From Candidatus Oxydemutatoraceae bacterium (GTDB taxonomy: Bacteria; Pseudomonadota; Gammaproteobacteria; Poriferisulfidales; Oxydemutatoraceae), in assembly GCA_965218975.1 (NCBI GenBank), contig OZ244717.1, forward strand, positions 384,001 through 448,000: a stretch of 64,000 bases of DNA, given 5' to 3'. The notes below the pieces were generated by a model. That model made no database searches. It was not told the origin of the DNA and was given only the letters and a program-made list of their open reading frames with translations. A program made the translations under genes and the position numbers. Shown here in pieces: positions 1-64,000 of the stretch; position 1 is the first letter of the stretch, and every line of letters starts with the position of its first letter.

Positions 1-1779
1 AGCCTGCCCGGCCTCGGGGTTTTTTCAGATGAAGCGCACCACACATACGGAAACACCTTTGACAAACTCAAACGCGTGAGGGAAACCATCAACTACATAC
101 ACGAGCAGACTGAAATAGTGGCGGTGATCAACACCACCGGAACGCCTTACTATAAAAAGCAACCCTTAAAGGAGGTGGTTGTCTGGTACGGGCTTGGCGA
201 CGGCATCAAAGATAATATCCTCAAAGGCCTCAATAACGGCATTCATCTATACGATATCGGAGAGCAGCCGGAGGAAGAGGTTTTTAGGGACATCATTCGA
301 GAATTTTGGGAGGGCTACGGAAATGTTTCTCTTCCCAACGGCGCACCGGCAAAGATTGCCTTTTATTTCAAAACGCAACAGCATCTGGTAAGTTCAAAAC
401 AACAAATAGAGAAGGCGATGACGGAAATCGGGCAACCTGTTTCCCATATATTAGTTAATACACAACAATCCGATGCAGCGCAGATCGACGAGTTTAAGCG
501 TCTCAATAATCCCGAAACCCAGAAGCGAGTTATTCTGTTGATCGGCAAAGGGGTTGAAGGTTGGAACTGCCCCAGCCTGTTTTCCTGCGCACTGATAAAG
601 GAGCAGACGAGTAAGAATTACGTTTTGCAAGCATCAACGAGATGTTTGCGGCAGGTTCCGGGCAATAGCCTTCCGGCGAAGATATTTCTAGATTCCGTCA
701 ACGCAACGATTCTAGACAAAGAATTACAAAATAACTTCGGCACCGATCTTGATAGACTTAGCGGGGAAACGGGAGACAAAGAAACCATCACTCTGCGTAT
801 TCTTAAAACAGAACTGCCGAAACTGGAAATCACCCGCACTGTTAAAAGAGCTATAAGAAAAGGGGAAATAAACAGAAATATACGTTTGGAGAAACCGAAG
901 GCGCAAAAACTGCCCGTTGTATTGCGCAGCATTTGCACCCCTGATTTCAGCGGTCCAAAGGAAATATTAATGCCGACAGGACAAACGAAGGAGCTACCGG
1001 CGGGAAGACGTGTTACCGGTTGCCATACTGCCGCTTGGAGAATCGCTTCACGATACCATGTACCGGTTCTACCGATCTTGAAAAAACTCAAAAGCTTTTA
1101 TCCGAAAGGAGTAATGCCGGATAGTCATTTATACGGGCTTTTTCAGCAGGTTGAACGGCAACAAACAAGTTACACAACGGTTGAAGAAAAAGTAACCGAG
1201 GCGATGGCGTTGATCCGAGTTCAGGATGAGAACGGAGAAGGCATCTTTGATAAGGATGAAAAGGGGGTTTTTGTTCACCGTTTGCGGTTGCTTAAAAGGA
1301 CTGTTGAACGTATGGAAGAAGGCGGATTGTTTGCAGAGAGGGAAAATTATGAGGACCAGCACGAGTTGAGTTTTCACTATACCCCCTACAACTTTGACAG
1401 CAAACCGGAACGTTCCCTGTTCCGAAGGATTTTATCCATGTTGAATACAGAACCTTATGACGTGGAAGTGTTTCTGTTCACCGGTGGGCTAACAGACCCG
1501 AAGAAAACTGATTTCCATTTTGAATATCTGGGCGAAGACAAGCGGTATCATCGCTACTTTCCGGATTTTGTGATTGCCAAAAAGACCGGTGAGTTTTATA
1601 TTGTCGAGGTGAAAGAAGATAAGCGCGAGGATAAAACTGTGGAGGCCAAGAAAAAGGCAGTTGAGAAACTGCAGAATTTGCCAACGAACAAGTTCGGATA
1701 CCATATTATCTATGCTTCTACAGCGACGCTAGGCGTGAGAGAAACCACGCCGATTCAGAATTGGATACAAAAAAACTAA
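1..1779 (+). CDS. Type III restriction enzyme Res subunit (5' end outside window); SF2 helicase plus C-terminal PD-(D/E)xK nuclease
   Basis: Frame +1 is open from base 1 (SLPGLGVFSDEAHHTYG, DEAH box); TGTP, EGWNCP and QASTRCLR helicase motifs; C-terminal YFPDF...IVEVK; Mod-type methyltransferase downstream. Confidence 0.85.
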   Translation, partial: SLPGLGVFSDEAHHTYGNTFDKLKRVRETINYIHEQTEIVAVINTTGTPYYKKQPLKEVVVWYGLGDGIKDNILKGLNNGIHLYDIGEQPEEEVFRDIIREFWEGYGNVSLPNGAPAKIAFYFKTQQHLVSSKQQIEKAMTEIGQPVSHILVNTQQSDAAQIDEFKRLNNPETQKRVILLIGKGVEGWNCPSLFSCALIKEQTSKNYVLQASTRCLRQVPGNSLPAKIFLDSVNATILDKELQNNFGTDLDRLSGETGDKETITLRILKTELPKLEITRTVKRAIRKGEINRNIRLEKPKAQKLPVVLRSICTPDFSGPKEILMPTGQTKELPAGRRVTGCHTAAWRIASRYHVPVLPILKKLKSFYPKGVMPDSHLYGLFQQVERQQTSYTTVEEKVTEAMALIRVQDENGEGIFDKDEKGVFVHRLRLLKRTVERMEEGGLFAERENYEDQHELSFHYTPYNFDSKPERSLFRRILSMLNTEPYDVEVFLFTGGLTDPKKTDFHFEYLGEDKRYHRYFPDFVIAKKTGEFYIVEVKEDKREDKTVEAKKKAVEKLQNLPTNKFGYHIIYASTATLGVRETTPIQNWIQKN

Positions 1780-2735
1780 TGGAACGCCACTCATTCTCGC
1801 CCGACAACCGAACAGGCCGGAAAGTTTTCCATGGACTGTATTACCGCAGGCGCATCCTGCTTGCCATTCTGGCGCAAAGAAAGAGGCGCATAGAGAAACT
1901 GCGTTTGCAGAAGCTGCTCTTCCTTTTCACTCAACAGCAAGAAAAGCCGGCATACTATTTTCTTCCTTATAAATATGGAAGCTACTCATTTCAGGCCTCC
2001 GAAGACGCAAGAATACTCGCTTGCCATTACGGTTTGATAATAAATAGCCGGGACGACTCTTATTCCTTGAACAAAAAAAACGTTAAAGAAGAATATTTTG
2101 CACTAAAAGACACGGACCACGATCGGCTGGCACATGTATATAAGCAATACGGACCTCTCTCAACAAAGGAGTTAATTTACCAAGTTTACAAACAGTATCC
2201 GTACTATGCGGTCAGAAGTGAAATAATTGGTGAGCAGCGCTTCAAGGCGTTACATAAGAGCATAAAGAAAGAGCAGCTACAATTCCAAACAAGCAACGGT
2301 CGCCGTTGTCTCTACACAATCGGTTATGAAGGCATAAGCATAGAGCAATATATTTCCCGCCTGATGAGAAACGGCATATCCGCTCTGGTGGATGTCAGAC
2401 GCAACCCCTTCAGCATGAAGTACGGATTTTCCAAAACTCAGTTACGGCGTATCACTAAAAAATTTGACATAGAGTATTACCACATACCTGAGCTCGGGGT
2501 CGAAAGCGACCGTCGCGTGAACTTGACGACCCGCGCCGACTATAATCAACTCTTCAGAATGTATCGTAGATCATTGCGGCAAGAGGAGGAAAGTCTGCAA
2601 TGTATTCAAACTATTTTGCGTGAACATTTGCGTACGGCGCTGACGTGCTTTGAAAAAAAACACGAGTGGTACCATAGAGGAATTTTATCCGAAGCAATTC
2701 ATGCTCAATGCGGTATAACCGTAAAGCACTTTTGA
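1779..2735 (+). CDS. DUF488 family protein with N-terminal SocA/Panacea-like domain
   Basis: ATG overlaps the res stop; LQKLLFLF...PYKYGSYS at N-terminus; LYTIGYEG, LVDVRRNPFS.K.GFSK, LTCFEK...HR DUF488 motifs. Confidence 0.75.
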   Translation: MERHSFSPDNRTGRKVFHGLYYRRRILLAILAQRKRRIEKLRLQKLLFLFTQQQEKPAYYFLPYKYGSYSFQASEDARILACHYGLIINSRDDSYSLNKKNVKEEYFALKDTDHDRLAHVYKQYGPLSTKELIYQVYKQYPYYAVRSEIIGEQRFKALHKSIKKEQLQFQTSNGRRCLYTIGYEGISIEQYISRLMRNGISALVDVRRNPFSMKYGFSKTQLRRITKKFDIEYYHIPELGVESDRRVNLTTRADYNQLFRMYRRSLRQEEESLQCIQTILREHLRTALTCFEKKHEWYHRGILSEAIHAQCGITVKHF

Positions 2736-3061
2736 AAGGCGTGGGAATCCAAAAAATAAAGGCAAAACAGTTTACAGATTTTTCTCATGCGCCTATTCCA
2801 AACCCGGAACGTCAAAAATACCAAGCAAAGAGAGAGAACATTCTGAATAGTCGGAAGCAGGGGTCGCTGATAGATGATGGCCTGAGAGATGCCGAGCTGG
2901 TATCTGCCCCCGACTATCGTTTCTACTATCACTTTGACGATCTAAACGGCAAAAACAGTAAAATGATGATAGCAGATTGGGAAATACAAGCGTTATACAG
3001 AAATTGTTTGCGAGGGAAAAATAAGCAACAAGCGCTTGAGGATGTGCGCAAAAAATACTCT
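2736..3061 (+). pseudogene. Internal/C-terminal fragment of the hypothetical protein that commonly follows DUF488 genes
   Basis: FYYHFDD...KMMIADWEIQALYRNCL...ALEDVRKKY; no convincing start; runs directly into a res duplicate. Confidence 0.5.
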
Positions 3062-3353
3062 GGCGGGCCGACAGACTCGAACAAAACCGATTTCCATTTT
3101 TGAATATCTAGGCGAAGACAAGCAGGATCATCGCTACTTTCCGGATTTTGTGATTGTCAAAAAGACCGGCGAGTTTTATATTGTCGAGGTGAAATCGAAA
3201 GATGAGCGCGGGGATGAAACCGTAGAAGCAAAGAAGAAAGCGGTGGAAAAGTTACAAAATCTACAAGCTGATAAGGTTAAATATAATATCATTTACACAA
3301 AGACGAACACAATAGGGGTTGAGGACATTGACATCAATACGATTGTGGATTAG
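3062..3353 (+). pseudogene. Second, divergent copy of the Res C-terminal nuclease domain
   Basis: DNA aligns with 1483-1680 (TDFHFEYLGEDK..HRYFPDFVI.KKTGEFYIVEVK); extra T in a T-run near 3097-3101; different C-terminal tail. Confidence 0.85.
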
Positions 3354-3368
3354 GTAGGAGTCGGATGA

Positions 3369-4239
3369 ATGCGACCACTTGATGAGTATATCAAATCTCA
3401 CCTGAATGATTACATTAAAGAAATCGGTGAGGCATTGGGAGGGGTTGACACAATGTCAATAGTTAGCCCGATTATTCCCGGTGTTGATCAAAAAGTTAGA
3501 AATGTTATTGATATGAAGCAAGAGAAAAAATCCGCAATCGCTGTGGTTCTACAGACTCCTGGTGGCGTAGTTGAAATTGTTGAAAGGATGGTTGAAGTAA
3601 TCAGAAATTTTTATACTGAAGTAAGTAGTAGTGATAGTACCAGACCGGGCAATGTCTGCCGGAACTGTTTTTACGTTGAGTGCAGACAGAATAATGATGG
3701 ACTATTTTTCTCGATTGGGTCCGATTGACCCACAAATTGTTAAAGACGAAAAACTTGTACCCGCTCTCTCTTACTTGAATCAGTATGAAATTTTGAATAA
3801 AAAAGCTAAACAGGGCCAACTCACCACGGCAGAGTATGCCATGCTTGACAAACTTGATTTGGGTGAATTGTATCGATTTGAGCAAGCCCGCGAACTCTCC
3901 ATAGAACTTCTCAAGAAGTGGCTTTTTACATACAAATTTAAAGATTGGAGAAAGACAGAGAGTAGAAAACAGGCGGTTACAGAAGAAATGAAAGAGGAGC
4001 GTGCCGAAGAGATTGCTCAAAAATTAAATGATACAAACAGATGGCATTCGCACGGACGAGGAATAGATATTTTCACTTTAAGGGAAGAATTAAATTTGAG
4101 AATTGAAGACTATTCGGAAAACAAAAAATTAAGCAAATATATACAGAATTACTATAATCTTCTAATTGATTATTTGGAACGAGAGAGGGTGGGTTCTTTC
4201 GTTCACACGGAGGAATATTTCTCGGAGGGATATTTTTAG
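3369..4239 (+). pseudogene. SDH-family ClpP-fold serine protease, frameshifted near 3621-3634
   Basis: LQTPGG in ORF 3369-3728; AMSAGT, LGPIDPQ, HSHGRGI in ORF 3631-4239; shift lies in an AGT-repeat tract. Confidence 0.8.
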
Positions 4240-4241
4240 AC

Positions 4242-4438
4242 ATGGGGGAAAAATAAATCGACTGGAGAAAATTCCATTTAGTCAGTTGTCCAAAAACAAT
4301 CCGAAAATATCAACATCTGTTGTTACCCAACATCGTGAGTTGGAGGAAAAATTGAAAAACATAGGTGTGCGTAAAAAAGCTCGCTACACGCTTTCTCCCC
4401 CACTTGGCGAGACCATTAATCTATCAAAAATAGTTTGA
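4242..4438 (+). pseudogene. Small hypothetical gene, apparently frameshifted in a G/A homopolymer just after the ATG
   Basis: GGAGG upstream of ATG 4242; the long open frame is one base off the ATG; stop overlaps the mod start. Confidence 0.35.
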
Positions 4439-6156
4439 AGTCTCTAAAAATCACCCCAGTTAAAGGTCGCCCGATGCTACACTGGATCGGTAAGAAGCCG
4501 CTGGATGTTGTCCGCCATTTTCCGGCGCAGTTATGCGAGAGTATCGGCATTGAAAACCCGCCTGTTGAGCCGTCGCACAAGAAATTTATTAAAAGCGATT
4601 ACAACCTGCTCTTTCACGGCGACAACAAAGAAGTTCTTTCCTCTCTTTTGATTGCCGGGTTTCGGGGCAAGATAGATCTGATTTACATTGACCCGCCGTT
4701 TGATTCCGGCGCGGATTATGTCCGCAAGGTGACGTTGCGCGGGCAGTCTGCGAAACTTGCGGGTGAGGGGCATACTTTTATTGAGCAGGTGCAATACGAA
4801 GACATTTGGGCCAATGATAACTATTTGCAGTTTATGTATGAACGACTGATTCTGATGCGCGAGTTGTTGAGTGATAAGGGAAGTATTTATCTGCATTGCG
4901 ATTGGCACAAAAGCCACCATCTGCGGTTTTTATTGGATGAAGTATTTGGTGCGGAAAACTTTATAAATGAGATTGTTTGGTATTACAAAGATGCATCGGG
5001 AATTCTTAAGAAAGGTTTTAGAAAAAAGCACGACGGCATTTTTATTTATTCTAAGAGTACAGATTTTTATTTTGACGTAGATTCTGTTCGTCAGGAGTAT
5101 GGAGATTCAACGAAAAAAGCGGCAGAAACAGGAACATTTTCTTTTGGCAGACCTACAAGGATTAATCCTTTGGGGAAGTATCCCGATGATGTTTGGGAAA
5201 TAGCTATAATTAACAGTCAAGCAAAAGAAAGACTCAATTTCCCCACCCAAAAACCCGAAGCACTTTTAGAGCGTATTATCAAAGCCTCCAGCAACGAAGG
5301 TTCCATCGTCTTGGACTGCTTTTGCGGCAGCGGCACAACCGCCGCAGTCGCCGAAAAGCTGGGACGGCGCTGGATTATGGCGGACTTGAACAAAGGCGCG
5401 ATTCAAACGACCATCAAGCGATTGCAAAGTGTTATCAAAGAAAAGAATGGCGACCTTGCGGAAAAAAACGGACGCGGGTTGATTCATTATCGGGTCAACA
5501 ACTACGATTTCGCAAAGCAGGCCGAACTCAAGAAAATCATCGTCTCTAAATACGGTATTCAAACAGACCACAAGGATTTGTTCTTTGACGGAACGGCCGA
5601 CGGCCGGTTGGCAAAGATTACCGATTTGGACAAGCCGCTGACGCGGTTGGATATTCAGATTATCAAAGACGAAATTGCCGATAACCGGCCGGACGAAACA
5701 CGACACATCATCGTTTTCTGTAATGGTTCCGAGTTGGAATTGATCAAAGAGCTTAACGAAGAAATAAGACCGATCAATAAAATTAGCATCTGCGATATCC
5801 GGCAGGACGGAATGATTACCGATCAGCTGGCGCAAGCGGAGATTAAAATTACGAAAAGAGGCAAAAAGGCGATTATCAAAATTGAAGATTACATCAGCCC
5901 TACGATACTTGCCCGACTGGAGATTGACCGCAGTTTGTTTAATGAGCAGGTCGAAGATTTCCGATCGCAAATAGATTGCGTATTGATTGATACCAATTAC
6001 AACGGCAAGGATTTCAGAATAACGGAAAGCGACTTGCCTGAGAAAAAGACCGGTCTCATCAGAGGGGAATACACACTGAACTTGCCCCGAGCAGGCGTCA
6101 AAGTGGCGGTAAAAATCGTGGATATGCTCGGAGAGGAAGTTTTGGCGATTAAGTAG
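4435..6156 (+). CDS. Type III R-M Mod subunit / beta-class N6-adenine DNA methyltransferase
   Basis: [10 protein letters not shown] catalytic motif precedes FPTQKPE and [13 protein letters not shown]-binding motif; C-terminal [12 protein letters not shown]. Confidence 0.9.
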
Positions 6157-6277
6157 AAGGGTTATATACCTGACTTCGCGTACCGCCGGCGTCGGCGGAT
6201 CTGGCCGCAGGCGATCCGCCATAGAATCAAACGCCTGCGTCGGGTGAATCTCGGTAGCTTTGTGTTCGGTGTGGGGT

Positions 6278-6892
6278 TGTCGGTGGATTGTGCCGGATTG
6301 TCGGCGGATTGTTGGCGGATTGTTGGCAAAGTGCCTGTCGTCCATGACGCGACTTAGTTCTGTCAACAAGCCCCAGCCCCGACGTCCTTGTCGGGTCGTT
6401 CGCCGCTGAAAACCGTTCGGTTTTCCGGGCGCGTCTCACCCTGTCGTCCATGGCGAGACTTGGTTCTGTCAATGAACCCCAGCCCCGACGTCCTTGTCGG
6501 GTCGTTCGCCGCTGAAAACCGTTCGGTTTTCCGGGCGCGTCTCACCCGTTTTGTGTTTGGTAGCAGATTATTGGCAAAGTGCTTGGTGCAGGTTTGTCGG
6601 CGGATTGTGCCGGGTTGTTGGCAAAGTGCCTGTCGTCCATGACGAAACTTAGTTCTGTCAATAAACTCCAGCCCCGACATCCTTGTCGAGTCGTTCGCCG
6701 CTGAAAACCAGTAGGTTTTCCGGGCGCGGCTCACCCAGCCCCGACATCCTTGTCGGGTCGTTCGCCGCTGAAAACCGATCGGTTTTCCGGGCACGTCTCA
6801 CCCGGCAACGGACAGAAAGCACCGATCCGAATGCTACTGCCGCACGCTTCCCCAGAAGCTCTTCAAAAATCCCATTTAGGGTGGCATCGTAC
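6278..6892 (+). repeat. Modular interspersed repeat cluster (modules A, B, four copies of 67-bp hairpin unit C, module D)
   Basis: Unit C = CCCAGCCCCGAC..GTCGGGTCGTTCGCCGCTGAAAACC-NNNN-GGTTTTCCGGGCGCGTCTCACCC near 6372, 6478, 6667, 6734; same modules at 9.2, 21.3, 32.5 and 41.1 kb. Confidence 0.9.
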
Positions 6893-7029
6893 ACGGTGTT
6901 GGCAAGTGTTGTCGTTTAATGTATATTAGCAACCTGCTACAGCACTACGTGTCCGCCCTGTCGGGCGGCCCGTGAATATAAAACCGTTCGAAAATAAGCG
7001 GGAATACTTCTTTACGTAGTGTTTGTAGC

Positions 7030-7058
7030 AATCGCCTGACTCCTTAAGTCAGGCGATT
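7030..7058 (+). promoter_or_regulatory. Perfect 12-bp stem-loop in the leader of the repeat protein gene
   Basis: AATCGCCTGACT-CCTTA-AGTCAGGCGATT, ending 33 nt before ATG 7092. Confidence 0.5.
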
Positions 7059-7091
7059 AAGCAGATTTAATTTAATCTATGGAGAAATATA

Positions 7092-9107
7092 ATGAAACTA
7101 TTAATTCGAACGGCTACTCTTTTAATGGCCTTTGCTTTTATTCTCACCTCGACAACGCAAGCGCAAAACGCCCCGGCGGATCAAGCGGAGTTCGAGAGGC
7201 TGGTTGCAGGTATGCAGATAGAGGCTGCTGTTGGTAGCACCATGACCACACTGCAATTCCCGAATCCAGGGCGTATCCTAGAAATTAGTGAAGAAGGAAA
7301 CTTCCTTGGTAATTATCAGTACACAAATACCGGCGACAATACGGGAATGCTCACTTACACCTACGACGCGAGCGGTAACAATGCGGCTATGGAGCAAACC
7401 GAGGGTACACTCACGTTCACTTCGGCGACAATGGGAACATTCGAGAGTACCTATTTCTATGTCACAGCGAGCGAACCCCGTGTGATGAGCAGTGGCACAT
7501 TTGAAATCGTCGACGCCGAACCTCCAGCTGTGTTTGCCCCACTGGATCAAGCGGAGTTCGAGAGGCTGGTTGCAGGTATGCAGATAGAGGGGATTGATGC
7601 TCGCGGCAGCATGGGCACACTGCAATTCCCGAATCCAGGGCGTATCCTGGAAATTGTGGAAGAAGGAAACTTCTTTGGTGATTATCAGTACACAAATACC
7701 GGCGACAATACGGGAATGCTCACTTACACCTACGACGCGAGCGGTAACAATGCGGCTATGGAGCAAACCGAGGGTACACTCACGTTCACTTCGGCGACAA
7801 TGGGAACATTCGAGAGTACCTATTTCTATGTCACAGCGAGCGAACCCCGTGTGATGAGCAGTGGCACATTTGAAATCGTCGACGCCGAACCTCCAGCTGT
7901 GTTTGCCCCACTGGATCAAGCGGAGTTCGAGAGGCTGGTTGCAGGTATGCAGATAGAGGCTGCTGTTGGTAGCACCATGACCACACTGCGATTCCCGGAC
8001 TCGGGCCGTATCCTAGAAATTAGTGAAGAAGGAAACTTCCTTGGTAATTATCAGTACACAAATACCGGCGACAATACGGGAATGCTCACTTACACCTACG
8101 ACGCGAGCGGTAACAATGCGGCTATGGAGCAAACCGAGGGTACACTCACGTTCACTTCGGCGACAATGGGAACATTCGAGAGTACCTATTTCTATGTCAC
8201 AGCGAGCGAACCCCGTGTGATGAGCAGTGGCACATTTGAAATCGTCGACGCCGAACCTCCAGCTGGGTTCGCCCCGCAGGATCAAGCGGAGTTCGAGAGG
8301 CTGGTTGCAGGTATGCAGATAGAGGGGATTGATGCTCGCGGCAGCATGGGCACACTGCAATTCCCGAATCCAGGGCGTATCCTGGAAATTGAAGAAGAAG
8401 GAATCTTCCTTGGTAATTATCAGTACACAAATACCGGCGGCAATACGGGAATGCTCACTTACACCTACGACGCGACCGGTAACAATGCGGCTATGGAGCA
8501 AACCGAGACTATACTCACGTTCACTTCGGCGACAATGGGAACATTCGAGAGTACCTATTTCTATGTTGAAGCAAGCGAAACCCCCGAGGTGAACACAGGT
8601 ACATTTGAAATCGTTGCTGCTCCGGTCGCCCCGGCGACTCAAGCGGAGTTCGAGAGGCTGGTTACAGGTATGCAGATAGAGGCTGCTGTTGGTAGCACCA
8701 TGACCACACTGCGATTCCCGGACTCGGGCCGTATCCTAGAAATTAGTGAAGAAGGAAACTTCCTTGGTAATTATCAGTACACAAATACTACCGCCGTTTC
8801 CACCAGTGTAGGAAGCCTCACTTACACCTACGACGCGAGCGGTAACGATCCGGCTATGGAGTACGTCACGGTCAACCTCGTGTTCACTTCGGCGACAATG
8901 GGAGCATTCGAGAGTACCTATTTCTATGTTGAAGCAAGCGAACCCCGTGTGATGAGCAGTGGCACATTTGAAATCGTCCCTATTCCTGGTAGCAGCGGTG
9001 GCGGTGGCGGCAGCGGCAGCGCGGGTTTGTGGCTGTTATTGCTACTGCTTGCATCAGTTGTCGGCAATCGCTGTGCTCCTGTCATTTTTCGGACCGGATC
9101 ATCCTAG
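7092..9107 (+). CDS. Secreted surface protein with five ~122-aa tandem repeats and a GlyGly-CTERM-like anchor
   Basis: GGAG RBS; signal peptide (MKLLIRTATLLMAFAFILTSTTQA); units start near 7179, 7545, 7914, 8280, 8637; C-terminal GSSGGGGGSGSAGLWLLLLLL. Confidence 0.85.
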   Translation: MKLLIRTATLLMAFAFILTSTTQAQNAPADQAEFERLVAGMQIEAAVGSTMTTLQFPNPGRILEISEEGNFLGNYQYTNTGDNTGMLTYTYDASGNNAAMEQTEGTLTFTSATMGTFESTYFYVTASEPRVMSSGTFEIVDAEPPAVFAPLDQAEFERLVAGMQIEGIDARGSMGTLQFPNPGRILEIVEEGNFFGDYQYTNTGDNTGMLTYTYDASGNNAAMEQTEGTLTFTSATMGTFESTYFYVTASEPRVMSSGTFEIVDAEPPAVFAPLDQAEFERLVAGMQIEAAVGSTMTTLRFPDSGRILEISEEGNFLGNYQYTNTGDNTGMLTYTYDASGNNAAMEQTEGTLTFTSATMGTFESTYFYVTASEPRVMSSGTFEIVDAEPPAGFAPQDQAEFERLVAGMQIEGIDARGSMGTLQFPNPGRILEIEEEGIFLGNYQYTNTGGNTGMLTYTYDATGNNAAMEQTETILTFTSATMGTFESTYFYVEASETPEVNTGTFEIVAAPVAPATQAEFERLVTGMQIEAAVGSTMTTLRFPDSGRILEISEEGNFLGNYQYTNTTAVSTSVGSLTYTYDASGNDPAMEYVTVNLVFTSATMGAFESTYFYVEASEPRVMSSGTFEIVPIPGSSGGGGGSGSAGLWLLLLLLASVVGNRCAPVIFRTGSS

Positions 9108-9132
9108 AAGGTTGAGATATAGCGCATAAAAT

Positions 9133-9166
9133 CCGTATTGTCGCCTAGAAATAGGCGGCAATACGG
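9133..9166 (+). terminator. Probable intrinsic terminator
   Basis: CCGTATTGTCGCCTA-GAAA-TAGGCGGCAATACGG followed by TTT, 25 nt after the stop. Confidence 0.7.
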
Positions 9167-9231
9167 TTTATCAGTGTATGCTGCTTTAAGAGAGACCTGC
9201 GCAAGTGTTTTTGTGTGGGTCACTCTCGGCC

Positions 9232-9465
9232 GGAGGCAAAGTGCTTAGTCCAGGTTTGTCGGCGGGTTGTGCCGGGTTGTTGGCAAAGTACATGTCGTCC
9301 TTGACGAGACTTGGTGCTGTCAATGAACTCCAGCCCCGACGTCCTTGTCGAGTCGTTCGCCGCTGAAAACCAGTAGGTTTTCCGGGCGCGTCTCACCCAG
9401 CCCCGACGTCCTTGTCGAGTCGTTCGCCGCTGAAAACCAGTAGGTTTTCCGGGCGCGTCTCACCC
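9232..9465 (+). repeat. Modular repeat copy (A, B, two tandem C units)
   Basis: C units with 67-bp period near 9329 and 9396. Confidence 0.9.
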
Positions 9466-9526
9466 TTACAAAATTTTGCGAGTCGGGTATGATTAGCATA
9501 TTGTTAAACTCGTTAGGTGAAATATT

Positions 9527-10294
9527 GTGATTGCCGTTATTTCTCCCGCAAAAACTTTAGACTTTAAAACACCTCCTTCAACCAAGATATATTCGGAACC
9601 GATCTTTTTGGATGATAGCGCCAAGCTGATACGGAGGTTGAAAAAAATGACTGTGGAAGACTTATCCGGTTTGATGGATGTAAGCGAACGAATCGCGCAG
9701 TTGAATTATGCGCGGTATCGATCATGGAACAAGCCTTTCACACCGAATAATGCAAAGCAGGCAATCCTTGCTTTCAAAGGCGACGTTTATGCCGGGCTTG
9801 ATGCTGAAAGTTTCACCAATGCCGATTTCAAGTTTGCGCAAAAACACTTGTGTATCTTGTCGGGCCTTTACGGCATTTTGCGCTCATTGGATTTAATTCA
9901 GCCGTACCGTTTGGAAATGGGAACACGTTTGGATGTCGACGGTAATAGGAATTTGTATCAATTTTGGGACAATCGTGCTACCGATTGGCTGAACGGTCTT
10001 CTGCATGTCGAGAGAAGCCCGGCGCTGATTAATCTTGCTTCCAATGAATACTTCAAATCAATTAAACTTGATAGAATCAACGCAAGAGTTGTGACTCCGG
10101 TGTTTAAGGAGCGTAGGAAAGGAGTATTCAAGGTGATTAGCTTTTCTGCGAAAAAAGCGCGCGGGATGATGAGCCGCTATATCATCAGAAATCGGCTCCG
10201 CAACATTACCGCGATTAAACAATTCTGTGAAGCAGGTTATTGCTATCACAAAAATTTATCCGGTCATGATACATGGGTATTTGCTCGCGGTTAA
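9527..10294 (+). CDS. yaaA: Peroxide stress protein YaaA (UPF0246)
   Basis: ISPAKTLD, FKGDVY, LSGLYG.LR.LDLIQPYRLEMGT, INLASNEY, AKKARG. Confidence 0.95.
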   Translation: MIAVISPAKTLDFKTPPSTKIYSEPIFLDDSAKLIRRLKKMTVEDLSGLMDVSERIAQLNYARYRSWNKPFTPNNAKQAILAFKGDVYAGLDAESFTNADFKFAQKHLCILSGLYGILRSLDLIQPYRLEMGTRLDVDGNRNLYQFWDNRATDWLNGLLHVERSPALINLASNEYFKSIKLDRINARVVTPVFKERRKGVFKVISFSAKKARGMMSRYIIRNRLRNITAIKQFCEAGYCYHKNLSGHDTWVFARG

Positions 10295-10348
10295 TTGATC
10301 GGAGCTTGCTAATTAGCTAATCGTAACTTTTGGGCGTCAAGCACGCAT

Positions 10349-11723
10349 GTGAAAATTTATCTGGCAGGTATTTGCGGTGCTTTTATGGCAGGGCTTGCGC
10401 GTCTAGGGCAAGAGATGGGACATATTGTCGGAGGTTGCGATGTTGCCGCTTGGCCGCCGATGAGCACCCAACTTGAGCAAATCGGTATTATTCCCGATCA
10501 AGGTTGGGATCAGGTGGAACCGGAGCAAGGTTTGGGACTGCATCATTATAGGAAATGCGTTACCGCGCGGCAATCCTTTGGTTGAAAAAGTCCTAACCGA
10601 ACGTTTGCCTTTTACTTCGGGCCCGCAATGGCTGCGCGATGAAGTTCTTACCCAACGCGAAGTTATCGCTATTTCCGGCACTCACGGCAAGACAACGACA
10701 ACCGGCATGTTAGCGTGGATTTTAGAAAACGCAGCGCTATTTCCAGGATTTTTACTCGGCGGACTAGCAAAAAAATTTTCAGCCTCGGCACGATTCGGTA
10801 AAACATCGGCGCCTTTTGTAATTGAGGCCGATGAATACGACACAGCTTTTTTCGATAAACGGCCGAAGTTTATTCATTACTACCCGCGTGTTGCGGTTTT
10901 GAATAATCTTGAGTTTGATCATGCTGATATCTACCCGGATATTCGGGCAGTTCAGCGTCAATTTCATTATTTTTTGCGTACCGTGCCGAGTGACGGGATG
11001 ATACTATATCGTGCGGCTGATTCGGTTTTGCAAGAAGTTATTAATGAAGGTGTATGGACACCGATAGAAACCTTTGGTATTGATGGCGGCGGTCTGCGGG
11101 CGGATTGGACGGCACGTTTGATCCCCGATAAAGATAGTAACCGATTCGCTGTGTTTTATCGCGGGAAGGAGCAGGGAGTCTGTCGAATGAACGCTGTCGG
11201 AAAACACAATGTTGAAAATGCGCTGGCGGCAATTGCAGCGGCCTATCACGCGCAAGTTGACGTTGCGTGTGCAATAAATGCGCTTGAGTTTTTTACCGGT
11301 GTCAGTCGCAGACTCGAAGTCGAGGCGGAAGTTTCCGGGGTCACCGTGTATAATGATTTTGCTCATCATCCGACAGCAATTGCGGCAAGTTTGCAGGCGT
11401 TAAAACAGTATGCGGCGAAAGGTCGTTTGCTTGCGGTGTTTGAACCGCGTTCCAATTCAATGAGAGCAGGTGCGCATCGTAAAGGATTAGTAACGGCGTT
11501 TGTCGATGCGGACCAGGTGTTTATGTATCAATCCGGGCGGTTAGATTGGTCGCCGGCAGAGGTATTGCCTGCGGCGCAATGCTTCACCGATACCAAAATG
11601 CTATTGGAAAGCGTTTGCGCCGAAGCACGTGACGGAGATTGCATTATTGTCATGTCAAATGGTGCTTTTGATAATTTGCCGACTCGTATCAGCGAGCGCT
11701 TATCGGCGCGAATGCCGCATTGA
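10349..11723 (+). pseudogene. mpl: Murein peptide ligase Mpl with a single +1 frameshift (real or sequencing error)
   Basis: GICGAFMAGLA...PPMSTQL in ORF 10349; IIGNALPRGNP, SGTHGKTTT, EADEYDTAFFDKRPKF, DFAHHPTAI in ORF 10473; removing one T at 10531-10533 joins them. Confidence 0.9.
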
Positions 11724-12670
11724 AAGGCGGAGACGCAAGCATGTCTAAAATGTTTGGCGTATGGCTTTGGAAAAAGATTGCAAACTGGTTGTCTCAGATC
11801 ACCATTGATGAGTTTTTATCGCCGAATGACATGAACTGTGTCATGCGGGAAATACGTGCGGGCGATGTGCTGTTGGTTGAAGGGCGCACGCGTATCGGTA
11901 ACGTTATTAAAATTATTACACGCAGTTCGTGGAGTCATGCGGCAATATGTATCGGGCGACTCGAAGAAATAAAAGATGAGAAAACTCGCGCATTGATTTT
12001 ACAGCATTATGACGGGGATACCTCAGTGCCGCTGATTATTGAAGCTGAGCTGAATAAAGGAACAGTGGTTGAACCGGTTACTTTTTATCTTTACCATCAT
12101 GTGCGAATTTGCCGTCCGGCAGGGCTCTTAAAAGAAGATGCCGACAAAATTGTCGCCTATGTTGCATCGTATCTCGGCAGTCATTACGATGTTCAACAAT
12201 TGTTTGACTTGGCGAGGTTTCTAATTCCGTGGTGGGTTGTTATTCCGCACCGTTGGCATTCGACGTTATTTGAACACAATGCCGGTATTCCGACGCGTAC
12301 TGTCTGTTCAACGATGATTGCCAGCGCATTCCGGCATGTTGATTTTCCTATATTGCCGCTAATTGAGCGATGTCCCGACGGCGGATTTAGAATGCGCCGG
12401 CGTAACCCAAAAATTTTCACGCCGCGTGATTTTGACTATTCACCATTTTTTCGTACGATCAAATGCCCGTTGTTGATAGATATGCATCACGGTTATTATC
12501 GTAAGTTACCATGGAACGATGAACAGAAAATGCATGATAAGATCAGCGATTATCTGGATTCGGCGGACGTTATTCATGTAAAAAGCGCTACCGATCCGAA
12601 CGATGAAAAATTTGGGCGACAAGATCACTCCGCCGATACGGTGCAATCCGATGAGAAACCAATCCGATGA
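11720..12670 (+). CDS. Permuted papain-like (YiiX/YebB-like NlpC/P60) amidase/acyltransferase
   Basis: GDVLLV, SSWSHAAI (His) before YD and VCSTMIA (Cys); true start may be ATG 11741. Confidence 0.75.
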   Translation: MKGGDASMSKMFGVWLWKKIANWLSQITIDEFLSPNDMNCVMREIRAGDVLLVEGRTRIGNVIKIITRSSWSHAAICIGRLEEIKDEKTRALILQHYDGDTSVPLIIEAELNKGTVVEPVTFYLYHHVRICRPAGLLKEDADKIVAYVASYLGSHYDVQQLFDLARFLIPWWVVIPHRWHSTLFEHNAGIPTRTVCSTMIASAFRHVDFPILPLIERCPDGGFRMRRRNPKIFTPRDFDYSPFFRTIKCPLLIDMHHGYYRKLPWNDEQKMHDKISDYLDSADVIHVKSATDPNDEKFGRQDHSADTVQSDEKPIR

Positions 12671-15129
12671 TATTTGATATCGTTTCCGAACTGATTCTAC
12701 TTGTGCTGCTTGGTATTGCTTTGCTCGGAATCATTTATCTCAAAGCAAGGCTCCCGGTTGCAGTCGCTCTGACGGTTGTTACGGTAATCGCATATAAGGC
12801 TTATTCGATACTGCCGCTGTGGTTGCATCTGATATTGTGGTTATTGATTATCGCCGGAATAACTCTATTCAACGTTCCGTTTTTGCGCCGCCAATGGGTT
12901 AGTCGATTTGTGCGTTTATATATGCAACGCAGACTCCCGCATATTTCAACCACTGAGCGTGAAGCGCTTGAGGCCGGCACGACTTGGTGGGATGCCGAAC
13001 TGTTTTCGGGCAAACCGGATTGGAATATATTTCTTGCAGGACGGAAGCCTGAGTTAAACGATGAGGAGAAATTTTTTCTGGAAGAGACAACGCAGACTTT
13101 GTGTTCCATGATTGATGACTGGAAAGTAACGACAGAGCACTATGATTTGTCGGAACCGGTGTGGGATTTTATAAAGCGGAATAAATTTTTTGGAATGGTT
13201 ATACCCAAACAATACGGCGGACTTGGGTTTTCGGCTTATGCACATTCTTGTGTAGTGCAAAAAATCGCCAGCCGTTCGGTTACCGCTGCCGTAACCGTGA
13301 TGGTGCCTAATTCTTTGGGACCCGGTATGCTGCTGCTGGAGTACGGCACCGACGAGCAGAAAAATCACTATCTACCACGTCTCGCGAGTGGTGAGGAGAT
13401 ACCATGTTTTGCATTAACAAGTGCACAATCAGGTTCGGATGCGGCAAGTATGATTGATACCGGGGTTGTATGTCGCGGAACATTTGTCGGTGAGGAGATG
13501 ATCGGTATTCGTTTGAACTGGAGCAAACGGTACATCACACTGGCGCCGATTGCGACAGTGCTTGGAATTGCATTTCATTTGTACGACCCCGACGGTCTGT
13601 TGAGCGATCAGCAAGATGTCGGTATCACGTTGGCGTTGGTCCCGTCCGGAACTCCCGGTGTTGAGGTTGGTGATCGTCATATGCCGCTAAATACACCATT
13701 TATGAACGGACCGATACGTGGTAAGGATGTATTCATTCCGGTGGATTGGCTCATCGGCGGAAAGAAATACGCAGGACAAGGATGGCGTATGTTAATGGAA
13801 TGCTTGGCCGAAGGACGCGGTATTTCATTACCTGCCTTGGCCGCCGCCGCGGCAAAGTTTGCTTGCTTTAATACGGGCGCTTATGCGCGCGTACGGAATC
13901 AATTTAAGCTCCCGATTAGCGAATTTGAGGGGGTTGCCGAACCATTATCACGAATTGCCGGAAATGCTTATTTGATGGAAGCGGTACGTAGTGTGACTGC
14001 GGCGGCGATTGATACGGGCGAGAAGCCGGCGGTTATTTCTGCAATTGCAAAATATCATTTGACCGAACGGATGCGTTCGGTTATCAACGATGCGATGGAT
14101 GTCCATGGAGGCGCCGGCATCTGTATAGGGCCGCGTAACCATATTGCACGGCTTTATCAATCTGTTCCCATTGCAATTACCGTCGAAGGGGCAAACATTC
14201 TTACACGTAGTATGATTATCTTCGGGCAAGGTGCGGCACGTTGTCATCCGTGGTTGAGTAAGGAAATGGCAGCCGCTTCGGATACCGAGAACTACACACT
14301 CGAAGATTTTGATGAAGTACTCTACGGACACATCCAAAGTATTTTACGCAATACCGCAAGATGTTTGTTCTTAGCGCTTACGAATGGGCGTTTGGCAAAA
14401 TACATTCCCTCGCATGTTCAGCTCAAAAATCATTTTCGGCAAATTTCCAGAATGTCGGCAGCGTTTGCTTTAGTATCCGACTATACCCTACTTAGGTTAA
14501 AAGGAGGTTTTAAGCGCAAGGAACATTTATCGGCTCTACTCGGCGATATGTTGAGCGCCATGTACTTGGCATCATCAACACTTAAATATTTTCACGACAA
14601 TAACTGCCTGAGCGAACAAATCGTGTTTGTTGATTGGGCAATGAAAGAATGCCGGAATTGTTTTCATGCCGCATTACTGAATTTGCTTGAAAATCTTCCT
14701 GGCGGATTGCTTAAAATAAAACTACGCTGGCTGATTTATCCGTATGGCAAGCCGAACATAACGCAGAATGAGCAGATGATCGCGCGAGTCGCCGACACAG
14801 TGAGCGAAGCATCGCCGGCACGTAAACATTTGATTAAGGGAATGTTTGTTCCGCAATCTGCCGACGAACCGCTGGCAAAATTAGAGGATGCTTTCTATAA
14901 AGTGCTTGCCGCCGAGCTGCCGGAGAAAAAATTGCGCCGAGTCCAACGTGAGAAAAATATCAAAAGCCTCAATTATGAACATTTGCTGGATATTGCCGAG
15001 ACACAAAATATTTTAACCGGTGAGGAGTTGAAGATTGTGCGTCAGGCACATCGAGCACGACTGGAAGTAATCGCGGTGGATCAATTCAATCCGGCTTACT
15101 GGCAACGTTCTTATTCGGTCAACGAATAA
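12667..15129 (+). CDS. fadE: Acyl-CoA dehydrogenase FadE (long form)
   Basis: N-terminal TM segments; ALEAGTTWWD, VMVPNSLGP, IPCFALT...GSDA, ITVEGANILTR. Confidence 0.92.
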   Translation: MIFDIVSELILLVLLGIALLGIIYLKARLPVAVALTVVTVIAYKAYSILPLWLHLILWLLIIAGITLFNVPFLRRQWVSRFVRLYMQRRLPHISTTEREALEAGTTWWDAELFSGKPDWNIFLAGRKPELNDEEKFFLEETTQTLCSMIDDWKVTTEHYDLSEPVWDFIKRNKFFGMVIPKQYGGLGFSAYAHSCVVQKIASRSVTAAVTVMVPNSLGPGMLLLEYGTDEQKNHYLPRLASGEEIPCFALTSAQSGSDAASMIDTGVVCRGTFVGEEMIGIRLNWSKRYITLAPIATVLGIAFHLYDPDGLLSDQQDVGITLALVPSGTPGVEVGDRHMPLNTPFMNGPIRGKDVFIPVDWLIGGKKYAGQGWRMLMECLAEGRGISLPALAAAAAKFACFNTGAYARVRNQFKLPISEFEGVAEPLSRIAGNAYLMEAVRSVTAAAIDTGEKPAVISAIAKYHLTERMRSVINDAMDVHGGAGICIGPRNHIARLYQSVPIAITVEGANILTRSMIIFGQGAARCHPWLSKEMAAASDTENYTLEDFDEVLYGHIQSILRNTARCLFLALTNGRLAKYIPSHVQLKNHFRQISRMSAAFALVSDYTLLRLKGGFKRKEHLSALLGDMLSAMYLASSTLKYFHDNNCLSEQIVFVDWAMKECRNCFHAALLNLLENLPGGLLKIKLRWLIYPYGKPNITQNEQMIARVADTVSEASPARKHLIKGMFVPQSADEPLAKLEDAFYKVLAAELPEKKLRRVQREKNIKSLNYEHLLDIAETQNILTGEELKIVRQAHRARLEVIAVDQFNPAYWQRSYSVNE

Positions 15130-16430
15130 TGTCGCAAGATGAAACGCGCAGTGTCTATATCGTTGACGGCACTCGAACCCCGATACGAAAATTCCGCGGC
15201 AAACCGGGGGGTCTGACTGCGACAAACCTTGCGGTTTCAGCCGGTAATGCATTATTGATTCGTCAAACTTTTGACATGAATGCGATTGATGAAGTAATTC
15301 TCGGGTGTGTGATGCCTTTACCTAAGGAGGCGAATATTGCCAGAGTCGCGGCATTGCGGCTGGGTTTGCCGGTGCATATTCCGGCATGGACGGTACAACG
15401 TAATTGCGCTTCGGGAATGCAAGCTTTAGATAGCGCAGCGGCTCGCATCACACTCGGAGCATCGAATATCGTGCTTGCCGGCGGGGTGGAAGCGATGAGC
15501 CATGCGCCGTTGTTATTTGATTCTATGGCAGTGGCTTGGCTAGGGGAATGGCGCAACGCCCGCTCCGTTCGGCAGAAAATTCGGGCTCTTACTAAACTGC
15601 GCTTGCGATATTTCAAACCGGTTGTTTCATTATTGCGCGGACTCACCGATCCTACGGTTAATTTGTCGATGGGGCAAACTGCAGAAAACATTGTGCACCG
15701 CTTTGGCATCACTCGCGAAGCGATGGACTTGTTTGCGTACGAGAGTCATAGTCGTTTGGCACGTGCTCAGGATGAAGATGTGTTTAGTGAGGAAATCAGT
15801 CCGATCTATGATGATCAAGGGAATGTGTTTATACATGATGATGGTTTGCGTCGTGATACCGATGCGGAAAAGTTATCTGCGTTACCGGCAGTGTTTGATC
15901 GTCGATTCGGTAACGTTACCGCCGGCAATAGCGCACAAATTAGCGACGGTGCCGCTTGGTTAATCTTAGCTTCGCATGAAGCAGTGCGCAAGCATCGTCT
16001 GCCGGTGTTGGGGAAATTGTGCGCGACTCGTTGGGCGGGATTAGATCCGGCACAGATGGGTTTGGGGCCGGCTTTTGCCGTTGCGGCATTATTGTGCGAA
16101 CGGAAACTTTCACTGCAGGAAATTGACTACTGGGAGATTAATGAAGCATTTGCGGGGCAGGTGCTTGCCTGTCTTGCCGCTTGGGAAGACGAACGCTTTT
16201 GCTGCGAGCAGCTGCGGCTAACCTGCGCGCTAGGGCGATTGAATCGCACCCGCTTGAATGTTGACGGAGGAGCAATTGCCTGCGGTCATCCGGTGGGCAT
16301 GAGCGGAGCGCGAATCGTTCTGCATCTACTGCATGTATTGCGTAGAAATCAGGTAAGGCAAGGCATTGCGACAATGTGCATCGGTGGCGGACAAGGCGGT
16401 GCAATGCTAATTGAGCAACCAAATGATTGA
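15129..16430 (+). CDS. Acetyl-CoA C-acyltransferase (thiolase, FadA/FadI type)
   Basis: RNCASGMQA, EINEAFA, GHPVG, MCIGGGQG. Confidence 0.93.
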   Translation: MSQDETRSVYIVDGTRTPIRKFRGKPGGLTATNLAVSAGNALLIRQTFDMNAIDEVILGCVMPLPKEANIARVAALRLGLPVHIPAWTVQRNCASGMQALDSAAARITLGASNIVLAGGVEAMSHAPLLFDSMAVAWLGEWRNARSVRQKIRALTKLRLRYFKPVVSLLRGLTDPTVNLSMGQTAENIVHRFGITREAMDLFAYESHSRLARAQDEDVFSEEISPIYDDQGNVFIHDDGLRRDTDAEKLSALPAVFDRRFGNVTAGNSAQISDGAAWLILASHEAVRKHRLPVLGKLCATRWAGLDPAQMGLGPAFAVAALLCERKLSLQEIDYWEINEAFAGQVLACLAAWEDERFCCEQLRLTCALGRLNRTRLNVDGGAIACGHPVGMSGARIVLHLLHVLRRNQVRQGIATMCIGGGQGGAMLIEQPND

Positions 16431-18474
16431 GCATGGTCGACAAAGTCATCGCCATTGGTCGCTTAATTACAATGCGGACGGGATCGGTCGTTTAACTTTG
16501 GATTATGCCGATGGCGCGGTAAATGTATTAAATGCCGCAGTGTTGGAAGAATTAGAAGCGGCATTAACGGACATTATGCAATCTGCTCCTCACGGCCTGA
16601 TTATTGCGTCGGCAAAGCTTCGGGGATTTCTTGCCGGCGCCGATATCGCCGAATTTATTAAATTGGAAAGTCGCCGGCAGGCGTTGGAAAAATTGCGTTA
16701 CGGACAAGTATTATTTGAACGTATTACACAGCTGAAATGTCCGTCGGTCGCGATAATTCACGGTTATTGCCTCGGCGGCGGGTTGGAATTGGCGCTTGCT
16801 TGTGATTGGCGTGTTGCCGAAGATGCGTCGTCATGCCGTCTCGGCTTTCCCGAAGTGCGTTTGGGAATCCATCCGGGTTACGGCGGCACTGTTCGCTTAC
16901 CGGAGTTAGTCGGTGATTTGCCGGCGATGTCTTTAATGTTGCGCGGATGCCTAGTCCCTGCACGGCAGGCGCAAGCAATGGGGCTTGTTGACTATGTCGA
17001 ACCGTTTAGACAATTGGATACTGCCGCAAATCAGCTTGCGGTCAAAATATCGCAACGAAAGAAGCCCCGATTTCATGCAATCACACGGCTTTTTCCGGTG
17101 CGTCAGACGCTTGCAAAGATTATGCGTCATCAAATCGGGCGGCATGTACGCCGCGATCATTACCCGGCGCCATATCAGTTGATTAAGCATTGGCAAAGCG
17201 CACCTAAAAAAAGAGCGCTGCAACTTGAAGCGGAAGCGCAATCGGTCGCAACATTGTTTTTATCTCAAACCGCAAGAAATCTTGTACGAGTATTCTTTTT
17301 GCGTGAACAGCTTAAAGAGCAAGGAAAGAAACGCACGTTCGAGGCGCGTCATGTGCATGTGATCGGTGCCGGTGTTATGGGTGGCGACATCGCCGCATGG
17401 TGTGCGCTACAGGGGCTTAGGGTTACATTACAAGATCGTGAACCGCGATTGATTGCCCCGGCAATTGCTCGTGCATACGGCCTATTTCAAAAGAAACTCA
17501 AACAGCCGCATCGGCGAATTGCCGCTCGCGACCGTTTGATACCGGACCCGAATGCGTGCGGACTTCGGCAAGCGGATGTGATTATTGAAGCGGTATCTGA
17601 AAATCTTGAGATTAAACGTGAGATTTTTGCCGCAATTGAACCGCAAATTAAAGCGGATGCGATATTAGCGACGAACACTTCAAGTATACCGCTAAAACAG
17701 CTGGCGCAAGGGTTGAATCATCCCGAACGTATAGTGGGCTTACACTTCTTTAATCCGGTCGCTAAAATGGAATTGGTTGAAGTAGTGTACGATACGGCAA
17801 CCGCTTCCACGCTTGTCGAACAAGCAGCGGCATTTGTTTCGGCAATTCGTCGGCTGCCGTTATCGGTGCGGTCGGCGCCGGGGTTCGTCATCAATCGTAT
17901 TCTGATGCCCTATCTGTCGGAAGCGATTTTATTGGTCGAAGAAGGTGTGCCGCCAGCTGCAATTGATCATGCGGCTGAGAGTTTCGGGATGCCGATGGGC
18001 CCAATTGCCTTAGCAGATACTGTCGGTTTGGATGTGTGTTTGTCGGTTGCGCAAGTGCTCGGGCAGGCATTTGATCGAATCATACCGGATTCTTTGATAC
18101 GGCATGTAAACGCACAACGCTTAGGACGCAAAACCGGTCGCGGCTTTTATGTTTGGAAGAACGGCAAACCGAAACGTGCTCGTTTGCGGCGTTCGCGTCG
18201 GTTCGAATTTGATGTCACCGAGCGATTGACAATGACGTTGCTGAAGGAGTCTATGGCATGTTTAAGCGAGCGGTTAGTCGCTTCATCCGATTTGCTTGAC
18301 GCCGGTATGATTTTCGGCACCGGTTTTGCGCCGTTTCGCGGCGGGCCTATTCACTATATAGAACAGTCCGGCATTGGTCGCATACAAACAATCCTGGAAA
18401 AGCTTGCCGGACGTTACGGTAACCGCTTTAAACCGGAGAATCACTGGGAACAAATTCTGCGAGCGGCCGAATAG
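16411..18474 (+). CDS. Multifunctional enoyl-CoA hydratase / 3-hydroxyacyl-CoA dehydrogenase (FadB/FadJ type)
   Basis: FLAGADI, CLGGGLELALACD, PEVRLG, GAGVMG, ATNTSS, GLHFFNP; start may be ATG 16423. Confidence 0.92.
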   Translation: MSNQMIEHGRQSHRHWSLNYNADGIGRLTLDYADGAVNVLNAAVLEELEAALTDIMQSAPHGLIIASAKLRGFLAGADIAEFIKLESRRQALEKLRYGQVLFERITQLKCPSVAIIHGYCLGGGLELALACDWRVAEDASSCRLGFPEVRLGIHPGYGGTVRLPELVGDLPAMSLMLRGCLVPARQAQAMGLVDYVEPFRQLDTAANQLAVKISQRKKPRFHAITRLFPVRQTLAKIMRHQIGRHVRRDHYPAPYQLIKHWQSAPKKRALQLEAEAQSVATLFLSQTARNLVRVFFLREQLKEQGKKRTFEARHVHVIGAGVMGGDIAAWCALQGLRVTLQDREPRLIAPAIARAYGLFQKKLKQPHRRIAARDRLIPDPNACGLRQADVIIEAVSENLEIKREIFAAIEPQIKADAILATNTSSIPLKQLAQGLNHPERIVGLHFFNPVAKMELVEVVYDTATASTLVEQAAAFVSAIRRLPLSVRSAPGFVINRILMPYLSEAILLVEEGVPPAAIDHAAESFGMPMGPIALADTVGLDVCLSVAQVLGQAFDRIIPDSLIRHVNAQRLGRKTGRGFYVWKNGKPKRARLRRSRRFEFDVTERLTMTLLKESMACLSERLVASSDLLDAGMIFGTGFAPFRGGPIHYIEQSGIGRIQTILEKLAGRYGNRFKPENHWEQILRAAE

Positions 18475-20240
18475 TGCAGACATTAACTCCGCCGACTTTG
18501 GGTGATTTATTTGATCATGCCGACAGGAAGTTTGGTGAATCTGCGGCATATATTCAATTCGATCAGAAAATCCGACAATGGCGCACTTGGTCTTGGACCG
18601 AGATGCGGCGGTATGCTACTCAATGTCAGCAATGGTTGGCTCGTTTGGAGCTTGATTTAGGTAGTAGGGTTTTGATTATGGCGCCGAACAGCACAACATG
18701 GGTTGCGATGGATGTGGCAGCAGCGGGGTTGGGGCTTGTTACCGTACCGGTGTATGTGCAAGAGAGTGAAAAAAATCTACTGCATATTTTACGCCAAGTG
18801 CAAGCGCAAGTTTTGTTGGTCGGAGGTGTCGAGCAATGGCAACTCGTCAAGCCTTGCTTTGATCATCTAGTCGCTGATGAAAAAATAGCGCATTGTGTGA
18901 GTGTTAATCCGGTTGTGTCGCCACAAGTGCGTTTGCTCGCTGATTGTATTGCGCCGTTTGCCGAGACTGATGCCGACTATACCAACTGTGTTGATGATGA
19001 TACGGTATTGGCGACGATTGTTTACACTTCAGGCACAACCGGTTTCCCGAAAGGGGTGATGCTGTCGCACAAGAACATTTTGTCCAATGTGGTAGCCGCA
19101 ACTGCCGCAGTGCCGATTGGTAAAGAGGACCGTTTATTATCATTTCTGCCGCTGTCGCATTCTTTTGAAAGAACGGTGGGTTATTATGCACCGATGCTGC
19201 ATGGTTCGGTAGTTATTTATAATCGCGCTATCGCTAAAATTCGCGATGATCTTAAGACCATACGTCCCACCGTTTTAGTTTCGGTACCGCGTATTTATGA
19301 GCGTATTTATGCGCGGGTCCATGCTCGATTCGCGAGTCGACCACTGGTAAAGCACGGGTTAAATCTTACTGTTTCGATCGGTTGGCGATACTTTTTATAT
19401 CGACAAAAACGCGGCGCTTGGCGGTTGTCTTTGTTGCTACGCCCCATGCTTGATCTCTTGATAGCTCGCCGGGTTCGTGCCGAGTTTGGCGGCCGTCTTC
19501 GCTTTACAATCAGCGGAGGAGCGCCGCTTGCGGCAGAAATTTCGCACTTTTTTATTAGTTTGGGGATTTTTGTGCTGCAGGGCTATGGGATGACTGAGAC
19601 TGCACCGGTTATTGCGGTTAATAGACTTGATCGGAATATCCCGGAAAGCGTCGGTATTCCGCTCGACAAGCTTGAAGTATGTTTGAGTGAAGATAACGAA
19701 TTGTTGGTGCGCGGCGAGAATGTAATGTTGGGTTATTGGAAAAATGATGTCGCAAGCCGATACGCATTTGCCGGCCAGGGCTGGCTACGTACGGGTGATA
19801 TCGGTCAATTCAAGGACAAACATTTGTTTATTACCGGACGACTAAAGGAAATTATCGTGCTTGCGACTGGGAAAAAATTTTCACCTGCGGAACCGGAAGC
19901 GGCAATCCTTTTTTCTCCTCTATTCGATCAAGTAATTTTATGCGGTGAACAACGGCCCTTCCCAGTCGTAATTGCGGTTGTAAACTCTGCGCAGTGGCAG
20001 AAGCATGCGGAGAAAAATGCTTATGACTTGGCCGGACATGCGGCGCGTAATTTTGCCGCGCGAGAAATCAACCGTTATTTACAAGATTTTCCTCACTACG
20101 TGCAAGTGCACGGTGTGATACTAACGGAAGAGCCGTGGACAACGGATAATGGTTTGCTGACTGCCACATTGAAGCTACGACGTGCCGCGATTCAAGCACA
20201 TTATCGTGATGAGATCAATGCGATTTATGCGACACGGTAA
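18474..20240 (+). CDS. Long-chain fatty acid-CoA ligase (AMP-dependent synthetase)
   Basis: YTSGTTGFPKG, GYGMTE, LRTGDIG, LLTATLKLRR. Confidence 0.9.
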   Translation: MQTLTPPTLGDLFDHADRKFGESAAYIQFDQKIRQWRTWSWTEMRRYATQCQQWLARLELDLGSRVLIMAPNSTTWVAMDVAAAGLGLVTVPVYVQESEKNLLHILRQVQAQVLLVGGVEQWQLVKPCFDHLVADEKIAHCVSVNPVVSPQVRLLADCIAPFAETDADYTNCVDDDTVLATIVYTSGTTGFPKGVMLSHKNILSNVVAATAAVPIGKEDRLLSFLPLSHSFERTVGYYAPMLHGSVVIYNRAIAKIRDDLKTIRPTVLVSVPRIYERIYARVHARFASRPLVKHGLNLTVSIGWRYFLYRQKRGAWRLSLLLRPMLDLLIARRVRAEFGGRLRFTISGGAPLAAEISHFFISLGIFVLQGYGMTETAPVIAVNRLDRNIPESVGIPLDKLEVCLSEDNELLVRGENVMLGYWKNDVASRYAFAGQGWLRTGDIGQFKDKHLFITGRLKEIIVLATGKKFSPAEPEAAILFSPLFDQVILCGEQRPFPVVIAVVNSAQWQKHAEKNAYDLAGHAARNFAAREINRYLQDFPHYVQVHGVILTEEPWTTDNGLLTATLKLRRAAIQAHYRDEINAIYATR

Positions 20241-20263
20241 TTATTAGATGCGGGTATATACGG

Positions 20264-20367
20264 TTTAACCTCAGCGAATCGTTAGTCGCAGTGGTTCCGG
20301 GCCTCGCAGTTTAATGTTTTGTATGGCAAGCAGTCGGACGGTTTCTCCGATGATATCTGCGCAGATG
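20264..20367. repeat. Left copy of 104-bp direct repeat (displaced 3' end of pyrR)
   Basis: Aligns ungapped with 54773-54876, 6 mismatches by eye. Confidence 0.92.
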
Positions 20368-20943
20368 ACCGACTATCTCCTTGATGCAAACATCTTCATC
20401 CAAGCCAAGAACCTGCACTACGGCTTTGATTTCTGCCCCGCATTCTGGGACTGGCTGGTCAAGCAGAACCGCGCGGGAAAGGTTGCGAGCATTGAGAAAG
20501 TCGCCGACGAGCTCCACGCCGGCGAAGATGAATTGGCGACCTGGGCGAAGGAGCAGGACGACGACTTCTTTCTGAGGCCAGATAGCGCTGTTGTGCCCGC
20601 GCTCCGCACCGTGAGTAATTGGGCAAGCGGCAGTGTATACCAACCTGCCGCCGTCTCTACGTTCCTACCCAATCCGTACACCGGGGCACGGCTTGCTTTG
20701 CGGCGTGGATGCTAGCCTGCCGCCGTCTCTACGTTCCTACAGGTCGCCGACTACTGGCTTGTCGCGCATACGCTCGCTCACAGCTGCACTATCGTCACTC
20801 ACGAAGTGCCTGCCGACACCGTTCGCAAAATCAAGATCCCAGATGCCTGCATTGGCCTCAGTCTCCACTGCATGACCTCCTATGAGATGCTCCATCGTGA
20901 ACGAGCGAGGTTCGTCTTGGAACCAGGCAGAGAGGTTGCCTGA
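20365..20943 (+). pseudogene. DUF4411 (PIN-like) gene copy disrupted by a 72-bp insertion carrying TAG
   Basis: MTDYLLDANIFIQAKNLHYGFDFCPAFWDWL; paralog of 45330-45836. Confidence 0.85.
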
Positions 20944-21345
20944 TGGCTGGTTTCAACGAAAGCCACATCAAGGACGCCGCCCTCGAACGACTTGCCGGAC
21001 TCGGCTACGCCGTGCTGCACGGGCAAAACATCTCCCCGGACGGTCCGACACCTGAACGCGTCAGCTATGACCAGATGTTGTTAACCGCACGGCTTCGCGA
21101 GGCGCTCGGACACCTTAACTCGCACCTACCCGCCGAGACGCCAGAGGAGATACCGCGCTAGGTGCAGCAGACCGAGAGCCCCTCGCTCATCAAGGAGAAC
21201 CGGCGTCTACACCGCTATCTGATTGAGGGCGTGCCGGTTGAGGTTGCCCGCGAAGACGGCAGCATCGGCGGGGATGTCACCCGACTAGTCGACTTCGCGG
21301 ACGTGGACGCCAACGATTGGCTTGCGGTCAATCGGTACGTTGCCG
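20943..21345 (+). pseudogene. hsdR: Type I restriction enzyme HsdR N-terminal remnant
   Basis: MAGFNESHI..AAL..LAGLGY; in-frame TAG at 21159; ENRRLHRYLIEGVPVE...NDWLAVN then truncated by the repeat. Confidence 0.75.
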
Positions 21346-21589
21346 GATTTTCGGCAAAGCGCCCGTCGTCAGTGCTTGGCGTCCATGACGAGACTTGGTT
21401 CTGCCAATAAGCGCAGACCCCGACGTCCCTGTCTGTGAGCACGCAGACAGGTTTGTCGGGTCGTTCGCCGCTGAAAACCGATCGGTCCTGCCTGTGGATA
21501 CACAGACAGGTTTCCTGGCACGTCTTATCCTGCCGACAGGAAGAGAAGCTTTGCAAGTCTGATATATAAGCTATCGAATCCGGGGGTTT
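21340..21589 (+). repeat. Modular repeat copy (A, B, C with two nested 24-bp palindromes, module E)
   Basis: C unit interrupted at 21428-21451 and 21487-21510; E (21532-21589) matches 32997-33054. Confidence 0.8.
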
Positions 21590-21649
21590 AAAGGCGGGAG
21601 TATAGGAGTATAATTGGGTCATCCTTACAGGGACCTTAGTTATCAACTT

Positions 21650-23140
21650 ATGACGACCACGAAAAAAAATAATTCTTTTTCTAGTTCGTACTTTGACACA
21701 TATCGCAATTTGACAGAAGGTGTTGAAGCCATTGTAGAGGAAGTAGCAGAGGTTTATCTCAGTGACGAAATTCCTTGGACAGTAGGCTACAGTGGAGGTA
21801 AAGACTCAACCGCTGCGTTACAATTAATTTGGTATGCATTGCAGCACATCGGGGCTCATAGGGCACACAAGCCGGTTCATGTAATCAGCACAGATACATT
21901 GGTGGAAAACCCCATAGTTTCTACATGGGTAGTTAATTCATTGGGTAAGATGAATGACGCAGCCAAGGCGCAAGGCTTACCAATCACATCACATCGTTTA
22001 ATGCCAGCTTTGGCAGATCGATTTTGGGTAAATCTAATCGGTCGCGGATATGCAGCGCCTAGGCAAAAATTCCGCTGGTGCACCGAACGCTTGAAAATTC
22101 GGCCTGCACATAAGTTTATTACCTCCATGGTAGATAAACATGGGGAAAGCTTGTTGGTGCTTGGTACCCGCAAGGCAGAAAGCGCAAACCGGGCACGCAA
22201 TATGGCACGTTACGAAAAAGGAAGGATCAGGGACAAGATCAGCCCCAATGGGAGCCTAGCTAATTCTTACATTTATACCCCTATAGAGGACTGGAAGGCA
22301 GAAGATGTTTGGCTTTTCTTGCTAGAAAAACAAAATCCGTGGGGAAACAACAATATGGACTTGTTCGGGATGTATAAGGGCGCTACAGAAGGCGGGGAAT
22401 GTCCACTAGTGGTGTCTAGTGGTACTCCTAGTTGTGGTGATAGTCGTTTTGGTTGTTGGGTATGTACTTTGGTAGAGAAAGATAAATCCATGCAGGCAAT
22501 GATTCATAATGATGAGGAAAAACAATGGATGATGCCATTACTAAATCTGCGCTATGAAATTGATTTTAGAGTGATGCCAAAGGGAGATCGAGCTTTGCGA
22601 GATTATCGGCGTATGAATGGTCGCGTCCAGCTGTTCCACGGACAACCCATTCCGGGCCCCTACAAAAAAGAATTTCGTGAACATATGCTGTATCGTGTTC
22701 TAGAAACACAGGCGCTTGTTCGTCGTAAAGGACCTCAATACGTCCGCAACTTGTCTTTGATTCAACTAGAAGAGATCGAAGAGATTCGTCGTATCTGGGT
22801 TGTGGAAAAATATGAGATGGAAGATAGTCTTCCCCGTATTTATCGTGAAGCTACAGGTAAGGAATACCCTGGAAGCAAGCTTAACGATAGTGCAGTTTTT
22901 GGTACTGATGAAATGAATCTACTACGCGAACTATGTGGTGAAAATCAGAATCAATACGAAATGGTTCGGGAGCTGCTTGCAATAGGAAACCGCCAAAAAC
23001 TGGCTATACGCCGTACCGGAGTGTTCCAATCTCTACAAAGTGCCATAGAGCGCAACTTTTTTGCCGATGAAGAAGATGCTATTGACCGAGCCCGCAAACA
23101 TCAGCAGTGTTTAACGCCACAGTTGAATAACAGAAAATAG
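21650..23140 (+). CDS. dndC: DNA phosphorothioation sulfurtransferase DndC
   Basis: GYSGGKDS, DTLVENP, FRWCTERLKI, ECPLV...PSCGDSRFGCWVCTLV..DKSM; TATAAT at 21609. Confidence 0.93.
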   Translation: MTTTKKNNSFSSSYFDTYRNLTEGVEAIVEEVAEVYLSDEIPWTVGYSGGKDSTAALQLIWYALQHIGAHRAHKPVHVISTDTLVENPIVSTWVVNSLGKMNDAAKAQGLPITSHRLMPALADRFWVNLIGRGYAAPRQKFRWCTERLKIRPAHKFITSMVDKHGESLLVLGTRKAESANRARNMARYEKGRIRDKISPNGSLANSYIYTPIEDWKAEDVWLFLLEKQNPWGNNNMDLFGMYKGATEGGECPLVVSSGTPSCGDSRFGCWVCTLVEKDKSMQAMIHNDEEKQWMMPLLNLRYEIDFRVMPKGDRALRDYRRMNGRVQLFHGQPIPGPYKKEFREHMLYRVLETQALVRRKGPQYVRNLSLIQLEEIEEIRRIWVVEKYEMEDSLPRIYREATGKEYPGSKLNDSAVFGTDEMNLLRELCGENQNQYEMVRELLAIGNRQKLAIRRTGVFQSLQSAIERNFFADEEDAIDRARKHQQCLTPQLNNRK

Positions 23141-23151
23141 GAATCACATAG

Positions 23152-25131
23152 ATGATTCTTGATCAAATTACGTTACACAACTTCGGTGTATATGCTGACG
23201 TGCAAGAGATTGATCTAACTCCCCCATCCCGGAATAAGCCAATTGTATTATTCGGAGGATTAAATGGTACGGGCAAAACAACATTGATGGACGCGCTGCA
23301 ACTCTGTTTGTTTGGTACTGCAGCTAGGTGTGTAACGTGCAATGGAAGTAGTTATAAAGACTTTCTGACCAGCAGAATCCGCAAACGTTCACCGAGAAAA
23401 CATGCTTCTGTTTCAGTTGTTTTCCATTGCACAGCGGACGGTGTGGAAACCTCTTACCACGTGACGCGTACTTGGAAAAGTACTGGTAGCGGTATCAGAG
23501 AAAAGTTGGAGGTAACCCGCGACGAATGTTCTGACAAATCTCTAGCAGAGAACTGGGATCAATATATCAGTGAAATCATACCAGTAAATATTTCTCATCT
23601 GTTTTTCTTTGATGGTGAAAGAATTGCCTCCTACGCAGCATCGCATGGTATCAGTGAACTGATAGCGAATGGAGTACGCAACTTGTTCGGTATAGATGTG
23701 GTAGAACGCTTGCAAAAGGATCTTCAAATATTGGAACGGCGACAGGACACTACGATTTCTTCCGTAGACATTGATGACATCCACCAAAAGGAAAAAGAAC
23801 TACATACGCTTCACAGACAAATTGATCAGATGGAGAGAAGAAGGGTCATTTTACAAACACAGGGACTAGCTACTGCTAGGCATAATCTTGCCTGCGTAAT
23901 GCTGGAGTACAAAAAACTAGGAGGCGAATTACGTGATCGGCGAGAGGAAATACAGCGCCGTGTTAGCAAAGCAGAAGCCAATCTTGATGCCTGTAATGCT
24001 CAAATGATTGAACTCGCAAGCAGTGAATTACCATTGCTCCTGATTCGAGATCTGTTGCACGAAGTGGCCCGTCATGCGGCATACGAACAAAAGGTCATAC
24101 AGGCTCGTGCAATGGTTAAAAGTCTGCAACAGCGTGATGCCAAAATGCTTCGTTTAGCAAAAACTTTCCCGGGCACATCTGATTTATTGAAGGCTTTGCA
24201 AGAATTCTGCCAAGCCGATACAGAAAACCAAGAGAAGCTGGCAGCCTGTAAAACCCCGCTCAACGTAAGCGATACTACTACAGCAAGGCTGACAACATTC
24301 CTGCAAAACAGGCTACCTATTTTAGAAAAAAATCTTAGAGGTATATTTGCGAAGCAATCCGACTCCAAAGATGAAATGAAAGCAGCTCAGTTAAAACAAG
24401 CGGGAATTCCAGCAGAAGATTCTATTGATGAGGTTGTCAAAAACCGTGATTTACTGGTTACTAAAATTACACAATTAGAAGCCAAAGTCGCAAATATTGA
24501 TAGTGAACTTGAAAAAGTACATCGGAAGAGTAATCGCCTTGAATCCGAAATTAATGCTTTATGGACAGCGCATACCGAGTTGGAGTTGTTACATACGGAT
24601 GCTTCACGTTTTATTCGGCACTCACAATTAGCTAGACAGACATTGGCAGACTTCAGCTTGGCTGTGTTACGTCAACAAATCGGGCGTGTGGAACATTTGG
24701 CTCTAAAAAGTTATCAATCCTTACTACGAAAGGACAGATTGATCTCTACGTTACAAATTCATCCAGAGACCTTTGTTGTTTTTCTACGTGACATGGAACT
24801 AACCCCAATTTCACCAGAGCAGCTATCAGCCGGCGAGCGCCAGCTACTTGCAATTGCACTCATGTGGGGAATGGCAAAAGCATCAGGCAAAGCATTGCCT
24901 GTTGCCATTGATATGCCAATGGGACGTCTTGATTCCAGTCACCGGGAACGTCTAATCAAACGATACTTCCCCTATGCTAGTCACCAGACATTACTGTTTA
25001 CTACAGATGAGGAAATCGCTGGCGATTATTTATCTCAGTTGCGTCCTTGGGTCGGGAAGAGTTACCACTTAGATTATGACGATACAAAGGGTGCAACTAC
25101 TGTTTCTACCGGTTTTCTGGAGCGTTTATGA
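23152..25131 (+). CDS. dndD: DNA sulfur modification protein DndD (SMC-like ATPase)
   Basis: GGLNGTGKTT, FFFDGE, coiled coil, LSAGERQ, IDMPMGRLDS.HR, TDEEI. Confidence 0.92.
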   Translation: MILDQITLHNFGVYADVQEIDLTPPSRNKPIVLFGGLNGTGKTTLMDALQLCLFGTAARCVTCNGSSYKDFLTSRIRKRSPRKHASVSVVFHCTADGVETSYHVTRTWKSTGSGIREKLEVTRDECSDKSLAENWDQYISEIIPVNISHLFFFDGERIASYAASHGISELIANGVRNLFGIDVVERLQKDLQILERRQDTTISSVDIDDIHQKEKELHTLHRQIDQMERRRVILQTQGLATARHNLACVMLEYKKLGGELRDRREEIQRRVSKAEANLDACNAQMIELASSELPLLLIRDLLHEVARHAAYEQKVIQARAMVKSLQQRDAKMLRLAKTFPGTSDLLKALQEFCQADTENQEKLAACKTPLNVSDTTTARLTTFLQNRLPILEKNLRGIFAKQSDSKDEMKAAQLKQAGIPAEDSIDEVVKNRDLLVTKITQLEAKVANIDSELEKVHRKSNRLESEINALWTAHTELELLHTDASRFIRHSQLARQTLADFSLAVLRQQIGRVEHLALKSYQSLLRKDRLISTLQIHPETFVVFLRDMELTPISPEQLSAGERQLLAIALMWGMAKASGKALPVAIDMPMGRLDSSHRERLIKRYFPYASHQTLLFTTDEEIAGDYLSQLRPWVGKSYHLDYDDTKGATTVSTGFLERL

Positions 25132-25547
25132 CAAGCATTGGGAGTATTCGCCTGTCAAGTGCAGCAAAAGACCGTTTGTCTAATTTGAAACGGAAAACAG
25201 GCATATCCCAATGGAATATTCTGTGCAGGTGGGCATTTTGTCTTTCATTAGCAGAAAAAAGCATACCATCTGAAATAGATATAGTTACTGATAGCAATGT
25301 AGAAATGTCCTGGCGGACTTTTACGGGTCCAGGAAATGAGGAATTGTTTCTCGTCTTGCTAAAAGCGCGATGCCTTAGAGATCAGATCCCAACTGATACA
25401 CGAACCCTAACGCAACAGTTCAAGTTACATCTCCACCGTGGTATCGGTTATTTGACGACATCTGGAAAGATCAGATGTTTGGTTGATCTGCTTTCTCTCA
25501 CAATGCAGCATGAAGAAGGTCTGAGTAATAAAGGCTTAGTGAACTAA
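25128..25547 (+). CDS. dndE: DNA sulfur modification protein DndE
   Basis: LKRKTGI..WNILCRWAFCLSLAE, EMSWRTF, HLHRGIGYL. Confidence 0.92.
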   Translation: MTSIGSIRLSSAAKDRLSNLKRKTGISQWNILCRWAFCLSLAEKSIPSEIDIVTDSNVEMSWRTFTGPGNEELFLVLLKARCLRDQIPTDTRTLTQQFKLHLHRGIGYLTTSGKIRCLVDLLSLTMQHEEGLSNKGLVN

Positions 25548-25583
25548 TAACAAGTGTTGTTGGCTTTGTCGGGAATATTTTGA

Positions 25584-27713
25584 TTGTTAAGAGACCTTCG
25601 TTTACAAGAGGAATATTTTTCCGGTGACTTAGATTTGGTTGAGGTCTTTTATCGTCCATGTCTTTCCGAAGCTATCAGATACAATCGATCAGTCGGTTAT
25701 TTTCGTTCCTCAGTATTTATTTTAATTGGTTCAGACATCATCAACTTTGTGAAACGAGGCGGAAAAATACGCTTGATTAGTTCCCCAAGTCTAACAGAAG
25801 ATGATATTGAGGCTATTGATACGGGCTACAAAAGCAAATACGACAGTGCATGTAGCGCACTTAGTAGGGATATAGATTTTTTGCTAACGAACCAGTTGAT
25901 TACAAAGAATACAGAAGCATTAGCTACGTTAATTTCACTGGGCGCAATGGATGTCAAACTCGTCTTTTTACCTAAGGCTTGTGGTGATTATCATGCTAAA
26001 TTGGGGATTTTTTATGATGAGCTTAATAATGCCGTCAGCTTTAAAGGTTCAATCAATGAAACATGGAGTGGTTGGTATGAAAAGGGGAATCATGAAACTC
26101 TGGATGTATTCTGTAGTTGGCGCGAAGGTAGAGATGAGAGACAAGTAGGGCGCGACCAGAAATATTTTGAGAAGCTATGGAATGGCGAGGTTAAGGGCTT
26201 AGAGGTGATACCGTTTCCTAAAGTAGGAATAGAGAAGCTCAAAACGGTAGCCAAAAGATCCTTGGATGATATTAACTCTGGAGATATCATTGATTTTTTC
26301 AGTCTTGGTCATCAACTGGCAGAACATAAAATTAAGGAAGAGTCTCCTTCACATGAAATACGCAAACCTCTTAAGCATCAGTTAAAAGCTATTGCTGAGT
26401 GGAAAAAACAGGACAAAAGAGGGATTTTAGAACACGCAACTGGTAGCGGTAAAACGTTCACTGCCCTCACCGCCCTCAAAGAACACTTGGAGCCTCAAGG
26501 TGTAGCTATTATTTTAGTTCCAGATAAGCTGTTACATCGTCAATGGGCTGTAGAACTTATTGAAGAAATTGAAGGAGTGCATCTCTTAAAGGCAGGTGAT
26601 GGACACAACAGATGGAAAAAAGACAGGCGATTGTTTGATTTTACATCACCGTTACAGGGCTTAGGAAAAAGAGTTGTATTAGTGACGATGCAGACAGCGC
26701 GTACAGATGCTTTTCTAGCTTCTCTTAATCAAGGTAAACATATCATGCTAATTGCCGATGAGGTACATGAAGTTGGGAGTAGGGAGAACTCTAAAGCATT
26801 AACTATCGATTCGGGTCCAAGGCTCGGATTGAGCGCGACACCTAAAAGATATGGTGACCCTGAGGGCACATTCAAAATACTGAATTATTTTGGTGTAATT
26901 GTTCAGCCTCCGTATACATTAATAGATGCGATAAACGATAGGCGTCTTGTGCCCTATGAGTATTTCCCTGTGACTGTTCGGCTTGATGCGGAAGAGTCAG
27001 AGCAGTGGGCGAAAGAAACCGATAAGATTTCAAAGGAGTTTGCACGTTCTAAGCGAGATAGGGATGGGAATGTAAATATTTCGCCATATTTACAAAACTT
27101 AATCATCCAGCGTTCGAGGATAGCGAAGAAGGCTAAAGCAAAAACTCCTCTCGCGGTAGATATCATAAAGAAACAATATCATGAGGGCGAGAGCTGGCTC
27201 ATTTATTGTGAGGATCAGTTTCAATTAAGACAAGTCATGGATTCTTTAAAGCGTGAAGGATATTCTCCGTTGGAATACCATACGAATATGGAGAGTGATA
27301 CTACAGCGACCCTTGAGTATTTTAAGAATTTCGGGGGTGTACTTTGTTCTATCAAATGTTTGGATCAGGGAGTCGATATACCTAAAATTTCACATGCAAT
27401 TATTTTGGCTTCTTCCCAGAATCCAAGGCAATTTATTCAAAGACGAGGACGTGTTTTAAGAACATGCAAAGATAAATACAAGGCAGTTCTTTTCGATGCC
27501 ATTGTAGTGCCGGTAAGTTTGGAGTCTGAGCCAGAACAATTTTCTTTGCTAAAGAGTGAGTTCCAGAGGGGTATCCAGTTTGCTAAAACTGCGTTAAACA
27601 GTAGTGCGGCAATTGAATTGGCTAGCTTGGCTGTAGAGTTAGATATTGATCCGGAAGAGGTAGGGTTAATGGATGGCGACGGTATAGAGGAGGAAGAAAA
27701 TAACGATGTCTGA
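25584..27713 (+). CDS. pbeA: PLD-domain plus SF2 helicase, PbeA-like
   Basis: YHAKLGIF..GSINET (PLD-like), ATGSGKT, DEVH, SAT, QRRGR; directly follows dndE. Confidence 0.75.
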   Translation: MLRDLRLQEEYFSGDLDLVEVFYRPCLSEAIRYNRSVGYFRSSVFILIGSDIINFVKRGGKIRLISSPSLTEDDIEAIDTGYKSKYDSACSALSRDIDFLLTNQLITKNTEALATLISLGAMDVKLVFLPKACGDYHAKLGIFYDELNNAVSFKGSINETWSGWYEKGNHETLDVFCSWREGRDERQVGRDQKYFEKLWNGEVKGLEVIPFPKVGIEKLKTVAKRSLDDINSGDIIDFFSLGHQLAEHKIKEESPSHEIRKPLKHQLKAIAEWKKQDKRGILEHATGSGKTFTALTALKEHLEPQGVAIILVPDKLLHRQWAVELIEEIEGVHLLKAGDGHNRWKKDRRLFDFTSPLQGLGKRVVLVTMQTARTDAFLASLNQGKHIMLIADEVHEVGSRENSKALTIDSGPRLGLSATPKRYGDPEGTFKILNYFGVIVQPPYTLIDAINDRRLVPYEYFPVTVRLDAEESEQWAKETDKISKEFARSKRDRDGNVNISPYLQNLIIQRSRIAKKAKAKTPLAVDIIKKQYHEGESWLIYCEDQFQLRQVMDSLKREGYSPLEYHTNMESDTTATLEYFKNFGGVLCSIKCLDQGVDIPKISHAIILASSQNPRQFIQRRGRVLRTCKDKYKAVLFDAIVVPVSLESEPEQFSLLKSEFQRGIQFAKTALNSSAAIELASLAVELDIDPEEVGLMDGDGIEEEENNDV

Positions 27714-27897
27714 ATCAAGTAATATCATTGCTCTTTTGCTGAATATTAAAGAACGTGAGGGATTGGATGTTGATGATCAACTTATAAAGCAATGTTATGA
27801 ACTACAAAAAAAATACCAGTTTGATCTAACTCGTAATACAGTTGAAAGAATGCGCGAGTTAGTTGAGGCCAGTCTTGATAAAAATGATGGCCGGTAG
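27706..27897 (+). CDS. Small DNA-modification-system-associated protein, PbeB-like
   Basis: 63-aa ORF overlapping the helicase stop and preceding the ATPase; position matches pbeB. Confidence 0.6.
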   Translation: MSESSNIIALLLNIKEREGLDVDDQLIKQCYELQKKYQFDLTRNTVERMRELVEASLDKNDGR

Positions 27898-27902
27898 TTG
27901 TT

Positions 27903-29888
27903 ATGAAAGTAAAAAAAGTAATCTTCCATAATTTTATGCCCTTCAAGGGTACGCAGAAAATCGAGTTTCCCCAGCATGAAACACAAAATGTGATGTTGCT
28001 CTTTGGCGATAATATGCGTGGAAAAACAAGCTTCTTAAATGCAATCCGCTGGGGGTTTTATGAAGTCGCTCTAGGTCGTCACTTACGTAAAATTCCCAAG
28101 TTAAATCTGGTCAATCGTGATGCCGCGGATGAGGGAGATTGGGCAATGTCCGTTTCCTTGTATTTTGATCACAATGGAAGAAGCTATCAGCTAAATCGCA
28201 GGATTGAGAAACGTGAAAACACGCCAATACCTAGAAACGATTCCGATTTTAAGAAGATTATCGGTCTGAGAATTGATGGGACTCTCATAACAGGTGACTC
28301 GATTGACAATGAAATTAACCAAGTGATGCCACAGGAAGTGTCACGGTTTTTTTTGTTTGATGGTGAGTTGCTTCAAGAGTACGAAAACCTTTTAATTGAG
28401 GAAAGTGATCAAGGCAGGAAAATTAAAAAGCATATTGAATCTGTACTAGGTGTTCCGGCATTAGTGCATGCGAGGGATGAATTACAGGTATTGTTGAAGG
28501 ATGCACGTACTGCCCAACGTAAAGATGCTCAAAAATATCAAGAGTTACGTAACTATGCACAAGAACAAAAGAATCACGAGATAAAACTGGAAAGTATAGA
28601 AAACAACCTTGAAAAATTAAATTCTCAAAAAGAAGATTATCAGGAAAAAATTGATGATATCGACGACTTTCTAAAAAATACAGAGGCAGTACAAAATAGA
28701 AAAATTGAACTTACTCGGTTAGATGCTGAGCAAGAGGGCCTAGAAGATGAAATTAATCGGTCTAACGAAGATACTCATAGATTATTAAAAACAGCTTGGA
28801 AGGATGTATTGGCCAATAGTGTTCAAACCATTGTTAACAATTTAAAAGAGGAACGCAAAAGGCACGAACAAATTACCAAAGAGTCTATCAGTCTACAGGG
28901 CAAGATAGAAGGATTGCGAAAATCGCTTAAAGATAACAAAGTTTGTGATACCTGTGGGCAGGATATTCCCGATAGTATCAGGGCGCCGATGAAGGAAAAA
29001 TTAGATAAGCTGCTGGCCGAAAGATCAGAAAAAAAAGTTGATCCTGAGAAGTTAACGGAAATCAAAAACACCATTGATAACCTGGAAAGTATACGCTCTG
29101 AAGGCGAAGTCAAGCGAATAGTTGCCAATCAAGACGCTGTTACCCGAAATAATGTGAATTTGACGACTATTGAAAATAAGCGAGATGATCTCGAAGAGGA
29201 AATAAAAGGATATGATACAGAGGAAATAATGCGAAAACGGGAAAAATATCAACGTTGTATGAAGCTGTTAGGGGAAATTGAAGCCAAGATTAAAGATAAC
29301 AACGAAAAAAAGGAGGAAAATATCCAAAAGCAAGAAAGAATATCTCAATTGATTGCCAAACTTGGAGGAGCTCAAAGTTTAATTAGTAATCAGCGAGTAG
29401 ACAAATTGCAACAATTAGAAAAGATTTTTTCAGAAGGTATCAATCAACTGCGCCTCAAACTAAAAGATGATGTGGAAAGGCATGCAACTAAAGCTTTTAA
29501 ACAAATAACCACTGAAAAAACTTACTTGGGTCTGAAAATTAACCAAAGCTACGGTTTGTCTATTTTAGATAAGGAGGAACGAATAGTTGATGAGCGTAGT
29601 GCCGGCGCAGAGCAAGTTGTTGCGTTGTCATTAATTGATGGGCTTAATAAAACTTCAGGTACAGAAGCCCCGATAGTTATGGACACACCTTTGGGGCGTT
29701 TGGATCCCAAACATCGCAGAAATATACTGCAATATCTGCCGGATATGTCTGAGCAGGTTGTATTGTTGGTGCACGAGGGTGAGATTCGTGCCAAGCAAGA
29801 TTTGGAAATTATTGCCTCACGCATTGGTGCACGCTATGAAATCAAACGTGTTTCTGCGACACAATCTCGTATTGATAAGGTGATATAA
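27903..29888 (+). CDS. pbeC: SMC/Rad50-like ATPase with CxxC, PbeC-like
   Basis: GDNMRGKTS, FLFDGE, CDTCGQ, SAGAEQ, MDTPLGRLD. Confidence 0.72.
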   Translation: MKVKKVIFHNFMPFKGTQKIEFPQHETQNVMLLFGDNMRGKTSFLNAIRWGFYEVALGRHLRKIPKLNLVNRDAADEGDWAMSVSLYFDHNGRSYQLNRRIEKRENTPIPRNDSDFKKIIGLRIDGTLITGDSIDNEINQVMPQEVSRFFLFDGELLQEYENLLIEESDQGRKIKKHIESVLGVPALVHARDELQVLLKDARTAQRKDAQKYQELRNYAQEQKNHEIKLESIENNLEKLNSQKEDYQEKIDDIDDFLKNTEAVQNRKIELTRLDAEQEGLEDEINRSNEDTHRLLKTAWKDVLANSVQTIVNNLKEERKRHEQITKESISLQGKIEGLRKSLKDNKVCDTCGQDIPDSIRAPMKEKLDKLLAERSEKKVDPEKLTEIKNTIDNLESIRSEGEVKRIVANQDAVTRNNVNLTTIENKRDDLEEEIKGYDTEEIMRKREKYQRCMKLLGEIEAKIKDNNEKKEENIQKQERISQLIAKLGGAQSLISNQRVDKLQQLEKIFSEGINQLRLKLKDDVERHATKAFKQITTEKTYLGLKINQSYGLSILDKEERIVDERSAGAEQVVALSLIDGLNKTSGTEAPIVMDTPLGRLDPKHRRNILQYLPDMSEQVVLLVHEGEIRAKQDLEIIASRIGARYEIKRVSATQSRIDKVI

Positions 29889-30263
29889 ATGGAAGAACCG
29901 CAACGAATTGGTTTAACCGCGCAAGCGAATGCCTATCTTGATGGAATGCTTGATTCTCTGAATAGTGAAACCGACGCGCCAGATTTGATCAAGTTTGATT
30001 TATATCGCTTGGCGGTAGCTTTGGGAGTAAAGAAAGGCATAACACCTGAGCCTTTATCAGACAAAACCGATAATGCATTTCGTGTGGGAGAGTTAGACCC
30101 GGATAAGGCATTGTTTTTTGCGGTTGATGCTGCAAATTTACAGGAACCAGGTAAATCAATTTATCGTACTGTTGAGGCTTTGGGAGAACAGGGTATTCGA
30201 CATTTCTATGATACTTACCGTGAGAATATGGATAAGCTGCACTGGGATAAACTACTTACTTAG
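29889..30263 (+). CDS. Small protein, PbeD-like by position
   Basis: Starts immediately after the ATPase stop; [10 protein letters not shown]...EALGEQGI. Confidence 0.55.
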
Positions 30264-30265
30264 TT

Positions 30266-32203
30266 ATGTCTGCGCTTAAACTTTATCTGATTGTAGTTAA
30301 GAGCAATCAGGTCGAAGAAATTGTCACTATTCGTGAGCTAGACAGCTGCCATCAAATATGGAGCGCACATTCTTGCATTGGTAAAACCGCTATTATTCAC
30401 TGTGGGTTTACAAGACCTCAAGTCAATCAGTGCATTGAACTTCCAGAGAACACACAAGGCAAAGTGCTGTATTCCGGAGCAATGAAGTGGGCACTTCCGG
30501 AAATATACAAAAGCAGTGTAAACGCTATCGCACATATAGAGTTGGACAAAGCTGCGACTCCTTGCTACTTTGCTTTAAATCAGTGGGGCTATGAGATTGA
30601 CGAATTAGAGGCCGAACCAAAAGTTGAAGCCGAATCAGAAGTTGATGACCTAGAGGTTGATGACCCAATTTTACAGCGTCCGATTGACGTATTGAGGTTG
30701 ACTGTACGTGCAACAAATAGCCTGAAATCAGATAGTATCCTCTATATTGGAGAATTGGTTCGGCATACAGAAATTGAGCTATTAAGAATTCCCAATTTGG
30801 GTAACAAAACTTTGAAAGAAATTAAGAGTGCATTAGCCATGTATGGTTTATGTTTAGGGACAAAACTGGAAAGCTGTCCATTCCCAGGGACAAGTGAAAT
30901 GCCTGAGGTCACAACTGATAAAAGCAATTCGAACCGTTTAAATTCTCAGGTGGCACAAGTACCTTTGATACAACATTTGGAAAGGACATTAGGTGAATTG
31001 AGTGATGTGGATAGAGTAGTCTTGCAGGGACGTCTTGGGCATAAAGGGAAAACTCTGACGCTAGATGAAATTGGTGAAAAACTAAATGTTACTCGAGAAC
31101 GAGTCAGGCAGCGTCAAATGAAATACACCAATCGAATCATTGCACAGGAATACTGGGACGATCTAATCGGAATTCGCATCGGACAACTTTTACTGGACAG
31201 AGAAGAACCACTTATTCTTGAGTTGCTGGATATTGAAGATGAATGGCTTAAAGGATTCGGAGACAATTACATCTATCTTGCTAATGTAATACAACTGTTC
31301 TCAAAAAATGCAGTGTATGTTATCAAAGCAGCTGGTAGAAGTGTTGTAACAAGGATTAAACAAAATGAGTGGGATGATCTAGAAAGTGGACTTCGCACAA
31401 AATTAAAACAAAAAGCTGAGGAAAGGAGATGGAGACGAAGCGAAATCATGCAATACTTAGAATCCAGCTTATTCGAGTTCAGTTCACAAGAATTAGCCCC
31501 TCTTTTACATGAAATTTTTGATGAGTTTCTGCAATATCAAGACGGAAGTCAACAAGCAATACTAATGGCTTTTGGGAAATCCGTGGAGTCTGTAGCTAAT
31601 ACAGTGCTTGCTCAAGCAAGAAGACCTTTACATTTTACAGAAATTGCTGAAAGGGCAAATAAATTATTGGGTAGAAAAGTGGACGAAAGACGAACGCATA
31701 ATGCCCTTAATCAGGAGCATATCTGGCTGTTTGATCGTGGCACTTATGGATTGATTGAGCATTGTCCTCTACCTGCCTCCAAACGCCAAAGTGTTTGTAG
31801 CACAGTAGAGAAAATCCTTTATCAAGGCCCGATCAATAAGCAGTGGCATTCAAAACAAATAGTTGATCAGTTGACTTCCATGTTTCCAGGTGATTTGAAA
31901 GATTTAGACCCCTATGTATTGCGGATGTGCATAGAGCACTCTCCAAAAATTACATTTTTAAACCGTATGGTTTGGGCAAGAGCGGATTCTAGAATGAAGG
32001 TCGGCGATAGAATCGAAATAGCTAATGCTTTTATCCAAATACTAGAGGCGGTAGGTAGACCTCTAAGCGGTCAAGAATTGAAACACCGCTTATCTGACAT
32101 CAGGGAAGTTTCAGAAAACATGCAGATACACGAAAATGAACGTTTGATCGTAGTTGGCCCAAACTTATGGGGGCTGAGTGATTGGGGCTATTCAAAAGGG
32201 TGA
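30266..32203 (+). CDS. Multidomain protein: RNA polymerase alpha-CTD, sigma70 region-4 HTH and C-terminal winged-HTH-like repeats
   Basis: [22 protein letters not shown]...[13 protein letters not shown] (alpha-CTD); [18 protein letters not shown] (sigma 4.2); RPLHFTEI...GTYGL and GRPLS..EL...LWGLSDW. Confidence 0.8.
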
Positions 32204-32400
32204 CCGACATGCAATATCAACACATCGGCCACCGCATCAAAGGTTTCTATATGAGCCAATTTAACTAACAAAATGGAGGCTCATGAGCACTCTAATCTTC
32301 AACAGAAATATGCTGCCCTCATTTTGGGAGGGTTGTAACTCCCGGGCACATTCAAGATCGGTCGCAGTACTTTGTACCGCTGGCGCCGGCGCTATCGCCG
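32194..32400 (+). repeat. Repeat module F (hairpin-rich, ~200 bp)
   Basis: AAAAGG(G)TGACCGA..TG.AATATCAACACATCGGCCACCGCATCAAAGGTTTCTAT; matches 33101-33227 and the reverse complement of 59645-59860. Confidence 0.85.
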
Positions 32401-32483
32401 CACTGAGCAGAGCGCCTTGCATGACCGCGACCCCGCTTGCGCGCCTCGGCGCGGGCAGGAAAGCGCCGCGCAAGAGGCGGCGG

Positions 32484-33227
32484 CGGATTGTGCCGGATTG
32501 TCGGTAGGTTGTGCCGGATTATTAGCAAAGTACATGTCGTCCATGACGAAACTTCGTGCTGTCAACAAACCCCAGCCCCGACATCCTTGTCGGGTCGTTC
32601 ACCGCTGAAAACCGTTCGGTTTTCCGGGCGCGTCTCATCCATGACGAAACTTCGTGCTGTCAACAAACCCCAGCCCCGACATCCTTGTCGGGTCGTTCGC
32701 CGCTGAAAACCAATTGGTTTTCCGGGCGCGCCTCACCCATGACGAGACTTGGTGCTGTCAATGAACCCCAGCCCCGACGTCCTTGCCGGGTCGTTCACCG
32801 CTGAAAACCGATCGGTCCTGCCTGTGCGGCGCACGCAGACAAGTTTCCGGGCGCGTCTCACCCTGCACCGCCCTCATGCCAGCAACGGACAGAAAGCACC
32901 GGTCCGAATGTTACTGCCGAATACTTCTCCAGAAGATCTGCAAGAATCCCACTAGGGTGGCATCGTTGCATAAGCTCAGAAACATTTGGCACTCCGCCCG
33001 ACATGAGGAGCAGCCATGCAAATCCAATATATAGGTTATCGAATCCGGGGGGTTGCCGGGTGTACGTGTCCGGATACATACCGGATTCTCGGACCTCAAT
33101 AAAAAGGTGACCGATATGCGATATCAGCACATCGGCCACCGCATCAAAGGTTTCTATAAAATAGCTAATTTTGCTTCAAAAATGGAGGCTCATGAGCACA
33201 GCTGCTCAACAGAAACACGATGTCCTC
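32484..33227 (+). repeat. Most complete modular repeat copy: A-(B-C)x3-D-E-G-F
   Basis: C units near 32570, 32668, 32767 (last with a 27-bp nested palindrome); D about 32864-32966; E 32997-33054; F from 33101. Confidence 0.85.
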
Positions 33228-33711
33228 TGAGCATGCGGCCAGGGGACATCACCATGATCGCCATAGACGCGATGAGCATGTGCATGATGAAGAGCGTCAT
33301 CACGACCGCCGCCAACGCGATATGCACATCTGGCTTGATCCGGAAAATGCCAAACAAATCGCGCGCGCCATTGCTGAAGAATTAAGCGCAGTCTATCCCG
33401 GCAACCGTGACGCGTACAAGGCTAATGCCGCCGATCTGATTAGCCGTATCGATACACTAGACGCAATGCTGCGGTCTGAGTTAGCGGAGTTGCGAGATAA
33501 ACGGTTCGTCGTTTTCCATGACGCCCATCAGTACTTTGAACGCCATTATGGATTGAGCGCGGTCGGGTCAATCGCATTTGATCCCGGCGCGGCGCCGTTG
33601 CCGAACCATATCCGAACAGCGCGCGCAGCTGCGGCAAACGGGCGCAAAATGCGTCTTTCGCGAACCTCAATTCTCAGACCGAGTAATCAATACCGTCATT
33701 GAAGGAACAGT

Positions 33712-35623
33712 CTTGACTTCGTAGGTTTTGACCTTTGGGCAAAAAATAAATCTTTTATTATCATAGGGTTACCCGGACGCTGCCGAAAAACCCTATTGTA
33801 GTGCCCCCAGGCTTGTTTTCACTTGGATTTTGGGTTATCATTCGGGTCTATGTACTTGCGTGAAAAATATGATCCCGAACGTGGCCGCACTCGCTTGCAG
33901 ATCGTGCGCTCCGTGCGCACTGCCGATGGTCCGCGTCAGCGTGTGGTTCGGCATATCGGCGCTGCCGACAGTCCCGAGCAGCTTGCATCTTTGCGCAAGC
34001 TCGGCGAGGTCACCTTGGAAGAGCTGCGCCAAGCCGGTACAGCACAACAGTCGCTGTTCACACCGAAGCAGTACGCGGATCTCGCAGCTGAGGCACGGCA
34101 CGCACCGCGTTTGGCGCGCTTCGGGGTAGATCTTGCCGAATGCCGTGAGGAGATGCGGCTGATACTTGGGGTGCGCGAGGCGTTCACGCAGATTTATTCG
34201 CACTTGGGTTGGAACCAGGTGTTGGGGGCGCGGCGCACAGTAGCGAACCGCATCCTGCGCGAGCTGGTACTGGCGCGTATCGCACAGCCGCAGAGCAAGC
34301 GCGCTACGGTGTGCGAGCTCGAACGAAGCGGCGTTTCGCTCAATCTCGACCGGGTTTACCAGACTATGGATCACCTTGAGGAGGCGGTGATCGCACGCAT
34401 CCGGGAACAGTCTCATCAGGCGGCACAGAAGTTGTATGATCAGCCCCTCAAGGTGTTCTTCTTTGATTGCACGACCCTGTACTTCGAGAGCGAGCAAGAG
34501 GACCCGTTGCGCGCGAAAGGTTATAGTAAGGACGGCAAGCCGCACCGCTGCCAGGTGTTACTGGCACTGATGACGACCTGCGACGGTCTGCCGGTGGACT
34601 ACGCACTGTTGCCGGGCAACACCTTTGAGGGCAAAACCTTGATGCAGGCAGTGACAAGTCTGCAACAGAGACATCCGGGTGCTGTATTTACAGTAGTGGC
34701 CGATGCGGCGATGCTGAGCCGTGAGAACCAGACATTCCTGCAGGAGCAGGGCTTGGCCTATGTGCTCGGCTATCGTCTCAAGTCGGCCCCGGCCAAGATC
34801 AAGCTGCAGGCCCTCAGTGCAGCAGACGATCAAGGCTGGCTCAAAACGCAGGACCTGCGTTACCGGATGATTCGCCACGAAGGCCGGCGGATCATAGTCA
34901 CCTATTCACGCCGGCGCGCGCGCAAGGATCAAGAAGTTCGGGAACGCATATTGTCACAGTTGCGCCGGAAGTATCAACGCAGCGAGCGCCCGGCAGGTTT
35001 CGTGGCGCGCGGCTATGCCTGTTACTTAAGCTTCCCCGCAAAGGGCCGGGTTAAGATTGATGCGGCCAAGGTGGCCGATGCGGCGCGTTGGGACGGCCTG
35101 CGCGCAATCATCGCACACGGCAACGAGGAGATGGCGCCAAAGGAATTGCTGTCGCAGTACCGTCGGTTGTGGGAAGTAGAACATTGCTTTCGCACTAACA
35201 AGCATGACCTTTGCATCCGCCCGATCTTTCACTGGAAGCCGCGGCGTATCCAGGCGCACATTGCGATCTGCTATATGGCCTTCTGCTGCTTGCAGCAGCT
35301 GCGCCGGCGGCTCAAAGCGCTGGGCTTCCCGATGAGCGCGGAGCGGATCCGGCGCGAGCTCGACACCTTGCAGTTGAGCATCTTGGTACGTACCGACACA
35401 CAGAAGCGGTATGCGATGCCGAGCCGCGCGAGCGCAGACGCCAACAGGATCTACCGTAGTGTCGGCCTGAAATGGAACGAAGCTCCGTTCCCGCTTCCCG
35501 ACAAGTCACGCCCTGGGGGAAGCTGAGCGCGGAGGGCTACAAACAACACCGTAATGTAGTGCCCTTGAGAATCCTGAAGGCAATAATATCAATCACTTAC
35601 GAGACAAAACCTACGAAGTCAAG
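33712..35623 (+). mobile_element. IS1634-family insertion sequence, apparently intact
   Basis: 19-bp terminal IRs CTTGACTTCGTAGGTTTTG / CAAAACCTACGAAGTCAAG; 23-bp target duplication at 33689-33711 and 35624-35646. Confidence 0.9.
33850..35526 (+). CDS. IS1634-family DDE transposase
   Basis: FFDCTTLYFE, GYSKDGK, VVADAAM, WEVEHCFRTNK, IRPIFHW...AHIAIC. Confidence 0.88.
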   Translation: MYLREKYDPERGRTRLQIVRSVRTADGPRQRVVRHIGAADSPEQLASLRKLGEVTLEELRQAGTAQQSLFTPKQYADLAAEARHAPRLARFGVDLAECREEMRLILGVREAFTQIYSHLGWNQVLGARRTVANRILRELVLARIAQPQSKRATVCELERSGVSLNLDRVYQTMDHLEEAVIARIREQSHQAAQKLYDQPLKVFFFDCTTLYFESEQEDPLRAKGYSKDGKPHRCQVLLALMTTCDGLPVDYALLPGNTFEGKTLMQAVTSLQQRHPGAVFTVVADAAMLSRENQTFLQEQGLAYVLGYRLKSAPAKIKLQALSAADDQGWLKTQDLRYRMIRHEGRRIIVTYSRRRARKDQEVRERILSQLRRKYQRSERPAGFVARGYACYLSFPAKGRVKIDAAKVADAARWDGLRAIIAHGNEEMAPKELLSQYRRLWEVEHCFRTNKHDLCIRPIFHWKPRRIQAHIAICYMAFCCLQQLRRRLKALGFPMSAERIRRELDTLQLSILVRTDTQKRYAMPSRASADANRIYRSVGLKWNEAPFPLPDKSRPGGS

Positions 35624-35915
35624 AATACCGTCATTGAAGGAACAGTCGTGAAAATCGGCACGCTCAATCCCCTGGGTGTTGAACTGCGAGCAGGGGCAGA
35701 CTTGTATTTCGAACTGCTGAGAAATCTGACTAACGACCTCAAAGCCTGTCTTGACTAAATTAAATAGAGATGACACTATCCTTGAAACTGCGGTGTGCTT
35801 ATGGATGGGTTCTCTCTTGCGACAGAAGCGGCAAAACCGCAGTAAGCGCTGTGCCGGAGACCGGAATAACAGCGCTAAAAGCAAGTTCAGTGCCAATATT
35901 TAAGGAGAACAGCGC

Positions 35916-36276
35916 ATGAATAACGAACAGGTTGCCGATAGCTTAAAAATGGTATTAGCGGATACATACGCTTTGTATCTTAAGACCCAGAATTACCATT
36001 GGAATGTAACCGGACCGAATTTTAAGTCTTTGCACTTATTGTTTGAGGAGCAGTACACCGATTTAGCGCAGGCGGTTGACAGCGTTGCGGAACGCATTCG
36101 CACTTGCGGTAGCGATGGTGCGGGAATTGGCCGATGATCAGGAAACCATTATCAACACGCTGAAACAAACGCTGGAGAAAGAGCAAACCGCGAATGACGA
36201 AGGCACGGTCAGTTTGATGGCGGACCGGATTGCCATACATGAAAAGACTGCCTGGATGCTATGCAGCAGCGTTTAA
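35916..36276 (+). pseudogene. dps: Dps ferritin-like protein with internal deletion and frameshift
   Basis: [24 protein letters not shown]...D.VAERIR then, in another frame, DEGTVSLMADRI..HEKTAWML. Confidence 0.85.
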
Positions 36277-36503
36277 TCCGAGCATATAAACGGTCCGCTG
36301 CCCAGGCCGCAGCTCCGTCTTCCAAAATGGAACCTGGCGGAAAGGGGGCCTGCCGCCAGCAGTTTTCAGGGGCAGCCAGGACACTTCTTTGATTATCATT
36401 GACATGCCGATAAATATGCCCTTTATTCTGTCAGGAGCCTGCTTGACCAATCACGCGCCATCATGCGGTACCGTGTCAAACGGGGTGTGAATTGGGGCAC
36501 GAG

Positions 36504-37080
36504 ATGGCAAGGCTCTCGGTGCGCAAGGTCGGAACCGCGCAGACCTGGGTTCAGCGGCTCACCATCCGGAGGGCGCGGACGGACAACAGCATCGGGTGCT
36601 ATCCGGCCATGAGTTTGGCGGAAGCATGCACGGCAGTCTTCGGGCGTTGGAAGACCACCAAGGCGAGCAGCCAGATCGTGGCACCGACATTCGCGGAAGC
36701 TGCCGAGACCATCATCGCCATGCGCGAACCGACTTGGCGCAGTCCAAATTCCGGGCACCAATGGCGTGCCGGTCCCGAGACCTGCGTCTCTCCGAGCATC
36801 GGAAAGCTATCCGTGTCGGAAGTGACACTGGGCCGCGTTATGGCGATTCTGCTGTCGCTCCGGAGCGCGAGACACGAGACAACTCGATGCCGGCTCTAGC
36901 CTACCCTGAGGTTACCGACTACATCACCGGGACCCGGACCGGACGGCGGGTGGTCCTCGCATTGAAGCTGGCGCTCAAGTACTCGCTCCTGACGGCCACT
37001 TGGTCGGCCGAGATGCGCAAGGCGACATCGGCCAAGACCGACATGAACAGCACCATGCGGACGCTGCTGTATCATTTTTT
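36504..37080 (+). pseudogene. Highly decayed P4-like tyrosine integrase
   Basis: MARLSVRKV, WVQRLTI...G.YPAMSLAEA (arm-binding), PTFAEAA, MPALAY, LLTAT.SAE.R fragments in different frames. Confidence 0.65.
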
Positions 37081-37098
37081 CAGTCGTGACGCATCGCT

Positions 37099-39231
37099 AT
37101 GAAGGGGGAATTGTACGCGTGGGTCCCGTGGTTCCAGGAACTCGCCAACAAGATCGCTGAAGGGAGCCCAGAGCAACTGGCTAAGCGCGCGCGACAGGTC
37201 AAATGGCGCGACAGCGACGACACACATCCACTTCTGAAGTATGGCCCGGACAATATTGACCCATTCTCGTTCATCTACACGCTTACGGCGAACTGCGGTA
37301 AGGTCGCGAGCCGAACGAGGGTCGTTGGAAGCGTCTCGACCGTCTTCGAACTGCAGGCTAAATTGCCCGTGGACCTTGACTATGCCTTCTATTTCCCACG
37401 TGCCAACCCGCAGAACACACTCTTCCACCAGGACGGCGTCGGCAATCCGAAGCTGCTCTGGGAGCTATTTCGAGACGCTGTACAGGGAATTGACTCGGTC
37501 CGTGCTGAGGTTTTTAGCGATGCCCTGCAGATCAAAAACGTGCGTATCACGAAACTCACACAGACGCTGTTCCTAATTGACGGGAAGGTTTTTATGCCGT
37601 ACGACAAATCAACGCGGCCGTTACTTGGGGACAAGGTGCCCAAAACGCCGGACTGGCAACATTACAGGCAAGCCATAGACGCAATGCGAGCCGCGTTCCC
37701 GGGTTGTGAGCTCTACGAGATTAACCTGTTCGCGTACTTAACACACAAGGGCATAATTAATAAGGTAGGAACAAAGATATTTCAGGTGAGCACCAACGTA
37801 TTTGACGACGGCGTGGACCATTGGGAAGACTTTGACCGGAACAGCTGGGTGTACACGAACGAAGTCGCGCCGGAAGTTGAATCCGAGCAGGATGGCACAC
37901 CGCCACCGCGCACGTACCCAGTCAATGCGCCCAATACAGGCGATGTAGTGCTGGCACACAATGGCGACGCAGGCAAAGGCATCGGGATCATCTGGCCGAA
38001 CGACTATCGGCATAGTCGGCTGCACGTGGTCTGGCTGAACAAGATGCAGACGTCGCTGGGCGCCAGGTTCACACCCCAGCGTGGTTTCACTCAAGCCCAT
38101 AAGATTGAGCAAGCGTTCCGCAGGTGCGAGGCGTATCAACCGACATTCGCTAAGATTGACGGGCTACAGGCAATCCATGAAGCGGAGTTGACGGAGGAAG
38201 GCAAAGCGGAGGTTCGGTCGGATCTTGGAATCTCTCAGCCGCTCAACCAGATTCTCTACGGTCCACCGGGCACGGGCAAAACATGGCATACGGTGAATCT
38301 GGCGCTCGCCATCGTTAATGGTCGCCCGAACGGCGACCACAACCTCGAGCAGTTTGAGGCTCTTCGGTTTGACCCGGCGGCGGGTAAGGGGACAGGTAAG
38401 GGCAACATTGCCATGGTAACCTTCCACCAGAACTTCGCCTACGAAGACTTCGTGGAGGGTATCCGTCCCATCCTCAAGGACGATGCGGAGGGAGGATTGC
38501 GGTACTGTCTCCACCAGGGTTTGTTCAAGCAGATTGCGACTGCCGCGCGCGAGCGGCCGAGCGAGCGTTTCGTTCTCATCATTGATGAGATCAATCGGGG
38601 TAACATCGCGAGGATATTCGGCGAACTCATCACTCTGATTGAAGACAGCCGACGGGTGGGCGGTCCTGAGGAGACGCGCGTGATGCTGCCCTATTCCAAC
38701 GAACAATTCGGTGTCCCAAAAAACTTATACCTCATCGGCACGATGAATACGGCCGACCGTTCAATCCAGCTGCTCGACACCGCGCTACGGCGCCGTTTCG
38801 CGTTCGTTGAGATGATGCCCGACCCGGATCATGACAGCATGGCCCGAATCGAGAACCTGAGCTGCGCCCAAATGCTGAGGACGATCAACAACCGGATTGC
38901 GCTGCTGCTGGACCGGGAGCACCAGATCGGACACACGTATCTGCTTGACGTGAACGACATAGAGACACTCGCGCACAGATTCAAGAGCCAGATTTTTCCG
39001 CTGCTGCAAGAGTACTTCTTTGACGATTGGTCAAAGATCAAGGCAGTGCTTGGCGCCAGTCCATTTGTTGAAGTTGATTCTGCGGCCGAAAAGAAGCTCC
39101 TTGACCCTGAGTTGACCGACGATGGCCGCAAGATTTTCACGCGACTTTCAGACAATGACCCGCAGTGGAAGTCCTCGGAATCGTACCGCAAAATCTACCA
39201 GACAGAGCCCGGTCCACCGGAAGAAAGCTGA
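37099..39231 (+). CDS. mcrB: McrB-family AAA+ GTPase with long N-terminal extension
   Basis: YGPPGTGKT, FHQNFAYEDFVEGIRP, IIDEINRGN, GTMNTADRS, ALRRRF, PLLQEYF. Confidence 0.9.
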   Translation: MKGELYAWVPWFQELANKIAEGSPEQLAKRARQVKWRDSDDTHPLLKYGPDNIDPFSFIYTLTANCGKVASRTRVVGSVSTVFELQAKLPVDLDYAFYFPRANPQNTLFHQDGVGNPKLLWELFRDAVQGIDSVRAEVFSDALQIKNVRITKLTQTLFLIDGKVFMPYDKSTRPLLGDKVPKTPDWQHYRQAIDAMRAAFPGCELYEINLFAYLTHKGIINKVGTKIFQVSTNVFDDGVDHWEDFDRNSWVYTNEVAPEVESEQDGTPPPRTYPVNAPNTGDVVLAHNGDAGKGIGIIWPNDYRHSRLHVVWLNKMQTSLGARFTPQRGFTQAHKIEQAFRRCEAYQPTFAKIDGLQAIHEAELTEEGKAEVRSDLGISQPLNQILYGPPGTGKTWHTVNLALAIVNGRPNGDHNLEQFEALRFDPAAGKGTGKGNIAMVTFHQNFAYEDFVEGIRPILKDDAEGGLRYCLHQGLFKQIATAARERPSERFVLIIDEINRGNIARIFGELITLIEDSRRVGGPEETRVMLPYSNEQFGVPKNLYLIGTMNTADRSIQLLDTALRRRFAFVEMMPDPDHDSMARIENLSCAQMLRTINNRIALLLDREHQIGHTYLLDVNDIETLAHRFKSQIFPLLQEYFFDDWSKIKAVLGASPFVEVDSAAEKKLLDPELTDDGRKIFTRLSDNDPQWKSSESYRKIYQTEPGPPEES

Positions 39232-40490
39232 TGCCGCAGGTCCATACGGTCCGGGAGCACGATATGCTCAAAGCCGGACCGACGTTGTCGGCGGCCGAAG
39301 TCGACGAACTCTGCGCATTCACCCCGAAAGTGTTCAAGCGGCGCGACGGCGATCTGGTCGCTAGCAGTCACGTTGGCATCGTCACAACAAACCGCGGCAC
39401 GGTCGTGGAGATCCTGCCGAAGATTGATCTTGATGACAGCGGCGACGCGGGGTATGAGCGCACGAGGCAAGTGTTCCTGCAGATGTTACGGCACTGGAAG
39501 GGTCTCGGCGCGCCACTGCCGCCGAGCGACATTCGGGCGTTTTCCCGCTTCCCGATGCTCGAGGTGTTCGTGCGGCAGTTCCTCAAGCACGTGATCGAAT
39601 TGGCACGGCGCGGCCTTGCCAGACGCTACGTTGGGGTTGAAGAGAACCTGCCTTTTCTTCGCGGACGAATTGTCTTCGCGCGCCAGCTCCGGGAAAACAT
39701 CGTCAACCAGGCCCGGTTCCATGTTGCCCACGACGAACTAACCACCAACCGCCCAGCCAACCGCCTGATCCGCAGTACGCTACTACGACTCGCGGCGCGC
39801 ATTCGCGAGCCCGGGAACCGGCAGATGCTACGAGAGGCACTGGTTAGCCTGGCGGATGTACCACCTGCCGAGGACATCAATGCGGATTGGCGGAACCATC
39901 ACGTGGACCGTTCAATGCTGCACTATCATGCCGTAATGCAATGGGTTGGTCTGTTCCTGTTCGATCGAGGACTGACGACCTTCTCAGGGCCTCACACGGA
40001 CTTGTCCCTTTTGTTTTCGATGGAGCGGGTGTTCGAGGACTTCGTGACGGACAGTTTCCGGCGCTACCAGCGTCGCTACCGTGTCTGGGCACAGCGCCCG
40101 CAACGGCCAATGGCATCAATCGGCGGCCGCAGAGCTTTTATGATGAAGCCGGACATCTCGCTCCTGCGGGGAAGCCGGGGAGGCAAGGCTGCCTTTATCC
40201 TGGACGCCAAGTGGAAACGAATCAACGCTGGGCGCGATCACCCAAAACACGGCATTGATCAAGGCGATCTCTACCAGCTTTATGCGTACGGCAAACGCAA
40301 CGACTGCGACGCCGTTGCACTGGTCTATCCGCGAAATCGCGCATTCCGGAACACGCTGCATTATCGCTTCTTTGATGACCTGCCGCTACTTGCGGTTCCG
40401 TTTGACGTGACGCGACCGGAGGCAACAACGGTACAAGTCATTCAGGCGCTTGAGCAAAGTGTTGCACGAGATTCCAAAAGTTTGAGTTGA
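39231..40490 (+). CDS. mcrC: McrC-family nuclease subunit
   Basis: ATG overlaps the mcrB stop; EILPKI, EENL.FLRG, ME.VFE.FV, KPDI, ILDAKWK, DLYQLYAY. Confidence 0.88.
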   Translation: MPQVHTVREHDMLKAGPTLSAAEVDELCAFTPKVFKRRDGDLVASSHVGIVTTNRGTVVEILPKIDLDDSGDAGYERTRQVFLQMLRHWKGLGAPLPPSDIRAFSRFPMLEVFVRQFLKHVIELARRGLARRYVGVEENLPFLRGRIVFARQLRENIVNQARFHVAHDELTTNRPANRLIRSTLLRLAARIREPGNRQMLREALVSLADVPPAEDINADWRNHHVDRSMLHYHAVMQWVGLFLFDRGLTTFSGPHTDLSLLFSMERVFEDFVTDSFRRYQRRYRVWAQRPQRPMASIGGRRAFMMKPDISLLRGSRGGKAAFILDAKWKRINAGRDHPKHGIDQGDLYQLYAYGKRNDCDAVALVYPRNRAFRNTLHYRFFDDLPLLAVPFDVTRPEATTVQVIQALEQSVARDSKSLS

Positions 40491-41075
40491 TCACGCCTGT
40501 CATTGCCGCGCCGGCGGACAGTGACAGGCTGCTAAATCGCCCGAAGCGCCTGCAGCGACGCAGCTTGCTAAGCATGTTCCTTCGTGCCGAATTGATGATG
40601 CGGCATTCCGGCGTGATACATGCGTAGCAACTGTAGGCTACACATGGTAGCCGTGACCGGCCCGGGAAACCGACGTGGCGCCGAAGGATATTAAAGCGCC
40701 ATACCGCAGCATCGCGACCTGGAGGACGCACCGGGAGATGGTGCACCGGCACGTCACGTTGAGTAATTGACGAGCGCATCATAGGCGGCTTGGCGGCTGC
40801 AGAACGGAAGGCGCGCTGCATGACCAAGCAGCAATCCAGCTTGGAAGCCGACCTCGCCGTGGCATGACGGATCACGTGGATGCAAAACCCAGCGCGCAGA
40901 CAGCAAACCACACGCGTGAACTGATGCCCGAAACCGAAGATCGCGGCCTGTATAGTGCCAGATACATATGGGACTCACGGCTTAATCTAAATCGGTTTGC
41001 CGTTTCAGGGGAAACTACAGACCGGATGTCACCGGGCGCATTCTTGGCAGCCCTAAGCTCTTCGAACCGATGAAA

Positions 41076-41325
41076 CCGTTTTGTGTTTGTTGTCGGATTG
41101 TTGGCAAAGTACATGTCGTCCATGACGAGACTTGGTGCTGTCAATGAACCCCAGCCCCGACATCCTTGTCGGGTCGTTCGCCGCTGAAAACCAATTGGTT
41201 TTCCGGGCGCGTCTCACCCGGCACCGCCCTCATGCCGGCAACGGACCGAAAGCACCGGCCCGAATGTTACTGCCGAACACTTCTCTCGAAGCGCTTCAAA
41301 AATCCCATTTAGGGTGGCATCGTAC
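41076..41325 (+). repeat. Modular repeat copy (A-B-C-D) directly upstream of the ssrA promoter
   Basis: C unit near 41150-41219; D ends AAAATCCCATTTAGGGTGGCATCGTACA as at about 6890. Confidence 0.88.
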
Positions 41326-41383
41326 AAATGATAGCCGAATCCGAGCAATTTGGTTATAATCCCTCGCGCTGATTAATTTCTCT

Positions 41384-41751
41384 GGGGCGATCTGGCTTCG
41401 ACGGAGATCACAAAACTTGAGGCGCATGCCGAGCCGGCAGTAAAACTCGTAAAACTGGACTGCAAAATATTAGTTGCCAACGAAGACAACTACGCACTGG
41501 CGGCCTAAGAAACCGTCCATGCCTCTTATGAATTAGGTGCTTGTGCCGGTTCAATAAGGGTCGTTTACACAAGATCGCAGCAAGATAGTCTGTGTTCTTG
41601 CTGTTAAACCTGGTAACAGGTTAATACAGAATCGTTGATGACAGCTCTTGTTTGGTCAGAAGTTATCAATTAAATTAAAGACGAAACTAAGCATGTAGGG
41701 CCAACAGCGGCGGATTTTCGGACGCGGGTTCAATTCCCGCCGCCTCCACCA
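41384..41751 (+). ncRNA. ssrA: tmRNA
   Basis: 5' GGGGCG...TTCGAC; tag frame ANEDNYALAA-stop at 41476-41508; 3' GGGTTCAATTCCC...CTCCACCA; TATAAT at 41355. Confidence 0.96.
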
Positions 41752-41916
41752 CTGAGATTTCCTATAAAGTCCGATAGCGTCTGAATATCCTTTATAAAAC
41801 AATATTCTAAGGTGTTTTATTGTCTTATAGTGTATAAAGCTATGTTGTAAAATCCAGCAGTTTTAGTAATACTCTTAGTAATACAGCACATGTTTACTTA
41901 GGAGCGTATTACTAAA

Positions 41917-43158
41917 ATGCCACGAATAACCAAACCCCTCTGTGAAACAGAGGTCAAGCACGCCAAGCCCAAAGGCACTACTTATAACCTTGCAGATGGA
42001 AAAGGCCTATACCTCAAGATCAAGCCCAGCGGCTATAAGGTTTGGATATTCAACTATTACCGGCCATTCACCAAAAAACGAACTGTTGACACTCTTGGCG
42101 AATACCCCGTTATAACTCTCGCCAAGGCACGTTCTAGACGCAATGAATACTTAAAGCTGCTTGCTGATGATATCGACCCGATCGAGCACAAGCTTGAAAA
42201 GAAGAGAATTCATACAGAGAAAAGCAAAAATACACTGGAAGCTGTGACCAGTTGATGGATCAAGGTCAAAAGCAGCCAAGTCTCTGAGGCACATGCAAAA
42301 GATATCTACAGATCACTGGAACTGCATATCTTTCCCGCGCTCGGCAAATTGCCCCTTCACAAAATCAGAGCAAAGCAAGTTATTGAAGTATTAGAGCCTT
42401 TAGCGGCGAAAGGCTCCCTGGAAACTGTAAAACGTTTAATCCAGAGATTAAATGAAATCATGGTCTACGCAGTAAATACAGACCTGGTGGCTACGAACTG
42501 CCTTTCAGGAGTAAGCAAAGCATTTGCTTCACCGGAAAAAAATCACATGCCTACCCTGAAACCGGAGCAATTACCGGAATTAATGAGAGCCATTGCCAAT
42601 GCCAGTATCAAGAAAACTACTCGATGCCTGATCGAGTGGCAATTGCACACAATGACAAGGCCTGGCGAGGCCGCCGGTACAAGATGGGAAGAAATAGACT
42701 TTGAGAAAAAATTGTGGGCTATCCCTGCCATGCGCATGAAAAAGAAACGCCCTCATAAAGTGCCCCTCTCGCCACAAACACTGGTTTTGCTTGAAGTAAT
42801 GAAACCGGTTAGCGCGAACAGAGCATATGTATTTCCTGTGGACAGAAACCCTAGAACCCACACCAACCCAGCAACTGCCAACATGGCGCTCAAAAGAATG
42901 GGGTACGGTCGCTTGTTAGTTGCTCATGGTCTCAGAGCTCTAGCCAGCACTACGTTGAATGAGCAAGGCTTTGATCCTGATACCATTGAGTCGGCATTAG
43001 CCCATTCGGACAAAAACGACGTCAGAGACGCATACAACCATGCTGAATATCTGGAACGTAGGAGAGTCATGATGTGCTGGTGGTCTGAACATATAGAAGC
43101 TGCTGCAGAAGGAAACCTCAGCCTTTCAGGCACTAGAAAATTAAGAGCCGTCAACTGA
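41917..43158 (+). pseudogene. P4-family tyrosine integrase adjacent to ssrA, one in-frame TGA at 42253
   Basis: LADGKGLYL arm domain; TRPGEA, MKKKRPHKVPL, HGLR, LAH, YNHAEY; both ORFs in the same frame. Confidence 0.9.
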
Positions 43159-43346
43159 TCCTGCTCTTCAGCATGGTGTCTGGATTCAATCCACTGGATC
43201 GCTGTATTTTCATGCTGCATGCGCTGGTGAATTCAAACTAAAATTTTTGCATTCAGTCTCAAGTTATACCGCATAAGTATCGACAAAACAAAAATATACA
43301 TGCTAAAGAGATTAGATCTCATTTATAGGGTATAAAGGCTAGAAAC

Positions 43347-44150
43347 ATGACTTCTAGGATGCGCAACACTCTGTATCAATTCCACAGTGATTCTGGTGCA
43401 CCATTGGATGCTCATTTCGAGATACAAGAAGGGCAACTAGTTCTACATTCGCGTGGTGGCGCTATTGGTACACCGCATGCAAGAAATACAGAATACGGCC
43501 AAGCATTACGTATTCTCCTTACAAGAATTGAGAAATTTAACCTGAAGCTAGCTGGTGTGTGGGTTGACAGCAAGCGGGTCCAAAGTCTACCAATGGAGAA
43601 GAGGTCAATACTCAATCCCGAAGACACTAGGAACTCACCTTCTGTGTTGTTTACGATGTTATCGAACAGAATGGGCGTTGTAGGCCGCGGACCAAATGTT
43701 CGAAGCAAATTTGGAAATTCAAACAAAAAACTTCGTTTTTCTTTTGCAGAAAATCTGTCTGATGAGAAAATCACTCTGATTGCAGGTTGGGGAGAAAACA
43801 ACAAGGACGCACTGATCTACAAAGCAGTTCCTCTATGCCCCAATGATCAAGAATGGGCCGAAGGGCGACCAAGGCTTGTAACACACCTCAGACGTGAACG
43901 TGGTTCGGGGCTCGCCTTGGCAAAAAAGGCGAGATTTAAATTCGAGCATGGTCGGTTGTTTTGTGAACGCTGTGGACTAGACCCTGCTAAAGTTTATGGC
44001 TCTGATGTCGGTGATGCATGCATTGAAGTGCATCACAAACTGCCAGTAGCCAACATGCTGACAGTGCACAAGACAAGACTGGAAGATCTAGTGTGCTTAT
44101 GCGCAAACTGTCACCGAATCACTCATCGTGAACTTCAGAATGAAGATTAA
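43347..44150 (+). CDS. HNH endonuclease (McrA-like C-terminal domain)
   Basis: CERCG, IEVHHKLP, LVCLCANCHR. Confidence 0.85.
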   Translation: MTSRMRNTLYQFHSDSGAPLDAHFEIQEGQLVLHSRGGAIGTPHARNTEYGQALRILLTRIEKFNLKLAGVWVDSKRVQSLPMEKRSILNPEDTRNSPSVLFTMLSNRMGVVGRGPNVRSKFGNSNKKLRFSFAENLSDEKITLIAGWGENNKDALIYKAVPLCPNDQEWAEGRPRLVTHLRRERGSGLALAKKARFKFEHGRLFCERCGLDPAKVYGSDVGDACIEVHHKLPVANMLTVHKTRLEDLVCLCANCHRITHRELQNED

Positions 44151-44194
44151 CTAAGTCCGAGTGCCGTGAAGCGACCTACTAGTAGAATTCGCAG

Positions 44195-45325
44195 ATGCAA
44201 AAAACGCAAGCTTATCCCGTCGTAGATATTTTTGCTGGCCCAGGCGGGCTTGGTGAAGGTTTTTCGTCTGTACTTGGCGAAAACGATCATCTCCGTTTCC
44301 GTAATATCATCTCTATTGAGCACGACAAATTCTCTTACAAAGCACTACATCTTAGACACTTCTACCGTTCATTTTTCCCTAGCAATATTCCTGAAGAGTA
44401 TTACGGTTATTTGCGAGGCGACATAGAAGCCGATGAGTTATTCTGCCTATATCCGGCTCAGTTTGAAGCAGCTAATAAAAGCGTATTGAAAATTTCCCTT
44501 GGCCGCCGGCCAGTGCTTGACTTCGTCGGCAGCGCCACGATCAAGGCGTCTCCTGCGACTGTCGCGGCAGTGATGCGCGCGACGCTGGACTTTGACCTCG
44601 CCGCTCAACGAACGTGCCCGACATGGACCGATGCGCTGCGGTTGTTCATCCGACAGGCCGACGAGGCCGGTGTCTTCGTCATGGTAAGCGGCGTCGTGAT
44701 GAGCAACAACCACCGCCGCCTCAATCCGGCCGAGTTTCGCGGCTTCGCGTTGTCCGACTCCCTGGCGCCGCTGATCTTTGTCAACGGCGCCGACACCAAA
44801 GCAGCACAGATGTTCACGCTTGCTCATGAACTCGCGCACATCTGGCTGGGAGCGTCGGCTCTATCGGACATTGGCGCCGTGCCGATGCGGGGCTTCCAAC
44901 AAGAGGAAGTGTGGTGCAACGCGGTAGCGGCGGAGCTCCTCGTGCCGCTTGACGCATTGCGAGCGGAGCTGCTAGCCGACGAGCCCGTAGCCGATGCCCT
45001 GCCACGGCTGGCACGCACCTTCAAAGTCAGCTCATTGGTTATTCTGCGGCGCTTACTGGATGCGAACTGGCTAACGCGCGAGCGTTTCGACGATGCTTGG
45101 GCACAAGATATCAAGCGCCTGCGGACCTTCGTTCAAGGCGGCAGCGGGGGCGGCGCTTTCTATCGCACGACGCTGGCGCGTGTGAGCCGGCGGTTCGCCC
45201 GCGCATTGGTTATGAGCACGCTTGAAGGGCAGACCCTCTATCGGGACGCCTTTCGCATGCTCGGCGTGTCTAGGACTGAGACCTTCAACAATCTCGGGCA
45301 CGAAGCCGGGGTGAAGCTGAGGTGA
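44195..45325 (+). CDS. Chimera: N-terminal ~100 aa of a C5-cytosine methyltransferase fused to an ImmA/IrrE metallopeptidase
   Basis: VVDIFAGPGGLGEGF (MTase motif I); FRGFAL...IFVNGAD..AAQMFTLAHELAH, E.WCN..AAE; GC rises abruptly near 44500. Confidence 0.8.
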   Translation: MQKTQAYPVVDIFAGPGGLGEGFSSVLGENDHLRFRNIISIEHDKFSYKALHLRHFYRSFFPSNIPEEYYGYLRGDIEADELFCLYPAQFEAANKSVLKISLGRRPVLDFVGSATIKASPATVAAVMRATLDFDLAAQRTCPTWTDALRLFIRQADEAGVFVMVSGVVMSNNHRRLNPAEFRGFALSDSLAPLIFVNGADTKAAQMFTLAHELAHIWLGASALSDIGAVPMRGFQQEEVWCNAVAAELLVPLDALRAELLADEPVADALPRLARTFKVSSLVILRRLLDANWLTRERFDDAWAQDIKRLRTFVQGGSGGGAFYRTTLARVSRRFARALVMSTLEGQTLYRDAFRMLGVSRTETFNNLGHEAGVKLR

Positions 45326-45329
45326 TGAG

Positions 45330-45836
45330 ATGACCGACTATCTTCTCAATGCAAACGTCTTCATTCAAGCCAAGAATCTGCACTACGGCTTTGATTTCTG
45401 CCCCGCATTCTGGGACTGGCTGGTCAAGCAGAACCACACGGGAAAGGTTGCGGGCATTGAGAAAGTCGCTGACGAGCTCCACGCCGGCGAAGATGAATTG
45501 GCGACCTGGGCAAGGGAACGGGACGACGACTTCTTTCTGAGGCCGGATAGCGCTGTTGTGCCCGCGCTCCGCACCGTGAGTGATTGGGCAAGCGACAGTG
45601 GGTACCAGCCTGCTGCCGTCTCTACGTTCCTACAGGTCGCCGACTACTGGCTTGGCGCGCATGCGCTCGCTCACAGCTGCACTATCGTCACTCACGAAAT
45701 ACCTGCTGACACTATTCGCAAAATCAAGATCCCAGATGCCTGCATTGGCCTCAGTCTCCACTGCATGACTCCCTATGAGATGCTCCGTCGTGAACGAGCG
45801 AGATTCGTCTTGGGGCCGGGCAGAGAAATCGCCTGA
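45330..45836 (+). CDS. DUF4411 (PIN-like) protein
   Basis: YLL(N)ANVFIQAK, FWDWL, AD.WL, IVTHE, KIPDAC; first PIN Asp is Asn here; followed by only 11 nt of hsdR before the IS. Confidence 0.8.
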   Translation: MTDYLLNANVFIQAKNLHYGFDFCPAFWDWLVKQNHTGKVAGIEKVADELHAGEDELATWARERDDDFFLRPDSAVVPALRTVSDWASDSGYQPAAVSTFLQVADYWLGAHALAHSCTIVTHEIPADTIRKIKIPDACIGLSLHCMTPYEMLRRERARFVLGPGREIA

Positions 45837-45846
45837 TGGCTGGTTT

Positions 45847-47763
45847 CTTGACTTCGTAGGTTTTGACCTAGGGCAAGAAATAAATCCCTTATTTATTATA
45901 GAGTTAGCAAGCCTCCGCCGAAAAACCCCGTTGTAGTGCCCTCAGGCTTGTTTTATCTTGGATTTTGGGTTATCATTCGGGTCTATGTACCTGCGTGAAA
46001 AATATGATCCCGAACGCGGCCGCACTCGCTTGCAGATTGTGCGCTCCGTGCGCACTGCCGATGGTCCCCGTCAGCGTGTGGTGCGGCATATCGGCACTGC
46101 CGACAGTCCCGAGCAGCTTGCATCTTTGCGCAAGCTCGGCGAGGTCACCTTGGAAGAGCTGCGCCAAGCCGGCACGGCACAGCAGTCGCTGTTCACACCG
46201 AAGCAGTACGCGGACCTGGCAGCTAAGGCACGGCGTGCGCCGCGTCCGGCGTGCTTCGGGGCAGATTTGTCCGAATATCGTGAGGAAGCGCGGCTGATGC
46301 TTGGGGTGCGCGAAGCGTTCGCACAGATTTATTCGCACATCGGATGGAACCAGGTGTTGGGCGCGCGCCGGACCGCAGCCAACCGCATCCTGCGCGAGCT
46401 GGTACTGACACGTATCGCACAGCCCCAGAGCAAGCGTGCCACAGTGTGCGGATTGGAACGAAGCAGCGGCGTTTCGCTCAATCTCGACCGGGTTTACCAG
46501 ACTATGGACCACCTTGAGGAGGCAGTGATCGCACGCATCCGGGAACAGTCTCATCAGGCGGCACAGAAGTTGTATGATCAGCCCCTCAAGGTGTTCTTCT
46601 TTGATTGCACGACCCTGTACTTCGAGAGCGAGCAAGAGGACCCGTTGCGCGCAAAGGGCTACAGCAAGGACGGCAAGCCGCACCGCTGCCAGGTGTTGCT
46701 CGCACTGATGACGACCTGCGACGGTCTGCCGGTAGACTACGCATTGTTGCCGGGCAACACCTTTGAGGGCAAGACCTTGATGCAGGCGGTGACAACCCTG
46801 CGCCGGCGACATCCCGGTGCCGTATTCACGGTGGTAGCCGATGCGGCGATGCTAAGCCGCGAGAACCAGGCATTCCTGCAGGAGCAGGGCTTGGCCTATT
46901 TGCTCGGCTATCGTCTCAAGTCGGCCCCAGCCAAGATCAAGCTGCAGGCCCTCAGTACAGCAGACGATCAAGGCTGGCTCAAAACGCAGGACCTGCGTTA
47001 CCGGATGATTCGCGCCGGCGTGCACGCAAGGATCAAGAAGTTCGGGAACGCATATTGGCACAGTTGCGCCGGAAGTATCAACGCAGCGAGCGCCCGGCAG
47101 GTTTCGTGGCGCGCGGCTATGCCTGTTACTTAAGCTTTCCTGCAAAGGGCCGGGTTAAGATTGATGCGGCTAAGGCAGCCGATGCGGCGCGTTGGGACGG
47201 CCTGCGCGCAATCATCGCGTACAGCAACGAGGAGACGGCGCCAAAGGAGTTGCTGTTGCAGTACCGTCGGTTGTGGGAAGTAGAACATTGCCAGAACCCA
47301 AAGCGGATGCACCAACAAGCATGACCTTTGCATCCGCCCGATCTTTCACTGGAAGCCGCGGCGCATCCGGGCGCATCCGGGCGCATATTGCGATCTGCTA
47401 CATGGCCTTCTGCTGCTTGCAGCAACTGCGCCGATGGCTTAAGGCGCTGGGCTTTCCGATGAGTGCGGAGCGGACCCGGCGCGAGCTCGACACCTTGCAG
47501 TTGAGCATCTTGGTACATACCGACACACAGAAGCGGTATGCGATGCCGAGCCGCGCGAGCGCGGACGCCAACAGGATCTACCGTAGTGTCGGGCTGAAAT
47601 GGGACGAAGCGCCGTTCCCGCTTCCCGGCAAGTCACGTCCTGGGGGAAGCTGAGCGCAGAGGGCTACAAACAACACCGTAATGTAGTGCCCTTGAGAATC
47701 ATGAAGGCAATGGCACAATCATTCCTGGGCAATCACTTACGAGCCAAAACCTACGAAGTCAAG
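45847..47763 (+). mobile_element. Second IS1634-family copy, transposase frameshifted
   Basis: Same terminal IRs as 33712-35623; ORF broken near 47010 and 47290; flanks do not match each other. Confidence 0.9.
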
Positions 47764-47954
47764 AGGTCTCAACAGCTTTCGTGAAATGCTTTCTCGCTTG
47801 TAGTGAGCGGGATAGTTGGGTGTGGTACTGGAAAGGGGAAGCTACCACCTACTTGATTTGTAGAAGTTCAGATTTGATTTAATAGCTACCGGCTCGATGG
47901 CGTAACTGTCAGTTAAAGTCCAGTGTGCAAGTTGCTACATTTCAGTGACGTAGG

Positions 47955-49223
47955 CTAACTCACGTTGCCGTGATTTAATCGAAAGCCAGGGTACACAAAC
48001 GCACTTGAGATCCGCTCGCAATCCTGTTCTGTAATGCCCTCGGCCCTTGCGATGTTGTACCAGCGGTCGCGCACAATCTGCTCCATGGCTCGGATCGTAG
48101 TGTCGGCATCATCACGATCTAGTAGAAATCGTGGGTGTTGTGATAACAGGTTGTTGACGTTTGCATAGCACCCTAAATCGCCACAGATGAGGGCAAGATC
48201 GCGTCGTTCGGTGCTGACGGGCATCGATGGGATCAAGTCATAGGCGGGTGACAACCCCCAGTCCGCATCCAGTGCGATGATGGCGTGATTTCGAGGATGA
48301 TCGTCCGTATTCGAGATCAACGCATTGAAGCACATCCGCCGGAAGAGTTCCTGAGCATCTTGTTGCGGCCGTGACGAGATTCGCCGCAGTTCTTCGACCA
48401 GCAGGATGTAGGACCATTTGTCCCGGTCTACATGAGAATCATCTGCGCGTAGTATTGTCAGGGCACTCAATAGTCGCGCACGGCGATAACCCGTTGCAAC
48501 TTTAGCACGATCAAAGCGCTTGACCATCAACACATCACGGCCACCAACCGTCTCGACGCGACTCTCCGCTGTCTGCAGACCGCATTCACGGGCAAGCATT
48601 AGCATTGAGTGCTCGACACGGGCGTGATTCCAGCGGTCCTCCGGGTGATTGAATTTCGCAACCCACAGGCTGTCATCATCTTCTATGACAGCTTTCGGGC
48701 GTGCACCTCCCATGGACGTGCCGGCGAGCAGTAATGCTTCAGCTTGTTCAGCGTTCGCATTGGCTGGCAGTTCTTCATCAGCAATGATTGCATCTGCCAG
48801 TCGCTGTAACTCGGCCAAACCCAGGGTGCGGGAGAATCTTCGCCGCGGCGCCGGCGGTTCCCGATTCAGGCCGAAGCTCATGGCACCGGTGCGGTCTTCC
48901 GGCGAATAAAGCAAGTAATCAAGTTCACTGAGATTCGCTTTGCCGGAATGTTTTTCGATTACCCGCCGGCCCCAGTAATCCGGACCCGCGTCGCGGAGTG
49001 CTCCGAAAATGCCTTTGAGCCGTCGCGTCTCGAATGTTTCGGTCGTGAGTTTGAGTTCGATCGGATCGATGGCGACGGCATTCGCGCGCCCGAGGTAACT
49101 TTGCCCATAGACGAATTTGCCGATCGGATATCTGTGCCGGTCAGTGGTGAGCACGAACTTTCCGGCCGTTACGAACCCCGTCTCGCCGGGCAGCACAATG
49201 TACACGTAGCACTCGCCGTTCAT
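47955..49223 (-). CDS. hipA: HipA-family kinase toxin
   Basis: PDYWGR, SMGGARPKA, WVAKF, VKRFDR, NTDDHPRNH, LSPAYD. Confidence 0.9.
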   Translation of the reverse strand: MNGECYVYIVLPGETGFVTAGKFVLTTDRHRYPIGKFVYGQSYLGRANAVAIDPIELKLTTETFETRRLKGIFGALRDAGPDYWGRRVIEKHSGKANLSELDYLLYSPEDRTGAMSFGLNREPPAPRRRFSRTLGLAELQRLADAIIADEELPANANAEQAEALLLAGTSMGGARPKAVIEDDDSLWVAKFNHPEDRWNHARVEHSMLMLARECGLQTAESRVETVGGRDVLMVKRFDRAKVATGYRRARLLSALTILRADDSHVDRDKWSYILLVEELRRISSRPQQDAQELFRRMCFNALISNTDDHPRNHAIIALDADWGLSPAYDLIPSMPVSTERRDLALICGDLGCYANVNNLLSQHPRFLLDRDDADTTIRAMEQIVRDRWYNIARAEGITEQDCERISSAFVYPGFRLNHGNVS

Positions 49224-49231
49224 TCGACGAT

Positions 49232-49573
49232 CTAGAAATCGTTGTCCAGGCTTTCCGGTTGGCGGGCTCGAGCACGCTTGCGGTGCAGGGTGAGCGCTAG
49301 CCCCTCCTTGTCGAGTGCCGGATCTGCAATCTCTCTCAAGGCTTCCAGCAGGTCATACGCCCAAAGCAGCGCAATGTAGACTGCAACTCCGGTCGAAGGC
49401 TTGCCTTGCTCGGCATTGGACACTGGGCGCGGACCAGTACCGATCTTCTTGGCAACGTCCTGGATCGTGAGGTTCCTCTGGAGCCTTGCAGTTCGCAGGT
49501 TGGCACCTAATTGTTTCAGCACCTGTTCCACGGGATAGGGGGGTGCGGTTGTCAATGTGTTTCTAGCGGTCAT
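49232..49573 (-). CDS. XRE-family HTH antitoxin (HipB-like)
   Basis: LGANLRTARLQRNLTIQDVAKKIG...EQGKP; immediately upstream of hipA. Confidence 0.85.
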   Translation of the reverse strand: MTARNTLTTAPPYPVEQVLKQLGANLRTARLQRNLTIQDVAKKIGTGPRPVSNAEQGKPSTGVAVYIALLWAYDLLEALREIADPALDKEGLALTLHRKRARARQPESLDNDF

Positions 49574-49938
49574 ATGCTCTCAACTACCTCTGATGCAGGT
49601 TAACATGCTCTTAACAGCATACCTACTTTTGGCAGAGAAGCAAGCCTGTCTGCTCTAAAGAGCATACTAAAGCGGTTAAAAGCTTTTAAATACACATGAA
49701 TCCAATGAAGCATTCGTCCTGCGGACTAGGATGCAGGGCCCCTTCCTTGACTGGTGTTCACCCCATAAACTAGTCCATAGCGTTTGCGAAAGCTGCCATG
49801 ATAATCCCTAGAATGGGGATGAGGGGCATGGTTAAGTATGTCTGGTAGTGACAAAGATAATTGATGAAATAATATTATTCTTATAGTAGTCTTAAATTTT
49901 AAGATAAGCGTAATATTTATTTACATAGGAAATATTGG

Positions 49939-50889
49939 ATGGAATATACAAACCAACAACTTCTAAACTACGTCAACCGTATTAAGCTCACTCAGGAAAA
50001 AAATCGTCTTACACACAACAAATCGACAATTTGAAAGAAAACGTTCTCAAAGCCATCAATGGCATGGTAGAACACTAAAGTCATAAAAGTCAAAAGAGCA
50101 GGCTCGTGGAAGAAAGGTACGGCTTTGGCACCGAAGGAGTACCATCCACTTGATATTGACATGATTTTCTACCTGGATGTTGATGATGATACCTCCTTTG
50201 ATGCCAAAGAACTCCGGGATGAAATTATTGACGTGCTCTGTGAAGCATATCCAAACAAAAAAAGATCAGACTTTACCGATGGTCAAAAAACTATCGGTGT
50301 TGTCTTCGGGGGCACTGGGCTTGAGGTTGATATTGTGCCGTTTATCCCAGAAAAAAGTAATACGACATATGGCAGGCAGCCCCGAAAAAAACTCAATTCG
50401 GGTGAGTTTAAAACCAGTGTTGATAAGCAATTGGATTTTATAAGCAAAATAAAAGACAAGCACCCGAATTTCACGTCTGTCGTCCGTCTCCTTAAAAGTT
50501 GGAGGAACTATCAGGAGCTGGAGCTATCCTCTTTCTCCATTGAACTTGCAGTAGCACACTTGATTTCTGAGGGCAGGATATCTGCTTCTTCGATAAACCG
50601 AGCTATCACAATGTTCTTCGAGTTTTTTGGGAACGATAGTGCCATACAGGTGTATTTCACTGGTGCTATTGGAGCAAAATCAAGCACATCCCCTTGGATA
50701 GCAGACCCAACAAACAATGAGAACAATACTGTTAGGTTATCAGACAGTGAATGGAACGAGGTTATAGAAGTGGCCGAGCTTGGCTTCGAAACAATTTCTT
50801 ATGCACAGACTGTGCAAGAAACTGGAAAAACATTGGATCTATGGAAAGAAATTTTTTGTCCAAGTTTCAACGTACAGGAGCAATATTGA
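49939..50889 (+). pseudogene. CBASS CD-NTase (cGAS/DncV-like), two frameshifts in the 5' part
   Basis: Reconstructed RAGSWKKGTAL...DIDM, EVDIVP, RLLKSWR, LSSF.IEL, IADP.N.ENN; slips at A7 run 49997-50003 and near 50068. Confidence 0.85.
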
Positions 50890-51370
50890 TGGGTACCATG
50901 ACGCAAACCTATACCCGAACAGATATTCGTAAGGTTTTCGAACAATTTCAGGCAGATTTACAAATGCTTGCAGTAAGAACGCAAGCAATGGAATTCAACC
51001 ATGCACAGGAGGGCGGCTACGATGTATACCTGATGGCCCGAGAAGAGTGTTTGACGCAGGTTCACATACAATTGCGAGATTCTTATGGAAATCTGGTAAG
51101 AGTTCATCGATATACCGTTCATAGAGACAGATTATTAGGCACCCAGCGACCAGGTGGGAATGGATGGCCATGTTTGCCTAACGGCACACTAAGCGTACTT
51201 GTTACACCCTCTGATCAACAAAAGCTAGAAAAGCTTAAAAAATCGGGGCGTTGAAACTAAGTTGGGGTCCTTCATCCTTGTCAACCGACTATCCTGGAAT
51301 GCGAAATGATAGGCCCAGACTTTATTCTAGCCAAAGCTATGGGCTACAGCGGGATTCATTTGTGAATTAG
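50889..51370 (+). pseudogene. Bacterial HORMA-domain protein (Cap7-like), frameshift near 51250
   Basis: MGTMTQTYTRTDIRKV...ADL; shifted C-terminus LKLSWGPS...YSSQSYGLQR; lies between CD-NTase and TRIP13. Confidence 0.75.
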
Positions 51371-51383
51371 ATAGGACAAGATC

Positions 51384-52274
51384 ATGCAACAAGATACATT
51401 TGATGCTCAGCAAGAGCTCCCTTCACAAAAGCTAGAAAATATTGCTACAACACTCATTGACTTTGAGAGGCACTATGAAAAGTTGAAAAATCATTGGATG
51501 CTAGTGCTAATGCCCGATCGTGTTGATGGTTGGAGTAAAAAATACCACAAACAAATAATTCCCTTATGTGAAGTGGTCCAACAAAGATACCCGCTTTTCC
51601 TTTTTAGCGGTGATGTTGGGACGGGAAAAACTGTCACAGCTGAGTGCGCTGCAAATCGGCTGACTATGGACATGAAGAAGGAAGGATATCTGCTCAAAAT
51701 GAGCACCCGTGTAAGAGGAAAGGGATTACATGGAGAGATGAGCCAACTTATACAGGATGCGTTTGAAAATCTAAAAATCCAAGCAGGCAAAAAGCGTTTG
51801 TCCTTTTTATTGATAGATGAGGCAGACTCCATTGCATCGCTTAGGTCAACCGAGCAAATGCATCAGGAGGAAAAAGCGGCCGTGAACACCTTGATACAAA
51901 AGATTGACAACATACGTCAAGCTGGTGGCCGCGCAGTTGTGTTTCTATGCACAAATCGAGCAAGCGTCATAGATCAAGCTATCATCAGGCGCGCTGCACT
52001 ACACATCGAGTTTACCCGCCCAAATAAAAAGCAGTGCTTAGAATTGCTGAGACGTGATCTCGAAGGAATAAATCTGACAACTAAAGAGATGAATGAGCTG
52101 GCGTCACTGACATCAGCAGGTGGATATTATGGAGACAGCGGGTATACGTATTCAGACTTCCGCTTACGTTATTTTCCGGAAGCACTTGCACGTGCCTTTC
52201 CAGATCAAGGGTTGACATTTGATATTCTCAAGGAAACGGCATTGGCTATGAGACCAAGCCCGCGGGTTGACTGA
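51384..52274 (+). CDS. TRIP13/Pch2-like AAA+ ATPase (Cap6)
   Basis: GDVGTGKT, RVRGKGLHGEM, LIDEADS, QMHQEEKAAVNTLIQ, TNR, RRA. Confidence 0.88.
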   Translation: MQQDTFDAQQELPSQKLENIATTLIDFERHYEKLKNHWMLVLMPDRVDGWSKKYHKQIIPLCEVVQQRYPLFLFSGDVGTGKTVTAECAANRLTMDMKKEGYLLKMSTRVRGKGLHGEMSQLIQDAFENLKIQAGKKRLSFLLIDEADSIASLRSTEQMHQEEKAAVNTLIQKIDNIRQAGGRAVVFLCTNRASVIDQAIIRRAALHIEFTRPNKKQCLELLRRDLEGINLTTKEMNELASLTSAGGYYGDSGYTYSDFRLRYFPEALARAFPDQGLTFDILKETALAMRPSPRVD

Positions 52275-52275
52275 A

Positions 52276-52812
52276 ATGCAGGATAGTAATGTCCAGTCAG
52301 ATGAGGTACTCCTTAAAAAATTAAGAAGAAAGGCGGAACTTTGTCGATTTGCTCACTCGGAAGAAAAAGAAAAATTCAAACGGAATCGAAATTAGAAAGA
52401 ATTCACCGTTGTTTTGTTTTCTGTAATTTCAGCCGCATTGCTCGGATTTTATTTTCGAGGAATGCTGAAAGGTGATTTGGTGTTGTTAATAATTTTTATC
52501 TTATCTCTTGTCATAACGTTGTTACAGGGTCTGGGCCATACAGTATTTCAATGGACACACAAGCTAGCACGGCACGAATCAGCAGTTGCAATTTGGGGAG
52601 GTTGGATTAGGGAAGCAGATTTTTTTGAGAAGCGTATCCACCAGTATTCAAGTGTGGCGAACGAAAAGATGCAAAACTTACAAGAAAAATATAGTAGTTG
52701 TATGAGTAGTACAGAACAAATACCGAACAGCAAGTTCCTCAAATACAAAAAGAAATTCTACCAGTATAAGTCTCAGTCCAAAATTCTTGATCAGACGATT
52801 AGAGATCGGTAA
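52276..52812 (+). pseudogene. Two-TM (SLATT-like) putative CBASS effector, in-frame TAG at 52393
   Basis: ATG 52276 is in frame with ORF 52414; RFAH motif, two hydrophobic helices, short basic C-terminus. Confidence 0.6.
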
Positions 52813-52817
52813 ATAGA

Positions 52818-53648
52818 ATGAAGACCAGTGAAGATCCGACAGTTGCACAAATGGAAAAGTTGCAGTTTGTCGAGCTTCTTGCCTATTTCCATGGTGCTAT
52901 AAATCGCGAAGACCTTATAAATAGATTCGGTATATCTAAGGCATCGGCAACCAATGTATTGGCTGCCTATAACCGAATGGCGCCTGAAAACCTAAGGTAT
53001 GACATACGCCTCAAACGTTATGAGATCAGTAATGTTTTTAAACCTGTTTTCAATGTCCGCATACTGATTGAGCGTATCCCAGTGTACACAATGCCGAAGT
53101 TACATAAACCGGCTGATGATGAAGCAATTGAAAGAATTGCTTTGATATCAAGAGCAATTCAGAGAACACAATTGCTGATGATCACCTATACTTCAGCTAC
53201 TAGTGGAATAAGTACAAGGTAGATTATTCCTGTTGCGTTTGCTGATAATTTGCTTCGATGGCATTTGCGTGCATACGATAGAAAACGGGAAAAGTATGTC
53301 GATTTTGTTTTCGCAAGAATTCGAAAAGTTAATCTGATTAAACATGATGCTATCGAGCATCATGAACACCCGGATAATGACAAGCAGTGGCATTCGTTCG
53401 TTGAGTTGAAAATAAAAGCACACCCACATAATTTGGTTGATACTCAGTCATTTGATATGGGGAATGATATTCATTGTGTCAGGATGCGTGCTGCCATGGC
53501 TGGTTATTTTCTTAAGCTTTGGAATGTTGATTGTTCACAAGATGCAAGTTTGAGAGGGAAAGAATATCAGTATATGTTAGAAAATATGACAGAAGTCTCC
53601 GAAGTGGCGGATTTAGAGTTAGCTCCGGGGTATGCCAGAGAAACTTAA
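52818..53648 (+). pseudogene. WYL-domain regulator (CapW-like), in-frame TAG at 53220
   Basis: GAINREDLINRFGIS...A wHTH; RWHLRAYDR...DFVFARI; RAAMAGYFL..WNVDCS. Confidence 0.82.
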
Positions 53649-53727
53649 CGCTCATGTCTATGAATCACACACATAAAGTCTGGTCCAGTTTTTGCGGAGA
53701 ACACCACGTAACTAGACAGGGGTAACA

Positions 53728-53985
53728 ATGAGTAAAGACGACAACATGATCCCGTTCTACAAAAACCACGGATTCATCGGTGAATGGTCGAATGTTATTG
53801 AGAGCACATACGACCTACTCAGAATCCTAGAATATTGCGTTTCAAACGAGATGAATTACACCCCTGAGGCCAAGCAACAGATCCAAGAACTCATCGACTG
53901 GTTACGTGCGGCGGCGAATGATGAGGGAAAACTGACCGCCGCATCTAACCAACCCGGGTTTAGAAATGTACATAAAGAACGGTAA
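53728..53985 (+). CDS. Hypothetical protein
   Basis: 85-aa ORF with purine-rich upstream region; no recognised motif. Confidence 0.35.
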   Translation: MSKDDNMIPFYKNHGFIGEWSNVIESTYDLLRILEYCVSNEMNYTPEAKQQIQELIDWLRAAANDEGKLTAASNQPGFRNVHKER

Positions 53986-54253
53986 GTTTCTTAATTTAAT
54001 CTTTCAGTACACCCCAGTACAATTTCTAGATTAAACTACTTATGTTGGTCTGGGCAAACATATTAAATCAACGAGAATTGTACTGAGTATTCTCCACTTC
54101 TACATAATTAGTAGGTCACTAGTTATTCCGGCTCTGAAGTACACACATATTCAATTAATCTATTCCGTAAACTTCTCTCATTGCTATTCCGTAAGCCCTA
54201 ATTTGGGTACACTCTCGGCACACTGCCCTGTTTTCGCTGCTTACGCTAAACTT

Positions 54254-54779
54254 CTTGACTTCGTAGGCTTTGACTCGTAAGTGATTGATATTATTGCCCT
54301 TAGGATTCTCAAGGGCACTACATTACGGTGTTGTTTGTAACCCTCTGCGCTCAGCTTCCTCCAGGGCGTGACTTGTTGGGAAGCGGGAACGGAGCTTCGT
54401 TCCATTTCAGGCCTATGCTACGGTAGGTCCTGTTGGCGTCCGCACTCGCACGGCTCGGCATCGCATACCGCTCCTGTGTGTCGGTACGTACCAAGATGCT
54501 CAACTGCAAGGCGTTGAGCTCGCGTCGGACCCGCTCCGCGCTCATCGGGAAGCCCAGCGCCTTGAGCCGCCGGCGCAACTGCTGCAAACAGCAGAAGGCC
54601 ATGTAGCAGACCGCAATGCGCGCGCGGATGCGCCGCAGCTTCCAGTGAAAGATCGGGCGGATGCGCAGATCATGTTTGTCGGTGCGAAAGCAATGTTCTA
54701 CTTCCCATAACCGGCGATATTGCAACAGCAACTCCTGCGGTGTCATCTCTTCGTTGCCTTGATTTCGTAGGTTTTAACC
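54254..54779 (-). mobile_element. IS1634-family remnant (right end and transposase C-terminus) plus an isolated IR at 54758-54779
   Basis: IR at 54254; ORF 54351-54746 matches the transposase C-terminus; CTTGATTTCGTAGGTTTTAACC abuts the pyrR stop. Confidence 0.85.
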
Positions 54780-55283
54780 TCAGCGAATCGCTAGTCGCAG
54801 CGGTTCCGGGCCTCGCAGTTTAATGTTTTGCGTAGCAAGCAGTCGGACGGTTTTTCCGATGATATCTGCGCAGATGGGTAATTCCCTACCGCCGCGGTTT
54901 ATCAGAACAACCAGTTTAATGTCGGCAGGTCTGCCGTAATCAAAAATCTCATTCAGCGCGGCACGGATTGTCCTACCGGTATGTAACACATCGTCAATCA
55001 GAATAATGTGCCGGTTGTCTACCGATACCGGCAAATTCGAGGCGCCGACTTTTGGGTGTAACCCGATTTGACTGAAATCATCGCGATAGAAGTTAATATT
55101 CAATTCCCCTAATGCTTCAGATAAGCCTAGCATTTGATGCAGTCGTTGCGCGACCCACACGCCACCGGTACGAATGCCGATTAGCAAGGGATTATTGATC
55201 TTCTCACGATGTAATAGCTCCTTTAAGGCAATGTTGATCCGTTCGAGCAGAACCGCCACTTCCGGATTTTTCATCTGATCCAT
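54780..55283 (-). CDS. pyrR: PyrR / uracil phosphoribosyltransferase
   Basis: GIRTGG, FYRDD, ILIDDVLHTGRTIRAAL, RELPI.AD. Confidence 0.93.
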   Translation of the reverse strand: MDQMKNPEVAVLLERINIALKELLHREKINNPLLIGIRTGGVWVAQRLHQMLGLSEALGELNINFYRDDFSQIGLHPKVGASNLPVSVDNRHIILIDDVLHTGRTIRAALNEIFDYGRPADIKLVVLINRGGRELPICADIIGKTVRLLATQNIKLRGPEPLRLAIR

Positions 55284-55307
55284 TCCGTCATCTCCTTCAT
55301 TCTATCG

Positions 55308-55745
55308 CTATGCCGATGTTTTCAATGCAAGCCAAGTATCTAAAATTAAAGCGGCGGCAATTTTATCAAGCTTGCCGGTGTGGTTTTTTCCGACCAGTCC
55401 GAGCTTGCGTTGCTCAGTCAAATGATATTTCGCTTCGGTGGAAGTATATGCTTCCTCGACAAAATTTACCGGGCATTGATAACGTTCCTGCAGTTGCATG
55501 GCAAATAGCGCGATTTTCTTTTGTAAGGTATCGGATGCTTTGCCGGTTTTACCGACGACAAACAATGCGGGGTGCCAAGTTGTAACAAGTTGAGTAATCT
55601 GCTGCCAATCGGGTCCGTTCGCTTTGTTGTTGACGGTTGCCAATGGTTGTGTGTGCGAAGTCGCTTGGTTTGTGACGGCGATTCCGATGCGTGCTTCTCC
55701 GAAATCAAACCCCATCACGCAATTTTGATCTGAGATGAGTGTCAT
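55308..55745 (-). CDS. ruvX: YqgF/RuvX family nuclease
   Basis: GFDFGEARIGIA, EEAYTSTEA, D..AAALIL. Confidence 0.9.
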   Translation of the reverse strand: MTLISDQNCVMGFDFGEARIGIAVTNQATSHTQPLATVNNKANGPDWQQITQLVTTWHPALFVVGKTGKASDTLQKKIALFAMQLQERYQCPVNFVEEAYTSTEAKYHLTEQRKLGLVGKNHTGKLDKIAAALILDTWLALKTSA

Positions 55746-56749
55746 TGAGTGAGTTTGCTTTCAATCGCTGCGATGACGTCATTACCGATGTCCATCATAT
55801 ATAGGCGGTTTAGTTCACGCATACATGTCGGACTTGTCACATTGATTTCGGTTAAATATCCGGCAATGACGTCAATACCGACAAATAACAAGTCCATTTT
55901 AATAAGCGCCGGTCGGATACGGCGGCAGATTTCTTTGTCATGCTCGTTCAGACCGACACCTTCGCCGCGGCCTCCGGCGGCAAGATTCGCACAGAACTGT
56001 CCCGGCGGCGGAACACGCAGTAATGCTTTCTCTACCGGTTCGCCATCAATCATTAGGATACGTTTGTCGCCGCGGGCGTAATCTTTGATTGTTTGTTGTG
56101 CGATAATCGTGCACTTGCCATAATCAGTTGCCGAGTCAATCGCTTGAGTAAATGAAGCATCAGCCGTACTGATACGGATAATTCCGGTTCCTCCCATTTG
56201 ATTTAGCGGTTTCAGTACCACATCGTTATATTCACGCGCAAAATCAATCAATTGAGGCCTACATTTACTGACGATGGTTGGCGGTGACAGATGGGCAAAC
56301 TGCTGAGCAAATATTTTTTCGTTGATGCAGTGCAAACTAACCGGATTATTAACAACCAACGTGCCATCCCGGCTTGCGGCTTGCAAAAGATGACAAATAT
56401 TTAAGAACTCAAGGTCTACCGGCGGGTCTACCCGCATCAAAATAACTGCGAGAGTATTCATCGCCATATCGTGTTCTTCATCATCGAACCGGAACCAATC
56501 GGTACGATCTAACGTGACCGAAAGCGGTTTGCCGTAACCGCGCGTGCAACCATCACGTAAATATAGGTTGTTAGGTTCAAAGTACATTAAATTCCAACCG
56601 CGCCGCTGCGCTGCTTCAAGTAAACCTAGCGTGGTGTCTTTATCGGGATTAATTTCTGCGATGGGATTCATTACAACTCCCATGGTTGCGGCGGCAAAAT
56701 TCTTTTGCGGAAGCGTAGTAGCCGATTGAGTATTGAGAGCCATATTCAA
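55742..56749 (-). CDS. gshB: Glutathione synthetase
   Basis: MRVDPP, NEK, KPL..MGG, GDKRI, NLAAGG, EINVTSPT. Confidence 0.95.
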   Translation of the reverse strand: MNMALNTQSATTLPQKNFAAATMGVVMNPIAEINPDKDTTLGLLEAAQRRGWNLMYFEPNNLYLRDGCTRGYGKPLSVTLDRTDWFRFDDEEHDMAMNTLAVILMRVDPPVDLEFLNICHLLQAASRDGTLVVNNPVSLHCINEKIFAQQFAHLSPPTIVSKCRPQLIDFAREYNDVVLKPLNQMGGTGIIRISTADASFTQAIDSATDYGKCTIIAQQTIKDYARGDKRILMIDGEPVEKALLRVPPPGQFCANLAAGGRGEGVGLNEHDKEICRRIRPALIKMDLLFVGIDVIAGYLTEINVTSPTCMRELNRLYMMDIGNDVIAAIESKLTQ

Positions 56750-56827
56750 GATATTATAAATTCAAGCGGCGGTAATTTACCGGAGGCTATAATTGTAAAT
56801 TATCAATTGAATAATGCTGAATTACAA

Positions 56828-57829
56828 ATGTTTGCTTCTTACCGCTTGTTGCTTTTCTTCTCGCTGTGTATCGTTTCCGAATGGGTTGCGCCGGATAAAA
56901 AATATATACTGTCCGATACGCCGGTAATCAGTCGCTCGTTGCCAGCCTCTACTGTCAGGGGTACTACAAAATCAACAACGGTAGGCTTACCCTCGGTCAT
57001 AGGTAAAGCGAAATCAACCACGCCCACCGAATCAACCGTACAACCTGAGCCGAGAGCAAAACCTGAGCCGAGAGTACAACCTGAGCCGAGAGTACAACCT
57101 GAACCTAGAGTACAACCTGAGCCTAGAGCAAAACCTGAGCCTAGAGCAAAACATGAGCCTGAAAAATTCGAGCGTAGCGGGTTTTTTATTCCGCAGCACT
57201 CCACCAATATTGAAGCGGCTCGTGCCGGTACCATATTGCGCTTGCGCAAGGAGACCGGGCAATATTTCGAAGCAGATGAAATTTTAGTGGAAATGAGTTG
57301 TTTGCACGAACATGCACAGCTTGAAGAACTGCGATTATTGCATCAGGAAGCAAAGATAAAACGCAAGCAGATGATTGCCGCACGGCAGAAGAATGAGATT
57401 ACACCTGAAGAAATGTCGCTGGCGGGTCTTGCGGTTGAAATATCGCTTGCGCGTTTGAATCGTTTACGTACGGAAATGAAAAGCTGCATGATTAAAGCGC
57501 CTTTTGCCGGCTTGGTGCAAAAGACGTATGTGCGACAGGGGCAAAATGTAGGGTTTTTATCGCCCTTACTGGAAATTATTTCAGATAAGCCATGGCATTT
57601 TACCGTTGAAGTGCCGGCTGTTTGGTTGCGGCATATTCGGGTTGAAATGCAGTTTATCGTTCATCCCGATGCGGCGGGGCGAGATTATTCGGCAAAAGTA
57701 CTACGGATTGGCAATGAAATTGACATTGCGACACAAACGGTAACAGTTATCGCGGAAATAATGCAAAACGACACAATCATAAGGGGTGGAATGCATGGCG
57801 TGGCAAAATTTGATTTTGCGGATAAGTAA
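56828..57829 (+). CDS. Periplasmic adaptor (HlyD/RND MFP-type) with Pro-rich repeat linker
   Basis: Hydrophobic N-terminus, helical hairpin, IKAPFAG.V...GQ.V lipoyl half, ID.ATQT, GM; ATG 56828 preferred over TTG 56705. Confidence 0.7.
   Translation: MFASYRLLLFFSLCIVSEWVAPDKKYILSDTPVISRSLPASTVRGTTKSTTVGLPSVIGKAKSTTPTESTVQPEPRAKPEPRVQPEPRVQPEPRVQPEPRAKPEPRAKHEPEKFERSGFFIPQHSTNIEAARAGTILRLRKETGQYFEADEILVEMSCLHEHAQLEELRLLHQEAKIKRKQMIAARQKNEITPEEMSLAGLAVEISLARLNRLRTEMKSCMIKAPFAGLVQKTYVRQGQNVGFLSPLLEIISDKPWHFTVEVPAVWLRHIRVEMQFIVHPDAAGRDYSAKVLRIGNEIDIATQTVTVIAEIMQNDTIIRGGMHGVAKFDFADK
57038..57161 (+). repeat. 18-bp in-frame tandem repeat, about 7 copies (VQPEPR/AKPEPR)
   Basis: GTACAACCTGAGCCGAGA / GCAAAACCTGAGCCTAGA units. 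Confidence 0.9.
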
Positions 57830-57868
57830 TTATGACATTTCAGCCAATTGATTCTCCGGAGGAATTTT

Positions 57869-58768
57869 ATGAACTTAAAATACGCCACGTTGAGTTATGC
57901 ATTCTCGGCTAACTATGGTGATGAGATTCAAAGCATTGCCGCTGCTCGGTGTTTACCAAAGGGGGAGAACACAACGATTGATCGTGGACGGCTAAATGTA
58001 TTTTCCAGCGCAACGAAACACATATTGTTGATGAATGGCTACTTTGGTTTAGGCAAAAGGGGCTGGGACGGCTTTCCTCCTTCGGAAGACATTATCCCAA
58101 TTTATTTTAGCTTTCATATTGCGCAAAAAGCGGCTGCGCTTTATACCAGCCCCGAATGCCTTGAACATTTCAGGAAATGGCAACCGATCGGGTGCCGTGA
58201 CCGGGGCACCGCTGCGCTATTAAAAAATAAAGGGATTGATACCTTTTTCGCTAAGTGCTTGACTTTGACGTTGGAGAAGAGGGCCCGTTCGCCCGCGAAC
58301 GGTAAATTATTCATTGTCGACGGGGAAGATCTTCCGGTCCCACGGTCACTGAAAAGAACGGCGGAATGGGTGAGACAGTCGCCTCATCCTGACGACCCGC
58401 TTGGCCATCAAGCTAAACTCAAGCGGGCTTTGATGTTGTTAGAGCGATACCGAGACGAAGCAAACTTGGTTATCACCAAGCGAATGCATTGCGCTTTGCC
58501 GTGTCTCGCGATGGGCGTTCCGGTTATTTTTATGACGATGCGCCCACCGACGGATTATCGGTTGAACTTATATTCGGATATAGGCGGAACAGTACATCGT
58601 CTTTTACCGATGACCAAGTTGTTGCGATTATCCATCGGACGTCTCATTCACAAACTGCAAGTGCGTCATTTTTCATGGCAGGGAGACGTACTGGATTTAA
58701 GCGACGAAAAGCGGAAAATTCGCGTTGCTTTGCAGCAGCAAATCGACAGACAACTTGCCAAGCTTTGA
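57869..58768 (+). CDS. Polysaccharide pyruvyl transferase family protein
   Basis: NYGDEIQS, IGCRD, VITKRMHCALPCLAMGVP; GGAGG RBS before ATG 57869. Confidence 0.8.
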   Translation: MNLKYATLSYAFSANYGDEIQSIAAARCLPKGENTTIDRGRLNVFSSATKHILLMNGYFGLGKRGWDGFPPSEDIIPIYFSFHIAQKAAALYTSPECLEHFRKWQPIGCRDRGTAALLKNKGIDTFFAKCLTLTLEKRARSPANGKLFIVDGEDLPVPRSLKRTAEWVRQSPHPDDPLGHQAKLKRALMLLERYRDEANLVITKRMHCALPCLAMGVPVIFMTMRPPTDYRLNLYSDIGGTVHRLLPMTKLLRLSIGRLIHKLQVRHFSWQGDVLDLSDEKRKIRVALQQQIDRQLAKL

Positions 58769-59344
58769 AATAAAAAAGTCGATGTAATCGATCAATCGGT
58801 TCGTTCCCGGGCAGACATTCTGTACTGATGTCGGCGATAGCTAGGGTACGGCGTATCTCTTCCCGTTTCGGGCGTGCGTTTTTACTCAAACATCGGTTCC
58901 GGTAAGATCGTAGTTACCGGGATGTTTTACAAACGGCATCGGCTTATTATTGCCCGCGCTATCGTGTGCCTGATTGTGGATACATCGAATAGAATGCTAC
59001 CGTCCCTACCCGCTCAGCACCAAAGAATTATGCAAACCGCAGACACAAGTATAAACACTTCAAAGCACAATCCGGAGCATTGGGTCGCCCTTGATACTAG
59101 CGTGCGCTTTCAGCGCGAGGATGCGCGCCATTCTTAAACACTATTGATATCGATTCATGCCTTGAGTTGCAACGGCAACCGATAGCGGGTGAATCACATT
59201 TGAAGCGGTATGACATGTGCCGACCGCATACCGGTTTAGGTTCAACAGCCCCGTGCCGAATGTTGATTCCAAACAACCCTAAAAAAATCCGGAATGTATT
59301 GGTATCGTACATCCGGCGCTTCCGGAATCAGTTATACTTATCGC

Positions 59345-59623
59345 ATGAGCGCGATTGATCTCTATAACCTGTTCCGGCGTATTCCGAATGCAACCGAAGC
59401 AGAAGCCCGCGCGGCCGCGGATACCATCGCGCATACGGACGATTTCGCTACTAAAGACGATCTGAGCGAATTCACAACCAAAGCGGATTTGAAAGCGGGA
59501 TTGGCTGGGTTAAAAGCTGAGTTAAAAGCTGATTTGGCTGAGCTGGAAAATCGGTTGACCAAGTGGATTGTCTTCGCGAACGGCATCGTCATCGCCATCC
59601 TGGGACTAATAATTAGACTTTAA
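59345..59623 (+). CDS. Small coiled-coil protein with C-terminal TM (DUF1640/CCDC90-like)
   Basis: ATKDDL, TKADL, LKAELKADLAELENRLTKW then a hydrophobic tail. Confidence 0.65.
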   Translation: MSAIDLYNLFRRIPNATEAEARAAADTIAHTDDFATKDDLSEFTTKADLKAGLAGLKAELKADLAELENRLTKWIVFANGIVIAILGLIIRL

Positions 59624-59644
59624 TCATCCCGTCACTGACTATAA

Positions 59645-59900
59645 CCGCGATAACGCTACCGCCGGCGGCACAAAGTACTGCAACTGAGATCGAATGCATC
59701 CAAAGTTGCATCCGGCCCGTGTTTATCCCAAAATGAGGGCATCATATTTCTGTTGAAGCTTAGAGCGCTCATGAGCCTCTATCTTTGAAGTTAAACAGGC
59801 TCATATAGAAACCTTTGATGCGGTGGCCGATGTGTTGATATTGCATATCGGTCACCTTTTGGAGTCGTGCCGTGAGTCCCATATGTATCCGGCACTATAC
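59645..59900 (-). repeat. Inverted copy of repeat modules G-F
   Basis: Reverse complement matches 32194-32400 (F) and 40950-40982 (G: GTATAGTGCC.GATACATATGGGACTCACGGC). Confidence 0.85.
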
Positions 59901-60051
59901 GCGCACCACATAGCCTGAGAGAAAAAAGAATAGGGGAAAATCAGTGCGTTCATAATGTACAATTTCCCTTGCCGAAATTGCAAGATTCCGCGACAATAGC
60001 CGTTTCTTATCGTAATCCGTGCACGATTTACATATACTTTCAGTGAATTAG

Positions 60052-62064
60052 ATGTCTTTAGCTAAAGTCTCGCACGAGGCGTTGTCAAATGCGGTCCGTG
60101 TTTTGAGTATGGATGCGGTTGAGAAAGCGCGGTCCGGTCACCCAGGTGCGCCGATGGGGATGGCGGATATTGCCACAGTGCTTTGGAAAGATTACCTAAA
60201 GCATAATCCAAGTAATCCGGCATGGGTTGATCGCGATCGTTTTGTGCTGTCAAACGGTCATGCGTCAATGCTGTTGTATGCGTTGTTACATTTATCCGGC
60301 TATTCGATTTCAATTAATGATATTCAAAACTTTCGTCAATTAGGCTCTAAAACGCCGGGTCATCCCGAGTACGGATGCGCTCCCGGAGTTGAAACGACCA
60401 CCGGTCCTTTGGGTCAGGGAATTGCTCATGCGGTCGGGATGGCATTGGCGGAAAGAACTCTAGCGGCGCAATTTAATCGTCCGGAATACAAAATTGTCGA
60501 CCACTATACGTATGTCTTTGCCGGTGACGGCTGTTTGATGGAAGGGATTTCACATGAAGCATGTTCATTGGCAGGGACCTTGAAATTATCCAAGTTGATT
60601 GTATTTTATGACGACAACGGTGTTTCGATCGATGGCAATGTTCAAGGATGGTTCACCGATGACACGGCGACAAGATTTCGCGCTTACGATTGGCATGTCA
60701 TTGAGAAAGTAGACGGTCATAACTCCGTACAGGTTGATCGAGCGATTCGGCAAGCGCGTGCGCAAACACAACGGCCGACATTTATTTGCTGTCAAACGAG
60801 TATTGGTGCCGGTGCTCCGAATAAGGCGGGTACCGCCGATTGCCACGGCGCGCCGCTTGGCGCCGACGAAGTTGCTCAAACACGTGTTGTATTGGGGTGG
60901 CGATATCCTGCATTTGAAATTCCTAAGAACATTCGAGCACAATGGAATGTACGGGATAAAGGACAAGCGGTTGAAGAACGGTGGCAGAAATTGTTTTCGG
61001 CGTATCGCGAGAAATACCCCGATCTTGCCGTAGAGTTTATCCGCCGCACGCGAGGTGATTTGCCTGTAGACTGGGCGCAGCGGTCCGCCAAGTATATTCG
61101 CAAGGTTTGTGCCGCTAATGGAAAGATGGCGACGCGTAAGGCCTCGGGGAAAACGTTGCGTGTCTATAGTTCTCTTCTGCCCGAATTGATTGGCGGGTCT
61201 GCGGATCTTGCCGGCTCAAACCTTACTTTATCGGAATTATCGCAACCGGTAACTGAAAACAGCGCCGGCAATTATATATATTTCGGTGTGCGTGAATTCG
61301 CAATGACTGCGATCGCAACAGGGTTTGCATTGCACGGCGGATTTATTCCTTATACCGCTACATTTCTGACTTTTTCCGACTATGCACGCAATGCGGTGCG
61401 TCTGGCAGCATTAATGAAGCAGCGTGTCGTTATGATTTATACGCATGACTCTATCGGCTTAGGCGAGGACGGTCCGACTCATCAGCCGGTGGAACACTTG
61501 GCGTCATTGCGGTTGATTCCGAATCTGGATGTATGGCGTCCCTGTGACGAAGTTGAAACGGCAATTGCGTGGAAAGTTGCGCTTGAAAATTATCGCCGTC
61601 CAAGCGCTTTGGCATTGTCGCGCCAAAGTTTGTCGCCGCAAGCACGCTATGCCGAGCAAGTCGCTAATATCGCCCGGGGCGCCTATATAATTGGCGAGTG
61701 TGAAGCCTCGCCGGATTTGCTGCTGATCGCTACCGGTTCCGAAGTGGCGCTTGCAATGGGGGTGAAACAGCGGCTTGAACAAGCCGGCAACTGTCAAATC
61801 CAAGTTATTTCCATGCCTTGTTGTGAAATGTTTGACCGTCAGACCGACGATTATCGTAGCTCGGTTTTACCGCCGGCAATTACAAAACGATTGGTGATCG
61901 AAGCGGGCGCAACCGGCGGATGGTATAAATATGCTGGCACTTACGGTCAGGTGTTTGGCATTGATTGTTATGGCGAGTCGGCGCCCGGCAATGTTTTATT
62001 CGAGCACTTCGGATTTTCGGTGGCAAACTTATCAAGATTGGCAATGGGATTGCTCAATGAGTGA
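60052..62064 (+). CDS. tkt: Transketolase
   Basis: [46 protein letters not shown]. Confidence 0.97.
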
Positions 62065-62102
62065 TATATTAAGTTGTTCTATTAAAAAAGGGGAAACATC
62101 TA

Positions 62103-63113
62103 ATGCACGCTAAAGTTGCGATCAATGGCTATGGACGTATAGGGCGTAGTATTTTGCGTGCGTTGTACGAGTCCGGCATGAATAAGAAATTGCAGTTGGT
62201 TGCGTTAAATAATCGCGGTGATATCGACGCCTGCGCCCAGGCCACGTGCTACGATACGACACATGGCAGATTTAATTTTGACGTCAGTATTGAAGGTGAC
62301 CATTTGATTATAGGCCGGGATAGAATTCGTTATCTTTCAGAAACTGACCCGGCAAAACTTCCTTGGCGCGAGATCGGGGTTGATATTGTTTTTGAGTGCA
62401 CGGGAAAATTTAATAGTAAAGAATGCGCTCAAGTGCATCTTGATTCGGGTGCGGGAAAAGTTTTGTTGTCTGCTCCGGGAAAGGGGGTGGATGTGACGGT
62501 GGTATTCGGAGTGAATCATCAGACGATTCAAATGAGCGATCGGTTGGTTTCAAATGCATCGTGCACCACCAATTGTTTGGTGCCGGTCGTCAAAGCACTC
62601 AACGATAGTATCGGCATTGTTCGGGGATTACTTACAACTGTGCATGCCTATACGAACGATCAAGTTTTAATTGACGGCAATCATAAAGATTTGCGCCGGG
62701 CACGTTCGGCGACCACGTCAATGATTCCGACGAAAACCGGTGCGGCGCAAGCAGTGGGGCTTGTGCTGCCGGAGCTTGCCGGTAAGTTACACGGATATGC
62801 AATTCGTGTTCCGACTCTGAATGTTTCATTGATTGATTTAACGCTTGATGTGGCGCGTCAAACGACCATTGACGAAGTCAATACCGTGATTAAACGAGCG
62901 GCGGAAGGCGCGATGAAAAATATTTTGGAATATTGTGACATGCCGTTGGTATCAATTGACTTTAATCATAATAGCGCGTCAAGCATCTATGATGCTACTT
63001 TGACACAAGTAATGGACGGCACTTTAGTGAAGGTGTCTGCGTGGTATGACAATGAATGGGGCTACGCCAACCGAATGTTGGATACCGCACTCTTTATGTC
63101 GTCAATCTCATGA
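62103..63113 (+). CDS. gap: Type I glyceraldehyde-3-phosphate dehydrogenase
   Basis: [25 protein letters not shown] (Tyr rather than the Cys typical of Epd). Confidence 0.85.
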
Positions 63114-64000
63114 CTGTTGTACGAGATACAGAGGTATCTTCCGCGGTAAAATTGCCATGTGTTGATGATTGCGCGCTCGGCGGTCAGCGTGTGCTGATTC
63201 GGGCTGATTTGAATGTTCCGATAAAAGACGGCAAGGTAGCTAATAACCAAAAAATTATTGCATCGCTGGCGACGATTCGGTTTGCGCTAAAGCAGAATGC
63301 GGCGGTAATTTTACTGTCGCATCTGGGCAGGCCGGAGGTGGGAGCGCTTGCGTCTGAGTTATCGTTATATCCGGTTGCTGTTAGACTTGCCGAATTACTT
63401 TCCTTGCCGGTACGGTTTGAAACGGATTATCTGGCAGGGATTCAAGTTGCACTAGGAGAAGTGGTTTTGTGTGAGAATGTTCGGTTTAACATCGGTGAGA
63501 CTACCGACGATGAAGCGTTGTCACGACAATTAGCCGGATTGGGAGATGTGTTTGTAATGGATGCTTTTGGTAGCGCGCACCGCGCTCATGCTTCAACGCA
63601 TGGGGTTGTGCGGTTTGCCAAGCATGCGTGTGCCGGCCTTTTGTTTACAAAAGAAATAAAAGCACTCTCGCAAGCGATGTATGTTGCGCGACAGCCGATG
63701 GTTGGGATTGTCGGAGGGTCGAAAATATCAACGAAACTAAATGTGCTGGAAGCATTAGTCGCCAAAACCGATTACTTGGCGCTCGGCGGCGGGATTGCCA
63801 ATACGCTGCTTGCCGCGGCGGGCCATCGAATCGGGCGGTCGTTATGTGAGAAAACCATGCTTGAGCAAGCAAAGCGCCTGCTGGAGTTTGCCGAACAACA
63901 TGCGTGCGTTTTGCAGCTACCTAAGGATGTGGTCTGTGCCTTGACGCCCGAAGCAAGAGATACCATAGAGATACGTGAAGTGGATGAGGTTGCGGCAGAT
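63110..64000 (+). CDS. pgk: Phosphoglycerate kinase (runs off the window end)
   Basis: RADLNVP, SHLGRP, ENVRF, DAFG.AHRAHAS, GGSK, GGGIANT. Confidence 0.95.

Follow-up and report, generated by a model that had tools for sequence, protein, structure and literature searches.

A dnd-pbe defence cassette flanked by probable remnants of IS481-like insertion sequences in a Candidatus Oxydemutatoraceae genome

The cassette and its flanks

The window analysed here is a 64,000-nt stretch of a 2.08 Mb genome, and positions are given in window coordinates unless marked "genome". It holds a cluster of DNA phosphorothioation defence genes with short repeats on both sides. These repeats were first noticed in a sequence-only reading, which divided them into lettered modules; two of the modules, E and F, border the cluster and are assigned below to two insertion sequence lineages, designated IS-B and IS-A, respectively. 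Defence genes were called with PADLOC models and domains with Pfam. The features of the locus are as follows.

20264..20367: copy (about 105 nt) of the 3' end of a phosphoribosyltransferase gene, direct repeat of 54772-54876
20314..20715, + strand: DUF4411 gene fragment, paralogous (93%) to 45330-45836
21162..21338, + strand: N-terminal fragment of type I restriction gene hsdR
21340..21532, + strand: internal fragment of an IS-A derivative (head H and one diverged 98-nt unit, without F and without D)
21533..21589, + strand: module E as first noticed; IS-B left end, positions 33-88, inverted repeat missing, homology stopping at 21589
21590..32185, + strand: foreign dnd-pbe cassette, 10,596 bp, about 41% GC
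21650-23140, + strand: dndC (PADLOC DndC, 1.6e-180)
23152-25131, + strand: dndD (PADLOC DndD, 7.2e-187)
25128-25547, + strand: dndE (PADLOC DndE, 2.1e-18; Pfam DndE)
25584-27713, + strand: pbeA (PADLOC PbeA, 2.2e-212)
27706-27897, + strand: pbeB-like gene, 63 aa, named by its place
27903-29888, + strand: pbeC (PADLOC PbeC, 3e-261)
29889-30263, + strand: pbeD-like gene, 124 aa, named by its place, no PADLOC or Pfam match
30266-32203, + strand: HTH protein, 645 aa, native stop lost
32186..32193, + strand: eight junction bases, GGCTATTC, perhaps, as judged by eye, the final nucleotides of an IS-A inverted repeat that has degraded
32194..32966, + strand: decayed IS-A copy without left inverted repeat; F 32194-32320, x 32321-32476, H 32477-32540, three 98-nt units 32541-32834, and D 32844-32966, which lacks the terminal ACA
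32967..33061, + strand: IS-B left end, positions 1-95, opening on the inverted repeat TGCATAAGC...; this is the E seen in the "empty" version
33061..33227, + strand: IS-A left end nested in IS-B; inverted repeat 33061-33100 (module G), F leader 33101-33227
33220..33702, + strand: znuA fragment (Pfam ZnuA profile positions 86-204 of 263)
40949..41326, + strand: short IS-A derivative with both ends; left inverted repeat 40949-40986 (module G), H-U-D 41056-41323
41383..41751, + strand: tmRNA gene ssrA (Rfam)

The eight genes that the sequence-only reading had counted between E and F were found again. Five of them, dndC, dndD and dndE together with pbeA and pbeC, identify the cluster as a Dnd-Pbe system, and the Pfam domain PAPS_reduct was also found in it. 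No match to the cysteine desulfurase gene dndA was obtained among the cluster ORFs with either Pfam or PADLOC. The housekeeping desulfurase IscS can stand in for dndA. In the DndCDEA-PbeABCD phosphorothioation defence system, as described by Xiong et al. (2019, PMC6459918), the pbeB and pbeD products measure 66 and 152 aa; the system described there resembles the present one in its five matched genes and in the small ORFs of 63 and 124 aa at the pbeB and pbeD places, but differs in that here dndA is absent from the cluster and an extra HTH protein of 645 aa is present. This protein, which closes the operon, combines RpoA-CTD, sigma-70 region 4 and HARE-HTH domains.

The same gene block, in the same order and with 63-92% amino-acid identity (seven of the eight genes compared), occurs at two other gammaproteobacterial MAG loci. 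In both it forms a low-GC island without the repeats described here, and in both the HTH protein is conserved. The C-terminus of this protein reads ...LSEW* or ...LSEWQ* at those two loci versus ...LSDWGYSKG* in the window. The final gene here ends TAT TCA AAA GGG TGA, and its last codons and stop come from F, which starts at 32194, just as had been proposed. The dndCDE-pbeABCD-HTH cluster is a horizontally acquired cassette that has been trimmed almost to its coding limits.

To the left, the copy at 20264..20367 marks the edge of a 34.6-kb variable region. The homology of the hsdR fragment to a longer hsdR-like ORF of a relative (a 528-aa open frame in the compared stretch of G012) ends at 21338, and the array fragment that follows contains a rare hairpin-insert variant of the 98-nt unit, which is also present at three or four other sites. 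To the right, the nested IS-A left end at 33061..33227 is truncated and fused to the znuA fragment. The recurrence of module G after mcrBC (40950-40982), followed by H-U-D and then ssrA, was also borne out; it belongs to the short derivative whose terminal ACA extends to 41326, about 57 nt ahead of ssrA. The closest integrase genes were a fragment (36492-36899) and, next to ssrA, a split gene (41917-43158). When positions 5000-45000 were searched with Rfam at gathering thresholds, the tmRNA alone was matched, and the repeat modules matched no RNA family.

Two IS481-like lineages behind the repeats

Both repeat matches reported from the sequence alone are significant at genome-wide scope. The E copies at 21533-21589 and 32998-33054 agree at 46 of 57 bases (80.7% identity, 11 mismatches, E-value 5.9e-9), and the F copies at 32194-32320 and 33101-33227 are 80.9% identical over 131 aligned columns (E-value 4.7e-28), rising to 93% in the first 58 nt. 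The modules had been taken to form one non-coding element, in the order A-B-C-D-E-G-F, with F as its tail. Neither part of this description stood: the module order places F at the head, and the modules trace back to IS481-like insertion sequences, of which they are coding-derived ends.

Judging from sequence comparison, F and the 40 nt that precede it (spacer, module G) correspond to the left inverted repeat and leader of IS-A. The order of this element would be a 40-nt left inverted repeat (module G), an F leader with ribosome-binding site and ATG, a transposase, D, and a right inverted repeat. Decayed copies consist of F, a transposase remnant, 98-nt units and D; x is probably the N-terminal remnant of the transposase, and the interior of the element appears to have been mostly replaced in this genome by arrays of a 98-nt two-hairpin unit. 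Module order was counted around 60 full-length F copies. In 51 of them x follows F in the same orientation; a 98-nt unit lies within 600 nt after F in 42, of which 38 also have a full D within 2.5 kb. The reverse arrangement, with U, D or E within 300 nt upstream, is seen in 3 of the 60, and the window copy at 33101 is the only one with both U and D upstream. On this module order F is the head of the element, and F at 32194 therefore belongs with the array at 32477-32966 to its right.

A strict test on 69 F heads found the 40-nt repeat TGTAYRGTGCC... in front of 56, with unrelated flanks beyond; about 4 of the 69, including that at 32194, have no inverted repeat. Nearly all of the 80 listed D ends finish in ...GGCATCGTACA, an imperfect inverse of the left repeat. 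By eye, target-site duplications of 5-7 bp border a few IS-A copies (genome 1242871/1243749, 1677134/1678479 and 87490/89040) and are absent in many. IS-A derivatives thus appear to have been mobile as units in the past. Further arrays are found in the module map at genome 275417-275900 and 278997-279453; their arrangement, D> on the left and x< on the right, differs from that around the dnd-pbe cassette.

Module E, on the same kind of comparison, appears to form the left end of another IS481-like lineage, IS-B, which would consist of E (inverted repeat and leader) followed by its own transposase. The sharp 5' end TGCATAAGC... is common to 17 of 20 E copies, whose upstream flanks are unrelated, and in 8 copies an ATG and the N-terminus of a transposase follow. 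The breaks in E copies fall at many positions (about 40, 56, 59, 59, 65 and 76). IS-A is inserted within IS-B positions 85-95 in three other IS-B copies, at about 85 (genome 565162) and about 95 (window 33061 and genome 136476). When the left end of the cassette, at position 88, is placed beside these sites, the IS-B leader shows three independent junctions in a space of 10 nt.

The assignment to IS481 was examined with the profile NF033577, whose curated NCBIfam cut-off is 224 bits. This genome gave 118 fragments, none above the cut-off (best 90 bits), so that no intact IS481-like transposase was found by this search; the fragments include window 32348-32470 (profile positions 22-62) and matches to profile positions 1-105 directly after E copies. 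In three relatives (G015, G003 and G002), an uninterrupted IS481 profile match begins directly after an F-like leader, in open frames of about 353-390 aa, with one G003 copy of 769 aa and a G015 ORF of 349 aa. For these transposases IS481 is the best NCBIfam match, with 198 bits over profile positions 2-282 compared with 112 bits for IS3. The intact copies in relatives also stay below the curated cut-off (198 versus 224 bits), and the elements are therefore termed IS481-like rather than certified members. Like IS481 elements, they have one DDE/rve transposase ORF (about 350 aa in the relatives' intact copies), a leader with ribosome-binding site and ATG, and imperfect terminal inverted repeats that start with TGT and have unrelated sequence beyond them. 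Many internally deleted copies keep both ends, as in non-autonomous (MITE-like) derivatives. The difference is that here the interior consists of tandem arrays of the 98-nt two-hairpin unit and no intact copy is left.

BOX, BIME and NIME repeats are modular intergenic sequences, arranged as head, units and tail and scattered in many copies. The repeats described here resemble them in their modular plan and in their many copies between genes, but differ in that head and tail are demonstrably insertion sequence ends with transposase remnants. In the relatives that were searched, the flanking core genes match weakly at the DNA level (about 67-87% over short stretches). The 98-nt unit had no match in 18 other genomes of the family, among the matches listed, and on that basis the unit arrays alone look private to this genome. 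A literature search judged by title found nothing relevant on IS481 miniature or tandem-repeat elements; it is not claimed that such elements are unpublished.

The cassette junctions and their possible origin

With these anatomies, the stretch at 32477-33227 is three juxtaposed pieces: an IS-A body with its right end, an IS-B left end, and a second IS-A left end nested in the IS-B leader. On this reading the neighbouring "empty version", E-G-F, is an IS-A copy that sits inside an IS-B leader.

Both cassette junctions are as assembled, since the X1, X2 and X4 contigs span 21457-25766 and 30092-32228 without differences; the left junction is present in five public runs from two studies. Some contig joints skip about 11.3 kb (21408 to 32671, 21477 to 32844 and 21486 to 32844), with sides of just 23-25 nt. 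In these joints unit positions are connected to tail positions, which would be expected from contigs of other repeat copies. No E-to-F joint was found among the 15 of 24 joints listed from public-run contigs, a sample that is uninformative on a rare empty allele.

The left junction of the cassette lies at IS-B position 88, inside the 85-95 stretch used by IS-A insertions, and the right junction lies 31-41 nt inside the IS-A left end, in the same orientation. From these two positions, the cassette could have taken the place of the roughly 46 nt that lie between E and F in the neighbouring copy. Neither inverted repeats nor a target duplication nor an att site is present at the cassette ends.

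Three further relationships were tried and rejected. The 61 nt between E and the start of dndC represent neither a degraded continuation of IS-B nor a degraded inverted repeat of IS-A (local alignment scores reached by 85-222 of 500 and 272 of 300 shuffles). The left flank (21340-21589) and right flank (32477-33054) are not recent, Campbell-type duplicates: they are 71.6% identical over 155 nt, the left piece has its best match elsewhere (78%), and the hairpin-insert variant that the two share is also present at other sites. Spacer S was considered as an IS-B leader that has diverged, in which case E-S-F would be a single ancestral end. Only the first 6-13 nt of the spacer align with the IS-B leader, at a score reached by 145 of 500 shuffles, and the arrangement is therefore read as a nested insertion.

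Taken together, the repeats are probably decayed remnants of two related IS481-like lineages, passive debris around an acquired cassette and not a dedicated capture platform. Through illegitimate junctions, the left end of the cassette would have come to abut IS-B at position 88, and its right end an IS-A copy without the inverted repeat. The chances are roughly even that an IS-B::IS-A pair, already nested like the neighbouring one, was interrupted by the cassette and lost the IS-A inverted repeat in the process; this order of events is inferred, and the interruption might have followed a break at the insertion sequence end or recombination. Alternatively, separate deletions associated with insertion sequences may have brought the two flanks to the cassette. 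Some observations sit awkwardly with the debris reading. The left break falls within 7 nt of the IS-A sites in the three other IS-B copies (about 85 and 95), and the right break removes little beyond the IS-A inverted repeat, in the same orientation. This coincidence of junctions is what a targeted or end-initiated insertion would give.

A more extreme form of the debris explanation is that E and F are unrelated leftovers, placed beside the cassette by independent deletions, and that their likeness to the neighbouring E-G-F has no historical meaning. Such pure coincidence carries about half the weight of the explanation of which it is a sub-case, and by itself it is conceivable though doubtful. 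It would be helped by the density of IS481-like fragments (118 in 2.08 Mb), by the variety of positions at which E copies break, and by a left flank that is a chain of unrelated fragments (hsdR, array, E). The spacing test points the same way: for a site chosen at random, the chance of meeting an F head in the same orientation in the next 11 kb downstream is 0.166, and 3 of the 17 E copies that do not abut F have one (0.18). Against it, the break positions agree with the nested-pair junction on both sides, and so does the orientation.

According to the sequence-only reading, the repeats act as a landing pad or recombination platform that captures defence modules. In the strongest form that can be given to this idea, the place where the IS-B leader meets the IS-A inverted repeat would be a recurrent insertion hot spot, used through repair of transposase breaks or through homologous recombination on portable arms of insertion sequence remnants when DNA passes between strains. 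The geometry behind this idea survives, with E and F flanking the cassette in the orientation of the uninterrupted version and three junctions (IS-A at about 85 and 95, the cassette at 88) within about 10 nt of the IS-B leader. The capture function is unlikely. When E-to-F intervals were tabulated across the genome, no other E copy had cargo before F beyond chance: E abuts F in just 3 of 20 copies, the distances match random expectation as above, and in the two cases within 11 kb apart from the dnd locus E has no break at 88. In none of the other 19 E copies does cargo separate position 88 of E from an F head. This is essentially the independent distribution of E and F that the proposal had named as incompatible with it, because the two modules are mostly apart and their spacing is that of chance. 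No other locus was found with different cargo between the same flanking sites, and in place of a cognate recombinase or nuclease there are just decayed IS481-like fragments, with no intact transposase. No E copy has diverged further than the one on the left of the cassette (80.7%), and this speaks against a recent recombination of insertion sequence arms; moreover, the cassette is found elsewhere without these repeats. The likeness to an integron or other cassette platform (attI/attC with integrase) is superficial, in that a repeat stands on each side of a defence cassette, but here a recombinase does not adjoin the cassette, cargo does not recur at the same junction, and the cassette ends show no conserved structure of a recombination site.

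A former composite transposon, in which two IS481-like copies mobilised the cassette and their outer ends have since decayed, is highly improbable: direct-orientation remnants do lie on both sides, and IS-A derivatives seem once to have moved as units, a few with short flanking duplications, but complete copies with intact outer ends were not found, the left piece is a mere 57 nt of IS-B leader without inverted repeat, the right copy has neither a left inverted repeat nor the ACA that closes a complete right end, the two pieces are of different lineages, the whole unit has no flanking duplication, and the inner ends that face the cassette fit the nested pair better.

Implications for the genome and its repeats

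If the landing-pad reading were true after all, decayed IS481-like pieces would in effect be the places where defence cassettes dock in this lineage. Under the favoured reading, that of passive debris, what appeared to be a new cassette-capture platform becomes something familiar: an acquired phosphorothioation operon in a 34.6-kb patchwork of defence genes and mobile elements, set amid IS481-like debris. The abundant modular repeats of this genome also gain an origin, with head and tail being insertion sequence ends whose intact relatives are found in sister genera. For annotation, it follows that more than 100 loci are better read as decayed insertion sequences than as regulatory or novel elements.

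Ends of two IS481-like lineages

The genome searched is a single contig of 2,081,000 bases with 47.7% GC. BLAST of the modules around the dnd-pbe cluster returned about 320 copies of the 98-nt two-hairpin unit, 60 full-length and 18 partial copies of module F, 76 full copies of module D and 20 copies of module E with at least 40 nt aligned. A six-frame search with the IS481 transposase profile NF033577 found 118 fragments, none of which passes the curated cut-off (best 90 bits vs 224); by this search, no intact transposase is left in the genome.

When the E copies were aligned with their flanks, 17 of the 20 started sharply with TGCATAAGCTCAGAAACATTTGGCAC after unrelated sequence. Eight continue via a leader to an ATG that opens a transposase N-terminus of the typical helix-turn-helix kind, and profile positions 1-105 are matched directly 3' of E copies (e.g., genome 206345-206674 and 1204495-1204827). 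This identifies E as the left inverted repeat plus leader of an IS481-like lineage, referred to as IS-B. For F, the 100 nt 5' of all 69 heads were compared. A 40-nt stretch (TGTAYRGTGCC...ATACAT...), which exists as two or three variants and has unrelated flanks further out, precedes nearly all of them: 56 by a strict ungapped test and most of the other 13 in an indel form, with about four lacking it. At the opposite side, 80 D ends close in ...AATCCCATTTAGGGTGGCATCGTACA, an imperfect inverse of this stretch, and are followed by unrelated sequence. Consequently, a second lineage, IS-A, has the 40-nt stretch with F as its left end and D as its right end. Module G of the sequence-only reading is this 40-nt stretch, and its 46-nt spacer consists of 6 nt of IS-B leader plus the same stretch.

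One IS-A left end is rearranged: at genome 790913-791067, two F heads lie face to face in a palindrome, neither with an inverted repeat. Throughout the genome, IS-A right ends very often have TTGACA-like and TATAAT-like hexamers 5-35 nt further on, for example at window 41323-41360, where a copy ends just before the ssrA promoter. IS-A may have a preference for promoter regions, or it may contribute some promoter sequence itself.

Related elements were found in the same family. With 32194-33227 as the query, 11 of 18 other family genomes gave matches, only at the F/inverted-repeat parts or, in one genome, at the E part. The 98-nt unit was unmatched in these 18 genomes among the matches listed, and the expansion into arrays seems confined to this genome. 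In three relatives (G015, G003 and G002, with 10, 9 and 9 such copies), an F-like leader leads directly into sequence that matches profile positions 2-283 without interruption, and the alignment shows F conserved through GGAGGCT and the ATG. The open frames span about 353-390 aa (769 aa in one G003 copy; 349 aa for a G015 ORF). Their best NCBIfam model is IS481 with 198 bits, ahead of IS3 with 112 bits; since this is below the cut-off of 224, the elements are named IS481-like. Sister genera carry apparently intact copies of the element that fills this genome in dead form (e.g., 1402-2451 of L021, a locus from among these relatives).

Module order beside the cluster

The matches on which the sequence-only reading was built are real. 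E at 21533-21589 matches 32998-33054 over 57 nt with 80.7% identity and 11 mismatches (genome-wide E-value 5.9e-9), and F at 32194-32320 matches 33101-33227 with 80.9% identity over 131 aligned columns (E-value 4.7e-28), the opening 58 nt being 93% identical. Module G (40950-40982) does recur past mcrBC; after it come a head, a single unit and a tail, which stops 57 nt short of the tmRNA gene (ssrA, 41383-41751). The observation was only partly confirmed, as 32477-33227 had been taken for one element with F as its tail. A transposase N-terminal remnant follows 51 of the 60 full F copies in the same orientation. The 98-nt unit lies within 600 nt after 42 of them, 38 of these also with a full D within 2.5 kb. 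A unit, D or E within 300 nt upstream was seen in three of the 60, and unit plus D only at the window copy 33101. This order makes F the head, not the tail, and 32477-33227 is made up of the body of one IS-A copy, an IS-B left end and a nested IS-A left end:

32194-32966, decayed IS-A copy headed by F at 32194: F, transposase remnant, head before the units, three units, D
32967-33061, IS-B left end, the middle piece
33061-33227, second IS-A left end, nested in the IS-B left end and truncated where it joins a znuA fragment

The remnant at 32348-32470, between F and the units, matches profile positions 22-62. IS-A lies within the IS-B leader at two further sites, with an identical joint after position 95 (genome 136563-136304) and a joint about 10 nt earlier (genome 565077).

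The dnd-pbe cassette and its surroundings

The cassette and the variable stretch in which it is one module comprise the following features:

20264-20367 and 54772-54876, direct repeat of about 105 nt, 93% identical, bracketing the 34.6-kb variable region (20264-54876)
21590-32185, dnd-pbe cassette, 10,596 bp, with its start 60 nt upstream of the dndC ATG (21650)
47955-49573, hipBA
50751-52274, bacterial HORMA domain gene adjoining an AAA ATPase gene
Also within the 34.6-kb stretch: DUF4411 and hsdR fragments; another IS (DDE_Tnp_1) in two copies; an integrase fragment; mcrBC; ssrA with a split integrase; an HNH gene; an M78-DUF4411 pair

Between E and F there are, as had been read, eight ORFs. 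DndC, DndD, DndE, PbeA and PbeC were recognised with PADLOC and Pfam, and ORFs of 63 and 124 aa at the pbeB and pbeD places are candidates for these genes; they correspond in place to those of the archaeal prototype, whose proteins have 66 and 152 aa (PMC6459918). The cluster closes with a 645-aa protein (30266-32203) combining RpoA-CTD, sigma-70 region 4 and HARE-HTH domains, which falls outside the described PbeABCD set. It is a conserved eighth gene of this bacterial cassette, with 63-71% identity in two other loci. These gammaproteobacterial MAG loci, L015 and L016, have identical gene order, 63-92% amino-acid identity (seven of the eight genes compared) and a low-GC island; here the cluster has 36-47% GC vs 51-62% immediately outside. 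Proteins of the window's flanking genes (fadB, the AMP-binding gene, DUF4411, hsdR and znuA fragments) were not found in L015 or L016 by tblastn. In L015, the cassette lies between 67-nt direct repeats (1160-1226 and 12065-12131; 78% identity, spacing 10,905) that stem from the neighbouring gene's end, and no integrase occurs inside them. This repeat is a hint that the whole cassette is mobile as one piece, through a process that duplicates its target.

Both junctions were confirmed in contigs of three public runs. On the left, E is limited to IS-B positions 33-88, on its 5' side it is joined directly to a diverged unit's end, and IS-B homology stops at 21589. Further left lies a 57-aa hsdR remnant, its homology with the relative G012 stopping at 21338. 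On the right, F lacks its inverted repeat. It supplies the end of the final gene, which closes TAT TCA AAA GGG TGA, with the F match running from 32194. In L015 and L016 the last protein ends ...NLWGLSEW* or ...SEWQ*, whereas the window's copy ends ...LSDWGYSKG*; given this difference, the native stop was lost, and five codons plus TGA came from eight junction bases and F. No inverted repeats, duplication or att-like repeat were found at the cassette ends. The 61 nt after 21589 were compared with IS-B and with the IS-A inverted repeat and resemble neither. Across the E/cassette junction (21587-21614) lies a sigma-70-like site, TTTAAA, 16 nt, TATAAT (10/12 matches), 36 nt before the dndC ATG. 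The scan gave one site vs 0.5 expected, which is not significant; a hybrid promoter may drive the operon.

The bracketing repeat duplicates the 3' end of a phosphoribosyltransferase gene (54780-55283, minus strand); at its left copy, AGATG marks the fusion with the start of a DUF4411 gene. In appearance it resembles an att-type duplication or a scar left by rearrangement, though ssrA sits within the region. The HORMA and AAA ATPase genes are arranged as in CBASS accessory pairs.

Proposed landing pad and possible split of nested insertion sequences

The sequence-only reading proposed that the non-coding element acts as a landing pad that captures defence modules. This function is not supported. 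F adjoins E at 43-48 nt in three of the 20 E copies. Three of the remaining 17 have F within 11 kb, where a random site has a probability of 0.166 of a same-orientation F head that close downstream. One is the dnd locus (10,605 nt); in the others (6,946 and 7,624 nt), E is cut at position 40 or runs into its own transposase remnant. The arrangement of the dnd locus is thus repeated in none of the 19 other E copies, and the genome has no intact transposase.

What remains plausible is that the cassette divides two IS that were once nested. On the left, the break at IS-B position 88 falls between positions 85 and 95, the interval in which three other IS-B copies carry an IS-A insertion, the right break takes away little beyond the IS-A inverted repeat, and the orientation agrees. 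On these grounds, there is about an even chance that the cassette broke up an existing IS-B::IS-A nest resembling the neighbouring one; alternatively, separate IS-associated deletions drew both flanks up to it. The cassette could have entered by repair of a break at an IS end or by recombination with DNA of a related strain, neither of which requires a dedicated platform or gives evidence of one. The locus is a known kind of arrangement, namely a defence cassette amid IS debris.
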